Source of the DNA: Flaccisagitta enflata | Lineage: Eukaryota | Direction: 5' to 3' | DNA: 64,000 nt | Assembly: GCA_965153355.1 (NCBI GenBank) | Contig: OZ231126.1 | Coordinates: 20,708,001 to 20,772,000 of the forward strand | Part shown: piece after piece, positions 1 to 64,000 of the stretch | Layout: every line of letters starts with the position of its first letter | How positions within the stretch are numbered: position 1 is the first letter of the stretch | Program-made: the position numbers and the translations under genes | The notes under the pieces: model-generated | Databases searched by the model: none | Seen by the model: only the letters and a program-made list of their open reading frames with translations | Told to the model about the DNA's origin: nothing

Positions 1-34
1 TGATCTAGATAATAAATGGTCATAGATATATTCA

Positions 35-180
35 TAACTATTACTGATATACTACTGATAACTATTACTGATAACTATTACTGATAACTATTATTGATAA
101 CTATTACTGATAACTATTACTGATAACTATTGCTGATAACTATTACTGGTCATAGATATATTCATAACTATTACTGATAA
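35..180. repeat. 13-bp minisatellite (ACTATTACTGATA)n
   Basis: Direct tandem copies are visible. Confidence 0.85.
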
Positions 181-256
181 AGAAAGAGACAACAGTAAAT
201 GGGCCAAAAAGAAAATATGATGCAAGACTAATGAGGATGAATTAAATCATCATTAC

Positions 257-568
257 CCATATTGCTCTGCAGGTGCATTAGGCAATAGAACGGGAAAATC
301 TGGGTCTGGTACTTTTGCTCAGATGCAGTTAAATCTGTTCTGGAAAAGTGTGGCTGCAATTCTTCTTTGTACTCCTCAAAAATTCTGTGTAGAGCTGCAT
401 TGACAATAGCCTGGTCTGTATTCATACTTTGCAAGCGACTAATGATATCTGCTATTACTTCAAGAATGCTTCTGCCACTAGCTAAACCACTGATGACAAT
501 TTGTTGAAGGGTTTCAATCAAAGTCTCTAGCTGAGAAGGAGCATCTTCTGCCGTTATTGCACGCATTC
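257..568 (-). CDS. Next exon of the transposase-like gene (second Asp and CxxH)
   Basis: Acceptor ttttcctccccAG|GA at 568 joins in frame (YTL-G-MRAI). Contains SMNTDQA and FYCLMH. Donor G|GTAATG at 257. The gene continues off the window. Confidence 0.7.
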
Positions 569-2348
569 CTGGGGAGGAAAAGTTGAAAGATATTTTTGAG
601 TGGCGGGCCTTGAGGGACCAATGACCTATGGTTCCATCTATGGAAATTTCTGTCTCTCTATTTTCCAATTTAACTTCCCTTTGCTAAAGCTATTTGAGGC
701 CTCAAATCAGCCTTTGCAGGCCACAAATCAACCCTCTCAGGCCTCAAATAAATCCTCCTAGGCCTAAAATCACCATACGTAAGCCTATATCAATCATTTC
801 AGACCTCAAATCAGCTATAAGGCCCTCAGCCCCAAATTGGCTCTCTCAGACCTTATAACAGCCCTCTTGTTGAGAAAAAAGTTTAAGTCAGTCTTTGACT
901 TTTTCACAAAGGGCCCCAAAGGGCTTTCACACATATGGGGAATTTTCTCCTCCTTCTCCTCCTCCTTCTTCTCATTCGCACCCCCCCCTCTAATCCCTGT
1001 CTTGAGGCCCAAATTCCTGTCTTGAAGCCCAAATCCTAGTCTTGAGACCCTAATCCCAGTCTTGAGGCTCAAGTTCTAGCCTCAAGGCCCAAAACTTATC
1101 CTGTAGGCCCAGATCCCTGCCTTGAGGCCCAAATCTCAGCCTCAAGGTCCAAATCCCAGCCAAGAGGCCCAGATCCAAACCTCAAAGCTAAGGTATAGAC
1201 ACATTTGTTTTTGAATGTGAGATTTTCACTGCCACCACCATTTTTTCACAGTGTAGATAAATCAATTGGACGCCTTCATTGAGCTACCCAGAACTTGTGG
1301 ATGGCTAGTCTGGTTGAAAATTTGCATGGAAATATCATAGGTTTGATGTTTTTAGTGTAAACAGTATCAATAATATAAATGGTCCAATATCAATATGTGG
1401 GTAAAAATACCTCTTTTTCTGGATATATTTCTCTTTTATCTCTAGATAAGCCTCACGAAAAATTCTTAATTTGCATGGAAAATGACTAATTCAAAAAACT
1501 AAAAACATGGCTTTGTCCAAAGACACATAAGAAGAGAGCCATGTTCTTGGAAATGCAAAAAGTTCAATTTGGAAGCAGATTAAGGATTTTTCTCTTAACA
1601 ATTTTTATCACTCATTTTTCAATAAATCAATTTCCTATTCCCTTTCTTTTTCCCAGTATGTTGTTCATAAAACGTATCCCTGCCTAAAATCTGGACTTTA
1701 AGAGTGCATTGATGTGATTGCTGCACATAATCAGCAGAGCAAGGCAATACTGTGAAGGAATATCCCTTCAGTAGTGCTAAAATATAACCGGTAAAAATAT
1801 CCCACAATTACGCCGAGCGTGTCGTATGGCCTCAAGGCACCTGGGCCTCCAGGCTAGGATTTAGGCCATGAGGCTAGAATTTGGGCCTCAAGACTGGGAT
1901 TGGGGTCTCGAGACTGGGATTAGAGAGGAAGGGACGGAGGAGAAGAAGGAGGAGAAAATTCACCATTTATGTGAAAGCATAGGTCATCGACGCTGCCCTG
2001 CTTCCCCTTTGACTTAAAGCACAACCTACTCAGGCAGGGCACGGGTAGCGCTGACCATCTAATGCTTTTGCAACTATTATTCTCTTACAGGAAAGTTGAG
2101 GGTCTCGATAGACCAAATAGGTCCCAGATCAGCCATCTCAAGCCTCATAAGAGCTCCCTCAAGCCTCAAATCAGTTTACTCAGACCTTAATCAACCCTCT
2201 CAGGGCTGTAACAGCCCTCAGGCCTCAAATCAGCCCCCCTATGCTTAAAATTTGTCTTCTCAGACCTCAAATCAGCCTTTTAAGATTGGAGATTGGCCCT
2301 CTTGAGCTTCAATAAAACTCTCGTATACCACAAATCAGCATAGATTAC

Positions 2349-3131
2349 CTAACGTGTATGAGCTGCCATCTTTGAAATGGACTTGAGACCCCCAGAAACT
2401 TATGTTGTTGTGAGTTGCAGTATCCATTGTTAAGGTAATCTGTTTCTCATTCAGCATTCTTTCTGTTAATTGCCGGTTCACAATGAGATCTGCCTCTTTA
2501 AGGACCGTGGCAACCCAACGATCAGATGGAACTCTTTCTAGGGTAACTCCTGCCATTTGTCTCAAGACTATCTCAATCGCCTTTACGGTGTCTTTTGCAG
2601 ATAAGCCTTTCTCTAAGAGCTCCAGTGCACATATTCTTATTTCATCTGAATAGCTTCCATTCTCAAATGCACTGATTTCCGATTTTTCTACCAATTCATT
2701 TAATTGTTCCAATCGAGTGATCTCTTTGTCTTTATTCTGAACTTTCTTTCTCAATTGCTTGATGACATCATCGTACTCTGCCTTTTGTGAATCAATCCTC
2801 TTTTCCATGTCAACTTTTTGCTTCTTTGACTTGCACTTTTGTATTTGCATTTTCCGTATTTTCTTCTGCTTGATATCCTTTTTTTGTTCCACTTTTCCAC
2901 GTTTCTTGGCTTCCTGACTGAGTTTCTTGGCTGTTACTTTACTATCCCTTTTAGCTATCTTTAGCTGTTTTCGCATTTCTTGAACTTGAAGCCGTAGTTT
3001 TTGAATCTTCTTCTCACGCACGCTAATTTTTCGTGCAGCAGCTTGATTTTTGCTCTTACTAGTATTTTGAAACACTCTTCTCCTTTCCAAATTGATACGT
3101 TCAGAGGAAGGTTGAGGATTGGCATCTCCAC
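2349..3131 (-). CDS. Exon of DDE transposase-like gene (coiled coil, helical region, first catalytic Asp)
   Basis: Acceptor CCAG|G at 3131, donor G|GTAATC at 2349. Encodes a K/E-rich coiled coil, FENGSYSDEIR..LELL, RVPS, ITLTMDTAT and SYTLG. Confidence 0.7.
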
Positions 3132-3199
3132 CTGGTAATATCAATGCTGATTAGAGTTCCTGTTTTTCTGCCTAATTCATTTGTATTCTGAAAATGATG

Positions 3200-3432
3200 A
3201 TAATGATGATAATCTTGGAAAAATCCTCGTGACGCCATGGTCAAGTGAGAATTGATCAAAGATATTTGCTGAAATAGAAAGTTTATGATGATAATCTTGG
3301 AAAAACCCTCGTGACGCCATGGTCAAGTGAGAATTGATCAAAGATATTTGTTGAAATAGAAAGCTTATGATGATGATCTTGGAAAAACCCTCGTGACGCC
3401 ATGGTCAAATGAGAATTAATCTAAGATATTTG
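3200..3432. repeat. About 82-bp tandem repeat, three copies
   Basis: CTCGTGACGCCATGGTCAA recurs at about 3226, 3308 and 3390. A further isolated copy lies near 10165. Confidence 0.85.
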
Positions 3433-3689
3433 GTAATTGGACAACCCATAGATAAATCGATGTTGGAATGTTTCATTCTGAAGAAATATTTCAGTAGACT
3501 GTCTTCATAGCGGGGTGAAATCCAAATATCGCAGCAGGATGAAATATCTCAGTAGGTGAGATATCTCATATCTCAGCAGAGTATAATATCTGAATACAAT
3601 GACATCAGGATATTATACTATTTAAAGCTTCTTAAGAATTCATGGTTCCATGATATGATACCATCTTTTCACATTCTTGAGATATTCTA

Positions 3690-4450
3690 TTCTGCATCAA
3701 AATCACCAACAGCCAGGACTTAAACCAACTGACCAATCATCTAATCCACCTACAATACCATCACCCTGCAAAAAAATCACCAATGACCAGGACTTAAACC
3801 AACTAACCACCAACCACTTAACCCGCCTAAAACATCATCATTGTGCATCAAAATCATCAACAACCAGGATTTAAACCAACCAATAATCATACCCATATAA
3901 AGCCCCATCACCATGCATCAAAATCACCAACCTCCAGGACTTAAACCAACTGACCAAGCACCACCCACTCAACCCACCTAAAACACCATCACATTGCATC
4001 AAAATCACCAATGACCCGGATTTTAACCAATCAAACACCCACTAACCATCCAACCCAGCTAAAACACTGTGCATCAAAATCACCAATTATCCACCTAACC
4101 CACCTAAAGCACTATCACCATACATCAAAATTACCAACCACCAGGACAAACCAACCTACCATTACTCCCCAAAAACACCACCATGCTTCAAAATCACCAA
4201 CAATCAGGACTTAAACCAACAAACCACCCACCTAAAACACCATCACCATGCATCAAAATCACTAACTAACAAAACTGACCACCCACCAACACCTAAACCA
4301 GCTAAATCTCCATTACCATGCATTAAAATCACCAACAATCAGGACTTTAACTAACCAACCATCTACCTAACCCACCTAAAACACCATCACTGTGCATCAA
4401 AATCACCAACCACCAGGATTTAAACCAACCACCAAGCGCACCTTTAACAC
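3690..4450. repeat. Degenerate C/A-rich tandem repeat (about 70-80 bp unit)
   Basis: CATCAAAATCACCAAC..CCAGGACTTAAACCAAC recurs about ten times. Two more units lie at 8325-8460. Confidence 0.8.
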
Positions 4451-5169
4451 CACCAGCATTACGCCGATTCAGGAACACCCAATTTTTTATTTCAATCGCG
4501 ACAATGGGCTAAATTTGTTGATTTTTGTTAGAATAACACCCCCTGAAAATTTTAGTATCCTAAACAAATGAGACCAAAAAGCATGTTGGATTTGAAATTC
4601 TCTAAATTTGTGCATATGCGGTAAATTCAATTTTCATGGTCGTTTTATTTTTGTTACTTGTTGCAATCTTGGTTCGAAAATCAAATCAATTGATGAGTGA
4701 ATGCATTGATTCATTTCTTTAAAACTAAACAAAAAACTAACAATTTTCATCTTTTCAAATGGGAACGGTCATGTGAAGGCGACAATTTAACTATGGTGGG
4801 TTATAATGTAGCTCGACGCAAGTCTGACCTTTCTCTTCTTTGCGTCATCATGGTTTTGTACAGGTACTGTTGTTGCTATTCGTCTCTAGTAATTATTCCA
4901 GAGTAGTCAGTGACAAGCTGGACACAGTGTCCAGCTACTGTGTTTGTGAAATGGAAGTTTACCGCAAATTGGCAAAGGCGCTGAAATTGTTTTTCAGTTC
5001 TTTAGTAAGGAAGAGTGGGTCAAAGTTGAGAAGTTGAAACACCGATCGTGTTCGCGGACCCGAGGCGAGATCAACGAACGATGTTTGATTAAGGGGCCTA
5101 TGACCTTTGCTTTCACATATGCAGAAATTTTTCTTTCTCCTCCTCCTTCTTTTTCGTACCCCCCCCCCT

Positions 5170-6270
5170 TGAGGCCCAAATCCTAGTCTTGAGGCCCAAA
5201 TTCCAGCCTCGAAGCTCAAAACCCAGCCTCGAAGCTCAAAACCTAGCCTTGAAGCTTAAATCCCAGCCTCGAAGCTCATATCCCAGCCTCGAAGCTCATA
5301 TCCCAGCCTCGAAGCTCATATCCCAGCCTCGAAGCTCAAATTCCAGCCTTGAAGCTCAAATTCCAGCCTCGAAGTTCAAATTCCAGCCTTGAAGCTCAAA
5401 TCCCAGCCTTGAAGCTCAAATTCCAGCCTTGAAGCTAAAATTCCAGCCCTGAAGCTCAAATCCCAGCCTCAAAGCTCAAATCCCAGCTTCGAAGCTCAAA
5501 TCCTAGCCTCAGAAGCTCAAATCCCAGCCTCGGAAGCTCAATTCCCAGCCTCGGAAGCTCAAATCCCAGCCTCAAAGCTCAAATCTCAGCCTCAGAAGCT
5601 CAAATCCCAGCCTCAAAGCTCAAATCTCAGCCTCAGAAGCTCAAATCCCAGCCTCAGAAGCTCAAATTCCAGCCTTGAAGCTCAAATCCCAGCCTTGAAG
5701 CTCAAATTCCAGCCTTGAAGCTAAAATCCCAGCCCTGAAGCTCAAATCCCAGCCTCGAAGCTCAAATCCTAGCCTCGAAGCTCAAATCCCAGCCTCGAAG
5801 CTCAAATCCTAGCCTCAGAAGCTCAAATCCCAGCCTCAGAAGCTCAAATCCCAGCCTCGGAAGCTCAAATCCCAGCCTCAGAAGCTCAAATCCCAGCCTC
5901 GGAAGCTCAAATCCCAGCCTCAGAAGCTCTAATCCCAGCCTCGGAAGCTCAAATCCCAGCCTCAAGACTCAAATCCCAGCCTCGAGGCTCAAATCCCAGC
6001 CTCGAGGCCCAATTTCTAGTCTTGAGGCCCAAATCCTAGTCTTGCGGCCCAAATCCCATTTTCGAAGCCAGAATCCTGAACCCTAGTCTTGAGGCCCAAA
6101 TCCTATTCTCGATGCAGAATCCTAGTCTCCAGGCTCAAATCCCGGCCATGAAGCCTCAAATCCCAGCCATGAAGCCTCAAAGCTTAAATTCCGGCCTTGA
6201 GGCTCAAAGCCTAGCCTCCAGCCTCAAATCCTAGCCTCCAGGCCCTAATCCCAGCCTGAAGGCTCAAATA
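5170..6270. repeat. 20/21-bp minisatellite (GAAGCTCAAATCCCAGCCTC)n expanded inside a dispersed short element
   Basis: Long tandem array. The flanks match the dispersed family seen at about 910-1190, 1830-2080 and 37345-37800. Confidence 0.9.
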
Positions 6271-7008
6271 GAATCAGCTTAGGTCATTGGCCTGTTCGGG
6301 GCTGCTGCCCCACTAACCACCTCACACCCACGTATACTCACAAAGGGCAACGGGAACCGCTGACCATCTAACACTTTTGCGACTATTATTTCTGAATTTC
6401 ATGTTTCCCAAAACATTAGAAAAAATCATGAAGAAAAATTCTAAAATGAATACTATCAACTTAAGTCTTAACCGTAAACGGAACTAACTCTTATAGACAA
6501 AAAGAAAATATTGGTTTTATGCTAATGGTATGTTAGTTTGGAATGCCTTGATATCTTGGCTATCATTGTCAACATTAACATAAATTCCTTAGGACTAGTA
6601 TCGTTTTTTCAAAAGCGCGTCATGGTCGCCATGGTATTTGTCTTGTTCAGTCATAGTCGGCATTGATAAAGATAAAGACTAGTATTAAGTCGTCGTTGTT
6701 GTTGTTATTGTTATTGTATTGTTTAGAGTTTGGAGTTTCAAACAAAATCATCTAGTGGCATATAACGGATGTATAATTGAGATTATATGCATAGTAGGTT
6801 GCGTATAAGTGGAGTTTTTAGCCAAAAAAACGCTTTTTAACGTTTTTTTTTAGTAGTATTACAATTACTACTATTTTCTAAGATGAAATGAGTTTTCCAG
6901 TGCCTGTGATGCATCGTTGACTCTTTAAGAAAATACTTGAGCAAAGCATGGTTATGGATTAGGATTATTAAAAGCATGGCCATTGACGTGCTATCTCCGT
7001 TTTGTCAC

Positions 7009-7045
<37 letters not shown>

Positions 7046-7439
7046 AACAGACATAGACAAGAAGAACTTGATTCTGGACTCATTTCAGCATTTCTTTTGG
7101 GATGATACAAACTTGATATAAGCATGAGGGAGAATTATCGATCATTTATTTTACTTTTTTTTTTGTTTTAACAAAACAAATCAATTAGTGAAATATATTT
7201 AACTATAAAATATAGTAAATGAGATAATTACAAAAAATTTGATTAATAAAATATGAGTAAAAAACATTGAATATAAATGAAAAAGATGAAAAAAGTGACA
7301 ACAGAATTATTAAAAGAATGGTAATTTGAAAGGGAAAAAAAATTGTAAAAAGTATTGAATCAAATATCAAAATGAAAAACAAAAAAAAAACAAATGAAAA
7401 ATGAAACATCGAAAATGAAAAGTGAAAATTAAAAAAGTG

Positions 7440-7560
7440 AAAAGTGAAAAGTGTAGTGTAAAGTTTAAAATGAAAAATGAAAATGAAAAATGAAAAATGA
7501 AAAATGAAAAATGAAAAATGAAAAATGAAAAATGAAAAATGAAAAATGAAAACTGATGAA
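7440..7560. repeat. (TGAAAAA)n heptamer repeat
   Basis: Direct tandem copies. Confidence 0.85.
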
Positions 7561-8496
7561 AACAACAAAAATAAATAAAAATAAGGAATGAAAATAATCT
7601 TTTGATATTAACAAAAAATTCTGGAAATTTTTATTAAATTATCAAAATGATCACCGAAAATCCACTATGAATTCCCTAAATCTTACTACTCCCTCAATGC
7701 CAAGTGAAAAAACCTGAAAAACGCCAATGGGAAACTCATTTTAGCGCCAAATACGTTTTTGCGTCTCATCTGCCACTTCCGGTAGAGGTGGCGTATAAAA
7801 AAGCGTATAGGTAAACTCTAGTATTGTTATTGTTATTGTTATTGTTGTCGTTGTCGTTGTTGTTGTTGTTGTTGTTGCTGTTGTTGTTGTCGTTGTTATC
7901 GTTGTTGTTCTTGTTATTATTATTGTTTTCATTATTGTTGTGGTTGTTGTTTTTGTTTCTTCTTTTTTTATTTTGCTGCTTGTGGAAAAAGTTATAAAAA
8001 AATCCGCTTTTGTGACCTAATGGTAAAAAATTTCTGCCCCAAAAGCGCATCTGAGTCGTAATAATTTATAGATAGTCAGCCCATGTCAAATTCCATGCTG
8101 CTACACAGGTTTCTCCCGGGTCTTTATTGAGATAATGCATAAAAATGAAAAAAACTGCCTTTTACAGCTTTTTTAAAACTCCAAGGTCCATATGCTTTTT
8201 GGTTTCGGTTATTTATCATCCTGAAATTTTCAGGGGACATTATACTAATGAAATTCAACATTTCTAGCCCATTGTAGCGACTGTGGAATGAAAAAAAGTG
8301 TTCTTGAATCGGCGTAACCAGCATGCATCAAAATTACCAACAACCAGGACTTAAATCAACCAACTACACACCAAACCCTCCTAAAATACCATCACCATAC
8401 ATCAAAATCACCAAGAACTAGAACCTAAACCAACTGACTATCCACCAACCACCTATCCCACCCACACTTCAATAGCAAATCTTAAAATGATATAAC

Positions 8497-9388
8497 CTGG
8501 AATCTCATGAGGTTTAAAGAAAGTGTTGAGGAGAAAGGATTCTCTTTTTGCTGGTTTCTTCCTCCATTTTCTTTCCTCTCTTTGAGCATATTTCAAACGC
8601 GCCAGCAAAGTTTTATCACTGACGTTTTGACTTGACTGCAACCTTTTTACTGCATCAACTCCCGACTTGAGGTTCATATCTTTTGTAAGTTGAAGAACAT
8701 CCCCATATGTAAGAGTGAGGGTTCCAGAAGTGTGAGCGCAGGACGAACAAGCCGTGATAGAAGGTTGAGCATTGTGAGAAGGGGGAACTGGACTAGTAGA
8801 ACTGGAGCTTGATTCTGCCAACGATTGATTATGGTCTGAAACTCTATCACTCTCTGGATCATCATAAGCAAGGGGTGTTGTCTGCAACGCGAAATTGGGG
8901 CTATGGTCATGAGGGTATTGTGAGGTTGAGGCATTGTCTGAGCAAATGGAGGTTCTTGATATCGATTTTGCTATCGACGAGAACTGAGATGATAAGATCC
9001 TTGGGAGCTAGGATTGTCTTGAGAATCATAGTTTGGTTGGGATGAAGCTGCTATTGATGAGGGCTGAGACGCTTGTAGGGTTTGGGAGCACGGATTGTCC
9101 TTTGACTTGGAGTATGGTTGAGATGAAACTGTTGAGGACTGTGATGGAGGGGAGCTTTGAGAGCAGGGATTGTCCTTTGACTCGGTGTATGGTGGAGATG
9201 AAACTAAGGAGGAGGACTGTGATGGAGGGGAGCAGGGATTGTCCATAGACTCAGAGTATGGTTGAGATAAAACTGTTGATGAGGACTGTGATGAAGGGGA
9301 GCTTTGGGAGCAGGTAATGTCTTGAGACTCATAATACGGTACAGTCGAAGCAAGGGAAGTAATTGAATTGGATGAGCCAACCGTTGAA

Positions 9389-9444
<56 letters not shown>

Positions 9445-9490
9445 CGATGATGATGATGATGATGAAATTGATGAAATTGATGATGATGAC
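8497..9490 (-). CDS. Probable upstream exon of the same gene (poly-Ser and Ser/Pro repeats, basic region), apparent frameshift near 8995
   Basis: Acceptor ttttgcAG|G at 9490. Phase-1 donor CCA G|GTTATA at 8497 is compatible with the 3131 acceptor. Two open frames meet at about 8995. Confidence 0.5.
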
Positions 9491-12400
9491 CTGCAAAATT
9501 AGATGGATTACTTTATCAACTGTGGACAAGTGATTCTACAACCCCCCTGTATTGGTTCATCCAACTATTAATCTGTCTGTCTGTATGTACTTAAATTGGT
9601 TTACTGTTGTTTTTATCATTCTCATGGGGTTTTAAGTCAGTTTGAGATGTGTTCATGTGTATTTTTAGATGCGGTATGGCATCTTTATAAGAGAGTATAA
9701 TTTAGTCCTTCCTGGTGGATTTCAAGGCTCAAATTGAAACTGGTGGGGTTCAAGGCTTGATTTGAAACTGGTTGGTTTCAAGGCTGAAACTTAAACTAGT
9801 GGGTTTCAAGGCATTAATTGAAACTGGAGGGTACCAAGACTTGAATTGAAACTGGCGGGCATGAACAGAAACTGTTGGGTTCAAATTGAAACTGGTTGGT
9901 TTCAGGATTTAATTGAAACTGGTGGAGTCAGGTCAATAAATATATCTATGTCTCACACACAACTTATAGGTGCTGGCCTTCTATATAACTATTTCAACAT
10001 CCCAACCTACCAAACTAGCTTACCACCCATAAGACCCATGTAGTTACACCCCACTTTAATGAACTCAAGAGGATAAATACAGAAATGAAAGCTGGATCAA
10101 AAACATGGTACATTCAACCATATGCAAGAGCATAAAAAGATTTTCTTGATAACTTCAGAGCAATCCTTGTGACGCCATGGTCAAATAAGGAATAAATCTG
10201 AAATTATGATGTTCAGACTTTGAAATTGGATCAATCATAAGAGTTTGGAAGCACTTATCAACATTAAATTCTTCACCTTGACTTGGAAACGCCAAAGTCT
10301 CCATCAACACATTCACTATAATGACGCTTCCGCATCTTTGCTTTTATGAGAGAAGAAAGTTCACTCAAAGTATATGGTTGTTTGAATCCACTGGGTAAAA
10401 CATGGAATATAGCAAGCAATTACATAAGGCATCCAATACAGCAAGAATTCCAGCATACATGCCACCTTGGGGGGTCACAAGCTATCTTAACTTTTGGTTT
10501 AGACGTCAATTTGACCTTGTTTTATTGAAAATCGCCAAGTGCCTGGGCTTTTTTTTGTGTTAGTTATTATCAACAAAGAAATTAAAAGCAAAAAGTGTTC
10601 TTTTTGCTTTCCTCTTGCTCTCTGTTTTAGCGGCCCTCTAGAGGCACAAGGCAGAAAACGCAAAAAAATGTGAACATCGGGAATTATTGCGGCAGCAGCG
10701 TCAGAGGCAGTGGCAGAGGATTTGGAATAAGCTGCTGTGTCTTGATAGTTGAGGAATTTATGATAATAGTACTTATTTAAAACTCAAAAGCGCTAGGCGT
10801 TTTACATGGAACCGAGCATTGCCCACTTGCAAACAGCAAATTAAAACAGCCCCTCATTCATTTATCTGTTTCTTTAACTGGTGCTATGCATTTTTAGCTG
10901 AAAATTTCATGCCTAACACAAGTTATTCTATGTCCACTACAAAGTTGATGCCCCTATAATCAGACTCAAATGCTTGTCAGATTCAAAAATCCATGAAGTC
11001 AATGAAAAAACATGAACATGAATGGAAAGAACAAGTGTTTAGCAATTCATTGGAAAACAAGCGAGATATGCAGCCACTATAGTAGCATGAAGGTGAGCAA
11101 CAGTGACAAGGCAAGAAATCTTACCATCTTAGCCATGAAAATACAGACAGCTTCAACGTGTCATAACTGACTAAATCGCAATCGCAATGGTATGATTTTT
11201 TTTCTCAAAATTTGCATCTTCAAAAAGTCTATCAAATGAGAACAAGCTTGTTGCTATATCTTTAGTTTTTAGTCGCGTGCAAGGCGACTCTACACCCCGC
11301 TTTGTCGGTCAGTCGGTCCATCCGTCCATCTATCACACTTTATCTTTGTTTTTGTTTTTGCGGTCTCGGGCCTCACTGCTCCTGGCCAAATGATCAAGTG
11401 ACCTCAAATACGGCCCCTGCCCACCGGTACGCAACTGGAGTAGCCATGTATCTGGCCTTGTTTAGAAATGAGAGCAGAACAAAGAAAACATTTACTTTTT
11501 GCAAGTGTGGGGAGGCAATTTTTTCCTTATTAAGGATAGCGCACTGATGCACTGCACCAAATGTACAAAGAAATGGGATTGGAATGGAGTTAAGCTCTTT
11601 ATGGGTTGGTAGGGACCAATCTGGATATCACTCTAGTCAAAAACTTGTGGAGTTAAACAAAATAGCATAAAGAGCAAGGCTGAAAAAAGTGGTGTAACAG
11701 GTTAGGAACAACATCACTCCAGAGTACCTCCACTCTCTCTTTAGGTCAATGCCACAGCATGTGCAGGTGGCAATGAATGCCAAAGACAGTGATGCTTAAT
11801 ATTAGTTGGGTTTTTTCATGTTTTCTTTCTACTTCTAGTCAATAAACAAACTTATACACCTACTGTCTGTAAACTTATGGCAAGGATGGGAGAAGAAATG
11901 CATGGACAAAGACATTCAGCTATTTTCGGACTTTCATTGAAGCTTTCAAGGTGATGGGTTTCTTTTCCCCTTGAATCTCGAAAGAAATCGACTGAACTGG
12001 CTCCTTCTGAGCTTGCCAATTCAAAATCATTATCAGCCACTTCTGTCCCAATCGGTTGAGGTGGATGCGTTGACGAGAAACCCCAAAATCCTCATAGAGT
12101 TCACTTCGAAGTTCGTAGCGGGTTATCTTCTTAGGTTGACACCCAAGGCGCGCTTTCTCCTCGTGGTACTCGCTCTTGTGAACAGCGAAGCTCTTCCAGC
12201 AAGACACATGCTGATGTTGTCCTTCCTCCACGGGCATGATGGATTCTAGAAGCAATTGAAACAAGGCCGGATACACGGCTATCTTAGTCACATGAGTTGG
12301 GCAGGAGCAGCGCTGGAGAGGGTCACTTGGGTATCTGGGCAGGAGCTGTATGCTCAAGAAGCTCAAAAACGCCGAAAAAGTAAAAAGGCGACCAACCGAC

Positions 12401-13229
12401 CAATCGACCAACCAACCAACCGACCAATGGACCCACATGTGAGGTGTAGAGTCGCGTAGCACACAACTAAAATGCACCATGTATCTTTATCCACTGCGGT
12501 CAAAACATGGAAAATATGCACAACATCAGCAACAATATTGCCTTTAGGACAAAAGAAGTGTTGCAAAACCAGCCATTAGAATATACATGTGGCCAACCAG
12601 CCAACAAGCCAACTGGTCAACTGACTCACGGATGGATGAGTTTTGGAAGATAAAAAAAACACATGGCTTCCCTAGTCGTGTGTAAGTGGGCAGGAGCAAT
12701 GCTGGAGAAAGTCATAAGGGCATCTGGGCAGGAGCAGTAAGCTCAAAAAGCTAAAAAACGCCGAAAAATTAAAAAGGGAACCAAAACTGTAAAGAGGACC
12801 AAAGAAGTAAATAGGGGACTGACCAACTGACCAACAGAGCGACGTATTGGGGTGTAGTGGCGTAGCACACAACTAAAACATGTAGGTGTGAAGTGGATGC
12901 TTCATCAGTGGAATTTTCATCGTGGCTCTACTTGATGCTGCGGGCATGTGAAGGCTACTGTAAGGATTAGGATATTTGTTTCAATCCAAAAAAGTTGCAG
13001 AACCTACACTTCAGCATATGTTGTGATCATCTCTGCTAGCTGAAACTGAATGGTGCCAAATTCCAATAGGAGGATTGATGGACAAATCTGGGTGTTGATC
13101 TTGTTTCAGGTCCTTACTTAAATTATTGCATCAACAAAAACATTCAAAAATTTTAAGGAGCAGGAAACCTTATTTTTCACATTGAAGATCCAATGACCTC
13201 ATCATGTTTAACCTCATTGAAACTGCAAA

Positions 13230-13828
13230 ACCATCTTGACACATGCAATTGAGGTGATAGTTGTTTCAGACCGCAGTATTCATCACCAGATAAGAATTGC
13301 CTTTAACCTTGTTTTTCAGGAAATGTTCAGCTACCGCACCTGGCAAACTGAGTCAATCACTATCTTTCCTCTCACATGCTACCTAGGAAGAATTGTTGGA
13401 AAAGCGCGCAGAAAAGTTCTGTTACAGCATCAGAAACAATTCAATTTTGAATACAAGATTTGCATTGGATGACCTTGGATGACTGGTAGTTATCTATTGT
13501 AGTTATCAGCCCTGTTTTTAGTTGCGGACACGCAACTCTATAAGAGGCTTTGTCCATCCGTTGGTTGGTTGGTCGGTTGGTCGGTCCGTGGTGATTGAGT
13601 TGAAAAGTGGGAAAACGCGCATTTCTGCCCCTGCCCACCTGTCCGCAACTGGTGGCCGTGTATCCGGCCTTGTTTGTTCACTGCTTCATATTCATGTGAT
13701 ATGAACTAATATATAGTCAAAATCTAATGTATATATACGCCATCGGTCCATCAGAGTAGAGGTACCTATGTCAACAATGTTCCAACGTCTTCTCACACAG
13801 AGGAAAGATGCATTGAGTTGGTTCGTGG
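13230..13828 (+). pseudogene. Decayed BEL/Pao pol (RT, left of gypsy insertion)
   Basis: GTYVNNVPTSSHTEERCIELVR (degenerate YVDD motif) runs up to the TSD. Upstream VIVVSDRSIHHQIRI resembles the BEL RT D..MFHQI motif. The left boundary is uncertain. Confidence 0.65.
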
Positions 13829-14233
13829 TGTAAGGGCCTATATCTTGCGGGCCTTACCTTCTTCCACGTAGGCTTGAACCCGATCGCTTGATTGAGTTCC
13901 TTTGTAACTAATTAACTATCGAATGTTAATTGATATTTGTCTTCTTAGATTGCTTGGTTCTCTGCTATGATCTAGGCAAAGAAATACAAAGTGGAAGGTA
14001 GTTAACGCGGGACGAAAAAGGGCCTCTGTGCCAGATAGCCAGTTCTAGAGTCTTAGTTAAGTATCCAGGCAAATAAGCCACAGGGGGCAAACGTAAGGGC
14101 TACAAAACTAAATGGTACCAAAACATATCAGACACGAACAGTAAGGCATTTAAATTAAAGCAATGGCACATTGAAAATAGTTTTCATAGTCAGGATTCAC
14201 AGTTCTGCATATTGCACAAAATCGTCGCTCATA
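13829..14233 (-). repeat. 3' LTR
   Basis: Plus-strand TGTAAGGGCC...CGCTCATA. A purine-rich tract lies immediately upstream on the minus strand. Confidence 0.96.
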
Positions 14234-14248
14234 TGCTTCTACCCTTTA
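14234..14248 (-). promoter_or_regulatory. Polypurine tract
   Basis: Minus strand AAAGGGTAGAAGCA directly before the 3' LTR. Confidence 0.75.
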
Positions 14249-14292
14249 TAAATTTTTAGTCCCTAAAAACACGGAATCCTCTCCAACAGAAG

Positions 14293-15896
14293 TTAATTTC
14301 GCGAGCGTGATCTCGCACGGGACTTCGCACGTGAGCGAGAACGAGAGGATGAACTTCTCTTCCTTTTCCTACTTCGGCCTTCGCGCGTATCACCGCGGCT
14401 GCGGGGGCGGGATGGCGATGGGTTGGCGTCATGGTACGCGACAGCGTGTCGCATCTCTTCACCGCCAAAACCACCGAATTTGATGCAAAAATCGTAGAGA
14501 AGCGAGGCGTTAATGTCTCGATGACGAAGCGCGAAATAAGAAGGAGAAGTCGTGTCACCAAACAAACAGGCGCGCCAACAAAACGGACCTCCCGTCATGG
14601 CCTCAGACAGACCGGAAACAGTATCGCGGACACTATTTCGAGAGGCAAGATCGACGGCGTCAACGACTGAGGACGGAGACCAATTGTATTTGAAGAAGAG
14701 GAAATCCAACAACGGACCACCGCGATGAACGAACAAAGTCTTATCGGCGGTCTCGCTGGCAAGAACACGAACAAAATCTTCGAGGACGGAATAGGAGAGG
14801 AAGGTTGAGACATGAAACGTTTTTCTCTTTAGGCGGATCGTGAGAAAGTCCATTTCATCGATTCCCGTCATTTTCTTTAGTCGATAGGTGATGGCGAGAA
14901 ATTTGGACTCCCGTAAGCGTTGGCGGAAGTCAACGACGTCAGAGGGAAGGACGAGGATGCGACTTTCGCCGGTTGCCAAATTGTGCAGCGGCCGATTGTC
15001 GTTGCAGCACGGCTCAAATTCACTCGCACTAGACGGGCAAGTGAGGCGAAGGCGGCGTCGCCTTTTGAAATATTCGCCGATGGGTTTGGAACGAGCTGCG
15101 GCTACTTCCGCTACCTCCAACAACAATTCTGCATCGTCGCCGCAGATGGCTGCAATAACGGCGGCGAAGTCAACGATCTCGATTTCACCTTTTTCGTAGA
15201 GGCAAAGCGCTTCATCGACGGCAAAGCGGGCGCGAAGGGGGTAAGCCTCACGAGGGATGGGGACATTGGATTTGGCGCTTAATAGGCGGATAAATTTCCA
15301 AATGCGCCTTTCCGTCCAACGTTCTGTTGCTTTTGAGTCGTCGTAGTCGTTTTGAAAAAAAACGCTCTTCCGCATTTCCGCCAGAATCGCATTTTTATCT
15401 CGCGAATGAACCGCTGCGAGACGCATAACGTGGGCAACTTCGTGAGATCCGAAATTGCGGGCCGTTTCATCAATCATGTTCCCATCATTTGCATCTCCCA
15501 TGACGTTATCGAGCAAAATGATGGGGTCAACGTCAAAGTGTTTCAAATTGACGACGGTGTGGAGGCGGCTCACCCCAAATATCTGTTGGTAAACCATTTC
15601 AAGCACAAAATCATCGATTGCGGTACCTGTGAAGAAGCTTAAGGCCGTGCGACCAAGACGGTACAGCCTGGCTTTGTCGCCGTCGTCGATATCACGGAAA
15701 CGCCGTAACGCGGTAAGGAAGCGTCGTGATGTGACGGGCGTCCGAGTTGACTCAAGGCGCGAGAGGACATCGTAGAAGTCGTCGGGTTTACAGCGAGCTA
15801 GTTTACTCACTACCCGATCAATAAACTGATTTTCACTACGGGTGTCGTTGTCGCTGTTGTTGTTGTTGTCGCTGTTGCTGTTGTTGCTGTTGTTGC

Positions 15897-15927
<31 letters not shown>

Positions 15928-18234
15928 GCTGTTGCTGCTGCTGTTGTTGTTGCTGTTGCTGCTGTTGTTGTTGCTGTTGTTGCTGTTGTTGTTGTTGTTG
16001 TTGTTGCTGTTGTTGCTGTTGCTGCTGCTGTTGTCGTTATTGTTGTTGTGTTCGGCGTTGTTATTGTTGTTGTTGTTTTGACGCCGATAGGTCACTGACC
16101 GACTTCCCGAATCGGAACGACGCGAACCCGAGGCAGAGCCATCAGGCCGAGGATGAGGAGGAGGCATCAACGGAGGAGGATACGTGCCTCTGTCTGCAGA
16201 AACATCATTATAGCGAAAGGCAGAGCGTGAACGGGAAGGGGGCTCATGAAAGGTAGAAGTAAGACGGGAAGAAATAGAATATTGTGAAGAGGAATTACCA
16301 AGCAACGACATTGTCAAAGGTAGAAGCGGTAAAGCAGCAGATTTTACTTTAGACTTATCAGTGGTGAGATGAGAGATAGGATAGGAAACAGGATTTTTGG
16401 AAGAAAGAAGCGATTTATCATTCCCATCAAGGTTTTTAGAATAGAAGGGGGCAACATCAATTTCCTTAACAACTTTCATCGATTCATATTCATCAATGCA
16501 ACCAATTTCACTTTCAGGTTCACTCTCACCCTCATTGACGTTTTTTCCATGAGAGCTATTGCGCAACGCCGAGCGTCTCTGATCCGGACTAGGAGTTGCA
16601 TCCATTCGATTGGCCGAAGATGACGACGAGGGGGAGGCGGAGGGGGACGAGGAAGAGGAATGATGACGCGACACGACCGGCATTTTGGCTTTAACAACCA
16701 AAGAATCTTCTTGAAAGGAAACTTTGCGGCATTCGTCGTCGCTACGATCGCTAAGCTTCCGTTTTGGCGCCGTTTTATCGGTAGACAACGCCGCAGGCGT
16801 TATCTTTTCAGCGGCAGGGATCGCGATAACGACACGACCGAGACAATCGCGATCAGGGGGGGAAGAAGATGAACCGGCGGATTGAGTAGAGGGAAGGGGA
16901 AGAAATTGAGAAGAGGCCGGCACGTAAGTTTCTTGCATGATGGTGCGTTTGCTATCCCATTGAGAGCGAAGAATGGCGCAAACGATTTGTTTTTCTCTTC
17001 TTCTAATCATCTCTTTCTCTTCAAAGGTGGCGACCTTGTCGCGGACGTCGTCCCATTTTGCGAATACGCCATCGACAGTCTCACGTTGTTTGGGGGTTAA
17101 TTCTGATGGGGGATCGCAGAAGGGGGAATTGCCGGCTCTCATGTCCATCAAATCACAAAGAGCTTTGACCATTTCGGTAGCAGAGTGGCTGTCAAAACTC
17201 AATTCCTCGTCGCAGACAAGCGCAAAGATCGAAGGGCAGACACTAATCATGTCTGCCAAGCCGGTGGCAGTGTCAAGTCCAATCAACGCATCGTGACCGC
17301 AGTAGCTCAATGCTACACCGGAGAGGCGGCCTTTAATTTCGCCGTAATCGGCCAAATGATTGCGAAGTTTGGGTCGTTTGTCGACGACGACATTTTCTTT
17401 GACGAATTCATACTGGAATTTGAGAGATGTGGCGCCGAGGATACCGCGATTTTTGCTTTCATGACAAGATGCCATAAAAACGCGGAGCGCTTCTGGGCCA
17501 CGGGCGAAGTTGGAGAGGAAGGCATATTGGAGGCCAGTGTCAATGAAACGAACATTTTCGATTTGGTTTTCCTCAAGTCCGAGGGACTTAAGGAGAGAAG
17601 GAAAATCGCCGGCAATCGCGTTTCCTGCGACGATAATGTTCCAATGGGTGATTACTTTTATGATGATTTCGTAATCACCTTCGTTTTGGAGACTGGTGGG
17701 GGGGCCTTTTGGGAGTCTTTTTAGTCCACTTCGCATTTGCAAGACGATGACTTTTTTGTCGTTATTGTGACGATACGCGAGCTGGATAGTCGCGCCTTTG
17801 TCTTCCTGATCGAGGCCGACGAAAATAGGTTTGGGGGACTTGTCGGCGATTTGGAGAAGGGGCGTGAGGTGTTGTTCGGCGGCATCATACGAACGGACAT
17901 GAACAATTTCTTTTGGGGTCAGTTTATCAAGAGTCACGCCGGGGGTCTTCAACTGACGTTTAAATTCGTAATCGAAATATTGACCTTCGTCGATTGTGGG
18001 GGAGGGCCTAGACTGACCGCGGTACGGGGGAACGTCCTCCATACAATATCGGATTTTGTCTTCCAAATGAGACTCGACCGGAATGACAAGCGCGGCACCA
18101 TCTTCGTAAGGATTCGGGACGGGCGTGGGCAGTTTAAATTGAGTCCCGTCAGGATAGAAATGACGTAGCCACGTCGCTTCTTCATCCCGCTTTTTCTGTT
18201 TGTCTGTTCTGTTTGTCTCTTTCTTTTTGGGCAT
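14293..18234 (-). CDS. ORF3, about 1313 aa: DEDDy 3'-5' exonuclease domain, S/N-rich linker, helical region, degenerate second exonuclease-like domain and RS tail
   Basis: Uninterrupted ORF between pol and the PPT, first ATG at 18234. ExoI FVGLDQE..ATIQLA, ExoII AGNAIAGDF, RFIDT, SLK, ExoIII YCGHDA. No signal peptide or transmembrane segment is evident, so it is not env. Confidence 0.88.
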
Positions 18235-19530
18235 TATCAACTTGGATAGAATCCAAATTGAGGACGCGGAAAAGAGTATATATGTAAGAATTGAACTCCT
18301 GACTAAGAGTTTGAAAGCAAAATGGGGTAAAGTTACGCGGGGAAAAGAGCGTGTTTCATTTCAAATAAACTTTTCATTTCAAATCATATCATTCATTTCA
18401 AAACAGAGCCACTTTAATTTATAACGAATCTTCATGGATATTCCGGAATTTCAGAGTGTTTCCATTAAATAACTCTATAAATGAAAAGGAGAAATTGGTA
18501 ATTAATTCATTTGAAGGCTTCTTTGCATCAAGAAATCGTCCCTTGTGATTCGACCTTCCACCAGAGTTGACAGCCTATTATAAAAGATGAGAAATGTTGT
18601 ACCATCTTGATTGATAAAAGGATTCGATATGTGCAAATACCAAATCATTTCCATATGATAAAATGAATCATCCAATCACTCTTCATTCACTGCGCTTCTT
18701 CATGTTCTTCTAACATACCCAATCCAAATTCCATATTTCCAAGTTGGCGTTTTGCAGTAAGGATTACCTCGTATCCAAGCGTGGTAACATCAATGTTCGG
18801 TTTTCCCGCTCAAGTTCAAGCAGGGGGTAAATCTTTTAAACGACTACCTAAAACATCTGGTAAATGGTAGAGATTAAGGTACCTGAAGGAAAAACCTACT
18901 AAAGGTTAGTAAGTTACCAGTAATTGAAATCTCGAGATGGCCAATTCTGGATGTAAAGTTGTTGCGCAACGTAACTTGAGATGGTGTTTGTGTCCAGGTT
19001 TTCTTCATATTGAATCTTGGAACTTGATGCCCATCGTGATGTTACTAACTAGCCCAGGAAAAGGAATAGGAAGGGCACAGGAACCCCACCATAGCTTGGG
19101 GATTCCGGAGGCCCAAACATGGCATGAACAGACAATGAACATATTTACAAAGTACCATGTGAACAATGATACAGATTGATGTCAGAGGGGGGGGGGCCAA
19201 TGTAAACGACTGAAGAACAGCCATTCAGACGCTGATATGGAACAATCGTGGGGGGGGGTAACAATCATGGGGGTAACGACAAATCCCGTGACAAAATCCA
19301 CGGGGGGGGGGGGGAAACATTTTAAATCCAAATGGCAGTGAAGAGGAACAACGAAGGGGGGGGGGGGGATATTGAGCATCGAGACAGAAGCCATAAATGC
19401 AATAACAGAGTAAGAGTAGCCAAGAAAGCAGGGGGGGGGTGTACTATGCTAGATGCAAATAATACGATTAACGAGCGAAAATTGATAGAAAAACCATAAC
19501 GTGAGAGTTAAAGCTATTCAGAAGAACAAC

Positions 19531-22500
19531 TTAATCCTTTGGAGTGCTTGCGGTTTGAGGTTGAGGTTGCGGATTGGGCGCCGAACTGCTTGGAGCGGCA
19601 GCCTGAGGATCTCCGCTTTGCCAGAAATAGCTGAAGGGGCGTAGTAGGAGTGAAGATTGATTTGCGCCTTGCGTGCTTTCCGGGGTGCTGATTGCGGATG
19701 ATGTGGACGGTTGTTGGGCGACCCTGATGTTTTGAATATCGTCTTTGTTTGGGACGAACGGCTCCTCTTCTTCCTCGAACACGTCCATGCTTGCGATTCG
19801 TTCCCGAATGAGATCTGCTGAACTGAAGGAAGCGAAAACGTCAGGAAGAGATTCGTCGCTTTCGGTCTCCTGCGATGTCGTGCGACGGTTCATCGATCTA
19901 ACGCGTTGCCCAACTTTCACGACAGCGTCTTTGGCTTCGGACCTTCGCTGCTCTTCCCGATTCTGTTGGAAACGTGTTCTCATGGAAGGAGCTGGCGGAG
20001 GACGGCTTACCGATTTTGGGCGAACCGCTTTTGGAGGTGGGTGGGACATCTCGGCAGAAGAAGAGGCTGGCGGCGTTTTGAGTGGGGCTGCATCTTCCTC
20101 CACTGGGATCAATTCCGGCGTTGTTCTTTTCCTCCTGTTGCGGGTTGTGGTTGCCGGCAAGTCGTCTGTTGAGGGTGGGACGCTGGCTTGATCGGCATCC
20201 GTACGCGAAGAAAGCGTTGGGCTGCTACCTGTTGGATCAATGGGCTCGGATTTAGGGCTTACCTTAATTAAGAGTTCGGATGGCGATGCCATCGAAGCAG
20301 CCGTAGGAGAGAGTGCCGCATAGAGTGGGGCAGCGGGGGCAGATTCGTCCGGAGACGAGTCTGGAGAAGTTTCATCAGGGGGAGCAAGTAGGGCGGAGTT
20401 GCCCGTTGCGGAAGCGAGCTGACCAGAGTGGCCCGATGTGGTGACTGGGAGCTGCGACGCTGGAGGGAGCGGCAACACTTGCGGAGGTTGTGTTGTTGGC
20501 GGAGATGGCGTCGTGGGTGGAGGCGGCGTTGCTGGTGGCGGAGGAGTCGGCGTTGCCGCAGGCAATACCGGGGCTGGCGTGAGGCTTTGGAGCGTTGCTG
20601 GGATAAGAGCCAGGGTGCGTCCTCTCGTTGGTCTGAGAATTGGTTTTAGGTTGGCCAGTGGGAGGTCAACAGTGGTGGTTGGAGGCGCATCTGGATCATC
20701 GGAATATGAGGGACCGATAGTCTTTCCCTGGTCTTCCGCTTCGGCCTTCTTAAGTTGCTCGTAGTTGCGATTGACCAGCTTCCCATCTGTCCTTTCGCAG
20801 ACATACGTGGTGCCAGGATTGCCTGAAGGGTCACGTCGACGTCTTTGGACCTTGAGGGGGCCGGACCATTTTGACTGAAGTTTGTGACGCGTGCCATCTG
20901 GCACACGTTCGTAGACGCGGTCGCCTTCCTCAAGCGGCGTATGTTTCACCTTCCGGTTGTACGCCTCTACATCTTTGACCCGTTGGGAATCAATGCGCTT
21001 TCGAGCTTCTTCGTGGATTTCCTCAGTTCGTTTTCGGACCTTTTCGATGTAGGCTTTGCTGTCTGGGTCCCTGACCGTAGAGGTCTCTGCGGGAACCGCA
21101 AAGGTAGGAAGCGGAGGGTCCCTTCCGTACATGAGGAAATAGGGCGTCATCTTGCTGTTGTATCGTGGGGTGTTGTTGTAGGACCATTCGACGTAAGGGA
21201 GATGCTCGACCCAGGAGTGTCCGTATTGAATGAGCCGCTTTCTCAAGTCTTTAATCAAGGTTCGATTGAACCTTTCAACGTGACCTTGCGACTGGGGTCG
21301 GTAGGGGATGCTGGTGCGTTTTTGTGCTCCCTTGACCTTGCACATATCCTTCAACAGGTCAGAGTCAAATTCGCCTCCATTGTCCGACGTGAGTAGGCGA
21401 GGTGGCCCGATGATGCATGTGAGGTCCTCAAAAGCGCGGCATACACCTCTGGTGTGTTTGTCCTTCAGTTTGAAGAGCTTCACGTATCCAGAGAACACGT
21501 CGATGAAGACCAAGACATGATGGAATCCAAGGGAAGCCGTAGGCAAGGAGATCAGATCGCAGACCACATGGTCCCAGACGTTTTCGGCTTTAACCGGGAT
21601 ACGGGGCGTGCGGTTTGCAGGAAGGGGTTCGCGCTCTTGGTCACAAACCTTGCAGTTCTTGATGAACCTCCTGATGTCCTTGCTGAGGGATGGCCACGTA
21701 GCGTACCTGTTCACCATGAGGAGCATTTTGTCATGAGATGGGTGTCCAGCCATGTATTCGCCGTGGAGATCTTCCAGGACCGATTTTGTCATGGATGGAG
21801 GGATGACGGCTTGGAGGATGTCAAGATGACTGCATTCGCTGTAGGCCTTCTTGTAAAGAATGCCATTTTGGAGAATGAACCACCTTCGATTGGAAGAGTA
21901 CCATCCATCTGGGAAGTCGTCTGGGATACGTTTGCGAGCTCTAAGGAAGCTTTTGACGGTAGAGATTGTTGCGTCGTCGTTCTGAGCTTTGCGTAACATA
22001 TCTTCATCTTCCTCGAACGCATTGAAGCGGACTGCTGAGAATTGGTCCTCGCACGTAATGGCAAGGAATGCAAACTCGTCACTGTCCTCGGCGATTTCGT
22101 CATCGTCATCGCCACGACGACTCATCGCGTCTGCGTCGGCATGAGACTTGCCTTCCTTGTAGATCAACTCAAAGTCGTAGGAGTTGAGTTCGATTGTCCA
22201 CCGGGTTCGTCTTCCAGTGGGGTCCTTCCTTGAGTCGATCTTCTTCCACGCTAATAGGGGGCGATGGTCGGTTATGGCAAGGAATGGGGCGTGGCGCAAG
22301 TAATGAGCATTCGCGCGGACCGCGCAAAGGAGAGCAAAGTACTCACGGTCGTAAGTTGACCAATTTTGCTGAGGACGGCTCAACTTCTTAGAACCATATG
22401 AGATGACTTTCTCTTTGCCGTCGACCTTTTGGGTGAGTACATATCCGATGGCGGTCAGGGATGCGTCGGATTTAATGATGAAAGGCTTGGCGAAGTCTGG

Positions 22501-24696
22501 GTAGCACATAACGTTGTTGGAAGTCAGGTAGTCCCTCAAGGTTTCGAAGGCGTGTTGGTGAATGCTGGTCCACTTCCATTCCACATCCTCCTTGGTGAGC
22601 TCTGTGAGGGGTTGGGCGATGTCACTATAGCCTTTGATGAAGTGGCGATAGTAGCCGGTAAGACCAAGGAAAGTCCTTAGCCTCTTGATGTTTTCGGGCG
22701 TCTTCCATGATTTGATCTTGTCCATGTTGGCCGGATCAGGACCAATCCCGTACTTGCTAAGTTTGTGCCCTAGGCACACAACAGAGTCTTGAGCGATGTG
22801 GCATTTGGACGGGTTGAGCTTCAACCCGGCCTTTTCCAGCGCCGTGAGGACTAGGTCCAAGTGGTGAAGATGATCTTCCATGTTGCTGTCGGCGACCAAA
22901 ATATCGTCGAGGTAGGAGATCACATGTTGAGAAGGGAGTCCCCGCAGCACGAGTTGCATGAGCGCCGTTAGGTAGCTTGGAGAGTTTTTTGCGCCCATAG
23001 GGGCCACTAAATATTCCAAGTGCATCGTCTCCGTCGAAAACGCGAAATATTTGCAGTCCTCGGGAGCAATCGGGATCTGCCAAAAGCCTTTGGTCAGATC
23101 GAGAGAGCTGAAGATGCGGGGATCCTTGAGACGTTGGATGCTGTCCTCAATTCGGGGAAGTGGGTAGACGACTTTATCGCATCTCTCGTTCACCTTGCGG
23201 AAGTCTGTTAGGAAACGGAAGCCTCCAAACTTCTTTTTGGCGAGGAGGATAGGCGCAGAGTAGGGGCTTGTAGACGGACGGACTAGTCCATCTGCCATCA
23301 TTTCAAACGCCTGCTTGTCGATAGCTTCCCGAGCTTCTGGGGTGGTTCGGTAAGGGGAGACAGAAATAGGAGGGCCAGGTGGATTCTTCATGTGTGCGCG
23401 GTATTGGATCACAGATGTCTTTCCGTAATCTCGGTCGTGTTGGCTGAAGGCACCCTCATGTTTCACTTCCAAGAGATTCTTGAGTTGGTCTTTGTAAGGT
23501 TTTGCTTCCTCCGAGATGGTTGAGTAATCGATGCTGAGGGGTTTAGCACCAGGCGGTATTCTCTTTCTTCTTGCCCGTGGTGGAGGGGTCCAACCACTTC
23601 GTGGAGGGGGGGTGTCTTGTGGCTGTGGGGGATCGAGAATGTCCACTTGGTGGGCTGCGAGCGTTTGGGAATTGGGAGGTCTGTCGCAGACAATTTCCTC
23701 CAGTTCTTCATCATCACTATCGGCTTCAGAGGAGTTGCCAGATTCGTAAGCCGAATCATCGCTAACATAATCATTGACCATCTCTGTCTTGTAGCAATAT
23801 TTCTCAAGCTCAAAGGGGTCAAAGAATTCTGCATAACCCAAGACGCGACCGGCTTCCAATTTGACATCGGAGTCTGTGCAGTTCATGAGTTCAGTGAGGA
23901 ACATGCAGTCCCTGACATCGGAAATCGCTCTGCATGTGGCAGCTTGTTCGCCTTGGTCTACAAAGGGCTCCGTGGCCACCATTGTTGATGCTGCTTTGAT
24001 GTGGTCTTTGTCTGCCATGAGTTCGACCATCTTGTGCATTTTGCTGTTGGCTGGGATAGTGACGTCTTCGTGAATTCGGTAGAAGCAGCCGGAGAGAACT
24101 GTACTGTCTTTGACCAGGGGAGTGGGGGCCCAGTCTCTGAATTCCAACAGACCCTCAACAGTGTTGAGAGTGGCTTTGAATTTTGAGAAAAAGTCCCAAC
24201 CAAGGATGACGGGCTGAATGAGACCTCTGACAACACGACAATTGATTGCCATGTAATTGTTGTTAATTCGGAATGGGACATTGACGATACCGATGGTTAA
24301 GACTTTTGACCCGTTGATTGCTGTGCCGCGAGTTGTCAGATTTCTGTAGGGGCGTTTTCTCAGGGCAGGGCTATCTCTGAAGAAATCTTCCGAGATAGTG
24401 CAACGGCTCGAGCCCGTGTCGCCAAGGGCAAGGACCTTTTGGTACTTGCCATCAAGCCCTGTCTTTATGGAGATCGAGAATTCGGCCTTCCACTGGGGTC
24501 TGTAGTCGCCTGGAGGGGGATCTGGGGATTCGGGGTAAGTGTGGGATTCTGGAGTATCCGGTATCAAGTGGGGATCAGGGGGTTTTGGAAAATCTGCTGA
24601 GTTGAGGGAGGGGGCGAGTTTTGCAGTTCCGATCTCTGTGCGCCCCTTGACAGAGTCGGGAGCTAGTTTTCCGGATTCCGACCTTGGCGGGCCAGT
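19531..24696 (-). CDS. pol: Pol polyprotein (aspartic protease, RT, RNase H, integrase, long P/S/T-rich tail)
   Basis: Protease LGDTGS. RT SLDLTKGFWQI and YLDDILV. RNase H SDAS...RE...TDH...DAMSR. Integrase HGEYMAGH...CKVC, CDL, SDNGGEF, GHVERFN and a GPY/F-like KWSGPL. No stops. Confidence 0.97.
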   Translation of the reverse strand, partial: TGPPRSESGKLAPDSVKGRTEIGTAKLAPSLNSADFPKPPDPHLIPDTPESHTYPESPDPPPGDYRPQWKAEFSISIKTGLDGKYQKVLALGDTGSSRCTISEDFFRDSPALRKRPYRNLTTRGTAINGSKVLTIGIVNVPFRINNNYMAINCRVVRGLIQPVILGWDFFSKFKATLNTVEGLLEFRDWAPTPLVKDSTVLSGCFYRIHEDVTIPANSKMHKMVELMADKDHIKAASTMVATEPFVDQGEQAATCRAISDVRDCMFLTELMNCTDSDVKLEAGRVLGYAEFFDPFELEKYCYKTEMVNDYVSDDSAYESGNSSEADSDDEELEEIVCDRPPNSQTLAAHQVDILDPPQPQDTPPPRSGWTPPPRARRKRIPPGAKPLSIDYSTISEEAKPYKDQLKNLLEVKHEGAFSQHDRDYGKTSVIQYRAHMKNPPGPPISVSPYRTTPEAREAIDKQAFEMMADGLVRPSTSPYSAPILLAKKKFGGFRFLTDFRKVNERCDKVVYPLPRIEDSIQRLKDPRIFSSLDLTKGFWQIPIAPEDCKYFAFSTETMHLEYLVAPMGAKNSPSYLTALMQLVLRGLPSQHVISYLDDILVADSNMEDHLHHLDLVLTALEKAGLKLNPSKCHIAQDSVVCLGHKLSKYGIGPDPANMDKIKSWKTPENIKRLRTFLGLTGYYRHFIKGYSDIAQPLTELTKEDVEWKWTSIHQHAFETLRDYLTSNNVMCYPDFAKPFIIKSDASLTAIGYVLTQKVDGKEKVISYGSKKLSRPQQNWSTYDREYFALLCAVRANAHYLRHAPFLAITDHRPLLAWKKIDSRKDPTGRRTRWTIELNSYDFELIYKEGKSHADADAMSRRGDDDDEIAEDSDEFAFLAITCEDQFSAVRFNAFEEDEDMLRKAQNDDATISTVKSFLRARKRIPDDFPDGWYSSNRRWFILQNGILYKKAYSECSHLDILQAVIPPSMTKSVLEDLHGEYMAGHPSHDKMLLMVNRYATWPSLSKDIRRFIKNCKVCDQEREPLPANRTPRIPVKAENVWDHVVCDLISLPTASLGFHHVLVFIDVFSGYVKLFKLKDKHTRGVCRAFEDLTCIIGPPRLLTSDNGGEFDSDLLKDMCKVKGAQKRTSIPYRPQSQGHVERFNRTLIKDLRKRLIQYGHSWVEHLPYVEWSYNNTPRYNSKMTPYFLMYGRDPPLPTFAVPAETSTVRDPDSKAYIEKVRKRTEEIHEEARKRIDSQRVKDVEAYNRKVKHTPLEEGDRVYERVPDGTRHKLQSKWSGPLKVQRRRRDPSGNPGTTYVCERTDGKLVNRNYEQLKKAEAEDQGKTIGPSYSDDPDAPPTTTVDLPLANLKPILRPTRGRTLALIPATLQSLTPAPVLPAATPTPPPPATPPPPTTPSPPTTQPPQVLPLPPASQLPVTTSGHSGQLASATGNSALLAPPDETSPDSSPDESAPAAPLYAALSPTAASMASPSELLIKVSPKSEPIDPTGSSPTLSSRTDADQASVPPSTDDLPATTTRNRRKRTTPELIPVEEDAAPLKTPPASSSAEMSHPPPKAVRPKSVSRPPPAPSMRTRFQQNREEQRRSEAKDAVVKVGQRVRSMNRRTTSQETESDESLPDVFASFSSADLIRERIASMDVFEEEEEPFVPNKDDIQNIRVAQQPSTSSAISTPESTQGANQSSLLLRPFSYFWQSGDPQAAAPSSSAPNPQPQPQTASTPKD
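24611..24672 (-). promoter_or_regulatory. -1 programmed ribosomal frameshift signal (slippery heptamer plus H-type pseudoknot)
   Basis: G GAA AAC (24672-24666) precedes the gag TAG. After a 6-nt spacer, stem 1 is CCGACTCTGT/ACAGAGATCGG. Loop GGGGCG pairs with downstream CGCCCC (24616-24611). The pol frame is open from 24696 and is -1 relative to gag. Confidence 0.85.
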
Positions 24697-26120
24697 CTAG
24701 ACTCCTTCTTTTGGAGAAGTGAGAGCAGGCGGGCATCCAGGGTGGCATCATCCTCGCTGTCGTTGCTGTATTCATCGGCAGTTTGGATGGCATTGTAATT
24801 GCGATCACCGCGATTTCTATCGCGACCTTGGTTGCGATTGCGATCGTAGTTGCGACCACCGTAATTGCGGTCATCGCTTGGAGTCCTTGGGGTTGGGGAC
24901 CTTCCTCTGCCGGAGTAGCGATCATCGCGTTGGCGACCATTGCTGTAGTCCCTACGGTTGTCCCTGCCGCTCCGATTTTGCTCGTCTCGGTCACGACGGG
25001 AATTGCGATCACGGTTGGGATCTTGGTCACGGCGTGGGGCTTCGCGACGATAATCTCTGTCACGGCTGAAGCTCGGCTCTCGACGAGACTCTTGATCACG
25101 GCGGTAATCTCTGTCGCGACCATAGCTTTGGTCACGGCGGTTGCCGTTGCGATCCCGGTTGTATTGGCGGTCTCTGCTGGGGCTTCCTGAGCTATCGCGG
25201 TAGCGGTCCCTTGAGTACCGGTTATAACCATCACCGGTTGAGCGGCCACGGTCGTCGGAAGATTTTCCTTGCATGGACATATTTCTCACTTCTGTACCAA
25301 GTTGTGCAATAGCGAGTTCGAGGCCGCCGATGCGGTCGTCGGCCATGGCTAGGCCAGTGAAGGCAACTTGTTTGGGCTCCTTTATTGGTTCCTTGTCTCT
25401 CTGGGTCATTTTCACTCTTGAGGCAAGTTCCATGGCGTTTTCAATGGTGCGATCTTGCTTCGTCAGGCTCAAGTCAATGTAGTCCTGATAGGGGGTTTCA
25501 GGGAGAGACTCCCTAAACCTGAAGAAGTACGCCCATTTCTTGCCGTTGTCGTCGAGCTCTTTTTCGTAGTTGTCGACCGCACGTTTGACACGAGTTGCCA
25601 AGGCCTGGAAACTTTCCTTTCCATCCCAGACAATTTGGGTCTTCATGGCCTTCCATTTGTAGACCTCGTTGGGGTCAACAAGGCGGTCCTTGAGCTGAGC
25701 TTTGGTTTGGTCGTAAGTGAGAGTCGATGGGATTTGTTTGTAGACAGCTCGAGCTTCTGAGTCAAGCTTGATGGGGAGCCAGCTTTTGCATAGTTGCCAC
25801 TTCCTATCATCAGAGGAAGGGTTCATTGCCAGTTTGACAGCGTTTTCGAAGATCTCGAACCACTCGTCTAAGTCATCTACTCCTGAGCGGAAAGAGTCCA
25901 CTGGGATGGAGCTTGCTCTCTCGTTCGTTACCGCCATGGTCGCGGCAAGGGCAGCGGCAGTTGCGGCGTTGGCAGCTGCAGCGGCGTCTCCCTGGTTGGC
26001 GTTTTGGTGGTTGTTGGCGTTGTCGTTGCCAACCATGGGGATTGGATTGTGGGGAGGTTGAGCACCCAGCTGGATCGCGTTTGGGACGGAGGGAATTGTT
26101 GGGGGAAGAGGCGGGGGCAT
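24663..26120 (-). CDS. gag: Gag, 485 aa (capsid-like core, R/D/S-rich basic C-terminus, no CCHC knuckle)
   Basis: Long ORF immediately upstream of pol. Helical capsid-like region includes an MHR-like ESFQALATRVKRAV. It ends at the slippery site. Confidence 0.9.
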   Translation of the reverse strand: MPPPLPPTIPSVPNAIQLGAQPPHNPIPMVGNDNANNHQNANQGDAAAAANAATAAALAATMAVTNERASSIPVDSFRSGVDDLDEWFEIFENAVKLAMNPSSDDRKWQLCKSWLPIKLDSEARAVYKQIPSTLTYDQTKAQLKDRLVDPNEVYKWKAMKTQIVWDGKESFQALATRVKRAVDNYEKELDDNGKKWAYFFRFRESLPETPYQDYIDLSLTKQDRTIENAMELASRVKMTQRDKEPIKEPKQVAFTGLAMADDRIGGLELAIAQLGTEVRNMSMQGKSSDDRGRSTGDGYNRYSRDRYRDSSGSPSRDRQYNRDRNGNRRDQSYGRDRDYRRDQESRREPSFSRDRDYRREAPRRDQDPNRDRNSRRDRDEQNRSGRDNRRDYSNGRQRDDRYSGRGRSPTPRTPSDDRNYGGRNYDRNRNQGRDRNRGDRNYNAIQTADEYSNDSEDDATLDARLLSLLQKKESRLARQGRNPEN

Positions 26121-26225
26121 TGGACAGAGTGCAACTCTATCTTAGTTGGATAATGGAGGTGTTGATGACAAGGTGTTTAAGGCGAAGGAGGAGAGATGGA
26201 CAGCGCTGGGTATGATTATGGGTTG

Positions 26226-26516
26226 TTATTGTGGCGCGGCAAACCCAGCAAGGAGCAAGGACCTCAGCGGAAGAAAGTCAGTTTCGATGATGTAATCGTT
26301 TTCGCTAAGCAAAGTGGAGTTGGAGTCGAATGCGTATTTGAGAGCGGCCAACTCGCGCTTGAGATTAGACCAAGTGCTTTGGGCTGGGGTGAGTAACTTG
26401 TGGCCGCTGTTGACGATTTGTTCCTCCCCGTTGACGATTCTCAAGATGTTGAATCCTATGGCAGCGGGTGACGAGTAGAGGCGAACGATGTATTCGGGGG
26501 GGTTAGCTTCAGCCAT
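26226..26516 (-). CDS. Accessory ORF-B, 96 aa: stand-alone RNase H-like protein, probably catalytically dead
   Basis: From ATG 26516, YIVRLYSSPAAIGFNILRIVNGEEQIVNSGHKLLTPAQSTWSNLKRELAALKYAF...IETDFLPL aligns without gaps to Pol RNase H FIIKSDASLTAIGYVLTQKVDGKEKVISYGSKKLSRPQQNWSTYDREYFALLCAV...AITDHRPL. Confidence 0.85.
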   Translation of the reverse strand: MAEANPPEYIVRLYSSPAAIGFNILRIVNGEEQIVNSGHKLLTPAQSTWSNLKRELAALKYAFDSNSTLLSENDYIIETDFLPLRSLLLAGFAAPQ

Positions 26517-26629
26517 TTTGAGGCGAGTTATTAGAAATGAAGGGGAGTTGGATTCAATGACAATAAAGGACGAGGAGGCCACAATAGAAAATTACAGCAA
26601 AACAAGGCGAAGAGGAACTGTACACCGAT

Positions 26630-27310
26630 TTACACTTGTTGCGATGTTGGCAACGCGAAGGCGAAGATCCTGTTGAAGACTGCCTGGGCGGTTCCCTCCA
26701 CAAAGATGCGAAACTGCGACCTTGCCGGTGCTTCAAACACGTAGTCCCAGGCTTGGAGAACCAACTCCTCGGAGTCGAACAATGGGGTGCTTGTCAGCTT
26801 CTGGACAAAGGCAAGCCACAGCTGATCCGCGTTACCGTTTGGGTTGTCTTCTTTCACGACCAGGATGGCGCAAAAGATGAGTCGGCTGGTGCGTTCGACG
26901 TGGTCACGGCGTCTTGAGGAGTATCTTCCGTGATGGCTGGGGGCCCACAGGGAATTGGGAGTGGCACTGGGACTAGGCGAAGCCTGATCCCTGGGAAGCC
27001 AGTTCCTGTATTCGGCTCTTGGCCTTCTTGGAGGTGAAGGGGAGGCGAGAGAGACAGCGTTTCGGAACCGGTTAGTCCACTCGTCAAAGTCGTCACGCGA
27101 GAGGGGTCTCGAATTGTTGAGAAGACTGGCGACCAGAGGGCTGTGTTCTGCTCCCTGATGGTGGGCCTCAAAACGATATTGCGGGTGTGCAGCTGGGGAT
27201 CTTCGGAATCTGCGACTTGGGCTTGCTGAAGCACGGTTTGGAGCGGAGTTGGATTCAGGAGATGAGGATCTTCGTTGGGATCTTCGGTGTCTTCGATAAG
27301 GAGGGTCCAT
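26630..27310 (-). CDS. Accessory ORF-A, 226 aa: R/S/P-rich N-terminus, Gag-capsid-like segment and helical C-terminus
   Basis: ATG-initiated ORF inside the element. DDFDEWTNRFRNAVSLA...YRNWLP aligns with the element's own Gag DDLDEWFEIFENAVKLA...CKSWLP. Confidence 0.75.
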   Translation of the reverse strand: MDPPYRRHRRSQRRSSSPESNSAPNRASASPSRRFRRSPAAHPQYRFEAHHQGAEHSPLVASLLNNSRPLSRDDFDEWTNRFRNAVSLASPSPPRRPRAEYRNWLPRDQASPSPSATPNSLWAPSHHGRYSSRRRDHVERTSRLIFCAILVVKEDNPNGNADQLWLAFVQKLTSTPLFDSEELVLQAWDYVFEAPARSQFRIFVEGTAQAVFNRIFAFALPTSQQV

Positions 27311-28088
27311 CTAGTCAGATAGACACCAGCTAGGAGGCTAATGTTTCTTATCGTAAAGTTGAGTTGAGCGGTCTCTGTGGCTTAAGTGCCGGGATAAATG
27401 ATACGGATACGGATAAATGATACGATTAAGGGTGATTGGTAAAGGGGCTCTCACTTTGGCGAATAGCATCGGTTATTGAAGAGATAGATTTGCGTAGGAA
27501 CTCCAACCTATGGCAAAACCCAGCGCACGCCTTGAACACGGGTCCGTGAGCAGGTCCAAGGAATGACCACTACATGAGAAGTGCGTCCAGGCTTTGTTCT
27601 CTACTGGAAGTAAAAACGCGTACCTGATCAGGATTTTAGCCAATCAAACTCCGTCAACATTCACAGACTTGTTGAGCGGGGCTTGCGCGAACTGCCACGA
27701 AGAGGGGTTGCCTCATACGCTTGTTAAGGATCCCAAGCGGAAGTCGAAACCGAGCCGGCGCTTGCGGAAGGACTGTTGGACGAATCTAACCAGTATACCC
27801 AGCTTAAAAACGGACTGCGAAAGATCCACAATCCCTATACCACACACTAAGCGCTGAACTCGTCCAAGACAGCAGTTTCGGTTCCACCAGAGACCAGGAA
27901 ATTAGTGAAAGGGGGGAAGAAATCCGTCGTCTTGGCAGCCAGATCTGCAACCAGGATGGCCTATTCAAGGCAGAAAGGCTGTTGCATGAGAAATTACAAT
28001 TCCAGAGGAGTTCCTCAGAAACAAGAGAAGCAAAGGATATGAGAGCCACCTGAGAGAACTGGTAGATCTCTGGAACGGTTCTAAAAAT

Positions 28089-28100
28089 GCCGATGCACCA
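28089..28100 (-). promoter_or_regulatory. Primer-binding site, tRNA-Gly(GCC)
   Basis: Minus strand TGGTGCATCGGC, 2 nt after the 5' LTR. It is complementary to the ...GCCGATGCA-CCA 3' end of invertebrate tRNA-Gly(GCC), recalled from memory. Confidence 0.85.
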
Positions 28101-28102
28101 GT

Positions 28103-28507
28103 TGTAAGAGCCTATATCTTGCGGGCCTTACCTTCTTCCACGTAGGCTTGAACCCGATCGCTTGATTGAGTTCCTTTGTAACTAATTAACTATCGAATGT
28201 TAATTGATATTTGTCTTCTTAGATTGCTTGGTTCTCTGCTATGATCTAGGCAAAGAAATACAAAGTGGAAGGTAGTTAACGCGGGACGAAAAAGGGCCTC
28301 TGTGCCAGATAGCCAGTTCTAGAGTCTTAGTTAAGTATCCAGGCAAATAAGCCACAGGGGGCAAACGTAAGGGCTACAAAACTAAATGGTACCAAAACAT
28401 ATCAGACACGAACAGTAAGGCATTTAAATTAAAGCAATGGCACATTGAAAATAGTTTTCATAGTCAGGATTCACAGTTCTGCATATTGCACAAAATCGTC
28501 GCTCATA
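28103..28507 (-). repeat. 5' LTR
   Basis: Plus-strand TGTAAGAGCC...CGCTCATA. Matches 13829-14233 except one A/G at position 7. PBS abuts it. Confidence 0.96.
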
Positions 28508-30790
28508 GTGGTCTCATTGATTTATGTGCTCATGGTGGATTCCCATTGACAAAATTTCTCTTAACTCTGGTGCCATTCTAAATTCCTTTTCAGAAGATTT
28601 CCTTGTTGAGGGTTTCCGAGCGGATCCTGCCCTTTGACGTCTGTGTTTGAGGTCATGCATGACCCAGTGGAAGATACTTTTTGCATCAAGTCTGCCTCAA
28701 ATGGTGGGGGTCCATGGAGTTCTGCTAGTGGTAATGGGAATCTTCGGTCCTCTCGGCCAAGTGTCCCCTTACACGCTGTTGGGAAAGAGGATGAATCAAG
28801 TGTTGTGCGTCCCCAAGTTTGGCTGGGACCCGCCGTTGCCACCTGAAATTGATACATGGGTGGACAAGAGATCCCAAGCTATGTAGCAATTTCAGTTTTT
28901 GCCTATTGTTTATTTATTTTGGTTTGACCTACCATAGGTGAGCCATTAACCTATTCACACTTACTGATGCCTCGATCATCAGCTACAGTGCTGTATCTCT
29001 CTTTGTCATTGAGGTCAGAAGCCTACTCATCTGGGCTGCAGCCAGGTCACGTGTCTCGCCAAACAAGGAGGTCAATGTTACATCAATTAGTCCATTCCTT
29101 GATTGGAATTGCAAGCCACTATCACTGGCGTGGAACTGTCAATGCAGATCAAGGAAACATTGATGTCCAGAGCTCCCAGGAATACTTCTTCACGGATTCC
29201 ACAACAGTCCACTTTTGGATCCAAGGCAAGGATGGAAAGCATCCAGTGTTTGTTGCCATCCATCTCAACCAAATTCAGCTGACACATCCAGATGCTCCAC
29301 TGATGCAGTGGCAGTGGGTACCCAGCAGATATTGTTTCCCAAGATGCTATGCCTGATAACTCCAAGGCTGGAAGTTGTTCCATGAAGGTCCGCACTTCAT
29401 GGCCTGCCTTAAAGATGAGTGGACTTGGCTCTTGGCGCCAATGAAGCCACGGCAGGGACATCCAACGCTGCAGATGCTCATGTTCAGGAAAGTAGCCTTG
29501 CAGTTCTCATTGATCACGCACATTGTCAGTTCCATTCTCAAGTTTGCAGGCTGCTCCCTCAATTTTGTCCCTCCCTAGCGTGTCAGAGATGCAAGATGCT
29601 TAAGATCTCCTCATTTGAGACTACCAATGTCACTTCTAAGCAAAGATCATGGTCTACGCGAAAGGGACAGTGGAGAGAAGGATCAAGCAAGTCCTCAACA
29701 GGTCAGATTTGTCTTTCCGCCAGTTATGTCCATTTGTAGATGACAAGGAATTTCTTCTTGTTGGTGGAAGGCTGGATCTTTGCTGAGAGGCATTCGAAGT
29801 ATCTTGTTCATTGATTTTGCCTTATGATGATCCTTACATTAATCATCTTATCAAATTGAATCAAAAGGAGTATGCCGCAGCCTCTATGCTACACCATCAG
29901 TTTTGGATTATCAAGGGTCGCCAAGCCATCAAGAAGGTTCTTTGGCAATGCCTTTCATGTCATCCTCACCACCATTAGCTGGAGCAACAACAGATTGCGC
30001 CTTTCTCGTCTTATTGCCTTAATGTTGCGCCACCCTTCAGGGACACCAGAATCAACCTATTTGGACCTGTTCCAATTAAGTCTGGATGTCATGGGAGGAA
30101 CGTGTGGGTGGTGTTTTTCTGTTGCATGCAAGTCAGAGCAGACTACCTTGAAGTACCTAAAACATTCATCGAAACTCTACACCGTTTCCACTTTTTTACC
30201 CATGTGTCTCCACAGTAATCGAGGAATAAATTTTGCTGGTGCCAACAATATGCTGCAGTTAATGCTTGCCCAGTGGGAGAATGCCCCTGAGTCTGTTCTA
30301 TTTCCTCGGCCAGCGGGCATCAAGTGGTTCTTTATCCCACCTTATGTGCCGCATCAAGGAGGAAGCTAGGAGTGGTGAAGGAGACCATTGGGGGTATCTC
30401 CACCTCCGGTCTACCTTCTGGTACAAACAGTTCTACATTGTCTTTCAATTTGTCGCAAAAATCGTCAGCAGTCGCTTATTGATGCATTTCTCCTCTGACC
30501 CTCAAGATCACCATCCACTGATGCCAGTGCATTTCCTCAACAATGATGTCTCATCTAATTGTTTTGGCTGACACATTCCCATTTGTGCCACTCTCTGGAA
30601 CGGAGCTGCGTCGTTCAAAGGACGTTTTTTGTCCAATCCTCAATTCATTCTGGAACCAGTGGACCACAGAGTATGTCGCAAATCTCCAGATGAGGTCCAA
30701 GTGGATCTACTGCCATCGCAACACTGCCAAAGGTGATATTGTCCTCCATGTTAAAATGTTTTTGACCAGGGTATCATACTGGTAATTGGA
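28508..30790 (+). pseudogene. Decayed BEL/Pao pol (RT end, RNase H, integrase, C-terminal domain)
   Basis: GLIDLCAHGGFPLTKF, YFFTDSTTVHFWI...FVAIHLNQIQ...WQWVP, HSNRGINFAGA, GIKWFFIPPYVPHQGG and FWNQWTTEYVANLQMRSKW are all BEL-typical motifs. Many stops and frameshifts. Confidence 0.88.
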
Positions 30791-31408
30791 AGCTTTCTTG
30801 TATTCACAATCGCATTTGTCATTAGTTGAAAGGCTCAGCCAGGTGCTACTCAATTCTTGCGTAGAATATCAAAAAAGTAGTTATGCCTTATAAGGCTTGC
30901 CAATATATGTATCAGCATGATAGTAGTTCTCGTTGTTGTGGTAGTTGGTATTAAGCATTATGTTCCCTACTTGACCCATTCAGACAAATTGTTAAGCCTG
31001 AGAGAATAATGGACTTTTTTCAATTGCGTAATGGACATTTGTTTGGTGTAGATGGATTAATTAACCCTGCAAGTGAGCAATAGATGGTGGCTAATTGGTG
31101 TTCAAGTGGAGCTTGGGAGTAGAATTTGATGTATTGGTTGGTGTGCGTGGATTTGTGAGAGCACCATTTGGTTTCTGTTGGATGTTGCTGTCAATGCTAT
31201 ACTGATCAAATTTGCATCAGCAGCACTAAAAAGCACAGCAAACATGGCCTATTTTTAGCGGAATAAGTTAAAACTTGGTGTGTAGTCTCAAAATGAAGTA
31301 AGGGGCTGAAGCTTGGTTGTAGATGCAAGCATGCAATTTTGGTTATCAATGTGAGTTATCCAGGCCAGTTGGTCAATTGGCTGCAATATTTAAAAGAAAT
31401 TATGGGAA

Positions 31409-31822
31409 TCACTTAATGAATCCAAAAGATAATTTTGTATCTTTGAATGAATTACCGCTGCAGTTCTTTGCCATCATGAGGAACTTAGCCCTTGGGGAAT
31501 CACGTGGGATCAGGTCCAGAGTAACGACTTTCACCCAAGGCACAGTTTCACGAACCCACCGGGCAAATTCCTGCATCATTTCTTGAAGTTGCAGCAAGGT
31601 CATGGTGATAGATTTCGAGCCATCTTCATGTTTCACTTCAACATCATTTCCTCCAATTACTGTTACTATCTTCTCGAGTCTGTCCAGTAATCCGTCTTCC
31701 TTCTTCATCAGAATGATGGACTTGGCATGACCAATTCTGCCAGCTGGGACGGAGGAAACCGATCCTTCATGCAATTCATCCATGATAGAGCGAAGATGAC
31801 TGGCACCTGGCAAAATGATCAT
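31409..31822 (-). pseudogene. SGNH/GDSL hydrolase-like fragment
   Basis: Block I-like GASHLR, block II VPAGRI, block III IGGNDV and LIPR. No C-terminal DxxH before the stop. Confidence 0.6.
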
Positions 31823-32080
31823 AAAATGCAGGATCTATGATCATATGCCTCCTTAGGCCTTAAATCAATTACATTCCATATCAAAACATATCAATAAATT
31901 TCATTTTTAGTCGCGTGCTACGCGACTCTATAAGCCACTTTTTGGTCCGTTGGTCCGTCACAATGTATGTCACAAAGTATGTCACAAAGTTGTTTTAAAG
32001 GCTTTTTATCGCATTTTTATGCCTCTTAATAGTGAAAAGAAACTTTGATGATTGAACAGTCGTTTGTCAAGTGTTTTTGA

Positions 32081-33360
32081 AAAAATCTTGAAAGAGAATG
32101 GGTCCGCGACTGGGGTCAATCAGCGTTGTCAAACGGTGTTGAAATACGGCGTTGTAAAACGGCGTTGTAATACGGCGTTGTAATACGGCGTTGTAATACA
32201 GCGTTGTAAAACAGCGTTGTAAAACGGTGTTGTAAAACAGCATTATAAGGCGTTTGTAAAACGGCGTTTGTAAACCGGTCGTAGCAAGTTTTAATCAAAT
32301 TGGTGGAAAACTACCGAAATAATGCAACTTTTTTAATTTTAAGAAGGTAGGGTGGTTGAGTAATAAACTGGTTTTGCCGGTTAGCATGCTAAAATCGTGT
32401 TAAATCACTTACAAACATCGAGTTATTTCATTTTGAATCTATATACCAAGTTTTGACCAAATTGGTTGAAAATGATGAAGTTTTGCACAAATATCACTTT
32501 TAGGGTGGTAGGCTGGCCGGCTGGTAGGCCAGTTAGCATGACAAAATCTTTATAAATCAAATTCATATGTTGAGTCCTTCCATTTAGGGACTACATACCA
32601 AGTTTCAACCAAATTGGTTGAAAAATGCCGAAGTTATGCACGTTTTTCACTTTTAGGCTGGAAGGCTAGTTGGGTGGTAGGCTGGTTTGGCTGGTTAGCA
32701 TGCTAAAATCTTTACAATTCAAATACATATATTGAGTCTTTCCATTTTGAGACTTCATACCAAGTTTCAACCAAATTGGTTGAAAAATACCCAAGTTATG
32801 CACATTTTTCACTTTTAGGCTGGTAGGCTAATTGGGTGGTAGGCTGGTTTGGCTGGTTAGCATGCTAAAATCTTTACAATTCAAATACATATGTTGAGTC
32901 CTTCCATTTAAAGACTACATACCAAGTTTTAACAAAATCAGTTGAGAAATAAAAAAGTTATGCACGTTTTTCACTTTTAGGCTGGTAGGCTGGTTGGGTG
33001 GTAGGCCGATATGGCCAGTTAAAAAGCTAAAATCTGTACAATTCAAATACATATGTTGAGTCCTTCCATTTAGAGACTACATACCAAGTTTCAACCAAAT
33101 TGGTTGAAAAGTACGGAAGTTATGCACGTTTTTCACTTTTAGGCTGGTAGGCTGGTTGGGCCGGTTGGGTGGGTCGGATTATAATATACGCATAGGATGT
33201 AAAGCGGCTTACTCTGGTTCAACTTCCCTCCAAATATGAAGCAAATTGGTCAAGGCATTCAAAAGTTAGCCCATTTTTAAAAGTGTGGACAACAACGACA
33301 ACACCCACCCGCCTCGAATTATAGTCCGCGTCGGAATGGTATTCCGTCGCGGACAAAAAA
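32081..33360 (+). mobile_element. Helentron/DINE-1-like non-autonomous element with internal 14-bp and about 140-bp tandem repeats
   Basis: 5' GTCCGCGAC is inverted to 3' GTCGCGGAC. 3' hairpin GTCCGCGTCGGAAT-GGT-ATTCCGTCGCGGAC. Internal tandem units. Confidence 0.6.
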
Positions 33361-35170
33361 AATTGTTTGTCGTCTGTCTCCCTGGCATTTTTTAAAAGTG
33401 CCGATGCATGCGATTTAGGTCTAATGACCTTGTTTATCTTTAAATGGATGTTCAAACTTAAAGGATTGAATTTGCTTAAGGTAGATTGACTTACCAATGT
33501 ACCAGCACTTCTTGCTTTGCCATCGCTCACAGACAAATCTCGGATTCATTCCTTCTTCATCTCGGATACGATATCGTTTGAACGAGTAGTAAGCCATGGT
33601 AAAAGTTTAACTCAATAACGATAAACTAGGATATAAAGGATATGATATATGTCCAAAATATTGATGAATTTCAACAACAGAGCTCTGTTGTAATACTAGT
33701 AAATCTTAAATAGTCTAAAATCATGAATCATATAGAGGCTAACAAAAGTTATTGAATAAAGAACAGTACAGCTTTTGACTATGATTGGAAAAAGACGCAA
33801 TTGGAAAAATAAGCATAGAAAATACTTTAAAAAACAAAGATAAAATAAAAGAAATATGTACAACTTTTCCCCCACAGCAATAGTATCATTAAAACAAAAT
33901 CTTTAAAATTTCAAATTATCAAAAAATTCATGCATTTTATTGATGTAAAAATACACAGTATCCTCCATTAACAAAGTGTTTTTTTTTATTGGTTTTCTGT
34001 TTTTTCAAAAATATAAAAATATATATATATACATTCATATAAATCATTATATGGAACAACTCTGAAAAAATATTTACTATGTTTTCATACATCTAAGATT
34101 GGGAAACAGTTCTTGGAGGGTGTCTGCTGGTTATCACATACCCATTTCTCTATTTGCTCTCATCCTCCCACTTGTTCGTTACCTCTGTGCGATAGAGTGC
34201 TGGTTCGAACAAAAGGCTGACCTTTAAGAGCGTAAACTAAAATGTGATGTTCAAGGCCTGTTCCTATGAAACACGATTACGTTATTGGAAGTAGTGCTTA
34301 GATTCTGGTACCTCCTAGATCATGACTTGCGAATAGTGTCGTGAGCCTAAATGTTGTTCATCAATATCTGTATAGTTGACATGCTATCTGAAAGCCGAAG
34401 CAAACTAGATACAGACCTAACTAGCTAGATATAGTTTAATCCATAGTTTAATCCACACTTGACCAAAAAGCATTCTGAATTGGCCAGAGATTTCTTGCCT
34501 CTGTCACACTCGCAAGACTTATCAACTGCAGACATAAGTATCCTACAGTGTGTATTACACTGCACCAATTTTCCATATGGCTATGCAATACCAAAATTCT
34601 TTCAATCACGAGGAAATTTTGTTATTAAAAGTAGGTTCGTCATTCTCCTTGCCCCCTCCCTTGGTAAATCTTTTTCTGTGTCTGCTTGTTGGCTTCTCTT
34701 AAGTCCCCAATCCCACCATGTCTGTCTTACTCCGCGCATGCCCATCCCCTGCTCTATAGATTCTACCCTCTCACTGCCATTTCAAGGATATACAGTGTTT
34801 TTGCTTTTTTGTTTGGCTCTTCAAATCCGTTTGAGTGAGTTTTAACTGTATGTAACATCCATTTTTTTTTGTTTACCCTGCAGCCTGGTAACTTTTGAAG
34901 AAAAGTGTGTTGCACATATCGATATCGCGAAAGAGGAGCTAGTGTTAAACGCATGCACGCATTCCGATAGGCAGAATATTGGTGAAGGTTTGCGGTCAAG
35001 GGGGGGGAGGAGGAAGGGGGAAAGCGGCGGGAAAAAGATGGCGGTGGAGCTGGAAGAGATGGGACAACATGCGGAATCCTCGTTAGTAAATCATCGAATC
35101 TCAATCTTACTTCAAATTTCCATTGTATGCTCACTCCTCAGATTTGTCCATGACGTCCATGTGTGCTACC

Positions 35171-35249
<79 letters not shown>

Positions 35250-35298
35250 GAACAAGAGAGTCCGAGAGACTGACAGATAGAAAATAATCAGACAAACA

Positions 35299-35399
<101 letters not shown>

Positions 35400-35499
35400 A
35401 CCAAGAGAGTCGGAGAGACTGACAGATAGAAAAATAATCAGACAAACATACTGAAACTCCATTGTATCCTCAAACTCGTCTGTGACATCTGTGTGCTAC

Positions 35500-35587
<88 letters not shown>

Positions 35588-35621
35588 ACCTGACCAAGAG
35601 ACAGACAGGCACTACACGAAT

Positions 35622-37300
35622 AAAAATCTGATCAGTATCTGGGTCCGCGACGGAGGGGGGTTAAAGATTCACGGTGGGCCTTAATTAAATATGAGTTCAT
35701 AAAAATCCTCAATGGTAGTGACGTGTATGAGTAGGTACAATTCATTGTAGAGAATTGATGTTGACCCTTAAAAAAAAATTTCCCTTGAAAATTTTTGTAA
35801 AATTCATTAAAAATTATCAATTTTCCCTTATGTTTACATATTGATCTGAAGGATATATCTATTCTAAAACTCTGATTCAAGATTCATATTCCTGGTAAAA
35901 TTTCCAATCATTTGAGAGGTCACACTATATAGTTTCATGTAAAAATAAGATTTTCATGTATTAGGCCACCGTTACTTTATTTGTAACAGTGGTATAAAGA
36001 TTGAAAATTTTGTTTATTGATAAAACTATATAGTGCGACCTATCAAATGATTGGAAATTTTATCAGGAAAATGAATCTTGAATCAGAAATTCAAAACACA
36101 TAAATCCTACAGTTTTATATCAAATATAAGGGATAAGGGATAAGGGAAATCTTTTTTTAGGGGTCAACATTTATTCTCCACTAAAAATTGTACCAACTTA
36201 CACAAGTCACTACCATCGAGGATTTTTTTGAACTAATATCCAATTAAGGCCCACTGTGGATTACCAATTCCATAAGATTGCTTTGACCAAAAGATCGCTA
36301 ACCCTGTAAGTTGGCCAAAACTATAAGTGTTAACATTTAGAGCCTCCATACAAAATTTCATGCAAATCCGTTGAAAAATGGCAAAGTTATGCACGTTTTT
36401 CACTTTTGGGCTAATAGGGTGGTTGGGTGGTAGGCTGGTTTGGATATCTTGTGTGCATATGTTGAGTTCTTCCATTTAAAGACTCCATACTAAGTTTCAA
36501 CCAAATTGGTAGAAAAATGTCCAATTTATGCAAGTTTTTCACTTTTAGGAAGGGAAGCTGGTTGGGTGGTAGGTCGGTTTGGCCGTTAAGCATGCTCAAA
36601 CATTAATATATCACATATATGTGTTGAGTCCTTCCATTTAGAGACTCCATACCAAATTTCAACCAAATTGGTTGAAAAACGCCAAAGATGTGCACATTTT
36701 TCACTTTTAAGCTGTTAGGCTGGTTGGATGGTAGGCTGGTTTGACAGGATAAATAGTGCGCATATGTTGAGTTCTTCCATTTAGAGACTCTTTACCAAGT
36801 TTCAACCAAATTATTTAAAAAATGACAAAGTTATGCAAGTTTTTTACTTTTTGGTTGGTAGGCTGGTTGGGTGGTAGGTCGGTTTGGCAGGTTCGCACGC
36901 TCAAATGCATATTAATCACATACATATGTTGGGTCCTTCCATTTAGAGACTCCAAACCAAATTTCAATCAAATTGGTTAAAAAATGCCAAAGTTATGGAC
37001 GTTTTTCACTTAGGCTGGTTGGGCTGGTTTGATCACAAAAATCAGATAGGATGTAAAGCGCCTTACCCTAGTTCAACTTCCCACCAAATATAAACCAAAT
37101 TGGTCAAAGCATAAAAAAGTTTTCCATTTTTTAAATTCCGTGATAACGACGACACCCACCCGCCTTGAATTATAGTCCGCGTCGGAATAATATTCCCACC
37201 AAATATAAACCAAATTGGTCAAAGCGTAAAAAAGTTATCCATTTTTTAAATTCCATGATAACGACGACGACGACACCCACCCGCCTTGAATTATAGTCCG
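35622..37300 (+). mobile_element. Second copy of the same Helentron-like family, interrupted by a MITE
   Basis: Same AAAAATCT...GGGTCCGCGAC start, same tandem unit, and a duplicated CACCCACCCGCCTTGAATTATAGTCCG end. Confidence 0.6.
35670..36258. mobile_element. Foldback MITE with CAC...GTG ends and 4-bp TSD (Chapaev-like)
   Basis: TIR CACGGTGGGCCTTAATT / AATTAAGGCCCACTGTG. GATT flanks both sides. Confidence 0.8.
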
Positions 37301-37939
37301 GGCAGGAGCTGTATGCTCAAAAAATTCAAAACACTGTAAAAGTAATAGTCGCAAAAGTGTTAGATGGTAGGTTGTGGTTGAAGTTGAGGGGGGAGCAGGG
37401 CAGCGACTCCGTAGGGGTCAATGACCTATACTTTCACTCATATGGGGTATTTTCTCCTCATTCTTCTTCTCCTCCTCCGCACCCTACCTCTCCCAGCCTC
37501 CAGGCCCATATCTCAGCCTGGAGGCCCATATCCTAGCCTCAAGGCCCAAATCCCTAGAGACAAGAATCTGGGCCTTAGGATTGGGATCTGGGCCTTAGGA
37601 TTGGGATTTGGGTCTTAAGGGTGGGATTTGGGCCTCAAGACTGGGATTTGGGCCTCGAGGCTGGGATATGGACCTCCAGGCTGAGATATGGACCTGTAGG
37701 CTGGGGGAAGGGGGGGTACAAAGAAGGAGAAGAAGAAGCAGGAGGAGGAGAAAATTCCCCATAAAAGTGAAAGCATAGTTCATCAGCCCCTTTGGGGCCC
37801 CTGTCTAAAAATGGAATCAACCAACCGACTGACCAACCAACCAAGCGACGGACCAACTAGCGCGTTAATGAAACAGAGAAAATATCTAGTTCTGAAATTA
37901 CCACCCTTGAGGATTTACTGGCATATTGGCAAAAGGTTG

Positions 37940-39995
37940 CGAATCTGCAGTCAAAAATGGTCTCAGGTCAATATTTCGATAGGCTATGGCTACATTTTTC
38001 AGGTCAAAATACTATATAAGGTCAAATTTTCTGACATTATCGATCAAAAAAAGGTTAAATCTAGACAGAAGACCAATTTTACTAACAGGGTCCAGAAATG
38101 TGTAAAAAGTGTGATTTAATTCCACCCACTGGTCACAAGTCTAATTTTAGGGTGGGGAATCTGCTCAGAACATCAAAAAAATTTTCTGGCCAAGATTTAG
38201 GACGTTACCGCTGCATATCTCAGGTCAAAAGGCCATATAAGGTCAAAATTTCAAAGTGGGAAATTTGAAAATCTGATTGCAAATTCAGAATCCTTGTGAA
38301 AAAACTACCAAAAGAAAGTGCCTTTCCTTTTTTGGCAGCGGCCCCAAAGGGCCAATGTCCTGTAGGACACAGGGTGAATTTCCAGACATCCTTCCGTACA
38401 TGTGTCTATCCATATATCTGACCGTCCATACATCCGTCTGTCCCTCCCCCCCGCATCAAAGCTTCTGAGCCTCATGTTCCCATTGAATGCAAAACTGAAG
38501 AAATGCAAAATTCCTATTAAATAACAAGGAAAGTAGCCCCAAAGGCCTCAAATGTGCCTTCTCAGGACATCTGAAAATTCACCCGTGTCCTACAGGACAT
38601 CGGCCCTTTGAGGCCGCTGCCCTGCTCTCACTCCACTTTTACAGCTAACTACTTCAAACAGGGCATTGGGCACCGCTGACCATGTGCGATCCTTGGATGA
38701 CTAGTTTGAAATTCCTTCTGGAACACAGTTGAAATTATCTTCAATCGTCAAAATAAACCAAATTTTAAATAAAAGAGCAAATTTGACATGCACGTTACCT
38801 TTAAAATTAAATTAGACCATGTTCTAGTTGGATTATCAAAGAAAAGAAAGACACTTTCTACTCATACCTTTTTGCAAGGATTCTGAATCTGCAATCAGAA
38901 TGTCAAATTTCCCACTTTGAAATTTTGACCTTATATAGCCTTTTGACCTGAGATATGCAGCGCACTGTGCTTTTATAAAAATTTTAAGTGGAAAGTCATA
39001 TAACTGTGGGTTTTTCTGCATTTTTGAGCAGTATTGGGATGTAAGAGCATGTAACTAGCAAAAATAAAATCATTCCCCAAGCGCTTTTTGAGTAATCTTC
39101 AAAATAGAAAAAAATCAAACCTATTTGTAATGCAGATTCTAATGAGTTGTATTGGCTCATTTTTTGATTCCATATTGTTATTCTATAGAAAATTTCCTTT
39201 CATTTGATAGGTCACACTATATGGTTTTATATAGAAATTAGGTTTTCATATTTTGAGCCACCATTACTTTTTTGTAACGGTGACTCAAAAAATGAAAATT
39301 CTAATTCTTTGCAAAAGTATAGAGTGCGACCTATCAAATGAAAGGGAATTTTGCATAGATTAACAATATAGAATCAGAAATTTAGTCAACACATACCAGA
39401 AATATCTGCATTGAAATTAGGTCTATTTTTTTCTGATTTTGAAGGTTACTCAAAAAACGCTCAGGGAATGATTTTGTTTTTTCTAATTACATGCTCTTAC
39501 ACCCCAATACTGCTCAAAAATGCAGAAAAACCCACAGTCATATGACTTTCTACTCAGAATTGTTTAAAAAGCACAGTGACGTGGTAGCGGCCCAAATCTT
39601 GACCAGAAAATTTTTTGGATGGTCTGTGCTGATTCCCCACCCTAAAATTGGTCTTATGACAAGTGGATGAAATTAGATCACGTTTCTAGACCCTGTTACC
39701 AATTTTACTCTATTTTGGATGCTGGACGCTAATTTTGACCATGTTCCACTCAAAATAGAAAGCCACTTTCTTTTTAGAGTTTTTCCCAAAGATTTTGAAT
39801 CTGCACTCAGATTGACAAATTTCCAACTTTGAAAATTTGACCTTATGTAGTATTTTGAACTGAGAAATGTAGCCGTAGCCTATCAAAATATTGACCTGAG
39901 ACCATTTTTGACTGCAGATTTAAATACCTGGGGTTAACATTGGTCTAGTATGGGATGGACGGTAAGAGCCCAGAATTTTGATATGATCCTGAGAT
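37940..39995. mobile_element. Nested foldback/MITE cluster
   Basis: Outer inverted arms 37940-38030 / 39830-39920, middle arms 38118-38210 / 39583-39676, and an inner palindromic element 38963-39578 (CACTGTGC...GCACAGTG). Confidence 0.75.
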
Positions 39996-40206
39996 TTTTT
40001 ACTGTAAACGCACTGCGGCCCTGTACCCCATCCACTGAATAATTCAATTGCTTCTAGTCAAATTCAGGTAAAAATGAGAAAGCAAAAATTGCGTCATTGA
40101 ACATTTATTGAAAATAGGGTTTATACACGCATGTACTGAATCTATTAACAAGGAGCAAAATATCTTACAATGAATACTCAACAAAAGAATATGAGTCATA
40201 ATCATA

Positions 40207-40795
40207 CAGGGTGTATCATGCCAAATTAGATATAAGAAAACGATGGCATTCTGCTTCTAAAAGTGCAAAAATAATTTTGAAAAAAGATTCAAAGAGCACA
40301 TGAGCTCCGGTTTTTTGTGTAAAAATTTCATGGGTCTGGGTCAAATATTGTAGCCACAATATCAATTTGAAATAAATTGAGCATTTCGAGGAGAAGCACT
40401 TTGAACATGATTTTGATTCTGAAAGTTTTTTTTTGAATTGCTCTCATTTCTAAACGACTTAAGTTACAGATGCCAGATTGGTCCCAAATTAAAGCTTATC
40501 AAATTTTCTTTAATTTGAGACCAATCTGGCAAATATGGCTCAAGCCGTTTAGAAATGAGAGCAATTCAAAGAAAAACTTTCAGCATCACAATCATATCCA
40601 AAAAGCTTCTCCTCTAAATGCTCAGTTCACTTCAAATTAATGTTGTGGCTAGAATATTTGACCCAGACTCTTAAAATTTTCACACAAAAAACCGGAGCTT
40701 GTATGCTCTTTGAATCTTTTTTCAGATCTATTTTTACACTTTTAGAAGCAGAATGCCATCGTTTTCTTATATCTAATTTGGCATGATACACCCTG
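40207..40795. mobile_element. Tc1/mariner-type palindromic MITE
   Basis: TA|CAGGGTGTATCATGCCAAATTAG...CTAATTTGGCATGATACACCCTG|TA. The arms span almost the whole element. Confidence 0.9.
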
Positions 40796-42589
40796 TAATT
40801 GCACAAAATTCGGCACATAGTTAAGTCAATGTGGAAAAGCAGGACAAAGCTCGGGAAAAAAGTTAAACCAAGCTGCATCAGGATTAGACTGTATGACAGT
40901 ATGAAATGTTAATGCCAGTGTTTAAGGCCTGTATATAGTTCCACATTTCCCCCCCCCCGTGGGGGGGAATTGAGGGTTTGGAGAGAGGGAAGGAAAAGAA
41001 AGGAGGAAAAAAAGAAGAGAAAATTTTTTGGAAAATTTAATTAGCGCTAACAAATTATAAAGCACAATTTAGCACTGATCAGACCTTAAACATTTTTTGT
41101 TGCGTGCTACACGACTCTACACCCCTCTTTGTTGGTCCGTCGGTTGGTCAGTCGGTTGATCAGTCAGTCATCTTTTTACTTTTTTGGCGTTTTTAAGCTT
41201 TTTGAGCTCACAGCATTTTAAGTCATTCTAAATTATTCATATCAAGTTATATTAAGTCACCTAAATCAATAAGGTCAATATGGTCATTAAAGTCATTTTA
41301 AGTCATTTCAGGTCACCTTGAGTCATTTAAACTCAATTTAAGTCATCTTAAGCTATTTATGTCCTGCACGCGACATAAGCTGAGGGCCTTGTTTATTGGC
41401 AAATTGGGAAGAAAATCAGATTTAATAACGCGTCCCGATGTGTTGCAGGTAAGAAAATCCAAAGCAAGGGGGCAGGAATTAATTCAAGGTCATGGAACTA
41501 TATACATCCCTGTTATGTTACGAGCTTTTAAGTTGCAAACACGGAACTCCATAAGACGCTGTCTGTCCGTCCGTCCAGAAAAGTTGATAATTGAGCGTAT
41601 TAGATACAATTTGTAAATATTTGTGTGTGGATGGGGGGTGGATGCCCCTACCCACCCAACGGCAACGATATTTTGACCCGCGTAACGTGTTTAATATACT
41701 CGCAGCTCTTTAAGACGTTCATGGGTCACTGTCCTCTTAACAAAAACCACATTTTTTGGCAATTATCAGCCATGGTGAGATTTGACACTTTCGACAAGCA
41801 GTAAAATCATTGCTAAACATTTAAGAGACTCCTTTAAGTATATGTAAGAACATCAAGCAGTCCATCCATCCGTAGCAGACACATTTGACGCAAATTTCTA
41901 TTGACGTAATGACACAGTAAAGACTTAATTATCGGCAGATCAGGCTTGCTTCTCCAACTTTTCATCAGTTGCATTTCTCAAGTATTTCGCTCCGAGTTGT
42001 TTTTTTCATTGCTGCTGATGTCTGACGTAAAAGTTTTTGATTCCATTTCCATTAGTTTTTGTGGTTGGTGTTGTCGCAGTCTTGGTCATCGCTGGTGCCA
42101 GAGCAGTTGTTGCTGTTAGTGTTGCTACAGTTAATGCCGCCGGTATTATCTTTTCTGCTGCATGCTGTTGCCGCGAATACCAGCGCCGATGTGGAAGCAA
42201 CTGCAAGCTGGTGCCGTCGTTCTTTAACGACGTTGTGGCAACTAGTAACTTGTACAGAAATCATTGATCGTCATCTTTGGCGTAATTTGCTTTGGTCCAA
42301 AGCGGTAACGGCAGCCATCCGAAAACTGAGACAAGAAAGAATATCGTGAAATATTGGAGAGGGGAAGACAAAGAAACAAGGCCAAGTAGGCCAACAGGTG
42401 TGAGGTGTGGATCATCGAATGAATGCGTTACCAACCGATCGACCAACCGACCAACCGACCGACAGACAGCCAGTTATAGAGGTGCTTTGTCGCACCTAAA
42501 AAGAGAGGAGTGTTTGTGTGAGCGTGTTTGTGTGTGCATGTATGTGTGTGAGTGAGTGAGAGAGGCGAAGTGAGAGACACGAAAAAACG

Positions 42590-42703
<114 letters not shown>

Positions 42704-42957
42704 GAGACAGAGAGAGAGAGACAGAGAGAGAGAGAGAAACCTGACCAAGAGACAGACAGGCACTACACGAATAAAAACAAGGCCGGATACACGGCTACCC
42801 CAGTTGCATGCGGGTGGGCAGGAGCAGTGCTGGAGGTCACTACGGCATCTAGGCAGGAGCTGAATGCTCAAAAAATTCAAAACACCGTAAAAGTGATAGT
42901 CGCAAAAGTGTTAGATGGTCAGCACTAACCGTGCCCTGCTTAAGTAGGTTGTGGTTG

Positions 42958-43054
<97 letters not shown>

Positions 43055-46000
43055 GACAGAGACCGAGAAAGACCAAGAAACAACACAGTATTGACCAAGA
43101 GACAGAGTGACCAAGAGACAATGAGAGAGAATAAAATAGAGAGAGAGAGAGAGGATTGAGTATACTGTAAAGAATGTCGTTAACAAACATTATGATACAA
43201 ACCTCATGTGGTACATCACTGACGCATTACGTAGCATAATTGTAAATTTGTAAGAGCTTGATTCCCGCGGCTTGAATCCTTCCATTCCTGCGACCTGAAA
43301 GCAGCGAATGATGAAAAAAGTCACTATCCATCCTTGCAACTCAGTACGTCCGTCTAAAATTAGGGTGGCGTCTTTCCACCAATATGCAGAAAACGCCTGT
43401 GCCGTACAATTATTTCGGCAATACTCAAGATCCTTCTCCACATGGAAAAGATCAATCCTCAGATCCAGCCTAAAATCACGCATATGATGGCCAATGAACT
43501 TAAGCCTATTATCATTTTAAGAACATTTATCTTATCCACTGTGTACGTAGTATTCCACATTCCCTCACTAAGACACATAAACAAGGCCGGATACACGGCC
43601 AATACCAGCCCCGGTCGGGTGGGCAGGGGCGAAAATGCGCGTTTTCGCACTTTCTCAACTCGATCACCTCTACGGACCGGGCTTTTTAGTCGCTGCCTAA
43701 GCGACTCTATAAGAGGGTGTGTCTTTAGGAAGGTAACACGAAAGTTTTGATGACGCGAAATCAACTGAACAAGGTCATTAGACCTAAGTCGCGTGCGTCG
43801 GCACTTTCAAAAAATGTCAGGCAGACAGACGGATAGACATTTTTTTTCAAGAACAGCTCTGAAATGCTTGTTAACTCCTCTAAGTTTCTTTTCACAATTC
43901 AGAGATATAAAAACCGCAATGGAAAGCCTTTAAAACAACTTTGTGATGGACTGACTGACCAACAGACTGACAGACAGACGAACTGACTAACAGACTGACC
44001 AACCAACCAACAAATGCTTATTGATGCATTACAATCCTTAAAAATTGCTTAAAAATGTTAAAAACACTTTTTAAAGGACTTTGTGACGGACGGACCGACC
44101 GACCGCGACTCTATAAGAGGGTGTGTCCGTAGGAAGGTAACACGAAAGTTTTAATGACGCGAAATCAACTGAAAAACGGATTACAGACAATCGCAGCTCC
44201 TGCCTGGCGTCAATACAGCCCCCACCCACTCATATACTGCCCCTGCCCACCAGCAGCGACTTAGGATTGGCCGTGTATCCAGCCTTGTTAAGTTTTGTTC
44301 CTAACCTCAAGTTATAGTTCTTTTAAGGGTCAAATTTGAATGTTTATTAACAACCTCAAAATTGTTAATTTTTACACCTTAAAGGGGCTGTAATTTTAGT
44401 TAAAGCACCAAACTGAAAAAATGCCCTGATGGCGCCAAATTGATACCTCAATCATACTCCTAGCCTCAACGTACTGAGCTCTAGGAGGGGGTGCTACAGT
44501 ATTCCTTTCCATAAGTGGGGGACTATCGTTCAATGACACTTTGATCTGTTTGCAACCACATGTCGAGAAGCTGACTGTATAATCACAAACCATGCTGAAA
44601 GACGAGACTGGCACTAACAGAAGCTTTCTGATGGATCCCGTGCGCAGAGCCTTGCTTTGAAACTCGGGTACAGCTTGTCACGAAACCGCCCCCTGATGAT
44701 GAATGGAATAAGTGTAATTAAACATTTCTTTCGACAAAATTTTCTGCCAGTCCACCAATCTATCACTTGATTAATCACAATTCTCCCTTTAATACATGTA
44801 GTTTTCTGCAATGTGTGCAAAACATTGAGCAGATTTAAGTAATAGTAGTGTAGCTGACAGACACGGACTACGCGGCTACCGTAGTTGCGTGCGGGTGGGC
44901 AGGAGCAGTACTGGAGAAGGTCACTGGGGCATCTGGGCAGGAGCCGCATGCTCAAAAAGCTCAAAAACGCCAAAAAAGTAAAAAGGAGACCGACCAACCA
45001 ACCAACCGACCTACCAACCAACCAACATAGCGGGGTGTAGAGTCGCGTAGCACGCAACTAAAAAGAACTCCTGCCTTACCTTTGATTATTTGTCAGATGA
45101 GTGATCATTGCGCACTGTCGACTGTCATCTCCTTTGCTATGAGGATATGGTTGGTCGACATCCAGTTTCTAGCCAGAGGCCTATTCTCCTGATTAAAAAA
45201 ATGAAGTGCATAAAACCCTTTGTATGTTTGAAAGTAACACCTTTACAATTGGAATACAGTTTTTGAAGGTCCTGAAAAACAATCAATGAAGCGTTGTAGC
45301 GAAGCTTTCTTCGTGGAACCTATGCCGTGCATGAAGAAATAAACCTGCCACAAAGAAAAACCAAATGAGCATAGAAACCGGGCATGGCACTCCAACGCAA
45401 AGTTTGCGCTCCTTGCTGAAGCGGTGGCCAGGAATACACAGATCAACCTAAAGGAAAGTGATTGATATCAGATAAACTTAAGGAAGTTACACTTTATTCA
45501 ATAAGAACGTCATTTTTTTAAGAAGGCCAAATTAAACTTTCAGCGTTTTTGAAGCGTTCATGATTTTAAATACTAATTATAGCAAACCATATAATTTATT
45601 GTTATTCAACAATACTAAATTCATATTCATTTATAACTGCTAAAAAAGACAATTTTAAAATTTAGAGATACTTCTATAGCATTTATATTGAATAAAGTAG
45701 AATAATCTTATAACATACTAATTTTAAGTATTAGATCAATAATTTTTAAGTTTTACCATTTCCCAAATGATTTCCTCTCGATTGAAAACCTTCAAATATA
45801 TTTTATATTAAGACTATTTAAAGCCTTGATGTTCTCCTAACTACGTTCTTATAAAAAAAAAGTGTGTTCAAGTATCTCAGAATCATTTGACAACCTTCAT
45901 ATTGTAGATTACGTCTAGACTTGAAATGACGGAAGACGATAGAAAGACAAAAAGAACCAAAAGACTGACTTTTTAAATGTTAACTAAAATTACACGCTGT

Positions 46001-46263
46001 ATTTTGTCTAAGAACACTGTTTAGCGTTTATAAGAACATCAGCCTCAGAAATAAGAAAAAATAAGAACATCCTAAGAACATGCTCAGGCTCAGATGTCAG
46101 TATAAATATGTTCTCAGGTACTTTTGATATTAATTTTTAACAAAACTAAGAAAGAAAGTTGTACAGAATCGAATTCTCCAACCTAAACAATTCAATCAGT
46201 TACTTTCTCATTTACATTATTTTTAAATTTTATAATTTGCAAAGATAAAATCTAATATGGACT

Positions 46264-48644
46264 CACGGTTTTCAAGGGATCGGTTCAACCCTTATGAAAA
46301 CAGCAGCTCTTGAGACTTGGCATGCTATTCCCAAACACCATGGGGCAGGCCGGAAAAATGCGCGCAAAAAAATCCGTATTGTAGGAAGCCGTCAATTGCC
46401 ATCTACTTATCAAGATGACATGGTGCACATTTTCGCAAGATCCTGTAAAACTAATCTAATGAATTAGTCATAAGATGCTTGCTTTACATCGCCTTATTTG
46501 TCTTCGAAATGTCACAATACAATCCCACAAAAAACTAGGTTGTCCTTATGTTGTCCTGGACTTGTCCTAAAGATGTCAAAGTTTATCTTGTCCTATAGAT
46601 GTCAAAGTTTATCTATGAGTAGTTAACAGATCTAAAGAATCATTTCGTCATTGCTAAAATTGTTCAATCCTGACTAAAAAAAAAAAAAAATGATTTAGAG
46701 GTCCTAGCATTGTTGTGAAACTGTCCTTGAGTTATTCTGGAGTTGTCCTTAAGTTGTCCTTGAGATATCCTGGGTTGTCCAGAAGTTGTCTTGGGATTCC
46801 TCTACTGTTGTAAGAGCTATTTTCTATACTAATCAAGGTTGGTAAGACAGTGATGGTTGGTTAGGCTATGGCAGAAATGCAAACGTCACTCGCAATTAAG
46901 AAATGTGAGGGACGGACAGAACGACTGGTGGGTTGACAGACGGACTGATGGAGCAACACAGCAATATGTATAGTTGCGTGTCCACAAGTAAAAACTCACC
47001 ATTCACAGATCTCGACCTTCCCAGTTACAACCACAGCCCTGTCCTTCAGCAACCCACTCAGCCGCTCCCCCTTCTGTTCCTCCCCCCCACTGCATAGTCG
47101 CTTGGAACCCTTGCTGTTATACGCATTTTTAGTCGCGTGCTACGCAACTCTATAAGCCACTTTTTGGTTGGTCCGTTGGTTGGTCCGTCAGTCGGTCGGT
47201 CCGTAATAGTCGTTTTAAAGGCTTTTCTTTGCATTTTTTATGTCTCTGAATAGTGGTGAAGAAACTTAAAGTAGTAAACAGCCATTTCAAATGTCTTTTG
47301 GAAAAAAAAGATGTGTGTCTATATGTCTTCCTGACTTTTTTTGAAAGTGCCGAGGCACGCGACTTAGGTCTAATGACCTTGTTTAATCGCATGCTACACC
47401 ACTCTACACCCCGCTATGTTGGTTGGTCGGTTGGTTGGTTGGTCGGTTGCTCTCCTTTTTGGGCAGCGGCCCAAAGGGCCAATGTCCTGTAGGACACAGG
47501 AGTGAATTTCCATATGTCTATCTGCACGTCCATATGCACACATGTCTCCCCCCCCGGCCCCTCATGGACTTCAAATCAGCCCTCTTAGGCCCCAAATCAG
47601 CCACCTCAGGCCCCAAATCAGCCCTCTTAGACCCCAAATCAACCCTTTCAGATCAAATGTTAGCCCTCCCAAACCTAAAATCAACTCTCTTAGACCCAAA
47701 ATTAGCTCTCAGGCCCAAAATCTGTCCAATAAGGCTCAGGACATCAGCCCTTTGGGGCCGCTGCCCTGCTCTCAGTCCACTCCTTTAGCAGATTACTCCA
47801 AGCAGGGCATCGGGTACCGCTGACCATTTAACGCTTTTGCAGACAAACAGGTTCATATAAGGCTTTTTCTGTCCATTGGTCAGTTGGTCCATTAGTTTAT
47901 CAGTCCGTCACGCTCGAGTTAAAACCCGAAAAAAACGCCCATTTCTGATAGCAGATGTTATTGTGGGGGTCAGGGTGAGTGTGTGTGTGGGGGCATAAGT
48001 GTATGGCGCGATATTTCAAAGGGCCGTCGGCAACCAGTTTCAAGTCCGACAGAGCTTCAAGCCCGACAGGAATTGTTTCTTATTCTGTCTTTTTCAATCC
48101 TAAATCATATTCTCATGTAATAAATAGCAGCCAAATTTGATAAAAAAACACACATTCTTTCTCATTCTTCTCCTGAGATTGCTTTTTATCCTCCAGTTTT
48201 TCTTTTTCTTTATTCTTCTTCATTTTTTGTCCTCTTTTTCTTCATGGGCTTGAGTCCGACAGGGGTGTAAGTCCGACAAACAGGGACGTCGGCTGACGTC
48301 CCTGACATCCCTCCCCGTACACCCATGTGTGGGGGAGGGGTTGGGGTGGGGGAGTGAGGCTGAGGGTAGGCAATGATATTGTGATCCCTAAGTGATGAAA
48401 TGGGGATGTTTTTATGACTCAACATTTTGGGTCCCTGATTCACTCAAATTCTGCGCGAATATATTTTCGTCTTAAATGGATTGGTGCTGGGAGCAATGTC
48501 ATATGAGTGGCATAAATTGGCATAATTTGACCCGAGAGTTTCTTTTTTGCACCATATTAAAAATTTTAAAATACCCTTCCCGGTGGAAATACGAGTCAAA
48601 ATGAGTCCTTAATCAGTTAATGACTGTTGTGCCTTAAAAGTCTC

Positions 48645-48698
<54 letters not shown>

Positions 48699-50126
48699 TC
48701 CTTCAATTCAACCAATTACACTTCCACGCGTAATACAACGTGAAGATTGCATAAACCGTAAAAAACGGTTAGCACCCCCACCTACAGCTTAGGACAAAAC
48801 TTCCACAGGATCATTTGGGGTATCATTCTGTAGCTTGTTACAGTATAATTTACGCCACCGAGGCGATTTTTTAATTTCACTCCCATTCTTGAGAAATTCT
48901 ACCCCAAACACAGGCGGCGGACACCCCCTTGGGAGGTCAAAAAATCCGCCTTTTGGGGTGAACATCTCTTGAACGGAGGTGAAATTAAAAAATCGCCTCA
49001 GTGGCGTAAATTGTATTGATATAACCTATCGAACAATACCATACATGTCCATGTGGCAATTGCGACATGAGCTGCAAGGGGGGTGTTGTACCTTTTTTAG
49101 TCGCGGACTAGCGACTCTATAAGAGGCTTTGTCCGTCCGTCCGTCGGTCGGTTGGTTGGTTGGTCGGTTGGTCGGTTGGTCGGTTGGTTGGTCGGTCCGT
49201 CACGCTTGAGTCGAAAAGTGGGAAAACACGCATTTCCGCCCCTGCCCACCCGTCCGTGACTGGTATTGGCCGTGTATCCGGCCTTGTTGTAATCTTCACG
49301 TTGTATTCAACGTGCATGTACAATGTGTACATAATTACCTCTCAACCCTGCCCATTGATTAATTTGCGCTTCTTTTTTTGGGGGGGGGGCACCATCTGTT
49401 GAATCTGTTGCTAGCAGTATATTATGGGTCTGCGGACTGGCCAGTCCTTCCTTTTGGCCGTCCTTTTGGTAGTACCTAAATATAAATACTGATTGGTAAA
49501 ACATAATCTAACATTAATTGAACCTTAAAAACACTGTTTTATTGCTATATGGGGAAGAAAATCATAAGGATTGTTACGCATGGCGACGCGTCAGGGTGAA
49601 GAAAATCAAAGGCGGGGGGAGGGAATTAATTGAAGGTCATAGAACTATATACACCCCTGTATTTAACATAGAAAGTAAAGTGGGCCAATAAGGTGCGCCG
49701 TGTGGATCGTGGAACGAATGCAATACAGACCGACCAACCTACCGACCAATTGACAGACGCAGCCAGTTATAGAGGCTCGTTTTAAAAGGGTTTAACGGTA
49801 AATAACCTAAACAAGGCCGGATACATGGCTACCCCAGTTGCGTGCGGGTGCGCAGGGGCCATAATTGAGATCATTTGGGCAGGAGCAGTCAGGCCAAAAA
49901 CCACAGCAACCCAAAAAAAGTGAAGTGTGACAGACGGACCGATGGACCAACAAAGCAGGGTGTAGAGGCGCGTAGCATGTGACTAGAAATTCGAGTAAAC
50001 AAAACTTCATTGTAACAATCTATTAGAAAAAAAACAACCAGGAAGGGGGAAGAGGTGGGGAGGGGGGGGGGGTGACTTGAGAACTATTTGGTCGAGTTAA
50101 ATGGTACAGCCGTCAGAGCTGTTCAT

Positions 50127-50216
<90 letters not shown>

Positions 50217-50302
50217 ACACACACACACACACACACTGAAACACACACAAACACACACACCTACACCCACACCCACACACACAAACTGAAACACACACAC
50301 TG

Positions 50303-50367
<65 letters not shown>

Positions 50368-50872
50368 AAACACTCACTGAAACACACATGCATACTGAAA
50401 CACACACGCACACACACGCATACTGAAAAACACACACACACACACACACACACATGAAGACATGCACCCACAAGGGAAAGCGGATGGGTTTTGTGGAATA
50501 AAGGGGGGGGGAAGAGGCAACAAAAGCAATAATACACAGCAGTGAAACATACACATTATTCAACAAAAGATTTTTAGTCGCATGCTACGCGACTGTTCTC
50601 TGCTATGTTGGTCCGTCGGTCAGTCGGTTGGTCGGTTTTTTGGCGTTTTTGAGCTTTTTGAGCATACAGCTCCTGCCCAGATGCCCTAGTGACCTCCAGC
50701 ACTGCTCCTGCCCACCTGCACGGGACTAAGGTAGCTGTGTATCCTGCCTTGTTTCATATGAAGTAAATTCACATGGTCTTTCCCTTTCCCATCGATAAAA
50801 ACATTTTTTGCAAAAAACATCCCCAACAATATCAACAACAACAATAGCAACAACAACAACAACAACAATAGC

Positions 50873-50927
<55 letters not shown>

Positions 50928-51374
50928 GTAACAACAACAGTAACAACAACAGTAACAACAGCAATGACAACAGCAATGGATCAAATATTGGCTCTACAAC
51001 AAATTCAGTGCTTTACAATTCCCAGATAAATTCGTCTAGGACAAGTCTAGGACAAGTCTAGGACAAATCTAGGACAAATCTAGGACAAGTCTAGGACAAA
51101 TCAAGGACATATTTAGCAAAATATTATCTTCACCTCAATCAATATTGAATATTACAACGATAAGTCAGCCCTGACATCGCAAGATTGTAAGATCCTCAAG
51201 AGGGGAAAATTAAGATTTTTCATTCTTGAATACAAATGGCACTTACCGGCTTCCTACAATACGGATTTTTTTGCACATATTTTTCCGACCTGCCCCATAG
51301 TATTTGGGAACACCATACTAAGTCTCATGAACTGCTGTTTTCATGAGGCTTTAACCGATCCCTTGAAAACCGTG
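46264..51374. mobile_element. 5.1-kb non-autonomous TIR element, CAC...GTG ends, 4-bp TSD (Chapaev-like)
   Basis: About 140-bp TIRs CACGGTTTTCAAGGGATCGGTT / AACCGATCCCTTGAAAACCGTG. GACT flanks both sides. Subterminal TTGTCCT / AGGACAA repeats are in inverted orientation. Confidence 0.8.
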
Positions 51375-53460
51375 GACTGAGAATAAAAAATGTCTTTTTC
51401 ATTGAATATGAATAACAAGCAACTTTGATAAAGAATTTTCAATGGTACAAAAATAAGAACAGGTTAAGAACATTCAAGCCTGAAAATTAGCTTATAATAA
51501 GAACGCTGAGCCTCACTTAAAAAAACTGTGCTCAACAAAAAATACGGCGTGTAAGGAAGAGATCAGCAACAGACACACACTTGGCATTGAAAAAATCACT
51601 TTTTTAGAATCAGAGATTTTTGGTTGACTATGGTTGACTATGTGAACCTTCATGGGGGGGGGGGGGAAGGGGGAAGGAGGGAGCCAATTTTTTTTTGCGT
51701 AAAAAAGTTGGTCTCAATCGTTTCAGAATTGTTTGATACGTTCAAAAAAATTGTGTTAAAAAGATTGAAGTTGTCTTCAACTCATCACTTTTTTCCAAGT
51801 GGGGTGGCGATGAGCAGGTGTCCATCTCCCCCTGGGCTGGTCCTGCCTAATTGAAAGCTTCACAGTTCACTCACTCAGTACAATATATTGATCGTTCTTC
51901 CTTGGCCTGGGCCTAGTGAATGAAAAATGAACATGCATAGATAACACCTGTAGGAATGACAAGCCTGGTTGCAATAGCTCAGCGGCCCTTTATTCTGCTC
52001 CCCCTCCCCCTTTTTAGTTCTTTCGTTTTCTTCCCTGCCTGGTTAATGAATGTGTTTTTACCCCATGTAAGAAAACAAGGCTAGGCCAGGCCAGATACAT
52101 AGTAGCAAGAAGGTGCGCCTGGTGTTATGAATTCTTGGACCTGTTCCGAGCTCGATCAGACTTATCCCGAGCTCGATCAGACCTATCCCAAGCTCTAAAT
52201 ACCTAACTGTAGATGGATATGTTAATTAATGAATGTGAATGAAATGACCAATAACATAAATTCTTAAACCCATCCTGTGCTCTATCTAACCTATCCCAAA
52301 CTCTAACAGACCTATCCCAACCCCAGTTATTTAAAATGTTTATCAATCGAGCGCGATGGACGGACGAATGGACAAACCAACCAACCGAGCCTCACAGCGG
52401 TACTGCGACGCTGGACGCACCTAAAAAATCCCACCTTAACGAATTTCAAGGAACTAACAAATTTTATCTTTTTAACCAGAATTCTTTTACAGCCAAAGTA
52501 GAAAATAACAAGTGACGCGGGGTCACAATATCGTTGCGGACTGCTGGGCAGGGGCTACCAACCCCCAAGCCTCACCCCAACCCCCCTCCCACACTCACAC
52601 AGACAATACCGACTGCAGCATCATTAATACGCGTTTTTCGCGTTTTCAAATCAAGCGTGACAACTCGAGCATAACAAATTGACCAACAAACGGACCGACG
52701 GATGGACAAAGCCTCTTAAAGAGTTGCGTGTCCGCAACTAAAAAGAAACAAGTGAATGGGACTAATTAGTTGCGTCTATCACAAGTGGAATTCAATTAGA
52801 AAGGGGTCCGTGAGAGCGGAATCCAACTGTATAATGCTCAACCTCTTTTTCATGCATTAATTTAATTAACCATTCCCATATCCTTTGAATACGAACCGTT
52901 TGTAGACGTGAATGATGAACAAGATCGGTGTCAATTGATGAAGCTTTAAACGCGGCTTTATGTGAGACGTTGATGAGAAACTTATTCCTTCGGGTTACTA
53001 TGCCAAAATGAACAACGACTTTTTTAGTCGCGCGCATGCGACTCTATTACCTACCTTGTCACTCAGTCGGTTGGTCCGTCTGTCGCACTTGGCTTAGGTT
53101 TTCGCCTAACTGCTCCTGCCCAAATGCTTGGATAATCACATTTTTCACCGCCCCTGCGCACCTGCATGCGACTTACGTAGCCGTGTATCCGGCCTTGCTT
53201 TACCATGCACAGGATCTTATCTACAATTCTACATTGACCTTAATACGCGTGCACATTTTACTTAAATAAGCTTTGTCCCGGTTAGTCCATAAATCAGTCG
53301 GTCCGTGTAAAGAATGGTTACTAAAGTGAGTTATTTCAAGAGCTTTTGGATCATAACAATTGGGAGTGGGACCGTAGCAATCAGCATTGAGACTGTGACA
53401 GCTAGCATTTGGACAATACCAATTTGTGCTGGAGACATACATATTTGCACTGCGGATGTA

Positions 53461-53984
53461 ACAATCGGGTGTGTCAATATGCAAAAGGTTTTATGATGAG
53501 ACCGTCAACATCAGACAGTGCAAGGTAGTGAATTTTAAAACCTTTACCGTTTTTATTTTGTCAAATTTCATTCATCTTCCATTTTTTTCAGAATCACTTT
53601 TTATACGCTAATTTGTATGTTGCTGTGTTGATGATTTTGTTTCAGTATCATTGCTGGTGAATTTAATCAAATCTAAACCCATGAATATCCTGGAGGTAAT
53701 TCTAGTTGAAACAAGGTGAATGCTGTTTATTCATCACCAAAGTTGTAAAAAGAGACAATGACAAATTTTTTCTGTAGAAATTATGAGTTTCATTTTCACC
53801 AAAACAGGGTGCAGATGCTGGAAATATATATATTTTTGACAATTTTTACTTGCCCTAAAAAAACGGAAGATGAATGAAATTTGAAAAAATAAAAATGGTA
53901 AACACATTAAAATTCTTTTGTTTACATTCCTTAAAGTCGATGATCTGATCAAAAATACTTTTGCATATTGACACACCCGAATGT
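53461..53984. mobile_element. MITE
   Basis: Inverted ends TCGGGTGTGTCAATATGCAAAAG / CTTTTGCATATTGACACACCCGA, plus an internal inverted segment. Confidence 0.7.
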
Positions 53985-55016
53985 AACAATGTGCAGTTGT
54001 GCACTAGGGCTAAAAGTACCGTAAAAAGTATTGCCTTTTGTTCAGATTGGCTTAGGCTTATAAAGGGAACAGCGGTGTCAAATTCGAATTTATGTTCAAC
54101 TTCCAAATTAGCAAAGCACCATTTTTCTCAATTCTTGATTCAAGTTCGAATTCATGTTCAGCTTCATAAGTTTATTAGACCGATTTCTAACTTCAGCAGC
54201 ACCGAGGAATAGTGTGGTTGTCTCATGTCAACTGACAAAATGTGATTTTTTAGCAAAAAAATTCCAATTATCTTAAAATCGAGTTGTTCCATTCAAATAT
54301 CTGAAAAAAAAAGAGTTGTTTCATGCAAAGATTCAAAAATTGTCTCTGCTTTATAAGATTGGGGTAAGGAGAATGTAGCATATAGCAACTTGCATAATAT
54401 GCTTTATGATCTTAACTGACATATTGCTGTGGCAGAAATAACCAGTGGGGTTAGTGGAAATACAGTCTACACTGGAGGAATGTACTTAAGACAAATTCAA
54501 TGTTTGAAATATAAGTTGTTCAATTGATGCTTGTGTCCCTGATATTTTTGGTTGCCATGAAAACAAATTATTTTATGAACAGTTATAACTGCAAGAATAT
54601 CAATAATTCTCAGGATTATGTCAAAATTGGGGATTTTACTGTCCATCCTGCACTAGACCAATTTTTGACCAAAGGTATGCAAATCTGCAGTCAGAAATGG
54701 TCTCAGGTCAATATTTCGATAGGCTACGGCTACATTTCTCAGGTCAAAATACTATACAAGGTCAAATTTTCAAAATTGGAAATTTGTCAATCTGATTGCA
54801 GATTCAAAATCCTTGAAAAAAACTTTTAAAAGAAAGTATCTTTCTTTTTTTGAAATTTTGATTGGAACAGTCAGAATTAGCGTTAAACATCCAAAATAGA
54901 GAAAAATTGCTCTTTTGTCTAAATTTGGCCTAATTTTGACAGATAATGTAAATTTTGACTATGTTCTAATCAAAATTTTGAAAAAAGAAAGACTTTCTTC
55001 ACACAGTTTTTTGCTA

Positions 55017-55455
55017 CAGTACGATGGGAGCAATAAGTGCAGTAGAAAGAGGGCCCTCTATATTCTCACTGTTTAAAGGAAGAACCTAAAGCTTTGGTTT
55101 TTCTGAAAGCTGATGGTCCAAGGTATTGAGTGAACACAAAATTCCAAACCAAGTGATTCATAAGAAAACTGCCAATTGAAATCCTTACATTGCATGTGGC
55201 GTGATAGCTCTGTTGACAGAGTGATGAACTTGAGAATAATAATTTCTCTCTCTTCAGTGTCACAGGTTCGAATCCCGAGTGGTGCTGCACATTTTTTCTT
55301 TTCGGTCAATAGTTGGAGCTAGAGGAATAAAACTATATTCACTCAAAGCTCTTGCTCATCAGCTTTCAGAAAAACCATAATTGTAGCTACTTCATAAGAA
55401 TAGTTAAGCAGGAAATGACCCTCCATCTGAGGTTCTCATTGCTCCTATGGTACTG
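55017..55455. mobile_element. Tc1/mariner-type MITE carrying a tRNA-like core
   Basis: TA|CAGTACGATGGGAGCAAT ... ATTGCTCCTATGGTACTG|TA. Inner inverted pair TGGTTTTTCTGAAAGCTGATG / CATCAGCTTTCAGAAAAACCA. Confidence 0.8.
55196..55288 (+). pseudogene. tRNA-like sequence (pseudo-tRNA or SINE head)
   Basis: A-box-like TAGCTCTGTTGA (55205) and B-box GGTTCGAATCC (55265-55275). No clean cloverleaf or anticodon. Confidence 0.55.
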
Positions 55456-56471
55456 TAGGATTTTGAATCTGCAATCAGATTGATAAATTTCCAATTTTGA
55501 AAATTTGACCTTATGTAGTATTTTGACCTGAGAAATGTAGCCGTAGCCTATTGAAATATTGACCTGAGACCATTTTTGACTGCAGATGTGGATTCCTGGT
55601 ATTCAAAATTGGTCTAGAATGGGATGAACGGTAAAATCCCACAATTTTGACATAATCCTGGGGATTTTGAATATCAATATTTTCACAAATGAAATGAGGG
55701 AACATTGCTCATAATCAAATTTGCCACAGCTTGCCACAGTATGTTCTGTAAGAATATTGCACGTCTAGCCGTTGCTTGGGGCACCATTTTGCGGTTGCTA
55801 GGGGTGATGCCCCTTAGCAACGATAAACGAGCGACGCTGTGGGAAAGTTGTAGCAAATTTAATTCTAATTAAGGTTCCCTGATTATTTCTATCAAAATAC
55901 CACGTGGACCAAAAAAAAGATGCACCTACTTATTGATTAATAAAACAAATAGAAAAAAATGATTTTAAATATTTTCAAATAAGTCATTAAAGACTTTCAA
56001 AAAATCTTTCAATATAGACCAATCCCAAATCTGTATTTCAAACAGTTTAGAAATTAGAGTACAGCAAAAAAAAGCACTGATTAGCTTGAATACAATTTTA
56101 CATAGGAATTGCAAAATTAAATTTGGTAATGTCATTTCTAAGAAAAAAAAATAGAGATGCCAGATTGTCATCAAATAAAAGTACTTTCAAAAAGCTTTGA
56201 AATGATTTAAGATTTTAATTTTTTTCAAAGGTTTATATGCAAAATTAACTATCTAAAAGTGTGTCTATTTTTTTTTAGTTGTGTTGTATTGATATTCTAC
56301 TATCTTGGTCAAATTAAGAGTCCTTGTAGTATACTTTTTTTAACATATTTTTAAATATTGATTAACAAAACTTACTTTTAGCACTATTTTGCACCATTGT
56401 TTGCTTGTTTACTTTTTATGGTCTCACATGAGTATTATTGATTTACGCATAACATAATTCTTTACTTTTTG

Positions 56472-56988
56472 CCATATTTCCTCTAATTAGCGCCCGGGGC
56501 ACTTAAGAATTGAAAAAGGATTTTTGCCTGTTTTACTATCTTATTAGCGCCCTCTTTAGCATGTCAAACAAAAACTAGAATACAGTAATACAGAAGATTT
56601 TAGGTAGGAACAGATTCAATTCTGTGATTTCAATAGAAAAACTCATTTATGAAGTTAGAAAAATAAAAAGATACATTGAAAAACTGTACATAGTTGAACG
56701 CTTTTTACAAAATTCTGCGTATAACAAATATTTATATTTGGTCCCTTCAATTGATTTTCTTTTAAATCTTTTATTGGCGATAACAGAATTCCATCTATAA
56801 CAAATAAAATTTTTCGGTCCCTTGAAGACAGCTAGAGTGGGGTTTAAGTTAAACCGTTAAGTTAAATTAACTGTATTTGTAATGTGTATCTGTAATCTTT
56901 AATAAAAATGATAAAAAAAGTTGAATACATAATATTTTCAAAAGGGGGGCGCTAATTAGAGGAGGGGCGCTTATTAGAGGAAATATGG
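56472..56988. mobile_element. MITE (pogo/Tc1-like ends)
   Basis: CCATATTTCCTCTAATTAGCGCCC / GGGCGCTTATTAGAGGAAATATGG. Confidence 0.7.
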
Positions 56989-57709
56989 TATCTGCTTTTG
57001 CCCCTTTGATTTTATGGACAGGCTTGTACTAATTTTGTTATAAAATCTAAACAGTTTGAGCAAATGAGCTCAGCTTGGTGGTAAAGGAAAGCTCTTTTGA
57101 AACTCTTTACAACAATCACCGATTTTTCATTGCAGAGGTTTCTAATGGTCACCATTTCTTATATGTTTTGAATGATCTGCTCACAATCTAGGCAAACATG
57201 GCGGACTCTTAATTTGAAAAATCAATTTTGGTTTCCATATTACCCAAAAAACTCAGGGAGAAAAGCATCAATTGAATAATTTGTAGTTCAAATATCAAGT
57301 TTGTCAAATGAAATGAAACAAGGCCGGACACACAGCCAATATCAGTTGCGGACGGGTGAGCAGGGGCGAATAAGCGCACTTTCAAACTCGATCATTACCA
57401 ACAGACAGACGGACAGACGAAGCCTGTTTTAGAATCGCTGGTCTGCGATTAAAAACTTAATTGCCTTCCTTCAGTTTAGCAGTATTTCTACAAACCCCAT
57501 GGGAGAGTGCGTTAATTCAAACAAGTTTCTGCATCATCAGAAACGTAGATTGGATCCAATTGCGGGGAAGGAACGGACCCAATTACGGGAAAGGAACTTT
57601 TCTTTGCCGCGAAAAAGCAATCAATACACATTGAAACCAGGCAGGGCCAGTCATGCCTAAATTGTCAATGGTGAAAATGTCGAATTGACAGATAAATCAA
57701 ATGACGAAC

Positions 57710-59130
57710 CAAAGAGTCGATGGCTGCCCAAAAAGTTGATGGCCGCCTGATGAGTCAATGGCAGCCTGATGAGTCGATGGCAGCCTGATGAGCCAATGGC
57801 CGCTCGAGGAGTCATCGACCGCTCGAGGAGTTGATGGCCGCCCGAGGAGTCGATGGCCGCCCAAGGAGTTGATGGCCGCCCGAGGAGTCGATGGCCGCCC
57901 GAGGAGTCGATGGCCGCCCGAGGATTCGATGGCCGCCCGAGGAGTCGATGGCCGCCCGAGGAGTCGATGGCCGCCCGAGGAGTCGATGGCCGCCCGAGGA
58001 GTCGATGGCCGCCAGAGGAGTCGATCACCACCGAAAGAGTCGTCACCACCCGAAGAGTCGATCACCGCCCGAAGAGTCGATCACCGCCCGAAGAGTCGAT
58101 CACCGCCCGAAGAGTCGATCACCGCCCGAAGAGTCGATCACCGCCCGAAGAGTCGATCACCGCCCGAAGAGTCGATCACCGCCCGAAGAGTCGATCACCG
58201 CCCGAAGAGTCGATCACCGCCCGAAGAGTCGATCACCGCCCGAAGAGTCGATCACCGCCCGAAGAGTCGGGGGGGCGAGAGAGTCGACCGCCCGAAGAGT
58301 CGATCACCGCCCGAAGAGTCGATCACCGCCCGAAGAGTCGATCACCGCCCAAAGAGTCGATCACCGCCCGAAGAGTCGATGGCCGCCCGAAGAGTCGATC
58401 ACCGCCCGAAGAGTCGATCACCGCCCAAAGAGTCGATCACCGCCCGAAGAGTCGATCACCGCCCGAAGAGTCGATCACCGCCCGAAGAGTCGATCACCGC
58501 CCGAAGAGTCGATCACCGCCCGAAGAGTCGATCACCGCCCGAAGAGTCGATCACCGCCCGAAGAGTCGATCACCGCCCGAAGAGTCGATCACCGCCCGAA
58601 GAGTCGATCACCGCCCGAAGAGTCGATCACCGCCCGAAGGGTCGATCACCGCCCGAAGAGTCGATCACCGCCCGAAGAGTCGATCACCGCCCGAAGAGTC
58701 GATCACCGCCCGAAGAGTCGATCACCGCCCGAAGAGTCGATAATCGCTCGAAGAGTCGATAATCGCTCGAAGAGTCGATCACCGCTTGAAGAGTCAATCA
58801 CCGCTTGAAGAGTCAATCACTGCCTGATGAGTTGATGGTCGCCCAAAGAGTCGATGGCCGCCTGTAGAGTCAATGGCCGCCTGTAGTCAATGGCCGCCTG
58901 TAGAGTCAATGGCCGCCTGTAGAGTCAATGGCCGCCTGTAGAGTCAATGGCCCCCTGTAGAGTTAATGGCCGCCTGTAGAGTCAATGGCCGCCTGTAGAG
59001 TCAATGGCCGCCTGTAGAGTCAATGGCCGCCTGAAGAGTCAATGGCCGCCCGAGGAGTCAATCACCGCCCAAGGAGTCAATCACCGCCCGAGGAGTCAAA
59101 CACCGCCTGAGGAGTCGATCACCACCTGAA
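57710..59130. repeat. 19-bp GC-rich minisatellite (GAAGAGTCGATCACCGCCC)n
   Basis: Period of 19, with a homogeneous centre and variant flanks. Confidence 0.95.
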
Positions 59131-59697
59131 GAAATAGATGAAAACAATCAACCATATGTAGAACTGAAACAAAGTTATATTATAATGTTGTCGTAAAATG
59201 CATGACTCCCCATACATACATATAGTGGGTCTTTACAAGTATCATGTCGGTCTTTACATTTATCAACTGATGAATAGATAGACTAATAAAGCAAAACTAT
59301 CAGATGGACGAGCACGGACTGACCAACAGACAGACTGTCCTGAGTCTGAAACAAAGAAAACATTGGACTACAGCCAAAACAAAGTATCGGCATGCTATAG
59401 CATGATAAAATCAAAAGCTATCATGCTTCAAATCCTCACCTTCAACATGACGCGCTCAATGTTTTCCTCATAATCTTGCTTACATCGCATATTTCACGTT
59501 ACAATAATTCCAATAGTGGCAGCGCAGAATGTTCGCGTCAAGACGCTTGACACAAGGGAGAAAATTGAGGACGCAAGCGAAATGACGTTAATACTTCAAA
59601 ATTATCGTGCTGGCAGCGTTGGTCAGAAGAGAGGCGATCACATAAAAACACTGGAAATAATGCATGAAAACAATTTTGGCAAGCTTAAATAACATTT

Positions 59698-59848
59698 AAC
59701 AAGGCCGGATACACGGCCAATACCAGTCGCGGACGGGTGGGCAGGGGCGGAAATGCGTGTTTTCCCACTATTCGACTCGAGCGTGACGGACCAACGGACC
59801 GACGGACGGACAAAGCCTCTTATAGAGTCGCTAGTCCGCGACTAAAAA
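59698..59848 (+). mobile_element. Representative of an abundant 150-200 bp Helentron/DINE-1-like short element
   Basis: AACAAGGCCGGATACACGG head, AGTCGCGGAC / GTCCGCGACT inverted pair, (GACC/GACG)n tract and terminal hairpin before an A-run. Related copies at about 11270, 12260, 13515, 42780, 43580, 44870, 49093, 49810, 50575, 53020 and 57318. Confidence 0.7.
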
Positions 59849-61247
59849 GAGATGAGAAATTAGTTGGGTTTTACAACAGTAACACGGCTTTACAAGCTAA
59901 ACAGGGCCACCACCTACATGTCGCGTGCGGGGTATAAACAACTTTAGATGACATAGAATGACTGATAATGCCATGGGGGAAGGAAGGACCGACCAACGGA
60001 CCGACAAAGCGGGGTTGTGTAGCACGCGACTAAATATCGCGCTGGGAGCACTTTATCATTGTTAACACAATCATTGACACTGACGAGCTGGTGGATGGAA
60101 GGACTGACAAACTGCCAGATAGACACTGCTGCTCTCAGATCGTGATTAAAATCCTATACTTAAAAAAGCCAAACAGTTCAAAACATTATCATTCACTAAT
60201 TTTCTGTACCAATATCAAACGTTTTAGAGAAGAATTACGTTCCCACAATCCGATGAACGTGTAGTTACAATATCATCACGGGGAGGGGGAGGTAAATACA
60301 TGTTAGTACATTTTTGATTAAATCATTGAGATTATTTTATCATAATTATTCTAGCTATGGATAGACAAACCGAGGTTCAGATTTACGGACAGACAAAGCC
60401 AGTAGTTATATTGGAAGTCTTTTTTTTATAAGAACCTAGTTTAAAAGAACATTAAGGCTTCAAATAGCCTCAAAATTAAGAACATATTAAGATCATATAA
60501 AGGCTTCATTTTCATATAAAATTTTTTTTTAATCATAATACTTAAGAAATATCAATAAAACAAAATTTTACTACTTTAAAAATAAATACCTTGAAAATAT
60601 CTTTTAAATTTGTTGTTTAGTATCTATTTTAATGATTATTGTTAAACTTGTATTAAATATCTTTAGATAACAGAAAATCATAAGGTTTCTTTTAATTTAT
60701 ACAGAATTTAAAATTAAGAACTTTTTAAGAATGTTAAAGGCTGAAATTGTCCTTTAAGATAAAAACATGAAGCCTTTGAAAAAAAATGACGTTCTTATAA
60801 AAAAAAAAGAGTGTAACGGACTGAACAGCATACAGCCACTTTCCACCCGCAATAATTCTCTTGCCCCTTGTGCCAACTCTCAAGCACTAGCCCATGTGCA
60901 TCTTTATAACTAGTGTTGTAATTGCAAAACCTAATAAGTATTCAGTAATCGGTTAGAATGCACATTTTCTCTCCTAACCAACACCCCGGCAACAACGACT
61001 CGCCCCGTAACACTAGCCTGCGCGCGAGCACAATTACGTAACAGCGTCAGACACCACGCACCCCGGCCCATCTCGAACTGCAACCTATTCGGCGATAAGT
61101 TAAAAGTATGGCGCGACCCGGGAGAGAAACGAAAATCAAAGATCGTGATCATGAGTACGAGGATGACGAAAGGGTGAAGGAAAGAGCTAGCCTGGAGTGA
61201 CGCGACGTCATCAAATAAAAAATACAGGCAGGCGCTAAATTCCGCCG

Positions 61248-61292
<45 letters not shown>

Positions 61293-62140
61293 AAATGTAT
61301 CAGAAGAGCGCATTACTAACCGCGACGTAACTACGTTATCATACTTGATAGCATCAATTAATCAAACTACATAAGATTAATTGTTTAAATGATGCATGTC
61401 ACGGAGCGAAGTCGTCACGGAGTCACGGAGAAAGGAGGGATCTAGGGAACTCAATCACACTCGCCGTCCTTCTTCTGGCGAGGGCCGGCAGTTGGGTGGC
61501 AAATTCGGAAATTCCCATTGTGAGAATTGGGGCCCGGATCGAGCGTTGTCTGTAACCATATCATGCCGTATTATCCCCATTATAAAAGACTTGTGTTTTT
61601 TCGAGCTTCTGCTTTGCGCAATGATCGAATATCTCATCAATAAATTAAATACTACCTATTATAATTATTTCGCGCTATAAATTTTCCGTTGGAATCCAAA
61701 GCAGAATTACAAGATCTATGCATTGGTGCCACTCCCAGGGTAATAGAAGGTGGCGTTTGGCCGTACAGGCAAGATCTTACACGCAGTTGAGTTTGATTTC
61801 AGAGCAAAATCATAACTGTTCCAACCCTCATGCCCATCTTGTTCAAGCCCTAGAGATTGGGAGGGCGATCTCTTTGATTCTTTTGAAAGAACCCACACTT
61901 ACATTTTAGAGGTTGGTGGCAATGCTAACGTACAATTTGTTTCCTCATTTTGATATTATTGAGTGGGTGAGTGAAATTGAGTTTTTCGAATAAGCGAGGT
62001 TAGACATTAATTCAATCGCAAAAGCATTAGCTTGTAGATTTTTGGCATAGTAGAAAAATGATGTCGGCTTCTAGAATTGTAGATTTTTGTCATAGTAGAA
62101 AAATGATGTCGGCTATAGAAAGTGAAGCTATAGAAATAGA

Positions 62141-62280
<140 letters not shown>

Positions 62281-63467
62281 TCGAAGCGCTACCGCACAAG
62301 CGCCATGCACGAGCGCCGCGCGATTGCACCAGCGCCACCCCACAAGCGCCACGTGGCAGCAGAGGCGCCGCCCCACAAGCACATCGAGACTGCAGTAGTG
62401 CCGCCCCGCAAGCGACACGCGGCAGCTATAGTGCTGCATCGCTCGCGCCCCGCGACTGCTATAGTGCCGTCACACACGCGCCATACGCCATCAGTAGCGC
62501 CGCCGCACACGCGCCACAACGCTTCACTTCCACTTTCGATTTTATCGAATTTTTTTTCATGAATTTTTGAAAAATGCAAACGCAAGCATTTTTTTTTTTC
62601 ACAGCGAAAAGGGAAACTCGAAATGGCAAAGGAAAACGAAAATGGCGAATTTACTCCTTGGGGATCAATTTGCCGATAAAAACTCACAAAATGTCAAAAA
62701 CACAACTGAGGCTCTTACTCCTTTAACACACTTTCTAAAATATCATTTCGAAAATCATTCAAGTTAGTGGCAAGTTAGCGGCATGGTTAGCAGATCTCTC
62801 GTTTTAGAATTAGGGTTTGTTGAACAGATACTAGGTTAGAAAGCGTAGTAAGAGTTACTTCCTAAAGCTGCTGAACATAGAGTTTTTCCCACCTATGTAA
62901 GATGAAGTCGCGGGAAAAAACCAGGGGGACAACCAATAGTGAGCTCATGTCGTTAAAAGGTTTTGTTCAATTTCACTATCAACGAAAGCAAAAAACTATC
63001 GTCGAAGAATTGTACGATTATATTATCCTTACTGAATGGTGTGATGAAGTCACCAAAGCTGCCGATTTCAGGCCACCCTGATCGCAATCCGCCAAGAAAG
63101 TTCCACAGATATGCCAGTGATTCATTTCAACTTGAGTTTTCACGTTGAATAGTAAGTTAATAATCATCTAACTTATTCTAATCTAGGCCAACATTCAATT
63201 CATATCTAGTAACTCAGCGTTTTAAGAAAAAGCTCATCTTCAAACCTGGACATGCTTGAGAAAAAATTGAATGTAAAGCGAGAAACAAAAAAACACAAAT
63301 GTAATTCCTTCTTCTGTGGCGACATCCAAAATTGCCATGCACAGCTTTATGCAAATGAGCTTTTAGTGAGTTCACACGTAAATAGGGTAAGTGCATGTAT
63401 GCATGCGTGTGTGTGTAAGCGTGTGTGTGTTTGTTTGTTTGTTTGTTTGTTTGTTTGTTTGTTTGTT

Positions 63468-63553
<86 letters not shown>

Positions 63554-64000
63554 CGCGTGTGTGTTCGTGTGTTCGTGTATGACTTTTTGGATTTCTATAT
63601 CTATGTACATAAAGTTACCATAATGTCCTCGCAACTACATCCCTCAGGTTATCCTAATGTTTTATCTTCTGTAGGTTCATTTCGATATTTTCAATAAGCA
63701 ATGAGGATGCAAGTCTCATGCATCCACGAAAATGAGAAAATTCAGCACTCCTTCACACAACTCTGGGAAACAATTCATGCACAAAAGAAGAAGACCTGAA
63801 TCTTTGATTGGCGGCGGTTAATAAGTCCATCAAACCCTCGCCAACGATTCTCGGCCGAAAGCGTAGCAAAAATCGGCGGCTCAAATCAATTATATATATT
63901 CCCCCTTTTTTACGAGATTCGCCAAAAGTCGAAAATTTGACAAGAGCAAATCGAAAATTCGGGCAATTTTCAAAGACGCAAAGCTGATGATGACGACAAC

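Follow-up and report, generated by a model that had tools for sequence, protein, structure and literature searches.

What is an exonuclease-like domain doing at the C-terminal end of a retrotransposon protein that already carries another one at its N-terminal end? Little is understood about the accessory genes that retrotransposons carry, and no role has been assigned to the exonuclease ORF3 described in the literature. We analysed a 64,000-nucleotide stretch of Flaccisagitta enflata DNA (contig OZ231126.1, forward-strand positions 20,708,001 to 20,772,000), hereafter the window; all nucleotide positions given below are window positions. The initial annotation, made from the letters alone, had proposed that ORF3 ends in a catalytically dead copy of an RNase D/Mut-7-type exonuclease, preceded by about 280 residues of helical-looking sequence. 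The findings described below indicate that ORF3 is a conserved two-headed protein, in which an active-looking DEDDy nuclease is joined to an apparently rebuilt pseudo-nuclease on a helical scaffold.

ORF3 is the third gene of an intact Ty3/gypsy retrotransposon

An intact Ty3/gypsy LTR retrotransposon was found to span positions 13829-28507 on the minus strand. Its two 405-nt LTRs are direct repeats, and GTGG is present on both outer flanks of the pair. As the LTR copies differ by only one mismatch and are flanked in this manner, the insertion is young. The pol ORF (1678 aa) matched the Pfam families RVT_1 (7.5e-31), RT_RNaseH_2 (6e-26), Integrase_H2C2 (6.7e-15) and rve (3.5e-9), and the aspartic protease match in it was sub-threshold. 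No dUTPase was matched in pol at E ≤ 0.01, and the ORF at the gag position had neither a Pfam match nor a CCHC knuckle. The ORF3 frame (14293-18240; 1315 aa) lies downstream of pol and stays open back to 18360; its name is apt, since two genes of the element precede it. The features of the element are as follows.

13829..14233, minus strand: 3' LTR, 405 nt, direct repeat of 28103-28507 with 1 mismatch
14293..18234, minus strand: ORF3 including its stop codon; the first ATG is at aa 3 of the 1315-aa frame
14296..14418, minus strand: Arg/Ser/Lys-rich C-terminal tail of ORF3, aa 1275-1315, read from the sequence
14461..15018, minus strand: predicted pseudo-exonuclease domain, aa 1075-1260, including the Cys/His strap at its N-terminal end (AlphaFold2 model, superpositions and column conservation)
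15019..15831, minus strand: predicted all-helical domain, aa 804-1074 (AlphaFold2 model)
15832..16980, minus strand: low-complexity linker with an Asn/Ser tract, aa 421-803 (composition)
17197..17934, minus strand: predicted N-terminal DEDDy 3'-5' exonuclease, aa 103-348, with D144, E146, D212, Y313 and D317 (AlphaFold2 model and match to WRN exonuclease)
19531..24567, minus strand: pol (protease, RT, RNase H, integrase; Pfam matches)
24663..26120, minus strand: ORF at the gag position, assigned by position only
28103..28507, minus strand: 5' LTR, direct repeat partner of the 3' LTR

ORF3 as a whole (1315 aa) matched no Pfam family at E ≤ 0.01. The linker of ∼380 aa, which overlaps a region of short-period repeats (15801-16104), is poorly alignable among the homologues. 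The basic tail at the C-terminal end may act as an NLS or in RNA contact, and the long homologues also end in similar basic tails.

DNA of this retrotransposon is multi-copy in one organism and is also present in runs labelled as marine metagenome. A search of metagenome contigs with the single protein found no relative. The one RNA run from the same organism gave 0 reads in the ∼6% of the run that was covered.

The C-terminal domain is predicted to have a DEDDy exonuclease fold

All the six peptide stretches quoted in the initial annotation occur in the minus-strand frame 14293-18240. We modelled aa 804-1274 with AlphaFold2 (model residue 1 is aa 804) from an input alignment of 107 sequences, and obtained a model with a pLDDT of 96.2 and a pTM of 0.88. 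Model residues 1-283 (aa 804-1086) form 16 helices, with pLDDT mostly above 94, in agreement with the helical stretch that had been noticed ahead of the domain. After the helices, the elements follow the order strand-helix-three strands-helix-strand-helix-strand-helices, which is that of the RNase D-like exonucleases. The helical part and the pseudo-exonuclease were modelled as a single rigid unit. The exonuclease-like domain comprises model residues 277-457, that is, aa 1080-1260. The interval reported earlier for it (14478-14961 on the minus strand, by arithmetic aa 1094-1254) lies inside this domain; the structural domain is wider (14461-15003), and the conserved strap begins at aa 1075 (position 15018).

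When this model was compared with the PDB by Foldseek, 23 matches had E ≤ 1e-3, the best being Trypanosoma brucei RNase D (4e-5). The 22 matches listed at this threshold were RNase D, Nibbler, Rrp6, RICE1 (5v5f, 1vk0), EXD1, NrnC/diDNase and Egalitarian. WRN exonuclease and Pol theta were lower in the ranking, with E-values of 2.5e-3 to 5.5e-3. We also superposed the C-terminal domain on individual structures with VIA-align, for which the best Z is typically 7-8 when a model has no true match. The Z-score was 17.7 for WRN exonuclease (2fbx; rmsd 2.9 Å, 174 aligned residues, 8% identity), 17.2 for both Escherichia coli RNase D (1yt3; 2.6 Å, 164 aligned, 10%) and the EXO domain of Drosophila Nibbler (7jw6; 2.7 Å, 175 aligned, 12%), 15.5 for EXD1 (5fis; 3.3 Å, 171 aligned, 12%) and 12.9 for Egalitarian (Egl; 9rvy_D). 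Identity in the structural alignments of this domain ranged from 8 to 14%.

A scan of 48,161 representative PDB chains, independent of Foldseek, gave 60 chains at Z ≥ 8. Judging by their titles and families, the best 50 of these 60 are all exonucleases or polymerases having a DnaQ-like exonuclease domain. The scores were graded: Z was 14-17.5 for the DEDDy exonucleases, 12-16.7 for the exonucleases of family-A polymerases, 10.6-11.3 for CAF1/PARN, 9-10.4 for family-B polymerases and 9.3 for Pol III epsilon. The alternative to the fold proposed in the initial annotation was one unrelated to DnaQ-like exonucleases. Since Z is 17.2-17.7 for WRN, RNase D and Nibbler, we consider the DnaQ-like fold, of the DEDDy 3'-5' exonuclease type (an RNase H-like alpha/beta/alpha core in which strands and helices are arranged as in the DEDDy enzymes), confirmed for the predicted structure of the C-terminal domain.

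Sequence searches gave a different picture. No Pfam family was matched at E ≤ 10 by either aa 1-410 or aa 805-1315, so that there was no curated 3'-5' exonuclease match for the latter. A phmmer search of the PDB with the C-terminal part found nothing, and the 107-sequence profile had no credible PDB match (seven unrelated chains at E 0.38-5.3, none of them an exonuclease). On the other hand, aa 804-1274 proved to belong to a sizeable family when searched exhaustively with HMMER: 168 cluster representatives matched at E ≤ 1e-3, of which 74 reached E ≤ 1e-10 and 29 reached E ≤ 1e-30, and many of these homologues align over the full 471 residues. Pfam assigned no family to 30 of 32 homologues; the remaining two matched unrelated families only, namely RRM_1 and RRM_5 for an RRM fragment in P0099, and Borrelia_P83 in P0121, the latter a low-complexity match below the cut-off (19.8 bits against 33.6 bits).

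The helical domain was assigned from the model. An Atlas feature search of aa 804-1086 returned no usable match, and in the structural scans of the aa 804-1274 model the exonuclease domain occupied all the listed matches. Foldseek also returned long alignments of the module to Egalitarian (388-428 columns, rmsd ∼26). These were rejected as not meaningful, because the N-terminal parts of Egl are LOTUS-like domains according to the available text of PMC13186709.

Catalytic residues of the C-terminal domain are replaced throughout the family

Next, we located the positions of the catalytic residues. In E. coli RNase D we take these to be D28, E30, D85, Y151 and D155. The alignment to 1yt3 is nearly gapless, with model residues 288-454 falling onto chain residues 1-168 (164 aligned). 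In this alignment D28, E30, Y151 and D155 fall on T1118, R1120, H1240 and N1244, respectively, and D85 falls near G1175. In the model of the N-terminal domain, the catalytic Y313 and D317 are residues 5 and 9 into the last long helix, and the same helix offsets in the C-terminal model lead to H1240 and N1244. When the family profile was aligned with Nibbler by HMMER, a match that stayed sub-threshold, a conserved Ala (A1116) fell two residues ahead of the Asp position, and a conserved His/Arg column fell on the ExoI Glu. The mapping is thus supported by three lines that agree with each other: the RNase D alignment, the helix and strand offsets, and the Nibbler alignment.

The earlier claim that the acidic residues were replaced held, and it could be extended to the whole family. 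In ORF3, the Asp-x-Glu of ExoI is absent (T1118/R1120), and so is the Tyr-x3-Asp of ExoIII (H1240/N1244). Among 89 family members, the ExoI Glu column was acidic in none of 81 and Lys, Arg or His in 68 of 81, and the ExoIII Tyr column was His in all 85. Acidic residues were present at the ExoI Asp column in 23/89 and at the ExoIII Asp column in 8/85. At the ExoI Asp, ExoI Glu and ExoIII Asp positions taken together, each member has at most one acidic residue, and none has the ExoIII Tyr (n = 89). The ExoII Asp is expected at aa 1175-1178, where ORF3 has G, P, L and L. D1179, which is 1-4 residues off, could occupy this position in ORF3 and its closest relatives; its column is acidic in 22/88 and basic in 42/88.

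The former catalytic site appears to be rebuilt

The loss of the acidic residues is accompanied by strong conservation of other ones. C1079 is present in 77/79, H1086 in 78/78, C1221 in 86/87 and H1240 in 85/85 sequences; these residues are near-invariant despite an overall identity of 20-30% in the family. The complete C-H-C-H set was found in 72 of the 89 rows, and of the others 14 are gapped at these positions and 3 are substituted. Such a set is a typical ligand set of structural zinc. The columns of R1223 (83/87), 1136 (66/89) and 1120 (68/81) are mostly basic. The pseudo-exonuclease domain has a median pI of 9.0, with 60 of 81 sequences above 8; the medians for the N-terminal and the helical domains are 6.3 and 6.6, respectively.

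From the conserved Cys/His residues, the basic columns and the lost acids, taken together, we infer that an acidic metal-binding pocket has been replaced by a basic one containing Cys and His. As far as the alignment columns can tell, the C-terminal site is rebuilt and not just dead, which corrects the earlier description of this domain as dead.

ORF3 pairs the apparently rebuilt domain with a predicted intact DEDDy exonuclease

An AlphaFold2 model of aa 91-350 had a pLDDT of 90.1. The domain superposed on mouse WRN exonuclease (2e6l) at Z 19.8 (rmsd 2.1, 18% identity), on Nibbler at Z 17.0 and on RNase D at Z 16.6. The profile of its family gave weak matches at ExoIII to Nibbler (E 0.006), WRN (0.038) and EXD2 (0.048). 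In an alignment of 12 sequences, D144 and E146 were invariant, Y313 and D317 were at least 90% conserved, and the ExoII residue (D212 in ORF3) was Asp in 8/12 and Glu in 4/12. The N-terminal domain is therefore predicted to have the DEDDy fold with all five catalytic residues, and is apparently a working exonuclease.

The two domains are kept together. Nine full-length homologues (≥1000 aa: P0008, P0011, P0012, P0018, P0021, P0049, P0121, P0125 and P0128) were available, and all nine have both domains in the layout of ORF3, with N-terminal domains that align with ORF3 aa 100-345. The pairing of an active and a catalytically dead DnaQ-like domain in one chain, which the initial annotation had suggested, is thus supported by the fold, the replaced acids, the intact residues of the N-terminal domain and the nine homologues. 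When the two domains were compared with each other, the best BLASTP E-value was 0.13 and the hhalign probability was 0.1-0.3%. As the two heads have no recognisable sequence relation, their pairing is likely to be old within the family, and these comparisons give no evidence of a recent internal duplication.

Proposed role of the C-terminal module and alternative explanations

We propose the following working model. The N-terminal head (aa 103-348) is predicted to be a complete DEDDy 3'-5' exonuclease, and the low-complexity linker of ∼380 aa would tether it to the rigid module (aa 804-1260). The second DEDDy-fold domain in this module is predicted, from its residue replacements, to be incapable of two-metal catalysis. 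Its pocket would have changed from acidic and metal-binding to basic, and would probably be stabilised by a metal on the conserved Cys-His-Cys-His set. The module may then bind nucleic acid but leave it uncut, RNA or a 3' end being the likeliest ligand. It may thereby act as an arm that selects substrates for the active exonuclease to which it is tethered, or that anchors this exonuclease. The analogy for this role comes from EXD1, Maelstrom and Egalitarian, whose inactive DEDD domains act as RNA binders. For the two-headed model as a whole, an active exonuclease served by a pseudo-exonuclease module that binds nucleic acid, we see about an even chance of being right. A bolder version makes ORF3 a retroelement-borne suppressor of piRNA or siRNA silencing: the pseudo-exonuclease, stabilised by zinc and reversed in charge, would together with the helical domain capture small RNAs of the host or their precursors, or else the partners of Nibbler/Mut-7/EXD1-type factors, and would pass the 3' ends on to the active nuclease, which would destroy them. 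We consider this version very unlikely. If true, the counter-silencing device would consist of an active and a dead copy of the fold that the host pathway itself uses.

The module might instead bind proteins. It could pair with the N-terminal exonuclease, within one chain or in an oligomer, or it could mimic host DEDDy proteins that act in small-RNA pathways (Nibbler, Mut-7, EXD1) and titrate their partners. A dimer partner and a decoy were both among the roles suggested in the initial annotation, as was an RNA-binding module. The rigid unit of helices and pseudo-exonuclease offers large surfaces, Nibbler and EXD1 are among the closest folds, and the two heads co-occur in every full-length homologue, all of which would suit an adaptor. 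However, the basic charge of the domain and the basic columns of its pocket favour nucleic acid over protein, and likeness to the host factors at the sequence level is nil, given the 8-14% identity in the structural alignments. We therefore think an adaptor role unlikely.

The near-invariance of H1086, H1240, C1079, C1221 and R1223 exceeds what a purely structural role usually demands, and raises the question of whether the domain is still an enzyme that works through these His, Cys and Arg residues. It might, for example, be a nuclease or phosphatase that acts on RNA ends either independently of metal or with a single Zn. H1240 is exactly at the position of the catalytic Tyr, and the first ExoI position is still acidic in roughly a quarter of the family (the 23/89 above). 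If this were the case, ORF3 would have two distinct nucleolytic activities. It is quite improbable in our opinion: not one member retains more than one acidic residue at the three DEDDy positions compared, and C-H-C-H is typical of structural zinc. Moreover, the documented DEDD folds with these losses are inactive, as described for Bombyx Maelstrom (PMC4408791) and for EXD1 (cited in PMC5408684) in the available text of these papers. That the domain is a functionless, decaying relic of a duplicated exonuclease would account for the missing catalytic residues and for its not being recognised by the Pfam and PDB sequence searches. This reading is contradicted by the conservation, since the domain is kept in 168 diverged cluster representatives with invariant residues at 20-30% identity; the model is also extremely confident and the host element is young and intact. 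We regard a relic as hardly credible.

The two-headed model turns a vague idea of '3'-end processing' into testable biochemistry.

Comparison with known systems

Exonuclease ORF3s are known from other retroelements. Rodriguez, Kenefick and Arkhipova (2017; PMC5408684) described RNase D-like DEDDy ORF3s in the Juno and Vesta LTR elements and in the Athena/Terminon retroelements of bdelloid rotifers. By their description, these resemble the present ORF3 in following pol within a gypsy-like LTR element and in having intact catalytic residues. A change of the ExoII Asp to Glu occurs in a part of the family in both cases (4/12 here); for the rotifer ORFs it is stated that 'DEDD is changed to DEED', and catalysis is unproven. 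A Cys-His-Cys motif is also reported in the ORFs of Vesta2 and Vesta5. The differences are that Juno, Vesta and TelKA have a dUTPase and a gag zinc knuckle, neither of which was detected in the present element, and that the available text of PMC5408684 describes the rotifer ORF3s with one exonuclease domain, whereas the ORF3 of Flaccisagitta enflata has a second one, predicted to be inactive. The literature searched contained no account of such a second, inactive domain of exonuclease fold in any retroelement ORF; it may be implicit in the Terminon paper (PMC5850863) or in the figures of PMC5408684.

Nibbler, Mut-7 and EXD3 have a similar order of parts, a helical region followed by an EXO fold. 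The EXO domain of Nibbler is catalytically active, unlike the C-terminal one of ORF3, which is predicted not to be. EXD1 and the ExoHD of Egalitarian are nearer in this respect, as both use a DEDDy-like fold with an inactive or dispensable site as an RNA-binding or adaptor module (available text of PMC5408684 and PMC13186709). Maelstrom and EXD1 are listed in PMC5408684 as inactive, RNA-binding DEDD derivatives. The Egl ExoHD binds stem-loops through basic clusters located ∼15 Å from the putative catalytic residues, and one of the bound stem-loops comes from the I-factor retrotransposon (PMC13186709). However, EXD1 and Egalitarian belong to the host and have one exonuclease-like domain each, whereas the pseudo-domain of ORF3 is encoded by a transposon and is in one chain with an active-looking DEDDy domain. 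Exonuclease ORF3s of retroelements and RNA-binding pseudo-exonucleases are thus each known, and it is their combination in one transposon protein, together with a DEDDy-class switch of the active site to an invariant Cys/His set, that appears to be undescribed in the literature searched.

Maelstrom offers the closest parallel to the changes in the site itself. In the Bombyx protein, the DEDD fold lacks the catalytic residues and carries a structural Zn bound by ECHC; the protein is inactive as a nuclease and binds ssRNA (PMC4408791, available text). For the MAEL domain, an 'active-site switch' from DEDDh to ECHC/EHHCHC has been suggested (PMC2628886, available text). ORF3 shares with it the DnaQ-like fold, the lost acids, the gain of conserved Cys and His residues and a biology linked to transposons. 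Maelstrom was absent among the best 50 matches listed in each fold search. The two differ in class, MAEL being DEDDh and the C-terminal domain of ORF3 being closest to the DEDDy members WRN, RNase D and Nibbler. They also differ in the residue set, which in ORF3 is C-H-C-H, with one His at the position of the former catalytic Tyr, and forms a putative metal site. The C-terminal domain of ORF3 would thus be an independent case, from the DEDDy class, of the active-site switch that has until now been described for Maelstrom.

Length variation and termini of ORF3

Two stretches of ORF3, the third gene of the Ty3/gypsy element, were considered along with its N-terminus.

15801-16104, Asn/Ser-coding tract in the linker, with a 9-15 nt periodicity
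14296-14418, minus strand, Arg/Ser/Lys-rich tail forming the C-terminal end

We observed that 18 nt are missing from one contig of the sequencing run X1 at the N-terminus of ORF3 (~18200 region, minus strand), and this difference is an in-frame length variant among the element copies. At the Asn/Ser tract, the copies are also likely to differ in length. In the contigs matching the element, the read depth falls over this tract and the reads are seemingly cut there. Basic tails comparable to the Arg/Ser/Lys-rich one of ORF3 terminate most of the long homologues.

Among the homologues of the C-terminal module, P0099 (742 aa) matches the module only partially and begins with an N-terminal RRM fragment, which may represent a different fusion partner of the module.

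gag and pol regions of the element

The following features lie in the gag and pol regions.

26630-27310, minus strand, ORF of 226 aa preceding the gag-position ORF
24663-26120, minus strand, gag-position ORF, placed by its position in the element
19531-20560, minus strand, C-terminal ~390 aa of pol, Pro/Ser/Thr-rich, after the integrase

When the translations were inspected by eye, a short stretch of the type 'DDxDEW..F.NAV.LA...WLP' was found to be common to the 226-aa ORF and the gag-position ORF; because of this shared stretch, the element may carry two gag-like ORFs. Neither of the two has a Pfam match or a CCHC knuckle. Beyond the integrase, the additional residues of pol are apparently disordered. 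Pol and ORF3 are separated by 1.3 kb devoid of long ORFs, and a promoter or a splice acceptor for ORF3 could be located within this gap.

Features outside the element

Three further features were noted in the window.

32213-33150, tandem array of four ~162-nt units, 88-100% alike
9055-9357, array of ~75-nt units, overlapping a Ser/Pro-rich minus-strand ORF
57788-58808, plus strand, three overlapping ORFs of ~300 aa each, in different frames of this single strand

The last region has a GC content of 0.53 and a strong AT skew; rather than three genes, it is probably low-complexity or repeat sequence.

Follow-up and report, generated by a model that had tools for sequence, protein, structure and literature searches.

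A stand-alone RNase H-like gene, predicted to be catalytically dead, upstream of gag in a giant Ty3/gypsy-type LTR retrotransposon

Organization of the element carrying ORF-B

We analyzed a 64,000-nucleotide stretch of DNA, hereafter referred to as the window, in which an intact LTR retrotransposon of 14.7 kb lies on the minus strand (13829-28507). All features described below are located on this strand. The element is bounded by two LTRs of 405 bp each (5′ LTR, 28103..28507; 3′ LTR, 13829..14233), which form a direct repeat with an offset of 14274 and are identical at 404 of 405 positions. The sequence GTGG is present at both outer edges as a target duplication, and a purine-rich tract lies on the 5′ side of the 3′ LTR in the sense direction. 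The leader after the 5′ LTR (27311..28102) begins with a TGG-led sequence resembling a primer-binding site; no tRNA gene was found in the 64-kb window. Eight flanking ORFs gave no Pfam match of use for placing the host. Five short uORFs of 1-43 codons are present in the leader, all with a pyrimidine at position −3 and all closed before ORF-A.

ORF-A (26630..27310, 226 aa) has neither a Pfam family nor an internal Met. It contains a gag-like motif in which 17 of 35 residues are identical to gag residues 82-116, and only two relatives were found in the database (98% and 89% identity), one of which is frameshifted. ORF-B runs from 26516 to 26226, from ATG to TAA, and encodes 96 aa; its start context is AAAATGG. 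The gag ATG (26120) is located 105 nt downstream of ORF-B in the same frame, with two stop codons between them. gag (24663..26120, 485 aa) is also without a Pfam family, and its end overlaps by 31 nt with the pol frame (19531..24696, 1721 aa from stop to stop), which is in the −1 frame. The Pfam domains in pol are arranged in the order RVT_1, RT_RNaseH, Integrase_H2C2, and rve. The Pol RNase H domain, the paralogue of ORF-B, corresponds to Pol residues 586-692 (22177..22497). Between pol and the 3′ LTR lies ORF3 (14293..18234, 1313 aa), which contains a poly-Asn tract. No Pfam family was detected in ORF3 when the whole protein and two parts of it were scanned, a PDB sequence search gave low-complexity matches only, and the single-sequence AF2 model of its residues 100-420 was poor (pLDDT 39.8).

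The LTRs, the target-site duplication, and the order of gag followed by RT, RNase H, and integrase place the element among the Ty3/gypsy-type (Metaviridae-like) LTR elements. ORF-B is carried by an intact, young, and giant Ty3/gypsy-type retrotransposon of a marine planktonic eukaryote. Read-word depth, which is not a measure of copy number, was 772-1626 over ORF-B and 404-960 over pol in DNA run X4, and 18-20 and 16-31, respectively, in DNA run X1. The depth of ORF-B is of the same order as that of pol in both runs, and ORF-B is an integral part of the element. Many near-identical contigs were seen for the family. In the poly-A RNA run X24, of which approximately 6% was covered, seven reads matched low-complexity stretches with less than 90% likeness.

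Sequence, relatives, and predicted fold of ORF-B

The initial annotation described ORF-B as a stand-alone pseudo-RNase H ORF upstream of gag that aligns without gaps over about 80 aa to the RNase H of the element's own Pol. A pairwise BLASTP comparison with the 1573-aa Pol ORF bore this out, except that the gap-free block measured 76 aa: residues 9-84 of ORF-B aligned with Pol residues 591-666, with 25 of 76 residues identical, 43 of 76 positive, and no gaps (E 5e-11). The search against RT_RNaseH profiles that had been proposed as a check was also positive, as Pfam PF17917 (RT_RNaseH) scored 30.1 bits against a cut-off of 24.8 (E 5.8e-7), with residues 9-88 of ORF-B matching profile positions 6-86 of 105. 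PF17919 scored 20.3 bits, under its cut-off of 29.8. The changes at the catalytic positions were as previously noted. The first catalytic Asp, in KSDAS of Pol, is aligned with RLYSS of ORF-B. DRE and ITD of Pol, which hold the Glu and the second Asp, are aligned with KRE and ETD of ORF-B, and both residues are retained. ORF-B ends 12 residues past the aligned block and never reaches the DADAMSR motif of Pol. Canonical RT_RNaseH domains have an Asp-Glu-Asp-Asp set and are located inside Pol right after RT; in ORF-B, the first Asp is replaced and the last would lie beyond its end, and the ORF is separate, between the 5′ LTR and gag, with no RT-like sequence adjoining it.

We searched protein databases for relatives of ORF-B. 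Among 29 candidates, 24 passed E 1e-3; these are 92-97 aa long, are 71-97% identical to ORF-B, and are 90%-identity clusters standing for 100 member sequences. All 24 have the common start Met, and their ends lie a few residues apart at most; this count is biased toward intact frames because the database proteins come from gene callers, which report open frames only and leave broken copies invisible. PF17917 was precomputed on 23 of the 24. Nine matches came from an index-free search covering 1.84 billion representatives. The five best were family members of 78-104 aa with approximately 33-67% identity to ORF-B (BLASTP); the search itself gave values of 36-67% for the first four listed. Four of these five distant representatives share the boundaries of ORF-B, and P0033 begins later. 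The only Pol proteins retrieved in this search had E values of 1.7e-7 and 1.5e-4. The top ESM Atlas cluster was a 92-aa family of 72 members, 96% of them with PF17917. None of 367 candidates of 169-2000 aa was related to ORF-B as a fused or longer form. Scans of metagenome contigs and viral contigs, each with a different alignment, matched 129 and 76 pattern stretches, respectively, and no relative was found among either.

The position of the first Asp is occupied by Tyr in 16 and by His in 8 of the 24 close relatives. Including the distant representatives, Tyr or His is found in 28 of 29 relatives, that is, in all those in which the position is present (24 close and 4 distant). The Glu is replaced by Gln in 4 of the 24 close relatives, and the second Asp by Asn in 2. 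Given a Tyr or His in place of the first Asp, the loss of the last Asp, and the imperfect retention of the Glu and the second Asp, the ORF-B protein should be unable to cut, and from its sequence it is very likely catalytically dead.

Substitutions are unevenly distributed along ORF-B. Parsimony assigned 175 changes to 96 sites, and 37 sites were invariant, compared with 15.4 expected under uniform rates (maximum of 28 in 20,000 simulations). Among the relatives, the C-terminal tails differ in both length and sequence. Of the 701 substitutions, 40 were listed, and among these the only majority substitution within ORF-B is a synonymous Leu change (26312 A>G). These patterns suggest that ORF-B is very probably a conserved protein-coding gene. 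The same boundaries were found in all 24 clusters and in four of the five distant representatives, and no trace of a nested element was found around ORF-B, in agreement with the earlier view that the ORF belongs to the element and is not debris. Frame disruption in most copies and an origin as nested debris had been named beforehand as outcomes that would speak against that view; as far as they were testable, neither was observed. Judged on its sequence, ORF-B is very probably a real, conserved, and selectively maintained accessory gene of a giant Ty3/gypsy-type family, and its position ahead of gag is known from this copy.

All stand-alone members compared showed 33-43% identity (47-70 bits) to the Pol RNase H of this element and mostly 23-30% (full-length alignments; 14-45 bits) to two other Pol RNase H domains. 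In a phylogenetic tree with long branches, which included a single Pol RNase H from the element's own lineage, the stand-alone clade had a support of 98/95 and joined that Pol RNase H at 100/99 relative to the outgroup. ORF-B is therefore likely to have been derived from the Pol RNase H of its own lineage through an old partial duplication.

The AF2 model of ORF-B was confident (pLDDT 88.6, pTM 0.79). It contains strands at residues 9-15, 19-28, 31-41, and 75-78 and helices at 51-72 and 82-92, giving the predicted topology b1-b2-b3-aA-b4-aB, which is shorter than the full RNase H fold (b1-b2-b3-a-b4-a-b5-a). Structurally, the model best matched reverse transcriptases in their RNase H or connection regions: CaMV RT 342-451 (Z 10.1), MoMLV/XMRV RT 362-468 (Z 8.3-8.4), foamy virus RT 453-558 (Z 8.1-8.4 in a range shared with MoMLV/XMRV), and Ty3 RT 349-455 (Z 8.0). 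A PDB sequence search with the ORF-B family profile gave no matches at E 0.01, and thus the family is tied to solved structures by fold comparison only. The connection or tether domain has been defined as exactly b1-b2-b3-a-b4-a in the available part of PMC13524379. The ORF-B model agrees with this definition as an incomplete RNase H-like fold without catalytic residues, but ORF-B stands alone, whereas the connection domain is covalently joined to the RT thumb on one side and to a second, active RNase H on the other. The comparison with dual RNase H domains within Pol made in the initial annotation thus appears apt with respect to the predicted fold.

The ATG-poor tract and a possible route of translation

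ORF-A and the ATG-free tract are additions to what had been observed at this locus, and the tract points to a route by which ORF-B might be translated. The tract comprises the 1187 nt that separate the ATG of ORF-A from that of gag (26121..27307) and contains a single ATG on the sense strand, that of ORF-B, compared with 10.9 expected from 5000 dinucleotide-preserving shuffles, in which the minimum was 2. On the same strand, the tract contains 21 CAT, and windows of the same size across the element have a median of 19 ATG. The longest ATG-free run of the 14.7-kb sense strand is located between the starts of ORF-A and ORF-B (794 nt), and the third longest between the starts of ORF-B and gag (396 nt). 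No internal Met is found in the 320 residues of ORF-A and ORF-B, whereas Met makes up about 2% of gag, pol, and ORF3. Out-of-frame ATGs are absent as well, with 4.2 expected from codon-order shuffles (P 0.007). For ORF-B alone, the same shuffles gave no significant difference (0 ATG vs. 0.76 expected, P 0.41), and because three of the 24 relatives (P0005, P0008, and P0010) have internal Met codons, the absence of ATG from ORF-B is not an absolute rule.

The start contexts differ among the ORFs, although the rules of the host may not be the same as those applied here. The ORF-A start is weak, with T at −3; that of ORF-B is strong, with A at −3 and G at +4; and that of gag is weak, with C at both −3 and +4. 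As in tungroviruses and badnaviruses, the upstream ORFs and spacers of this copy are AUG-free up to the start of the polyprotein, except for the ORF-B start itself. In the scheme that we propose, full-length genomic RNA would most likely serve as the template for ORF-A, ORF-B, and gag together; scanning ribosomes would bypass the weak ORF-A start and traverse the ATG-free tract to reach ORF-B, and leftover or re-initiating ribosomes would then reach gag, as in tungro- and badnaviruses. Since a strong ORF-B start is followed by a weak gag start, simple leaky scanning to gag fits poorly, and reinitiation or another route would be needed. From the distribution of ATGs, which is known from this copy, we consider it fairly likely that ORF-B is reached by leaky scanning or reinitiation.

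Other ways of joining the ORFs were also considered. A frameshift fusion of ORF-A and ORF-B was rejected because there is no overlap between their frames, that of ORF-B opening 39 nt past the stop of ORF-A. For ORF-B and gag, readthrough is unlikely, as two stop codons lie between them.

Possible function and comparison with known systems

Taken as a whole, the data are best explained by a maintained accessory gene for a catalytically dead RNase H fold, translated from a polycistronic RNA and acting as a binding module in trans, a reading to which we assign a probability of roughly 55%. The ORF-B protein would act as a non-catalytic module on reverse transcription inside the particle, contacting RT/RNase H or the RNA/DNA hybrid, similar to what the connection domain does in cis. 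The binding of RT or of the hybrid, as suggested by the modeled fold, is a tentative part of this reading. A predicted complex of ORF-B with Pol residues 275-715 scored 0.00 in two runs made with neither an alignment nor controls, and gave no verdict. By analogy with retroviruses, the reverse transcriptase of this element might even be encoded by two genes, the ORF-B protein being a non-catalytic subunit that joins the Pol RT-RNase H in trans and positions the hybrid in the manner of p51 or the connection domain, its amount being set by the badnavirus-like leaky-scanning leader. We regard this stronger form as rather unlikely.

The features that suggest a binding module are also those expected of a self-encoded inhibitor, namely a dead, truncated, and conserved stand-alone paralogue of the element's own enzyme domain. 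Such a protein would control copy number in a dominant-negative manner by competing with the Pol RNase H or a second RT subunit for the hybrid or RT, and the strong start of ORF-B relative to that of gag could make it abundant relative to Gag-Pol. The truncated Gag p22 of yeast Ty1 follows a comparable logic. However, an inhibitor encoded by the element would be difficult to keep by selection down to approximately 33% identity unless the element benefits from it, and the family appears to be highly repeated and recently active, judging from the LTR identity of 404/405 and the many near-identical contigs. This alternative is therefore improbable.

We consider it less probable still that the ORF-B protein shields the element from its host by binding RNA/DNA hybrids or R-loops without cutting them, hiding intermediates from host RNase H, sensors, and small-RNA pathways. 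The loss of catalysis, with the fold and the residues near the start of helix A common with the Pol RNase H being kept, would suit such a role, and the accessory ORFs of pararetroviruses include defence suppressors according to the available part of PMC5902531, but binding to the hybrid may be weaker because the fold lacks its C-terminal third.

Two further readings are each very improbable. ORF-B could be a first exon from which a short intron removes the two stop codons to give an RNase H-like-Gag fusion, since ORF-B and gag share a frame and three GT..AG pairs could formally serve in frame, one of them with an interval of 126 nt. In a variant contig, 62 nt of the spacer between ORF-B and gag were replaced by 17 nt, a difference that is divisible by three and so is also in line with a fusion. 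Against this, the donors are poor (GTCCTT, GTTTGC, and GTTGGC), all 29 relatives end separately at this point with no longer relative found, their C-terminal tails vary as protein ends do, and scanning better explains the ATG-free tract. Alternatively, ORF-B could be a translational spacer with a functionless peptide, either a long uORF tuning gag or a sequence under an RNA constraint such as packaging or dimerisation. Its location in the leader just ahead of gag and its ATG-free surroundings would be explained in this way, but not the amino-acid pattern, which has 37 invariant sites and conservative replacements and tracks the RNase H fold's core, nor the confident predicted fold, nor the length and boundaries kept at approximately 33-46% identity, which is beyond any RNA-level similarity.

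A last reading, that ORF-B is debris of a nested or older element or of a decaying internal duplication and is open by chance, draws on the resemblance of ORF-A and ORF-B to gag and Pol RNase H in gag-pol order, as if one extra copy had been deleted, and on ORF-A looking young or fast-evolving with a frameshift in one relative, but it is largely refuted, because tblastn with five element proteins found no other Pol or gag remnant in the window, a neutral remnant at 33% identity to its source would not stay open whereas this frame is unbroken and keeps its ends across the 24 clusters and the distant relatives, site heterogeneity is strong, and the family is nearer to its own Pol than to the Pol of two other elements.

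We have so far found no description of such an arrangement, in which a gene ahead of gag encodes a dead and shortened copy of the element's own RNase H. In retroviral RT, the connection domain is thought to be a degenerate RNase H fold that arose after duplication or capture inside Pol. The maintained gene that we propose would be a home-grown, dead, connection-shaped copy encoded separately, in which the structural role of the fold is split from the polyprotein and becomes testable with a 96-residue protein. If the two-gene reverse transcriptase were correct, it would represent an independent, split solution to the retroviral-tether step in a living family of LTR retrotransposons. Judging from the ATG-free leader, polycistronic leaky scanning, which has so far been tied to plant pararetroviruses, may be used by an LTR retrotransposon; if so, the expression repertoire of LTR elements would be wider. 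For annotation, small RT_RNaseH matches before gag should not be automatically masked as fragments.

With regard to translation, the closest known systems are RTBV and the badnaviruses, in which a long uORF-containing leader is followed by two AUG-free accessory ORFs before the polyprotein; the AUG-free design extends over approximately 900 nt, compared with 1187 nt here (available part of PMC5902531). These viruses are pararetroviruses of plants that lack both LTRs and integrase, and, as far as the same part describes them, their ORF I and ORF II proteins are not RNase H-like. The second start of the present element, that of ORF-B, has a strong context, unlike the weak upstream starts of the leaky-scanning scheme. 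LTR retrotransposons are described in that source as making Gag-Pol by frameshifting, and no case of leaky scanning is given for them in the part available. Leaky scanning in an LTR retrotransposon, like a stand-alone RNase H-like ORF upstream of gag, was not found described in the full-text literature that was accessible, a scope that leaves subscription journals and supplements outside.

Lineage-specific accessory genes and giant multi-ORF elements are known among LTR elements. According to the available portions of the respective articles, plant LTR elements have aORFs upstream or downstream of gag-pol (PMC7264820), bdelloid LTR elements have ORF3s (PMC5408684), and Cer1 has the accessory gene CERV (PMC10309623). 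CERV and typical ORF3s are expressed from spliced RNA and are mostly located downstream of pol, whereas ORF-B is upstream of gag. No accessory ORF with homology to the RNase H of its own element is described in these portions.

With regard to the fold, the retroviral connection or tether domain is regarded as a degenerate RNase H of gypsy-type origin (Malik and Eickbush 2001, cited in PMC13524379, available in part). Like ORF-B in its predicted form, it is a partial b1-b2-b3-a-b4-a fold without catalytic residues, but it is covalently included in Pol, linking the thumb to RNase H, whereas ORF-B is a separate gene upstream of gag. In addition to ORF-B, this element still has an RNase H in Pol, whose catalytic motifs are visible in the alignment. 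Errantiviruses contain 'pseudo' and 'mini' RNase H inside Pol (same part of PMC13524379), and plant Tat elements contain dual gRNH-aRNH in Pol (PMC4408406, in the part available). Both resemble the present element in that a Ty3/gypsy element carries, next to a working RNase H, an additional non-canonical module of this fold; their extra modules lie within the Pol polyprotein, whereas ORF-B is free-standing ahead of gag. In Tat, as described in that part of PMC4408406, the extra domain is a captured, cellular-type, and apparently active RNase H, and the original one degenerates. In the present element, unlike Tat, it is the extra copy that is degenerate, and this copy appears to be home-grown.

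Structure of the element and match of ORF-B to Pol

The element is an intact giant Ty3/gypsy-type LTR retrotransposon, a unit of 14,679 bp read on the minus strand. A 405-bp direct repeat bounds it at 13829-14233 and 28103-28507, the two copies being identical except for one base, with GTGG on the outer side of each; the element is apparently young. The 5' LTR is followed by a leader of about 790 nt with five short uORFs, ORF-A (27310..26630, 226 aa), ORF-B (26516..26226, 96 codons), gag (26120..24663, 485 aa), pol (open frame 24696..19531) and ORF3 (18234..14293, 1313 aa, no Pfam family), which precedes the 3' LTR; all are on the minus strand. The pol frame is -1 relative to gag, with an overlap of 31 nt, and encodes RVT_1, RT_RNaseH, Integrase_H2C2 and rve domains.

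The initial annotation had claimed a stand-alone pseudo-RNase H ORF upstream of gag and proposed a search against RT_RNaseH profiles. BLASTP paired ORF-B residues 9-84 with residues 591-666 of the 1573-aa Pol ORF, with 25 of 76 positions identical, 43 positive and no gaps (E 5e-11 for the pair). Pfam RT_RNaseH (PF17917) matched ORF-B with 30.1 bits (cut-off 24.8) over profile positions 6-86 of 105. The claim was borne out by both results. The residues named at that stage were also correct: RLYSS of ORF-B stands under KSDAS of Pol, the Glu and the second Asp of the Pol RNase H are present, and ORF-B ends 12 residues past the aligned block, far short of the last catalytic Asp of Pol.

Several other features of the region were recorded. 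After the integrase, Pol continues for about 450-500 Pro/Ser/Thr-rich, low-complexity residues (19531-20900, minus strand) with no Pfam match. The 1.3-kb spacer between pol and ORF3 (18235-19530) is AT-richer (GC 0.40), holds most length variants among copies, and might supply ORF3 with an internal promoter or a splice acceptor. ORF3 has a long Asn-rich tract made from 9-15-nt tandem repeats at 15801-16104. Its residues 100-420 lie near 3'-5' exonuclease domain clusters in the ESM Atlas (score 0.91 with 153 shared features; 50% of members carry PF01612), which gives only a lead to a possible exonuclease kinship; DEDDy exonuclease ORF3s are found in bdelloid rotifer LTR elements (PMC5408684). 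Downstream of the element there are two tandem arrays (13-nt unit at 32097-32274, 162-nt unit at 32213-33150), and a long GA/CT microsatellite at about 35040-35460 appears as poly-(Ser-Leu) and poly-(Glu-Arg) ORFs.

Conservation and predicted fold of ORF-B

Close relatives of ORF-B were collected by a word-indexed search of 5.8 billion proteins, confined to lengths of 52-168 aa. Relatives made up 24 of the 29 candidates and represent 100 member sequences. All are 92-97 aa long and 71-97% identical, begin at the same Met and have C-termini no more than a few residues apart. None of 367 candidates in the 169-2000 aa range was a relative, which is weak evidence. HMMER, run index-free on 1.84 billion representatives of any length, gave nine hits. 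Five are clear family members of 78-104 aa, with BLASTP identities to ORF-B of 67, 46, 41, 35 and 33%; in four of these the match to the query begins at about residue 1-5 and ends at 85-92, and in P0033 it begins later. Of the other four hits, two (E 1.7e-7 and 1.5e-4) are Pol proteins in which RT-RNase H segments are repeated, and two are repetitive proteins in which no RT-like sequence was seen by inspection. In the representative library, P0029 and P0032 are unrelated Pol proteins with three to six near-identical tandem thumb-RNase H repeats; these either are artefacts of assembly or reflect genuine tandem duplication of the RNase H region in other gypsy-type elements. In the ESM Atlas the nearest cluster is a 92-aa family with 72 members, of which 96% carry PF17917. 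These databases list open frames from gene callers only, and broken ORF-B copies are invisible there.

Parsimony on a tree of 25 close sequences gave 175 changes over 96 sites. Thirty-seven sites never changed, against 15.4 expected under an even spread and a maximum of 28 in 20,000 simulations, and these invariant sites are located in the predicted strands and helix A. ORF-B is a conserved stand-alone protein.

An AlphaFold2 model built with the family alignment was confident (pLDDT 88.6, pTM 0.79), with strands at 9-15, 19-28, 31-41 and 75-78 and helices at 51-72 and 82-92. The top-ranked structures (Foldseek, VIA second look) were reverse transcriptases, matched in their RNase H or connection regions: CaMV RT (342-451 matched, Z 10.1), XMRV and MoMLV RT (362-468, Z 8.3-8.4), foamy virus RT (453-558, Z 8.1) and Ty3 RT (349-455, Z 8.0). 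Cellular RNase H1 enzymes scored Z 6-7.6. An intact RNase H domain has the topology b1-b2-b3-a-b4-a-b5-a, and the retroviral connection or tether has b1-b2-b3-a-b4-a (PMC13524379), which is also that of the predicted ORF-B model. As modelled, the fold of ORF-B is connection-like.

Of the 24 close relatives, 16 have Tyr and 8 have His in place of the first catalytic Asp, and the four distant members in which the position is present likewise have Tyr or His. The Glu is replaced by Gln in 4/24 and the second Asp by Asn in 2/24, and the last Asp is absent from every family member. Judged from these residues, catalysis is lost across the whole family. An Asn/His-Asp-Tyr/Phe motif before strand 4 is conserved in the family and absent from Pol.

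Leader design, other copies and origin

Between the ORF-A ATG and the gag ATG lie 1187 nt with a single sense-strand ATG, the ORF-B start; 5000 dinucleotide-preserving shuffles gave a mean of 10.9 and a minimum of 2. The same tract has 21 CAT, and the median ATG count in same-size windows across the element is 19. The longest ATG-free run of the element (794 nt) extends from the ORF-A start to the ORF-B start, and the third longest (396 nt) from there to the gag start. Internal Met is absent from ORF-A and ORF-B (320 residues), compared with about 2% Met in gag, pol and ORF3, and so are out-of-frame ATGs, compared with 4.2 expected from codon-order shuffles (P 0.007; ORF-B alone, 0.76 expected, P 0.41). 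The five leader uORFs have a pyrimidine at -3 and all finish before ORF-A. In rice tungro bacilliform virus and badnaviruses, the lack of AUGs in ORFs I and II gives scanning ribosomes access to three starts on a single RNA (PMC5902531), a design matched by the element leader. From its sequence, ORF-B is probably expressed by scanning of this type. Two features fit the design less well: the start context is strong for ORF-B and weak for gag, which may call for reinitiation, and an internal Met occurs in three of the 24 close relatives. No leaky-scanning leader in an LTR retrotransposon was found in the full-text literature searched, subscription journals and supplements aside.

The stretch 26100-27400 was present in 17 DNA rows from 8 studies, comprising marine metagenomes and two runs from one organism (organism A), whose contigs cover 30/30 bins of 18000-28507 at 85% likeness. 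Word depth over ORF-B, which is not copy number, was of the same order as over pol. Among 12 of the 28 indels seen, several of which come from one contig and are not independent, nine have a length not divisible by three and all lie outside ORFs (18491, 18889, 19477, 19497, 19505, 19508, 27911, 28056 and 28289), and three lie inside ORFs (18, 3 and 3 bases). None of these 12 falls in ORF-B, which is <3% of the stretch. Its sole majority substitution among those listed, 26312 A>G, is a synonymous Leu change (TTG to CTG). The spacer between ORF-B and gag is variable, since one contig has 17 nt replacing 62 nt. In the region of the 5' LTR and leader (28103-28507 and 27311-28102), word depth in organism A reached 3345-5245 over 27477-28178, several times the 404-960 seen over pol, which hints at solo LTRs or leader-only derivatives of the family.

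The RNase H of the element's own Pol was 33-43% identical to each stand-alone member tested (47-70 bits), whereas two other Pol RNase H domains mostly gave 23-30% (14-45 bits) in full-length alignments; each member was closer to the former. In a maximum-likelihood tree with one Pol of the own lineage only and long branches, the stand-alone proteins formed one clade (98/95), which grouped with the own Pol RNase H at 100/99 against two outgroups. A 35-residue stretch of ORF-A has 17 residues identical to gag, and the order of ORF-A, with its gag-like motif, and ORF-B mirrors that of gag and pol. The simplest history is a single old duplication event that would have set a gag...RNase H copy with a deletion in front of a complete copy, the RNase H piece being later retained. 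ORF-A has only two database relatives (98% and 89% identity), of which P0035 follows another frame after about residue 107 and is a frameshifted copy; ORF-A looks young or fast-evolving.

Candidate function and comparison with known systems

We infer a non-catalytic role, in which ORF-B would bind RT/RNase H or RNA/DNA hybrids during reverse transcription. That it serves instead as a self-encoded brake is unlikely, and a shield against host factors is somewhat less likely again. Splicing into a fusion with gag and a role as a mere translational spacer are both improbable. Least probable is debris of an old or nested element: the five element proteins gave only two extra tblastn matches in the whole window (ORF-B to Pol RNase H and ORF-A to gag), and neither a nested LTR nor any further remnant of Pol or gag was found. 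A neutral remnant would not keep its start, stop and length down to about 33-46% identity among relatives while being only 33% identical to its source.

Many LTR elements carry accessory ORFs (PMC7264820, PMC5408684, PMC10309623); in the full-text literature searched, outside subscription journals and supplements, we found no RNase H paralogue that stands alone upstream of gag. Extra RNase H-like modules include the retroviral tether, the errantivirus pseudo and mini domains (PMC13524379) and the Tat gRNH-aRNH (PMC4408406). These modules lie inside Pol, whereas ORF-B stands alone, ahead of gag.

Follow-up and report, generated by a model that had tools for sequence, protein, structure and literature searches.

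Why would an LTR retrotransposon encode, ahead of its own gag gene, a separate protein that carries a piece resembling the capsid? LTR retrotransposons have few accessory genes, and what these do is mostly obscure. The question is raised by a stretch of 64,000 nucleotides from Flaccisagitta enflata (contig OZ231126.1, positions 20,708,001 to 20,772,000; hereafter the window), in which an open reading frame that we refer to as ORF-A precedes gag on the minus strand. A sequence-only reading of this DNA had proposed that ORF-A contains a paralogous piece of the N-terminus of the Gag capsid, and had suggested that the protein may be a dedicated capsid-interacting regulator. Here, we evaluate the similarity, the gene that carries it and the roles that it may have.

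The element is delimited by a direct repeat of 405 bp, identical at 404/405 positions, with the sequence GTGG on each outer flank. The position of the LTR boundary carries an uncertainty of 2 bp; alternative TG..CA ends, with a six-base duplication matching at 5/6 positions, are equally compatible. In total the element spans 14,679 bp (13829–28507, minus strand), and it is a very young insertion. Based on the LTRs with a target-site duplication and on the order of the Pol domains (RT, RNase H, integrase), it is a Ty3/gypsy-type (Metaviridae) LTR retrotransposon. The Pol frame overlaps the end of Gag by 34 nt in the -1 frame and contains the Pfam domains RVT_1 (Pol residues 339–498), RT_RNaseH (586–692), Integrase_H2C2 (817–872) and rve (895–986); RT_RNaseH_2 is matched as well, and Asp_protease_2 weakly (E 0.048). 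For ORF3, downstream of Pol, no Pfam match was found at E ≤ 0.1, and its sequence matches in the PDB were confined to a low-complexity Asn run. Contigs of two DNA runs (from one organism) and of a marine metagenome cover the element, with many variants. One DNA run contributed 383 pieces that align with it, 127 of them at 99% identity or more, 147 at 95–99% and 109 at 90–95%, and this spread of variants indicates that the element is a single member of a diverged family present in multiple copies. Other copies of the element carry 26 different letters in place of positions 27382–27445 in the leader. The features of the element are collected in Table 1.

Table 1. Features of the retrotransposon in the window (positions are those of the window).
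Feature	Position	Strand	Basis or description
5' LTR	28103..28507	-	Direct repeat with 13829-14233
3' LTR	13829..14233	-	Direct repeat
Leader between LTR and ORF-A	27311..28102	-	Putative primer-binding site adjoining the LTR; 5 short upstream ATGs
ORF-A, 226 aa	26630..27310	-	Arm 1-71, Gag-like 72-106, linker, C-terminal domain 127-217
Gag-like segment of ORF-A (aa 73-106)	26993..27094	-	BLASTP, shuffles, Gag profile
ORF-B, 96 aa	26226..26516	-	Pfam RT_RNaseH; stand-alone N-terminal fragment of an RT-type RNase H
ATG-poor stretch, behind the ORF-A start to before the Gag start	26123..27307	-	ATG counts versus shuffles
Gag, 485 aa	24663..26120	-	Putative two-lobed capsid region aa 70-245 and long R/D/S-rich disordered tail
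Gag aa 82-116, counterpart of the ORF-A segment	25773..25877	-	Alignment and Gag model
Pol frame	19531..24696	-	Weak protease match, RT, RNase H, integrase, long P/S/T-rich tail
ORF3, 1313 aa	14293..18234	-	Open frame

BLASTP aligned residues 73–106 of ORF-A with residues 82–116 of Gag, with 17 identities over 35 positions (49%, 30.4 bits, E 4e-5). The corresponding Smith-Waterman score of 74 was matched by 3/2000 shuffles of ORF-A and by 3/2000 shuffles of Gag. Simple shuffles are a hard control for this pair, since ORF-A and Gag are both rich in Arg, Ser and Asp. The protein collection held 45 relatives of the Gag capsid region, 28 of which were aligned with the Gag of the window, and a Gag profile was derived from these 28 relatives with the window's own Gag left out. 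This profile matched ORF-A at residues 72–106 with 19.3 bits in a single register (profile positions 32–67, 36 positions). The score was reached by none of 5000 shuffles of the whole ORF-A protein (maximum 10.2 bits), nor by any of 5000 shuffles of the 35-residue segment alone (maximum 13.5 bits). Among all six-frame peptides of at least 30 aa in the window, only Gag and ORF-A were matched by the profile at E ≤ 0.01, ORF-A with an E-value of 3.3e-5. In addition, residues 71–106 of ORF-A matched the Gag N-terminus in eight of ten metagenomic sister loci, with E-values between 1e-6 and 2e-4 (the loci missed are L004 and L008).

The proposal of a capsid-derived paralogous piece inside ORF-A is thus borne out at the protein level by BLASTP, by the profile and by the sister loci, and the similarity exceeds that in the shuffled controls. 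The same reading had also reported visible nucleotide similarity, and this stood only in part: the codon-aligned DNA of the two segments is identical at 60/102 positions, but a local DNA alignment of ORF-A with Gag was not significant on its own, as 35/500 codon shuffles reached its score. This result, together with a p-value of only about 0.001–0.002 in the simple Smith-Waterman shuffles, would be in keeping with a chance resemblance between two low-complexity proteins rich in Arg, Ser and Asp; such an origin is nevertheless scarcely credible in view of the profile test, the matches to independent Gag loci and the position of ORF-A as the sole non-Gag profile match in the window. The surroundings of the segment were described correctly as well, with an arm rich in Arg, Ser and Pro on one side (residues 1–71, pI 11.9) and a helical C-terminus (residues 127–217) without match to Gag on the other.

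A structural model of Gag was used to place the shared piece. The model, apparently two-lobed and capsid-like, is confident over residues 70–245, with a pLDDT above 90 for most blocks. In a Foldseek search it yielded a list dominated by capsids of retroviruses, Arc, PNMA2, dArc1 and copia, with a best E-value of only 0.14. Gag contains a single Cys and hence lacks a CCHC knuckle. The model predicts helix 1 at residues 84–99 and helix 2 at residues 104–118, and in these terms the shared piece takes in helix 1 and the last part of helix 2 in the capsid N-lobe as modelled. The two Gag columns that are invariant in the segment are matched in ORF-A (A98, corresponding to A89 in ORF-A, and W114, corresponding to W104), and so is the nearly invariant D82. 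When compared over the 35 positions with 29 Gag proteins, ORF-A shares 8–18 identical residues with each of them, and its own Gag ranks third with 17. Since its own Gag is no closer than other Gags, the similarity is at positions conserved in the clade and argues for an old paralogue rather than a recent conversion; judged by these residues, the piece is an old, diverged paralogue of the capsid helix. The strongly conserved Gag sequence that flanks the segment on either side was not found in ORF-A, which suggests that retention has been selective for the segment. In the model of ORF-A, residues 72–89 are predicted as a helix at moderate confidence (pLDDT about 65), and the stretch aligned with Gag helix 2 is rich in Pro and comes out as coil.

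The ATG of ORF-A lies immediately behind a stop codon. An exhaustive profile search for relatives identified 13 proteins at E ≤ 0.001, nine of them at E ≤ 1e-10. They comprise a twin at 98% identity (P0001, representing a cluster of 31), a frameshifted variant (P0002) and eleven relatives at 22–49% identity; all stem from ENA assemblies and none is named. The full frame is kept in 14/15 close variants, the window's copy included. Among the sister loci, only L003 and L009 have enough sequence upstream of gag for a comparison of gene content. L003 encodes a 210-aa relative of ORF-A (69..701) on the strand of gag (846..2186), which follows 145 nt downstream. In L009 an unrelated ORF of 299 aa takes this place instead, and the tail of the same ORF is present in L004. 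The clade carries differing genes upstream of gag, and ORF-A is one among them. Conserved relatives, a frame that variants keep and the homologue ahead of gag in L003 show that ORF-A is a real gene. Its protein family, which has no name, occurs in this clade of elements, and the conservation on which the sequence-only reading depended is present.

What the family shares is the last ~95 residues, with P157, W165, F192 and F200 invariant. AlphaFold models residues 127–217 of ORF-A as a five-helix bundle (pLDDT about 90), and a profile of this C-terminal domain scored ORF-A at 129 bits and the ORF of L003 at 33.6 bits. The N-terminal arms are of variable length, largely disordered and mostly basic. 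PPSY occurs in the disordered arm of 4/11 family proteins and PSAP in one; none of the motifs PPxY, P[ST]AP and YPxL was found in ORF-A or Gag of the window. The C-terminal domain showed no similarity to Gag, Pol or ORF3, and Pfam returned no family for either ORF-A or Gag. Searches with the ORF-A model gave no usable match in Foldseek against the PDB (best E 1.2), in VIA-align (best Z 5.0, 5ue0_A) or in BFVD (best E 0.29), and a capsid-like chain was absent among the matches listed in these fold searches. The ESM Atlas provided no usable match to residues 125–226 either. The family profile matched no sequence in the PDB. A narrower alignment of the family retrieved no relative from the JGI metagenomes, scans of IMG/VR with Gag and with ORF-A found no relative of either, and tblastn of ORF-A against a phage collection had no match.

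To define how far the Gag-like piece extends within the family, a profile of the Gag N-terminus was run on 11 proteins, namely ten family members and the ORF of L003. The only clear match was the twin P0001 (24.4 bits, 0/2000 shuffles). P0010 was borderline (5.0 bits, 3/2000 shuffles), P0013 was weak (25/2000 shuffles) and nothing was found in the other eight proteins. By this profile, a significant Gag-like piece appears confined to the present lineage of the ORF-A family, and since it is not significant in the rest, Gag mimicry is not visibly required for the core function of the family. Over the 85 residues that precede the C-terminal domain, the motif F-[DE]-[DE]-x-x-x-x-[FL] is located in one block in 10/11 proteins (for example RFDDLSLRI, QFDEQLDEF, RFEEERARL and QFEELEARL). 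Such a helix-like motif in the same block would be expected if the family had an amphipathic acidic helix of its own from the start, which in this lineage converged with Gag helix 1. We consider this independent origin improbable, because the match of ORF-A to Gag continues past the helix (A-S/T, Y, and WLP with the invariant Trp) over the whole 36 profile positions in one register, and because shuffles that retain the composition of the segment stop at 13.5 bits versus the 19.3 bits observed. A different proposal, that all members of the family inherited a Gag-like helix from their common ancestor, is not supported statistically: in hhalign, the region before the domain matched the Gag N-terminus with an E-value of 0.0028 when ORF-A was included and of 0.2 when it was left out. 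The whole ORF-A family aligned with the Gag family at an hhalign probability of 0.5%.

Between ORF-A and gag lies a second small reading frame, ORF-B, which matches Pfam RT_RNaseH (E 5.8e-7) and is 33% identical to residues 591–666 of the element's own Pol. It has 24 relatives at 71–97% identity, all of them 92–97 aa in length. In 25/25 ORF-B sequences the first catalytic Asp, part of the motif SDAS in Pol, is replaced, the sequence reading [YH]SS. ORF-B is therefore, as far as its sequence can tell, a conserved but catalytically dead fragment of RNase H. No ORF-B was found upstream of gag in the ten sister loci. Taking the matches of ORF-A and ORF-B together, each upstream cistron in this lineage carries a diverged piece that is related to Gag or Pol of the same element.

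The 1185 nt from the start of ORF-A to the start of Gag contain a single ATG in any frame, which is the start of ORF-B (26516). Dinucleotide shuffles predict 10.9 ± 2.6 ATGs, and none of 2000 shuffles had one or fewer. CAT occurs 21 times on the same strand across this stretch. Both ORF-A and ORF-B are devoid of internal ATGs in any frame. The density of ATGs is 6.3 per kb in the leader, where those at 27987, 27716, 27660, 27575 and 27469 open ORFs of 1–43 codons, and 15–25 per kb in the rest of the element. The depletion recurs across the family: at the protein level, internal Met accounts for 3/2824 residues in ten full-length ORF-A family proteins, versus 1.28% in 41 Gag relatives. In the ORF-B set, internal Met accounts for 5/2259 residues. 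A total of 5790 nt upstream of gag in the ten sister loci contains 28 ATGs versus 101 CATs.

This ATG-poor stretch points to translation of the three cistrons ORF-A, ORF-B and Gag by leaky scanning. Such an arrangement is described for RTBV and the badnaviruses, where, according to the available part of the report, ORFs I and II lack internal AUGs and leaky scanning brings ribosomes to ORF III (PMC5902531). The likeness includes two consecutive AUG-free ORFs ahead of the ORF for capsid and polymerase, a leader with short uORFs, and an AUG-free region that in the portion of the account available to us measures about 900 nt, versus 1185 nt here. The viruses in question are described there as plant pararetroviruses and not LTR retrotransposons, and their upstream starts as weak or moderate. 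In our element, the start contexts would fit leaky scanning only in part. ORF-A starts in a moderate context (T at -3, G at +4; the context rules of the host itself may differ) and Gag in a weak one (C at -3, C at +4), but ORF-B has an optimal context (A at -3, G at +4) that should stop most ribosomes. We found no report of an ATG-free three-cistron 5' region in an LTR retrotransposon in the open-access literature.

We tentatively favour a reading in which ORF-A acts via its kept Gag-like helix on the capsid or on a partner, and is translated together with ORF-B and Gag from one RNA; from the sequences compared here, this may well be so, although we would not call it likely. A single genomic RNA would give rise to the three proteins, with ribosomes scanning past the upstream starts as in RTBV and the badnaviruses. 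The Gag-like helix would have been retained for the role that helix 1 has in Gag, either packing on the capsid N-lobe or binding the same partner. Through this helix, ORF-A could associate with Gag or with the assembling particle and bring its C-terminal domain along. The effect could be either an aid to assembly or a restraint on it, and we lean towards a dose-dependent modulator, whose dose would be set by the ratio of translation. The homology, the retention of clade-conserved residues, the selectivity of this retention, the evidence for a real gene, the ATG depletion, the precedent of RTBV and the badnaviruses and the location of the Gag counterpart in a capsid-like part of the Gag model support this reading. 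It is weakened by the restriction of the significant Gag-like piece to this lineage while the family conserves the C-terminal domain, by the modest confidence of the modelled helix (pLDDT about 65) with proline-rich coil in place of helix 2, and by start contexts that are only partly suited to leaky scanning.

A serious alternative, which we hold to be possible but on the whole doubtful, is that the Gag-like helix is a scar of how the gene was born. In this view, partial duplication or recombination of gag-pol sequence would have produced the upstream region, with a Gag helix piece in ORF-A and an RNase H piece in ORF-B as its traces. ORF-A would be a functional accessory protein that relies on its basic arm and its C-terminal domain (acting, for instance, on RNA, in nuclear export or through host adaptors), and the helix would be a linker that has not yet decayed. 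The upstream ORFs do hold first a Gag and then a Pol RNase H piece, in the order of gag-pol, and it is the C-terminal domain and not the Gag-like piece that the family conserves; furthermore, PPSY and PSAP in the family arms suggest host-adaptor functions apart from capsid mimicry. A precedent exists in CERV of the C. elegans element Cer1, which in the portion of the paper available is described as an accessory protein with Gag N-terminal sequence that serves RNA export (PMC10309623). Free decay, however, would predict something other than a segment that keeps exactly the clade-conserved Gag positions amid surroundings that have become unrecognisable, and in helix 1 the distance of the segment from many Gags is similar to the distance among those Gags. 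Also, ORF-B is absent upstream of gag in the ten sister loci, and L003 has an ORF-A without an ORF-B, so that the two pieces need not share one origin event.

We regard it as unlikely that ORF-A and ORF-B form a single module of self-mimics. In such a module, the two cistrons would be translated first from the genomic RNA, and the capsid helix 1 of the former and the dead RNase H of the latter would be decoys competing for Gag-Gag and RT/RNase H interactions by titration, with the ATG-free leader setting the ratio of decoy to Gag and thereby the copy number. If true, a principle like that of Ty1 p22 would have arisen independently in a gypsy-type element, via duplication of gene pieces and not via an internal start. 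A further reading treats both ORFs as the decaying remains of a nested or older element, caught in the leader and open by chance: both do contain fragments of retroelement genes, but the conservation of the ORF-A family at identities as low as 22%, where the core residues are still invariant, the constant length of ORF-B among its relatives, the depletion of ATGs up to the Gag start and the same gene order in L003 make this very improbable.

With respect to known systems, the sequence-only reading had drawn a parallel to Ty1 p22, and this parallel is loose, which also weakens the proposal of a dedicated capsid-interacting regulator. In the accessible part of the report, the p22/p18 copy-number-control factor of Ty1 is a truncated gag product made from a subgenomic RNA (PMC4551931). 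What ORF-A may have in common with it, as far as that source describes the factor, is that the element encodes a protein which includes sequence derived from Gag and which could affect the element's own capsid. ORF-A is a separate gene with a diverged copy of 35 aa, and not a truncated form of its own gag frame. Where the Ty1 p22 sequence, as given in that source, is an identical part of Gag, ORF-A is a distinct ORF located 510 nt upstream of gag with 49% identity over the copied residues. Its copy is taken from the start of the capsid N-lobe and fused to an unrelated conserved domain. Moreover, Ty1 is a copia-type element and the one described here is gypsy-type.

Similar in position are sORF1 and sORF2 of the Drosophila MDG1 group (412, mdg1, Stalker and Blood), with which, in the portion of the preprint available, ORF-A and ORF-B share their location and the use of unspliced RNA, the latter presumed for our element (bioRxiv 10.1101/2025.03.14.642691). 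There, sORF1 is described as a nuclear protein of about 110 aa with a helix-turn-helix, and sORF2 as a membrane fusogen-like protein of about 70 aa with a hydrophobic helix plus a polybasic part. By the size range of 60–130 aa given in the same text, ORF-B (96 aa) would fit and ORF-A (226 aa) falls outside. A piece derived from Gag or RNase H is not reported for these sORFs in the part of the preprint consulted. CERV of Cer1 resembles ORF-A in that it, too, is encoded by a gypsy-type element as an accessory protein and combines Gag N-terminal sequence with an unrelated, lineage-specific remainder; it differs in that, by the available account, it has gag exons in common by splicing, and thus the same sequence and not a paralogue (PMC10309623). 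Its role is given there as the nuclear export of genomic RNA. The plant Tat/Ogre elements likewise have an extra ORF upstream of gag in a Ty3/gypsy context; in the parts of the reports consulted, these ORFs carry a plant mobile domain or transposase-28, in contrast to ORF-A, which has no Pfam match (PMC4408406, PMC7264820).

Upstream accessory ORFs, accessory proteins that share sequence with Gag, and leaky scanning are all already known, and the case of ORF-A is a variant thereof. What the locus adds is a family of proteins without a name, whose domain is modelled at high confidence and has no clear counterpart among known folds, and which is tied to one clade of gypsy-type elements from marine samples. 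It further adds an ATG-free 5' region with three cistrons, which resembles the kind known, in the accounts available, from plant pararetroviruses. As a clear example of a paralogous capsid helix retained within an accessory protein, ORF-A provides a direct handle for testing the self-regulation of capsid assembly outside yeast Ty1.

The gene upstream of gag is not the same throughout the relatives of the element, a Ty3/gypsy-type LTR retrotransposon. In a sub-lineage represented by the sister loci L009 and L004, recovered from metagenomes, ORF-A (226 aa, with a Gag-like helix piece) is replaced by a different ORF, which in L009 is also poor in ATGs, with two from its own start to the start of gag. 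The leader varies as well: in other copies of the element, carried on contigs of the sequencing runs X1, X2 and X6, 62 nt are exchanged for 26 other letters at a site that precedes the start of ORF-A by 72 nt. ORF-B, located between ORF-A and gag, has 24 relatives (71–97% identity, every one 92–97 aa long), all of which lack the first catalytic Asp. None of the 10 sister loci examined showed ORF-B ahead of gag.

Features of the element, its sister loci and the flanking sequence (window coordinates unless a locus is named)
Feature	Location	Strand	Description
Alternative upstream-of-gag ORF	L009 564-1463		299 aa
Tail of L009-type upstream ORF	L004 1-120		
Replaced leader site	27382-27445		
ORF-B	26226-26516	-	conserved stand-alone RNase H fragment, 96 aa
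Gag, last 200 aa	24663-25300	-	R/D/S/Y-rich
gag-pol overlap	24663-24696	-	34 nt
Pol tail	19531-21200	-	P/S/T-rich
ORF3	14293-18234	-	
Repeats coding for ORF3 Asn/Ser run	15801-16104		9-15-nt tandem repeats
DUF5641 match	30543-30785	+	broken frame
Tandem arrays	32097-33150		13-nt unit (10 copies of a 61-nt register), then 162-nt repeats

Gag contains a single Cys and lacks a CCHC zinc knuckle. The last 200 residues of the protein are disordered in the model, and a terminal helix (aa 458–479) is modeled confidently. Passage from gag to pol requires a −1 shift; inspection of the overlap by eye revealed no canonical slippery heptamer, the sole candidate being GGAAAAC, immediately 5' of the gag stop.

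Beyond the integrase core, Pol continues for approximately 550 aa, and this tail is probably disordered. ORF3, a 1313-aa frame of the same element, gave no match in a Pfam search, and its sequence matches in the PDB are confined to the low-complexity, long Asn/Ser run. Just outside the element lies the DUF5641 match (E 6.6e-9), presumably a remnant of the integrase C-terminus of another retroelement.

Neither PPSY nor PSAP occurs in the ORF-A or Gag of the window. Within the ORF-A family, PPSY is part of a conserved PPSYEEA stretch in 4 of 11 proteins (P0005, P0006, P0007, and P0009), and PSAP is present in P0048; we take both to resemble late-domain or WW-binding motifs.
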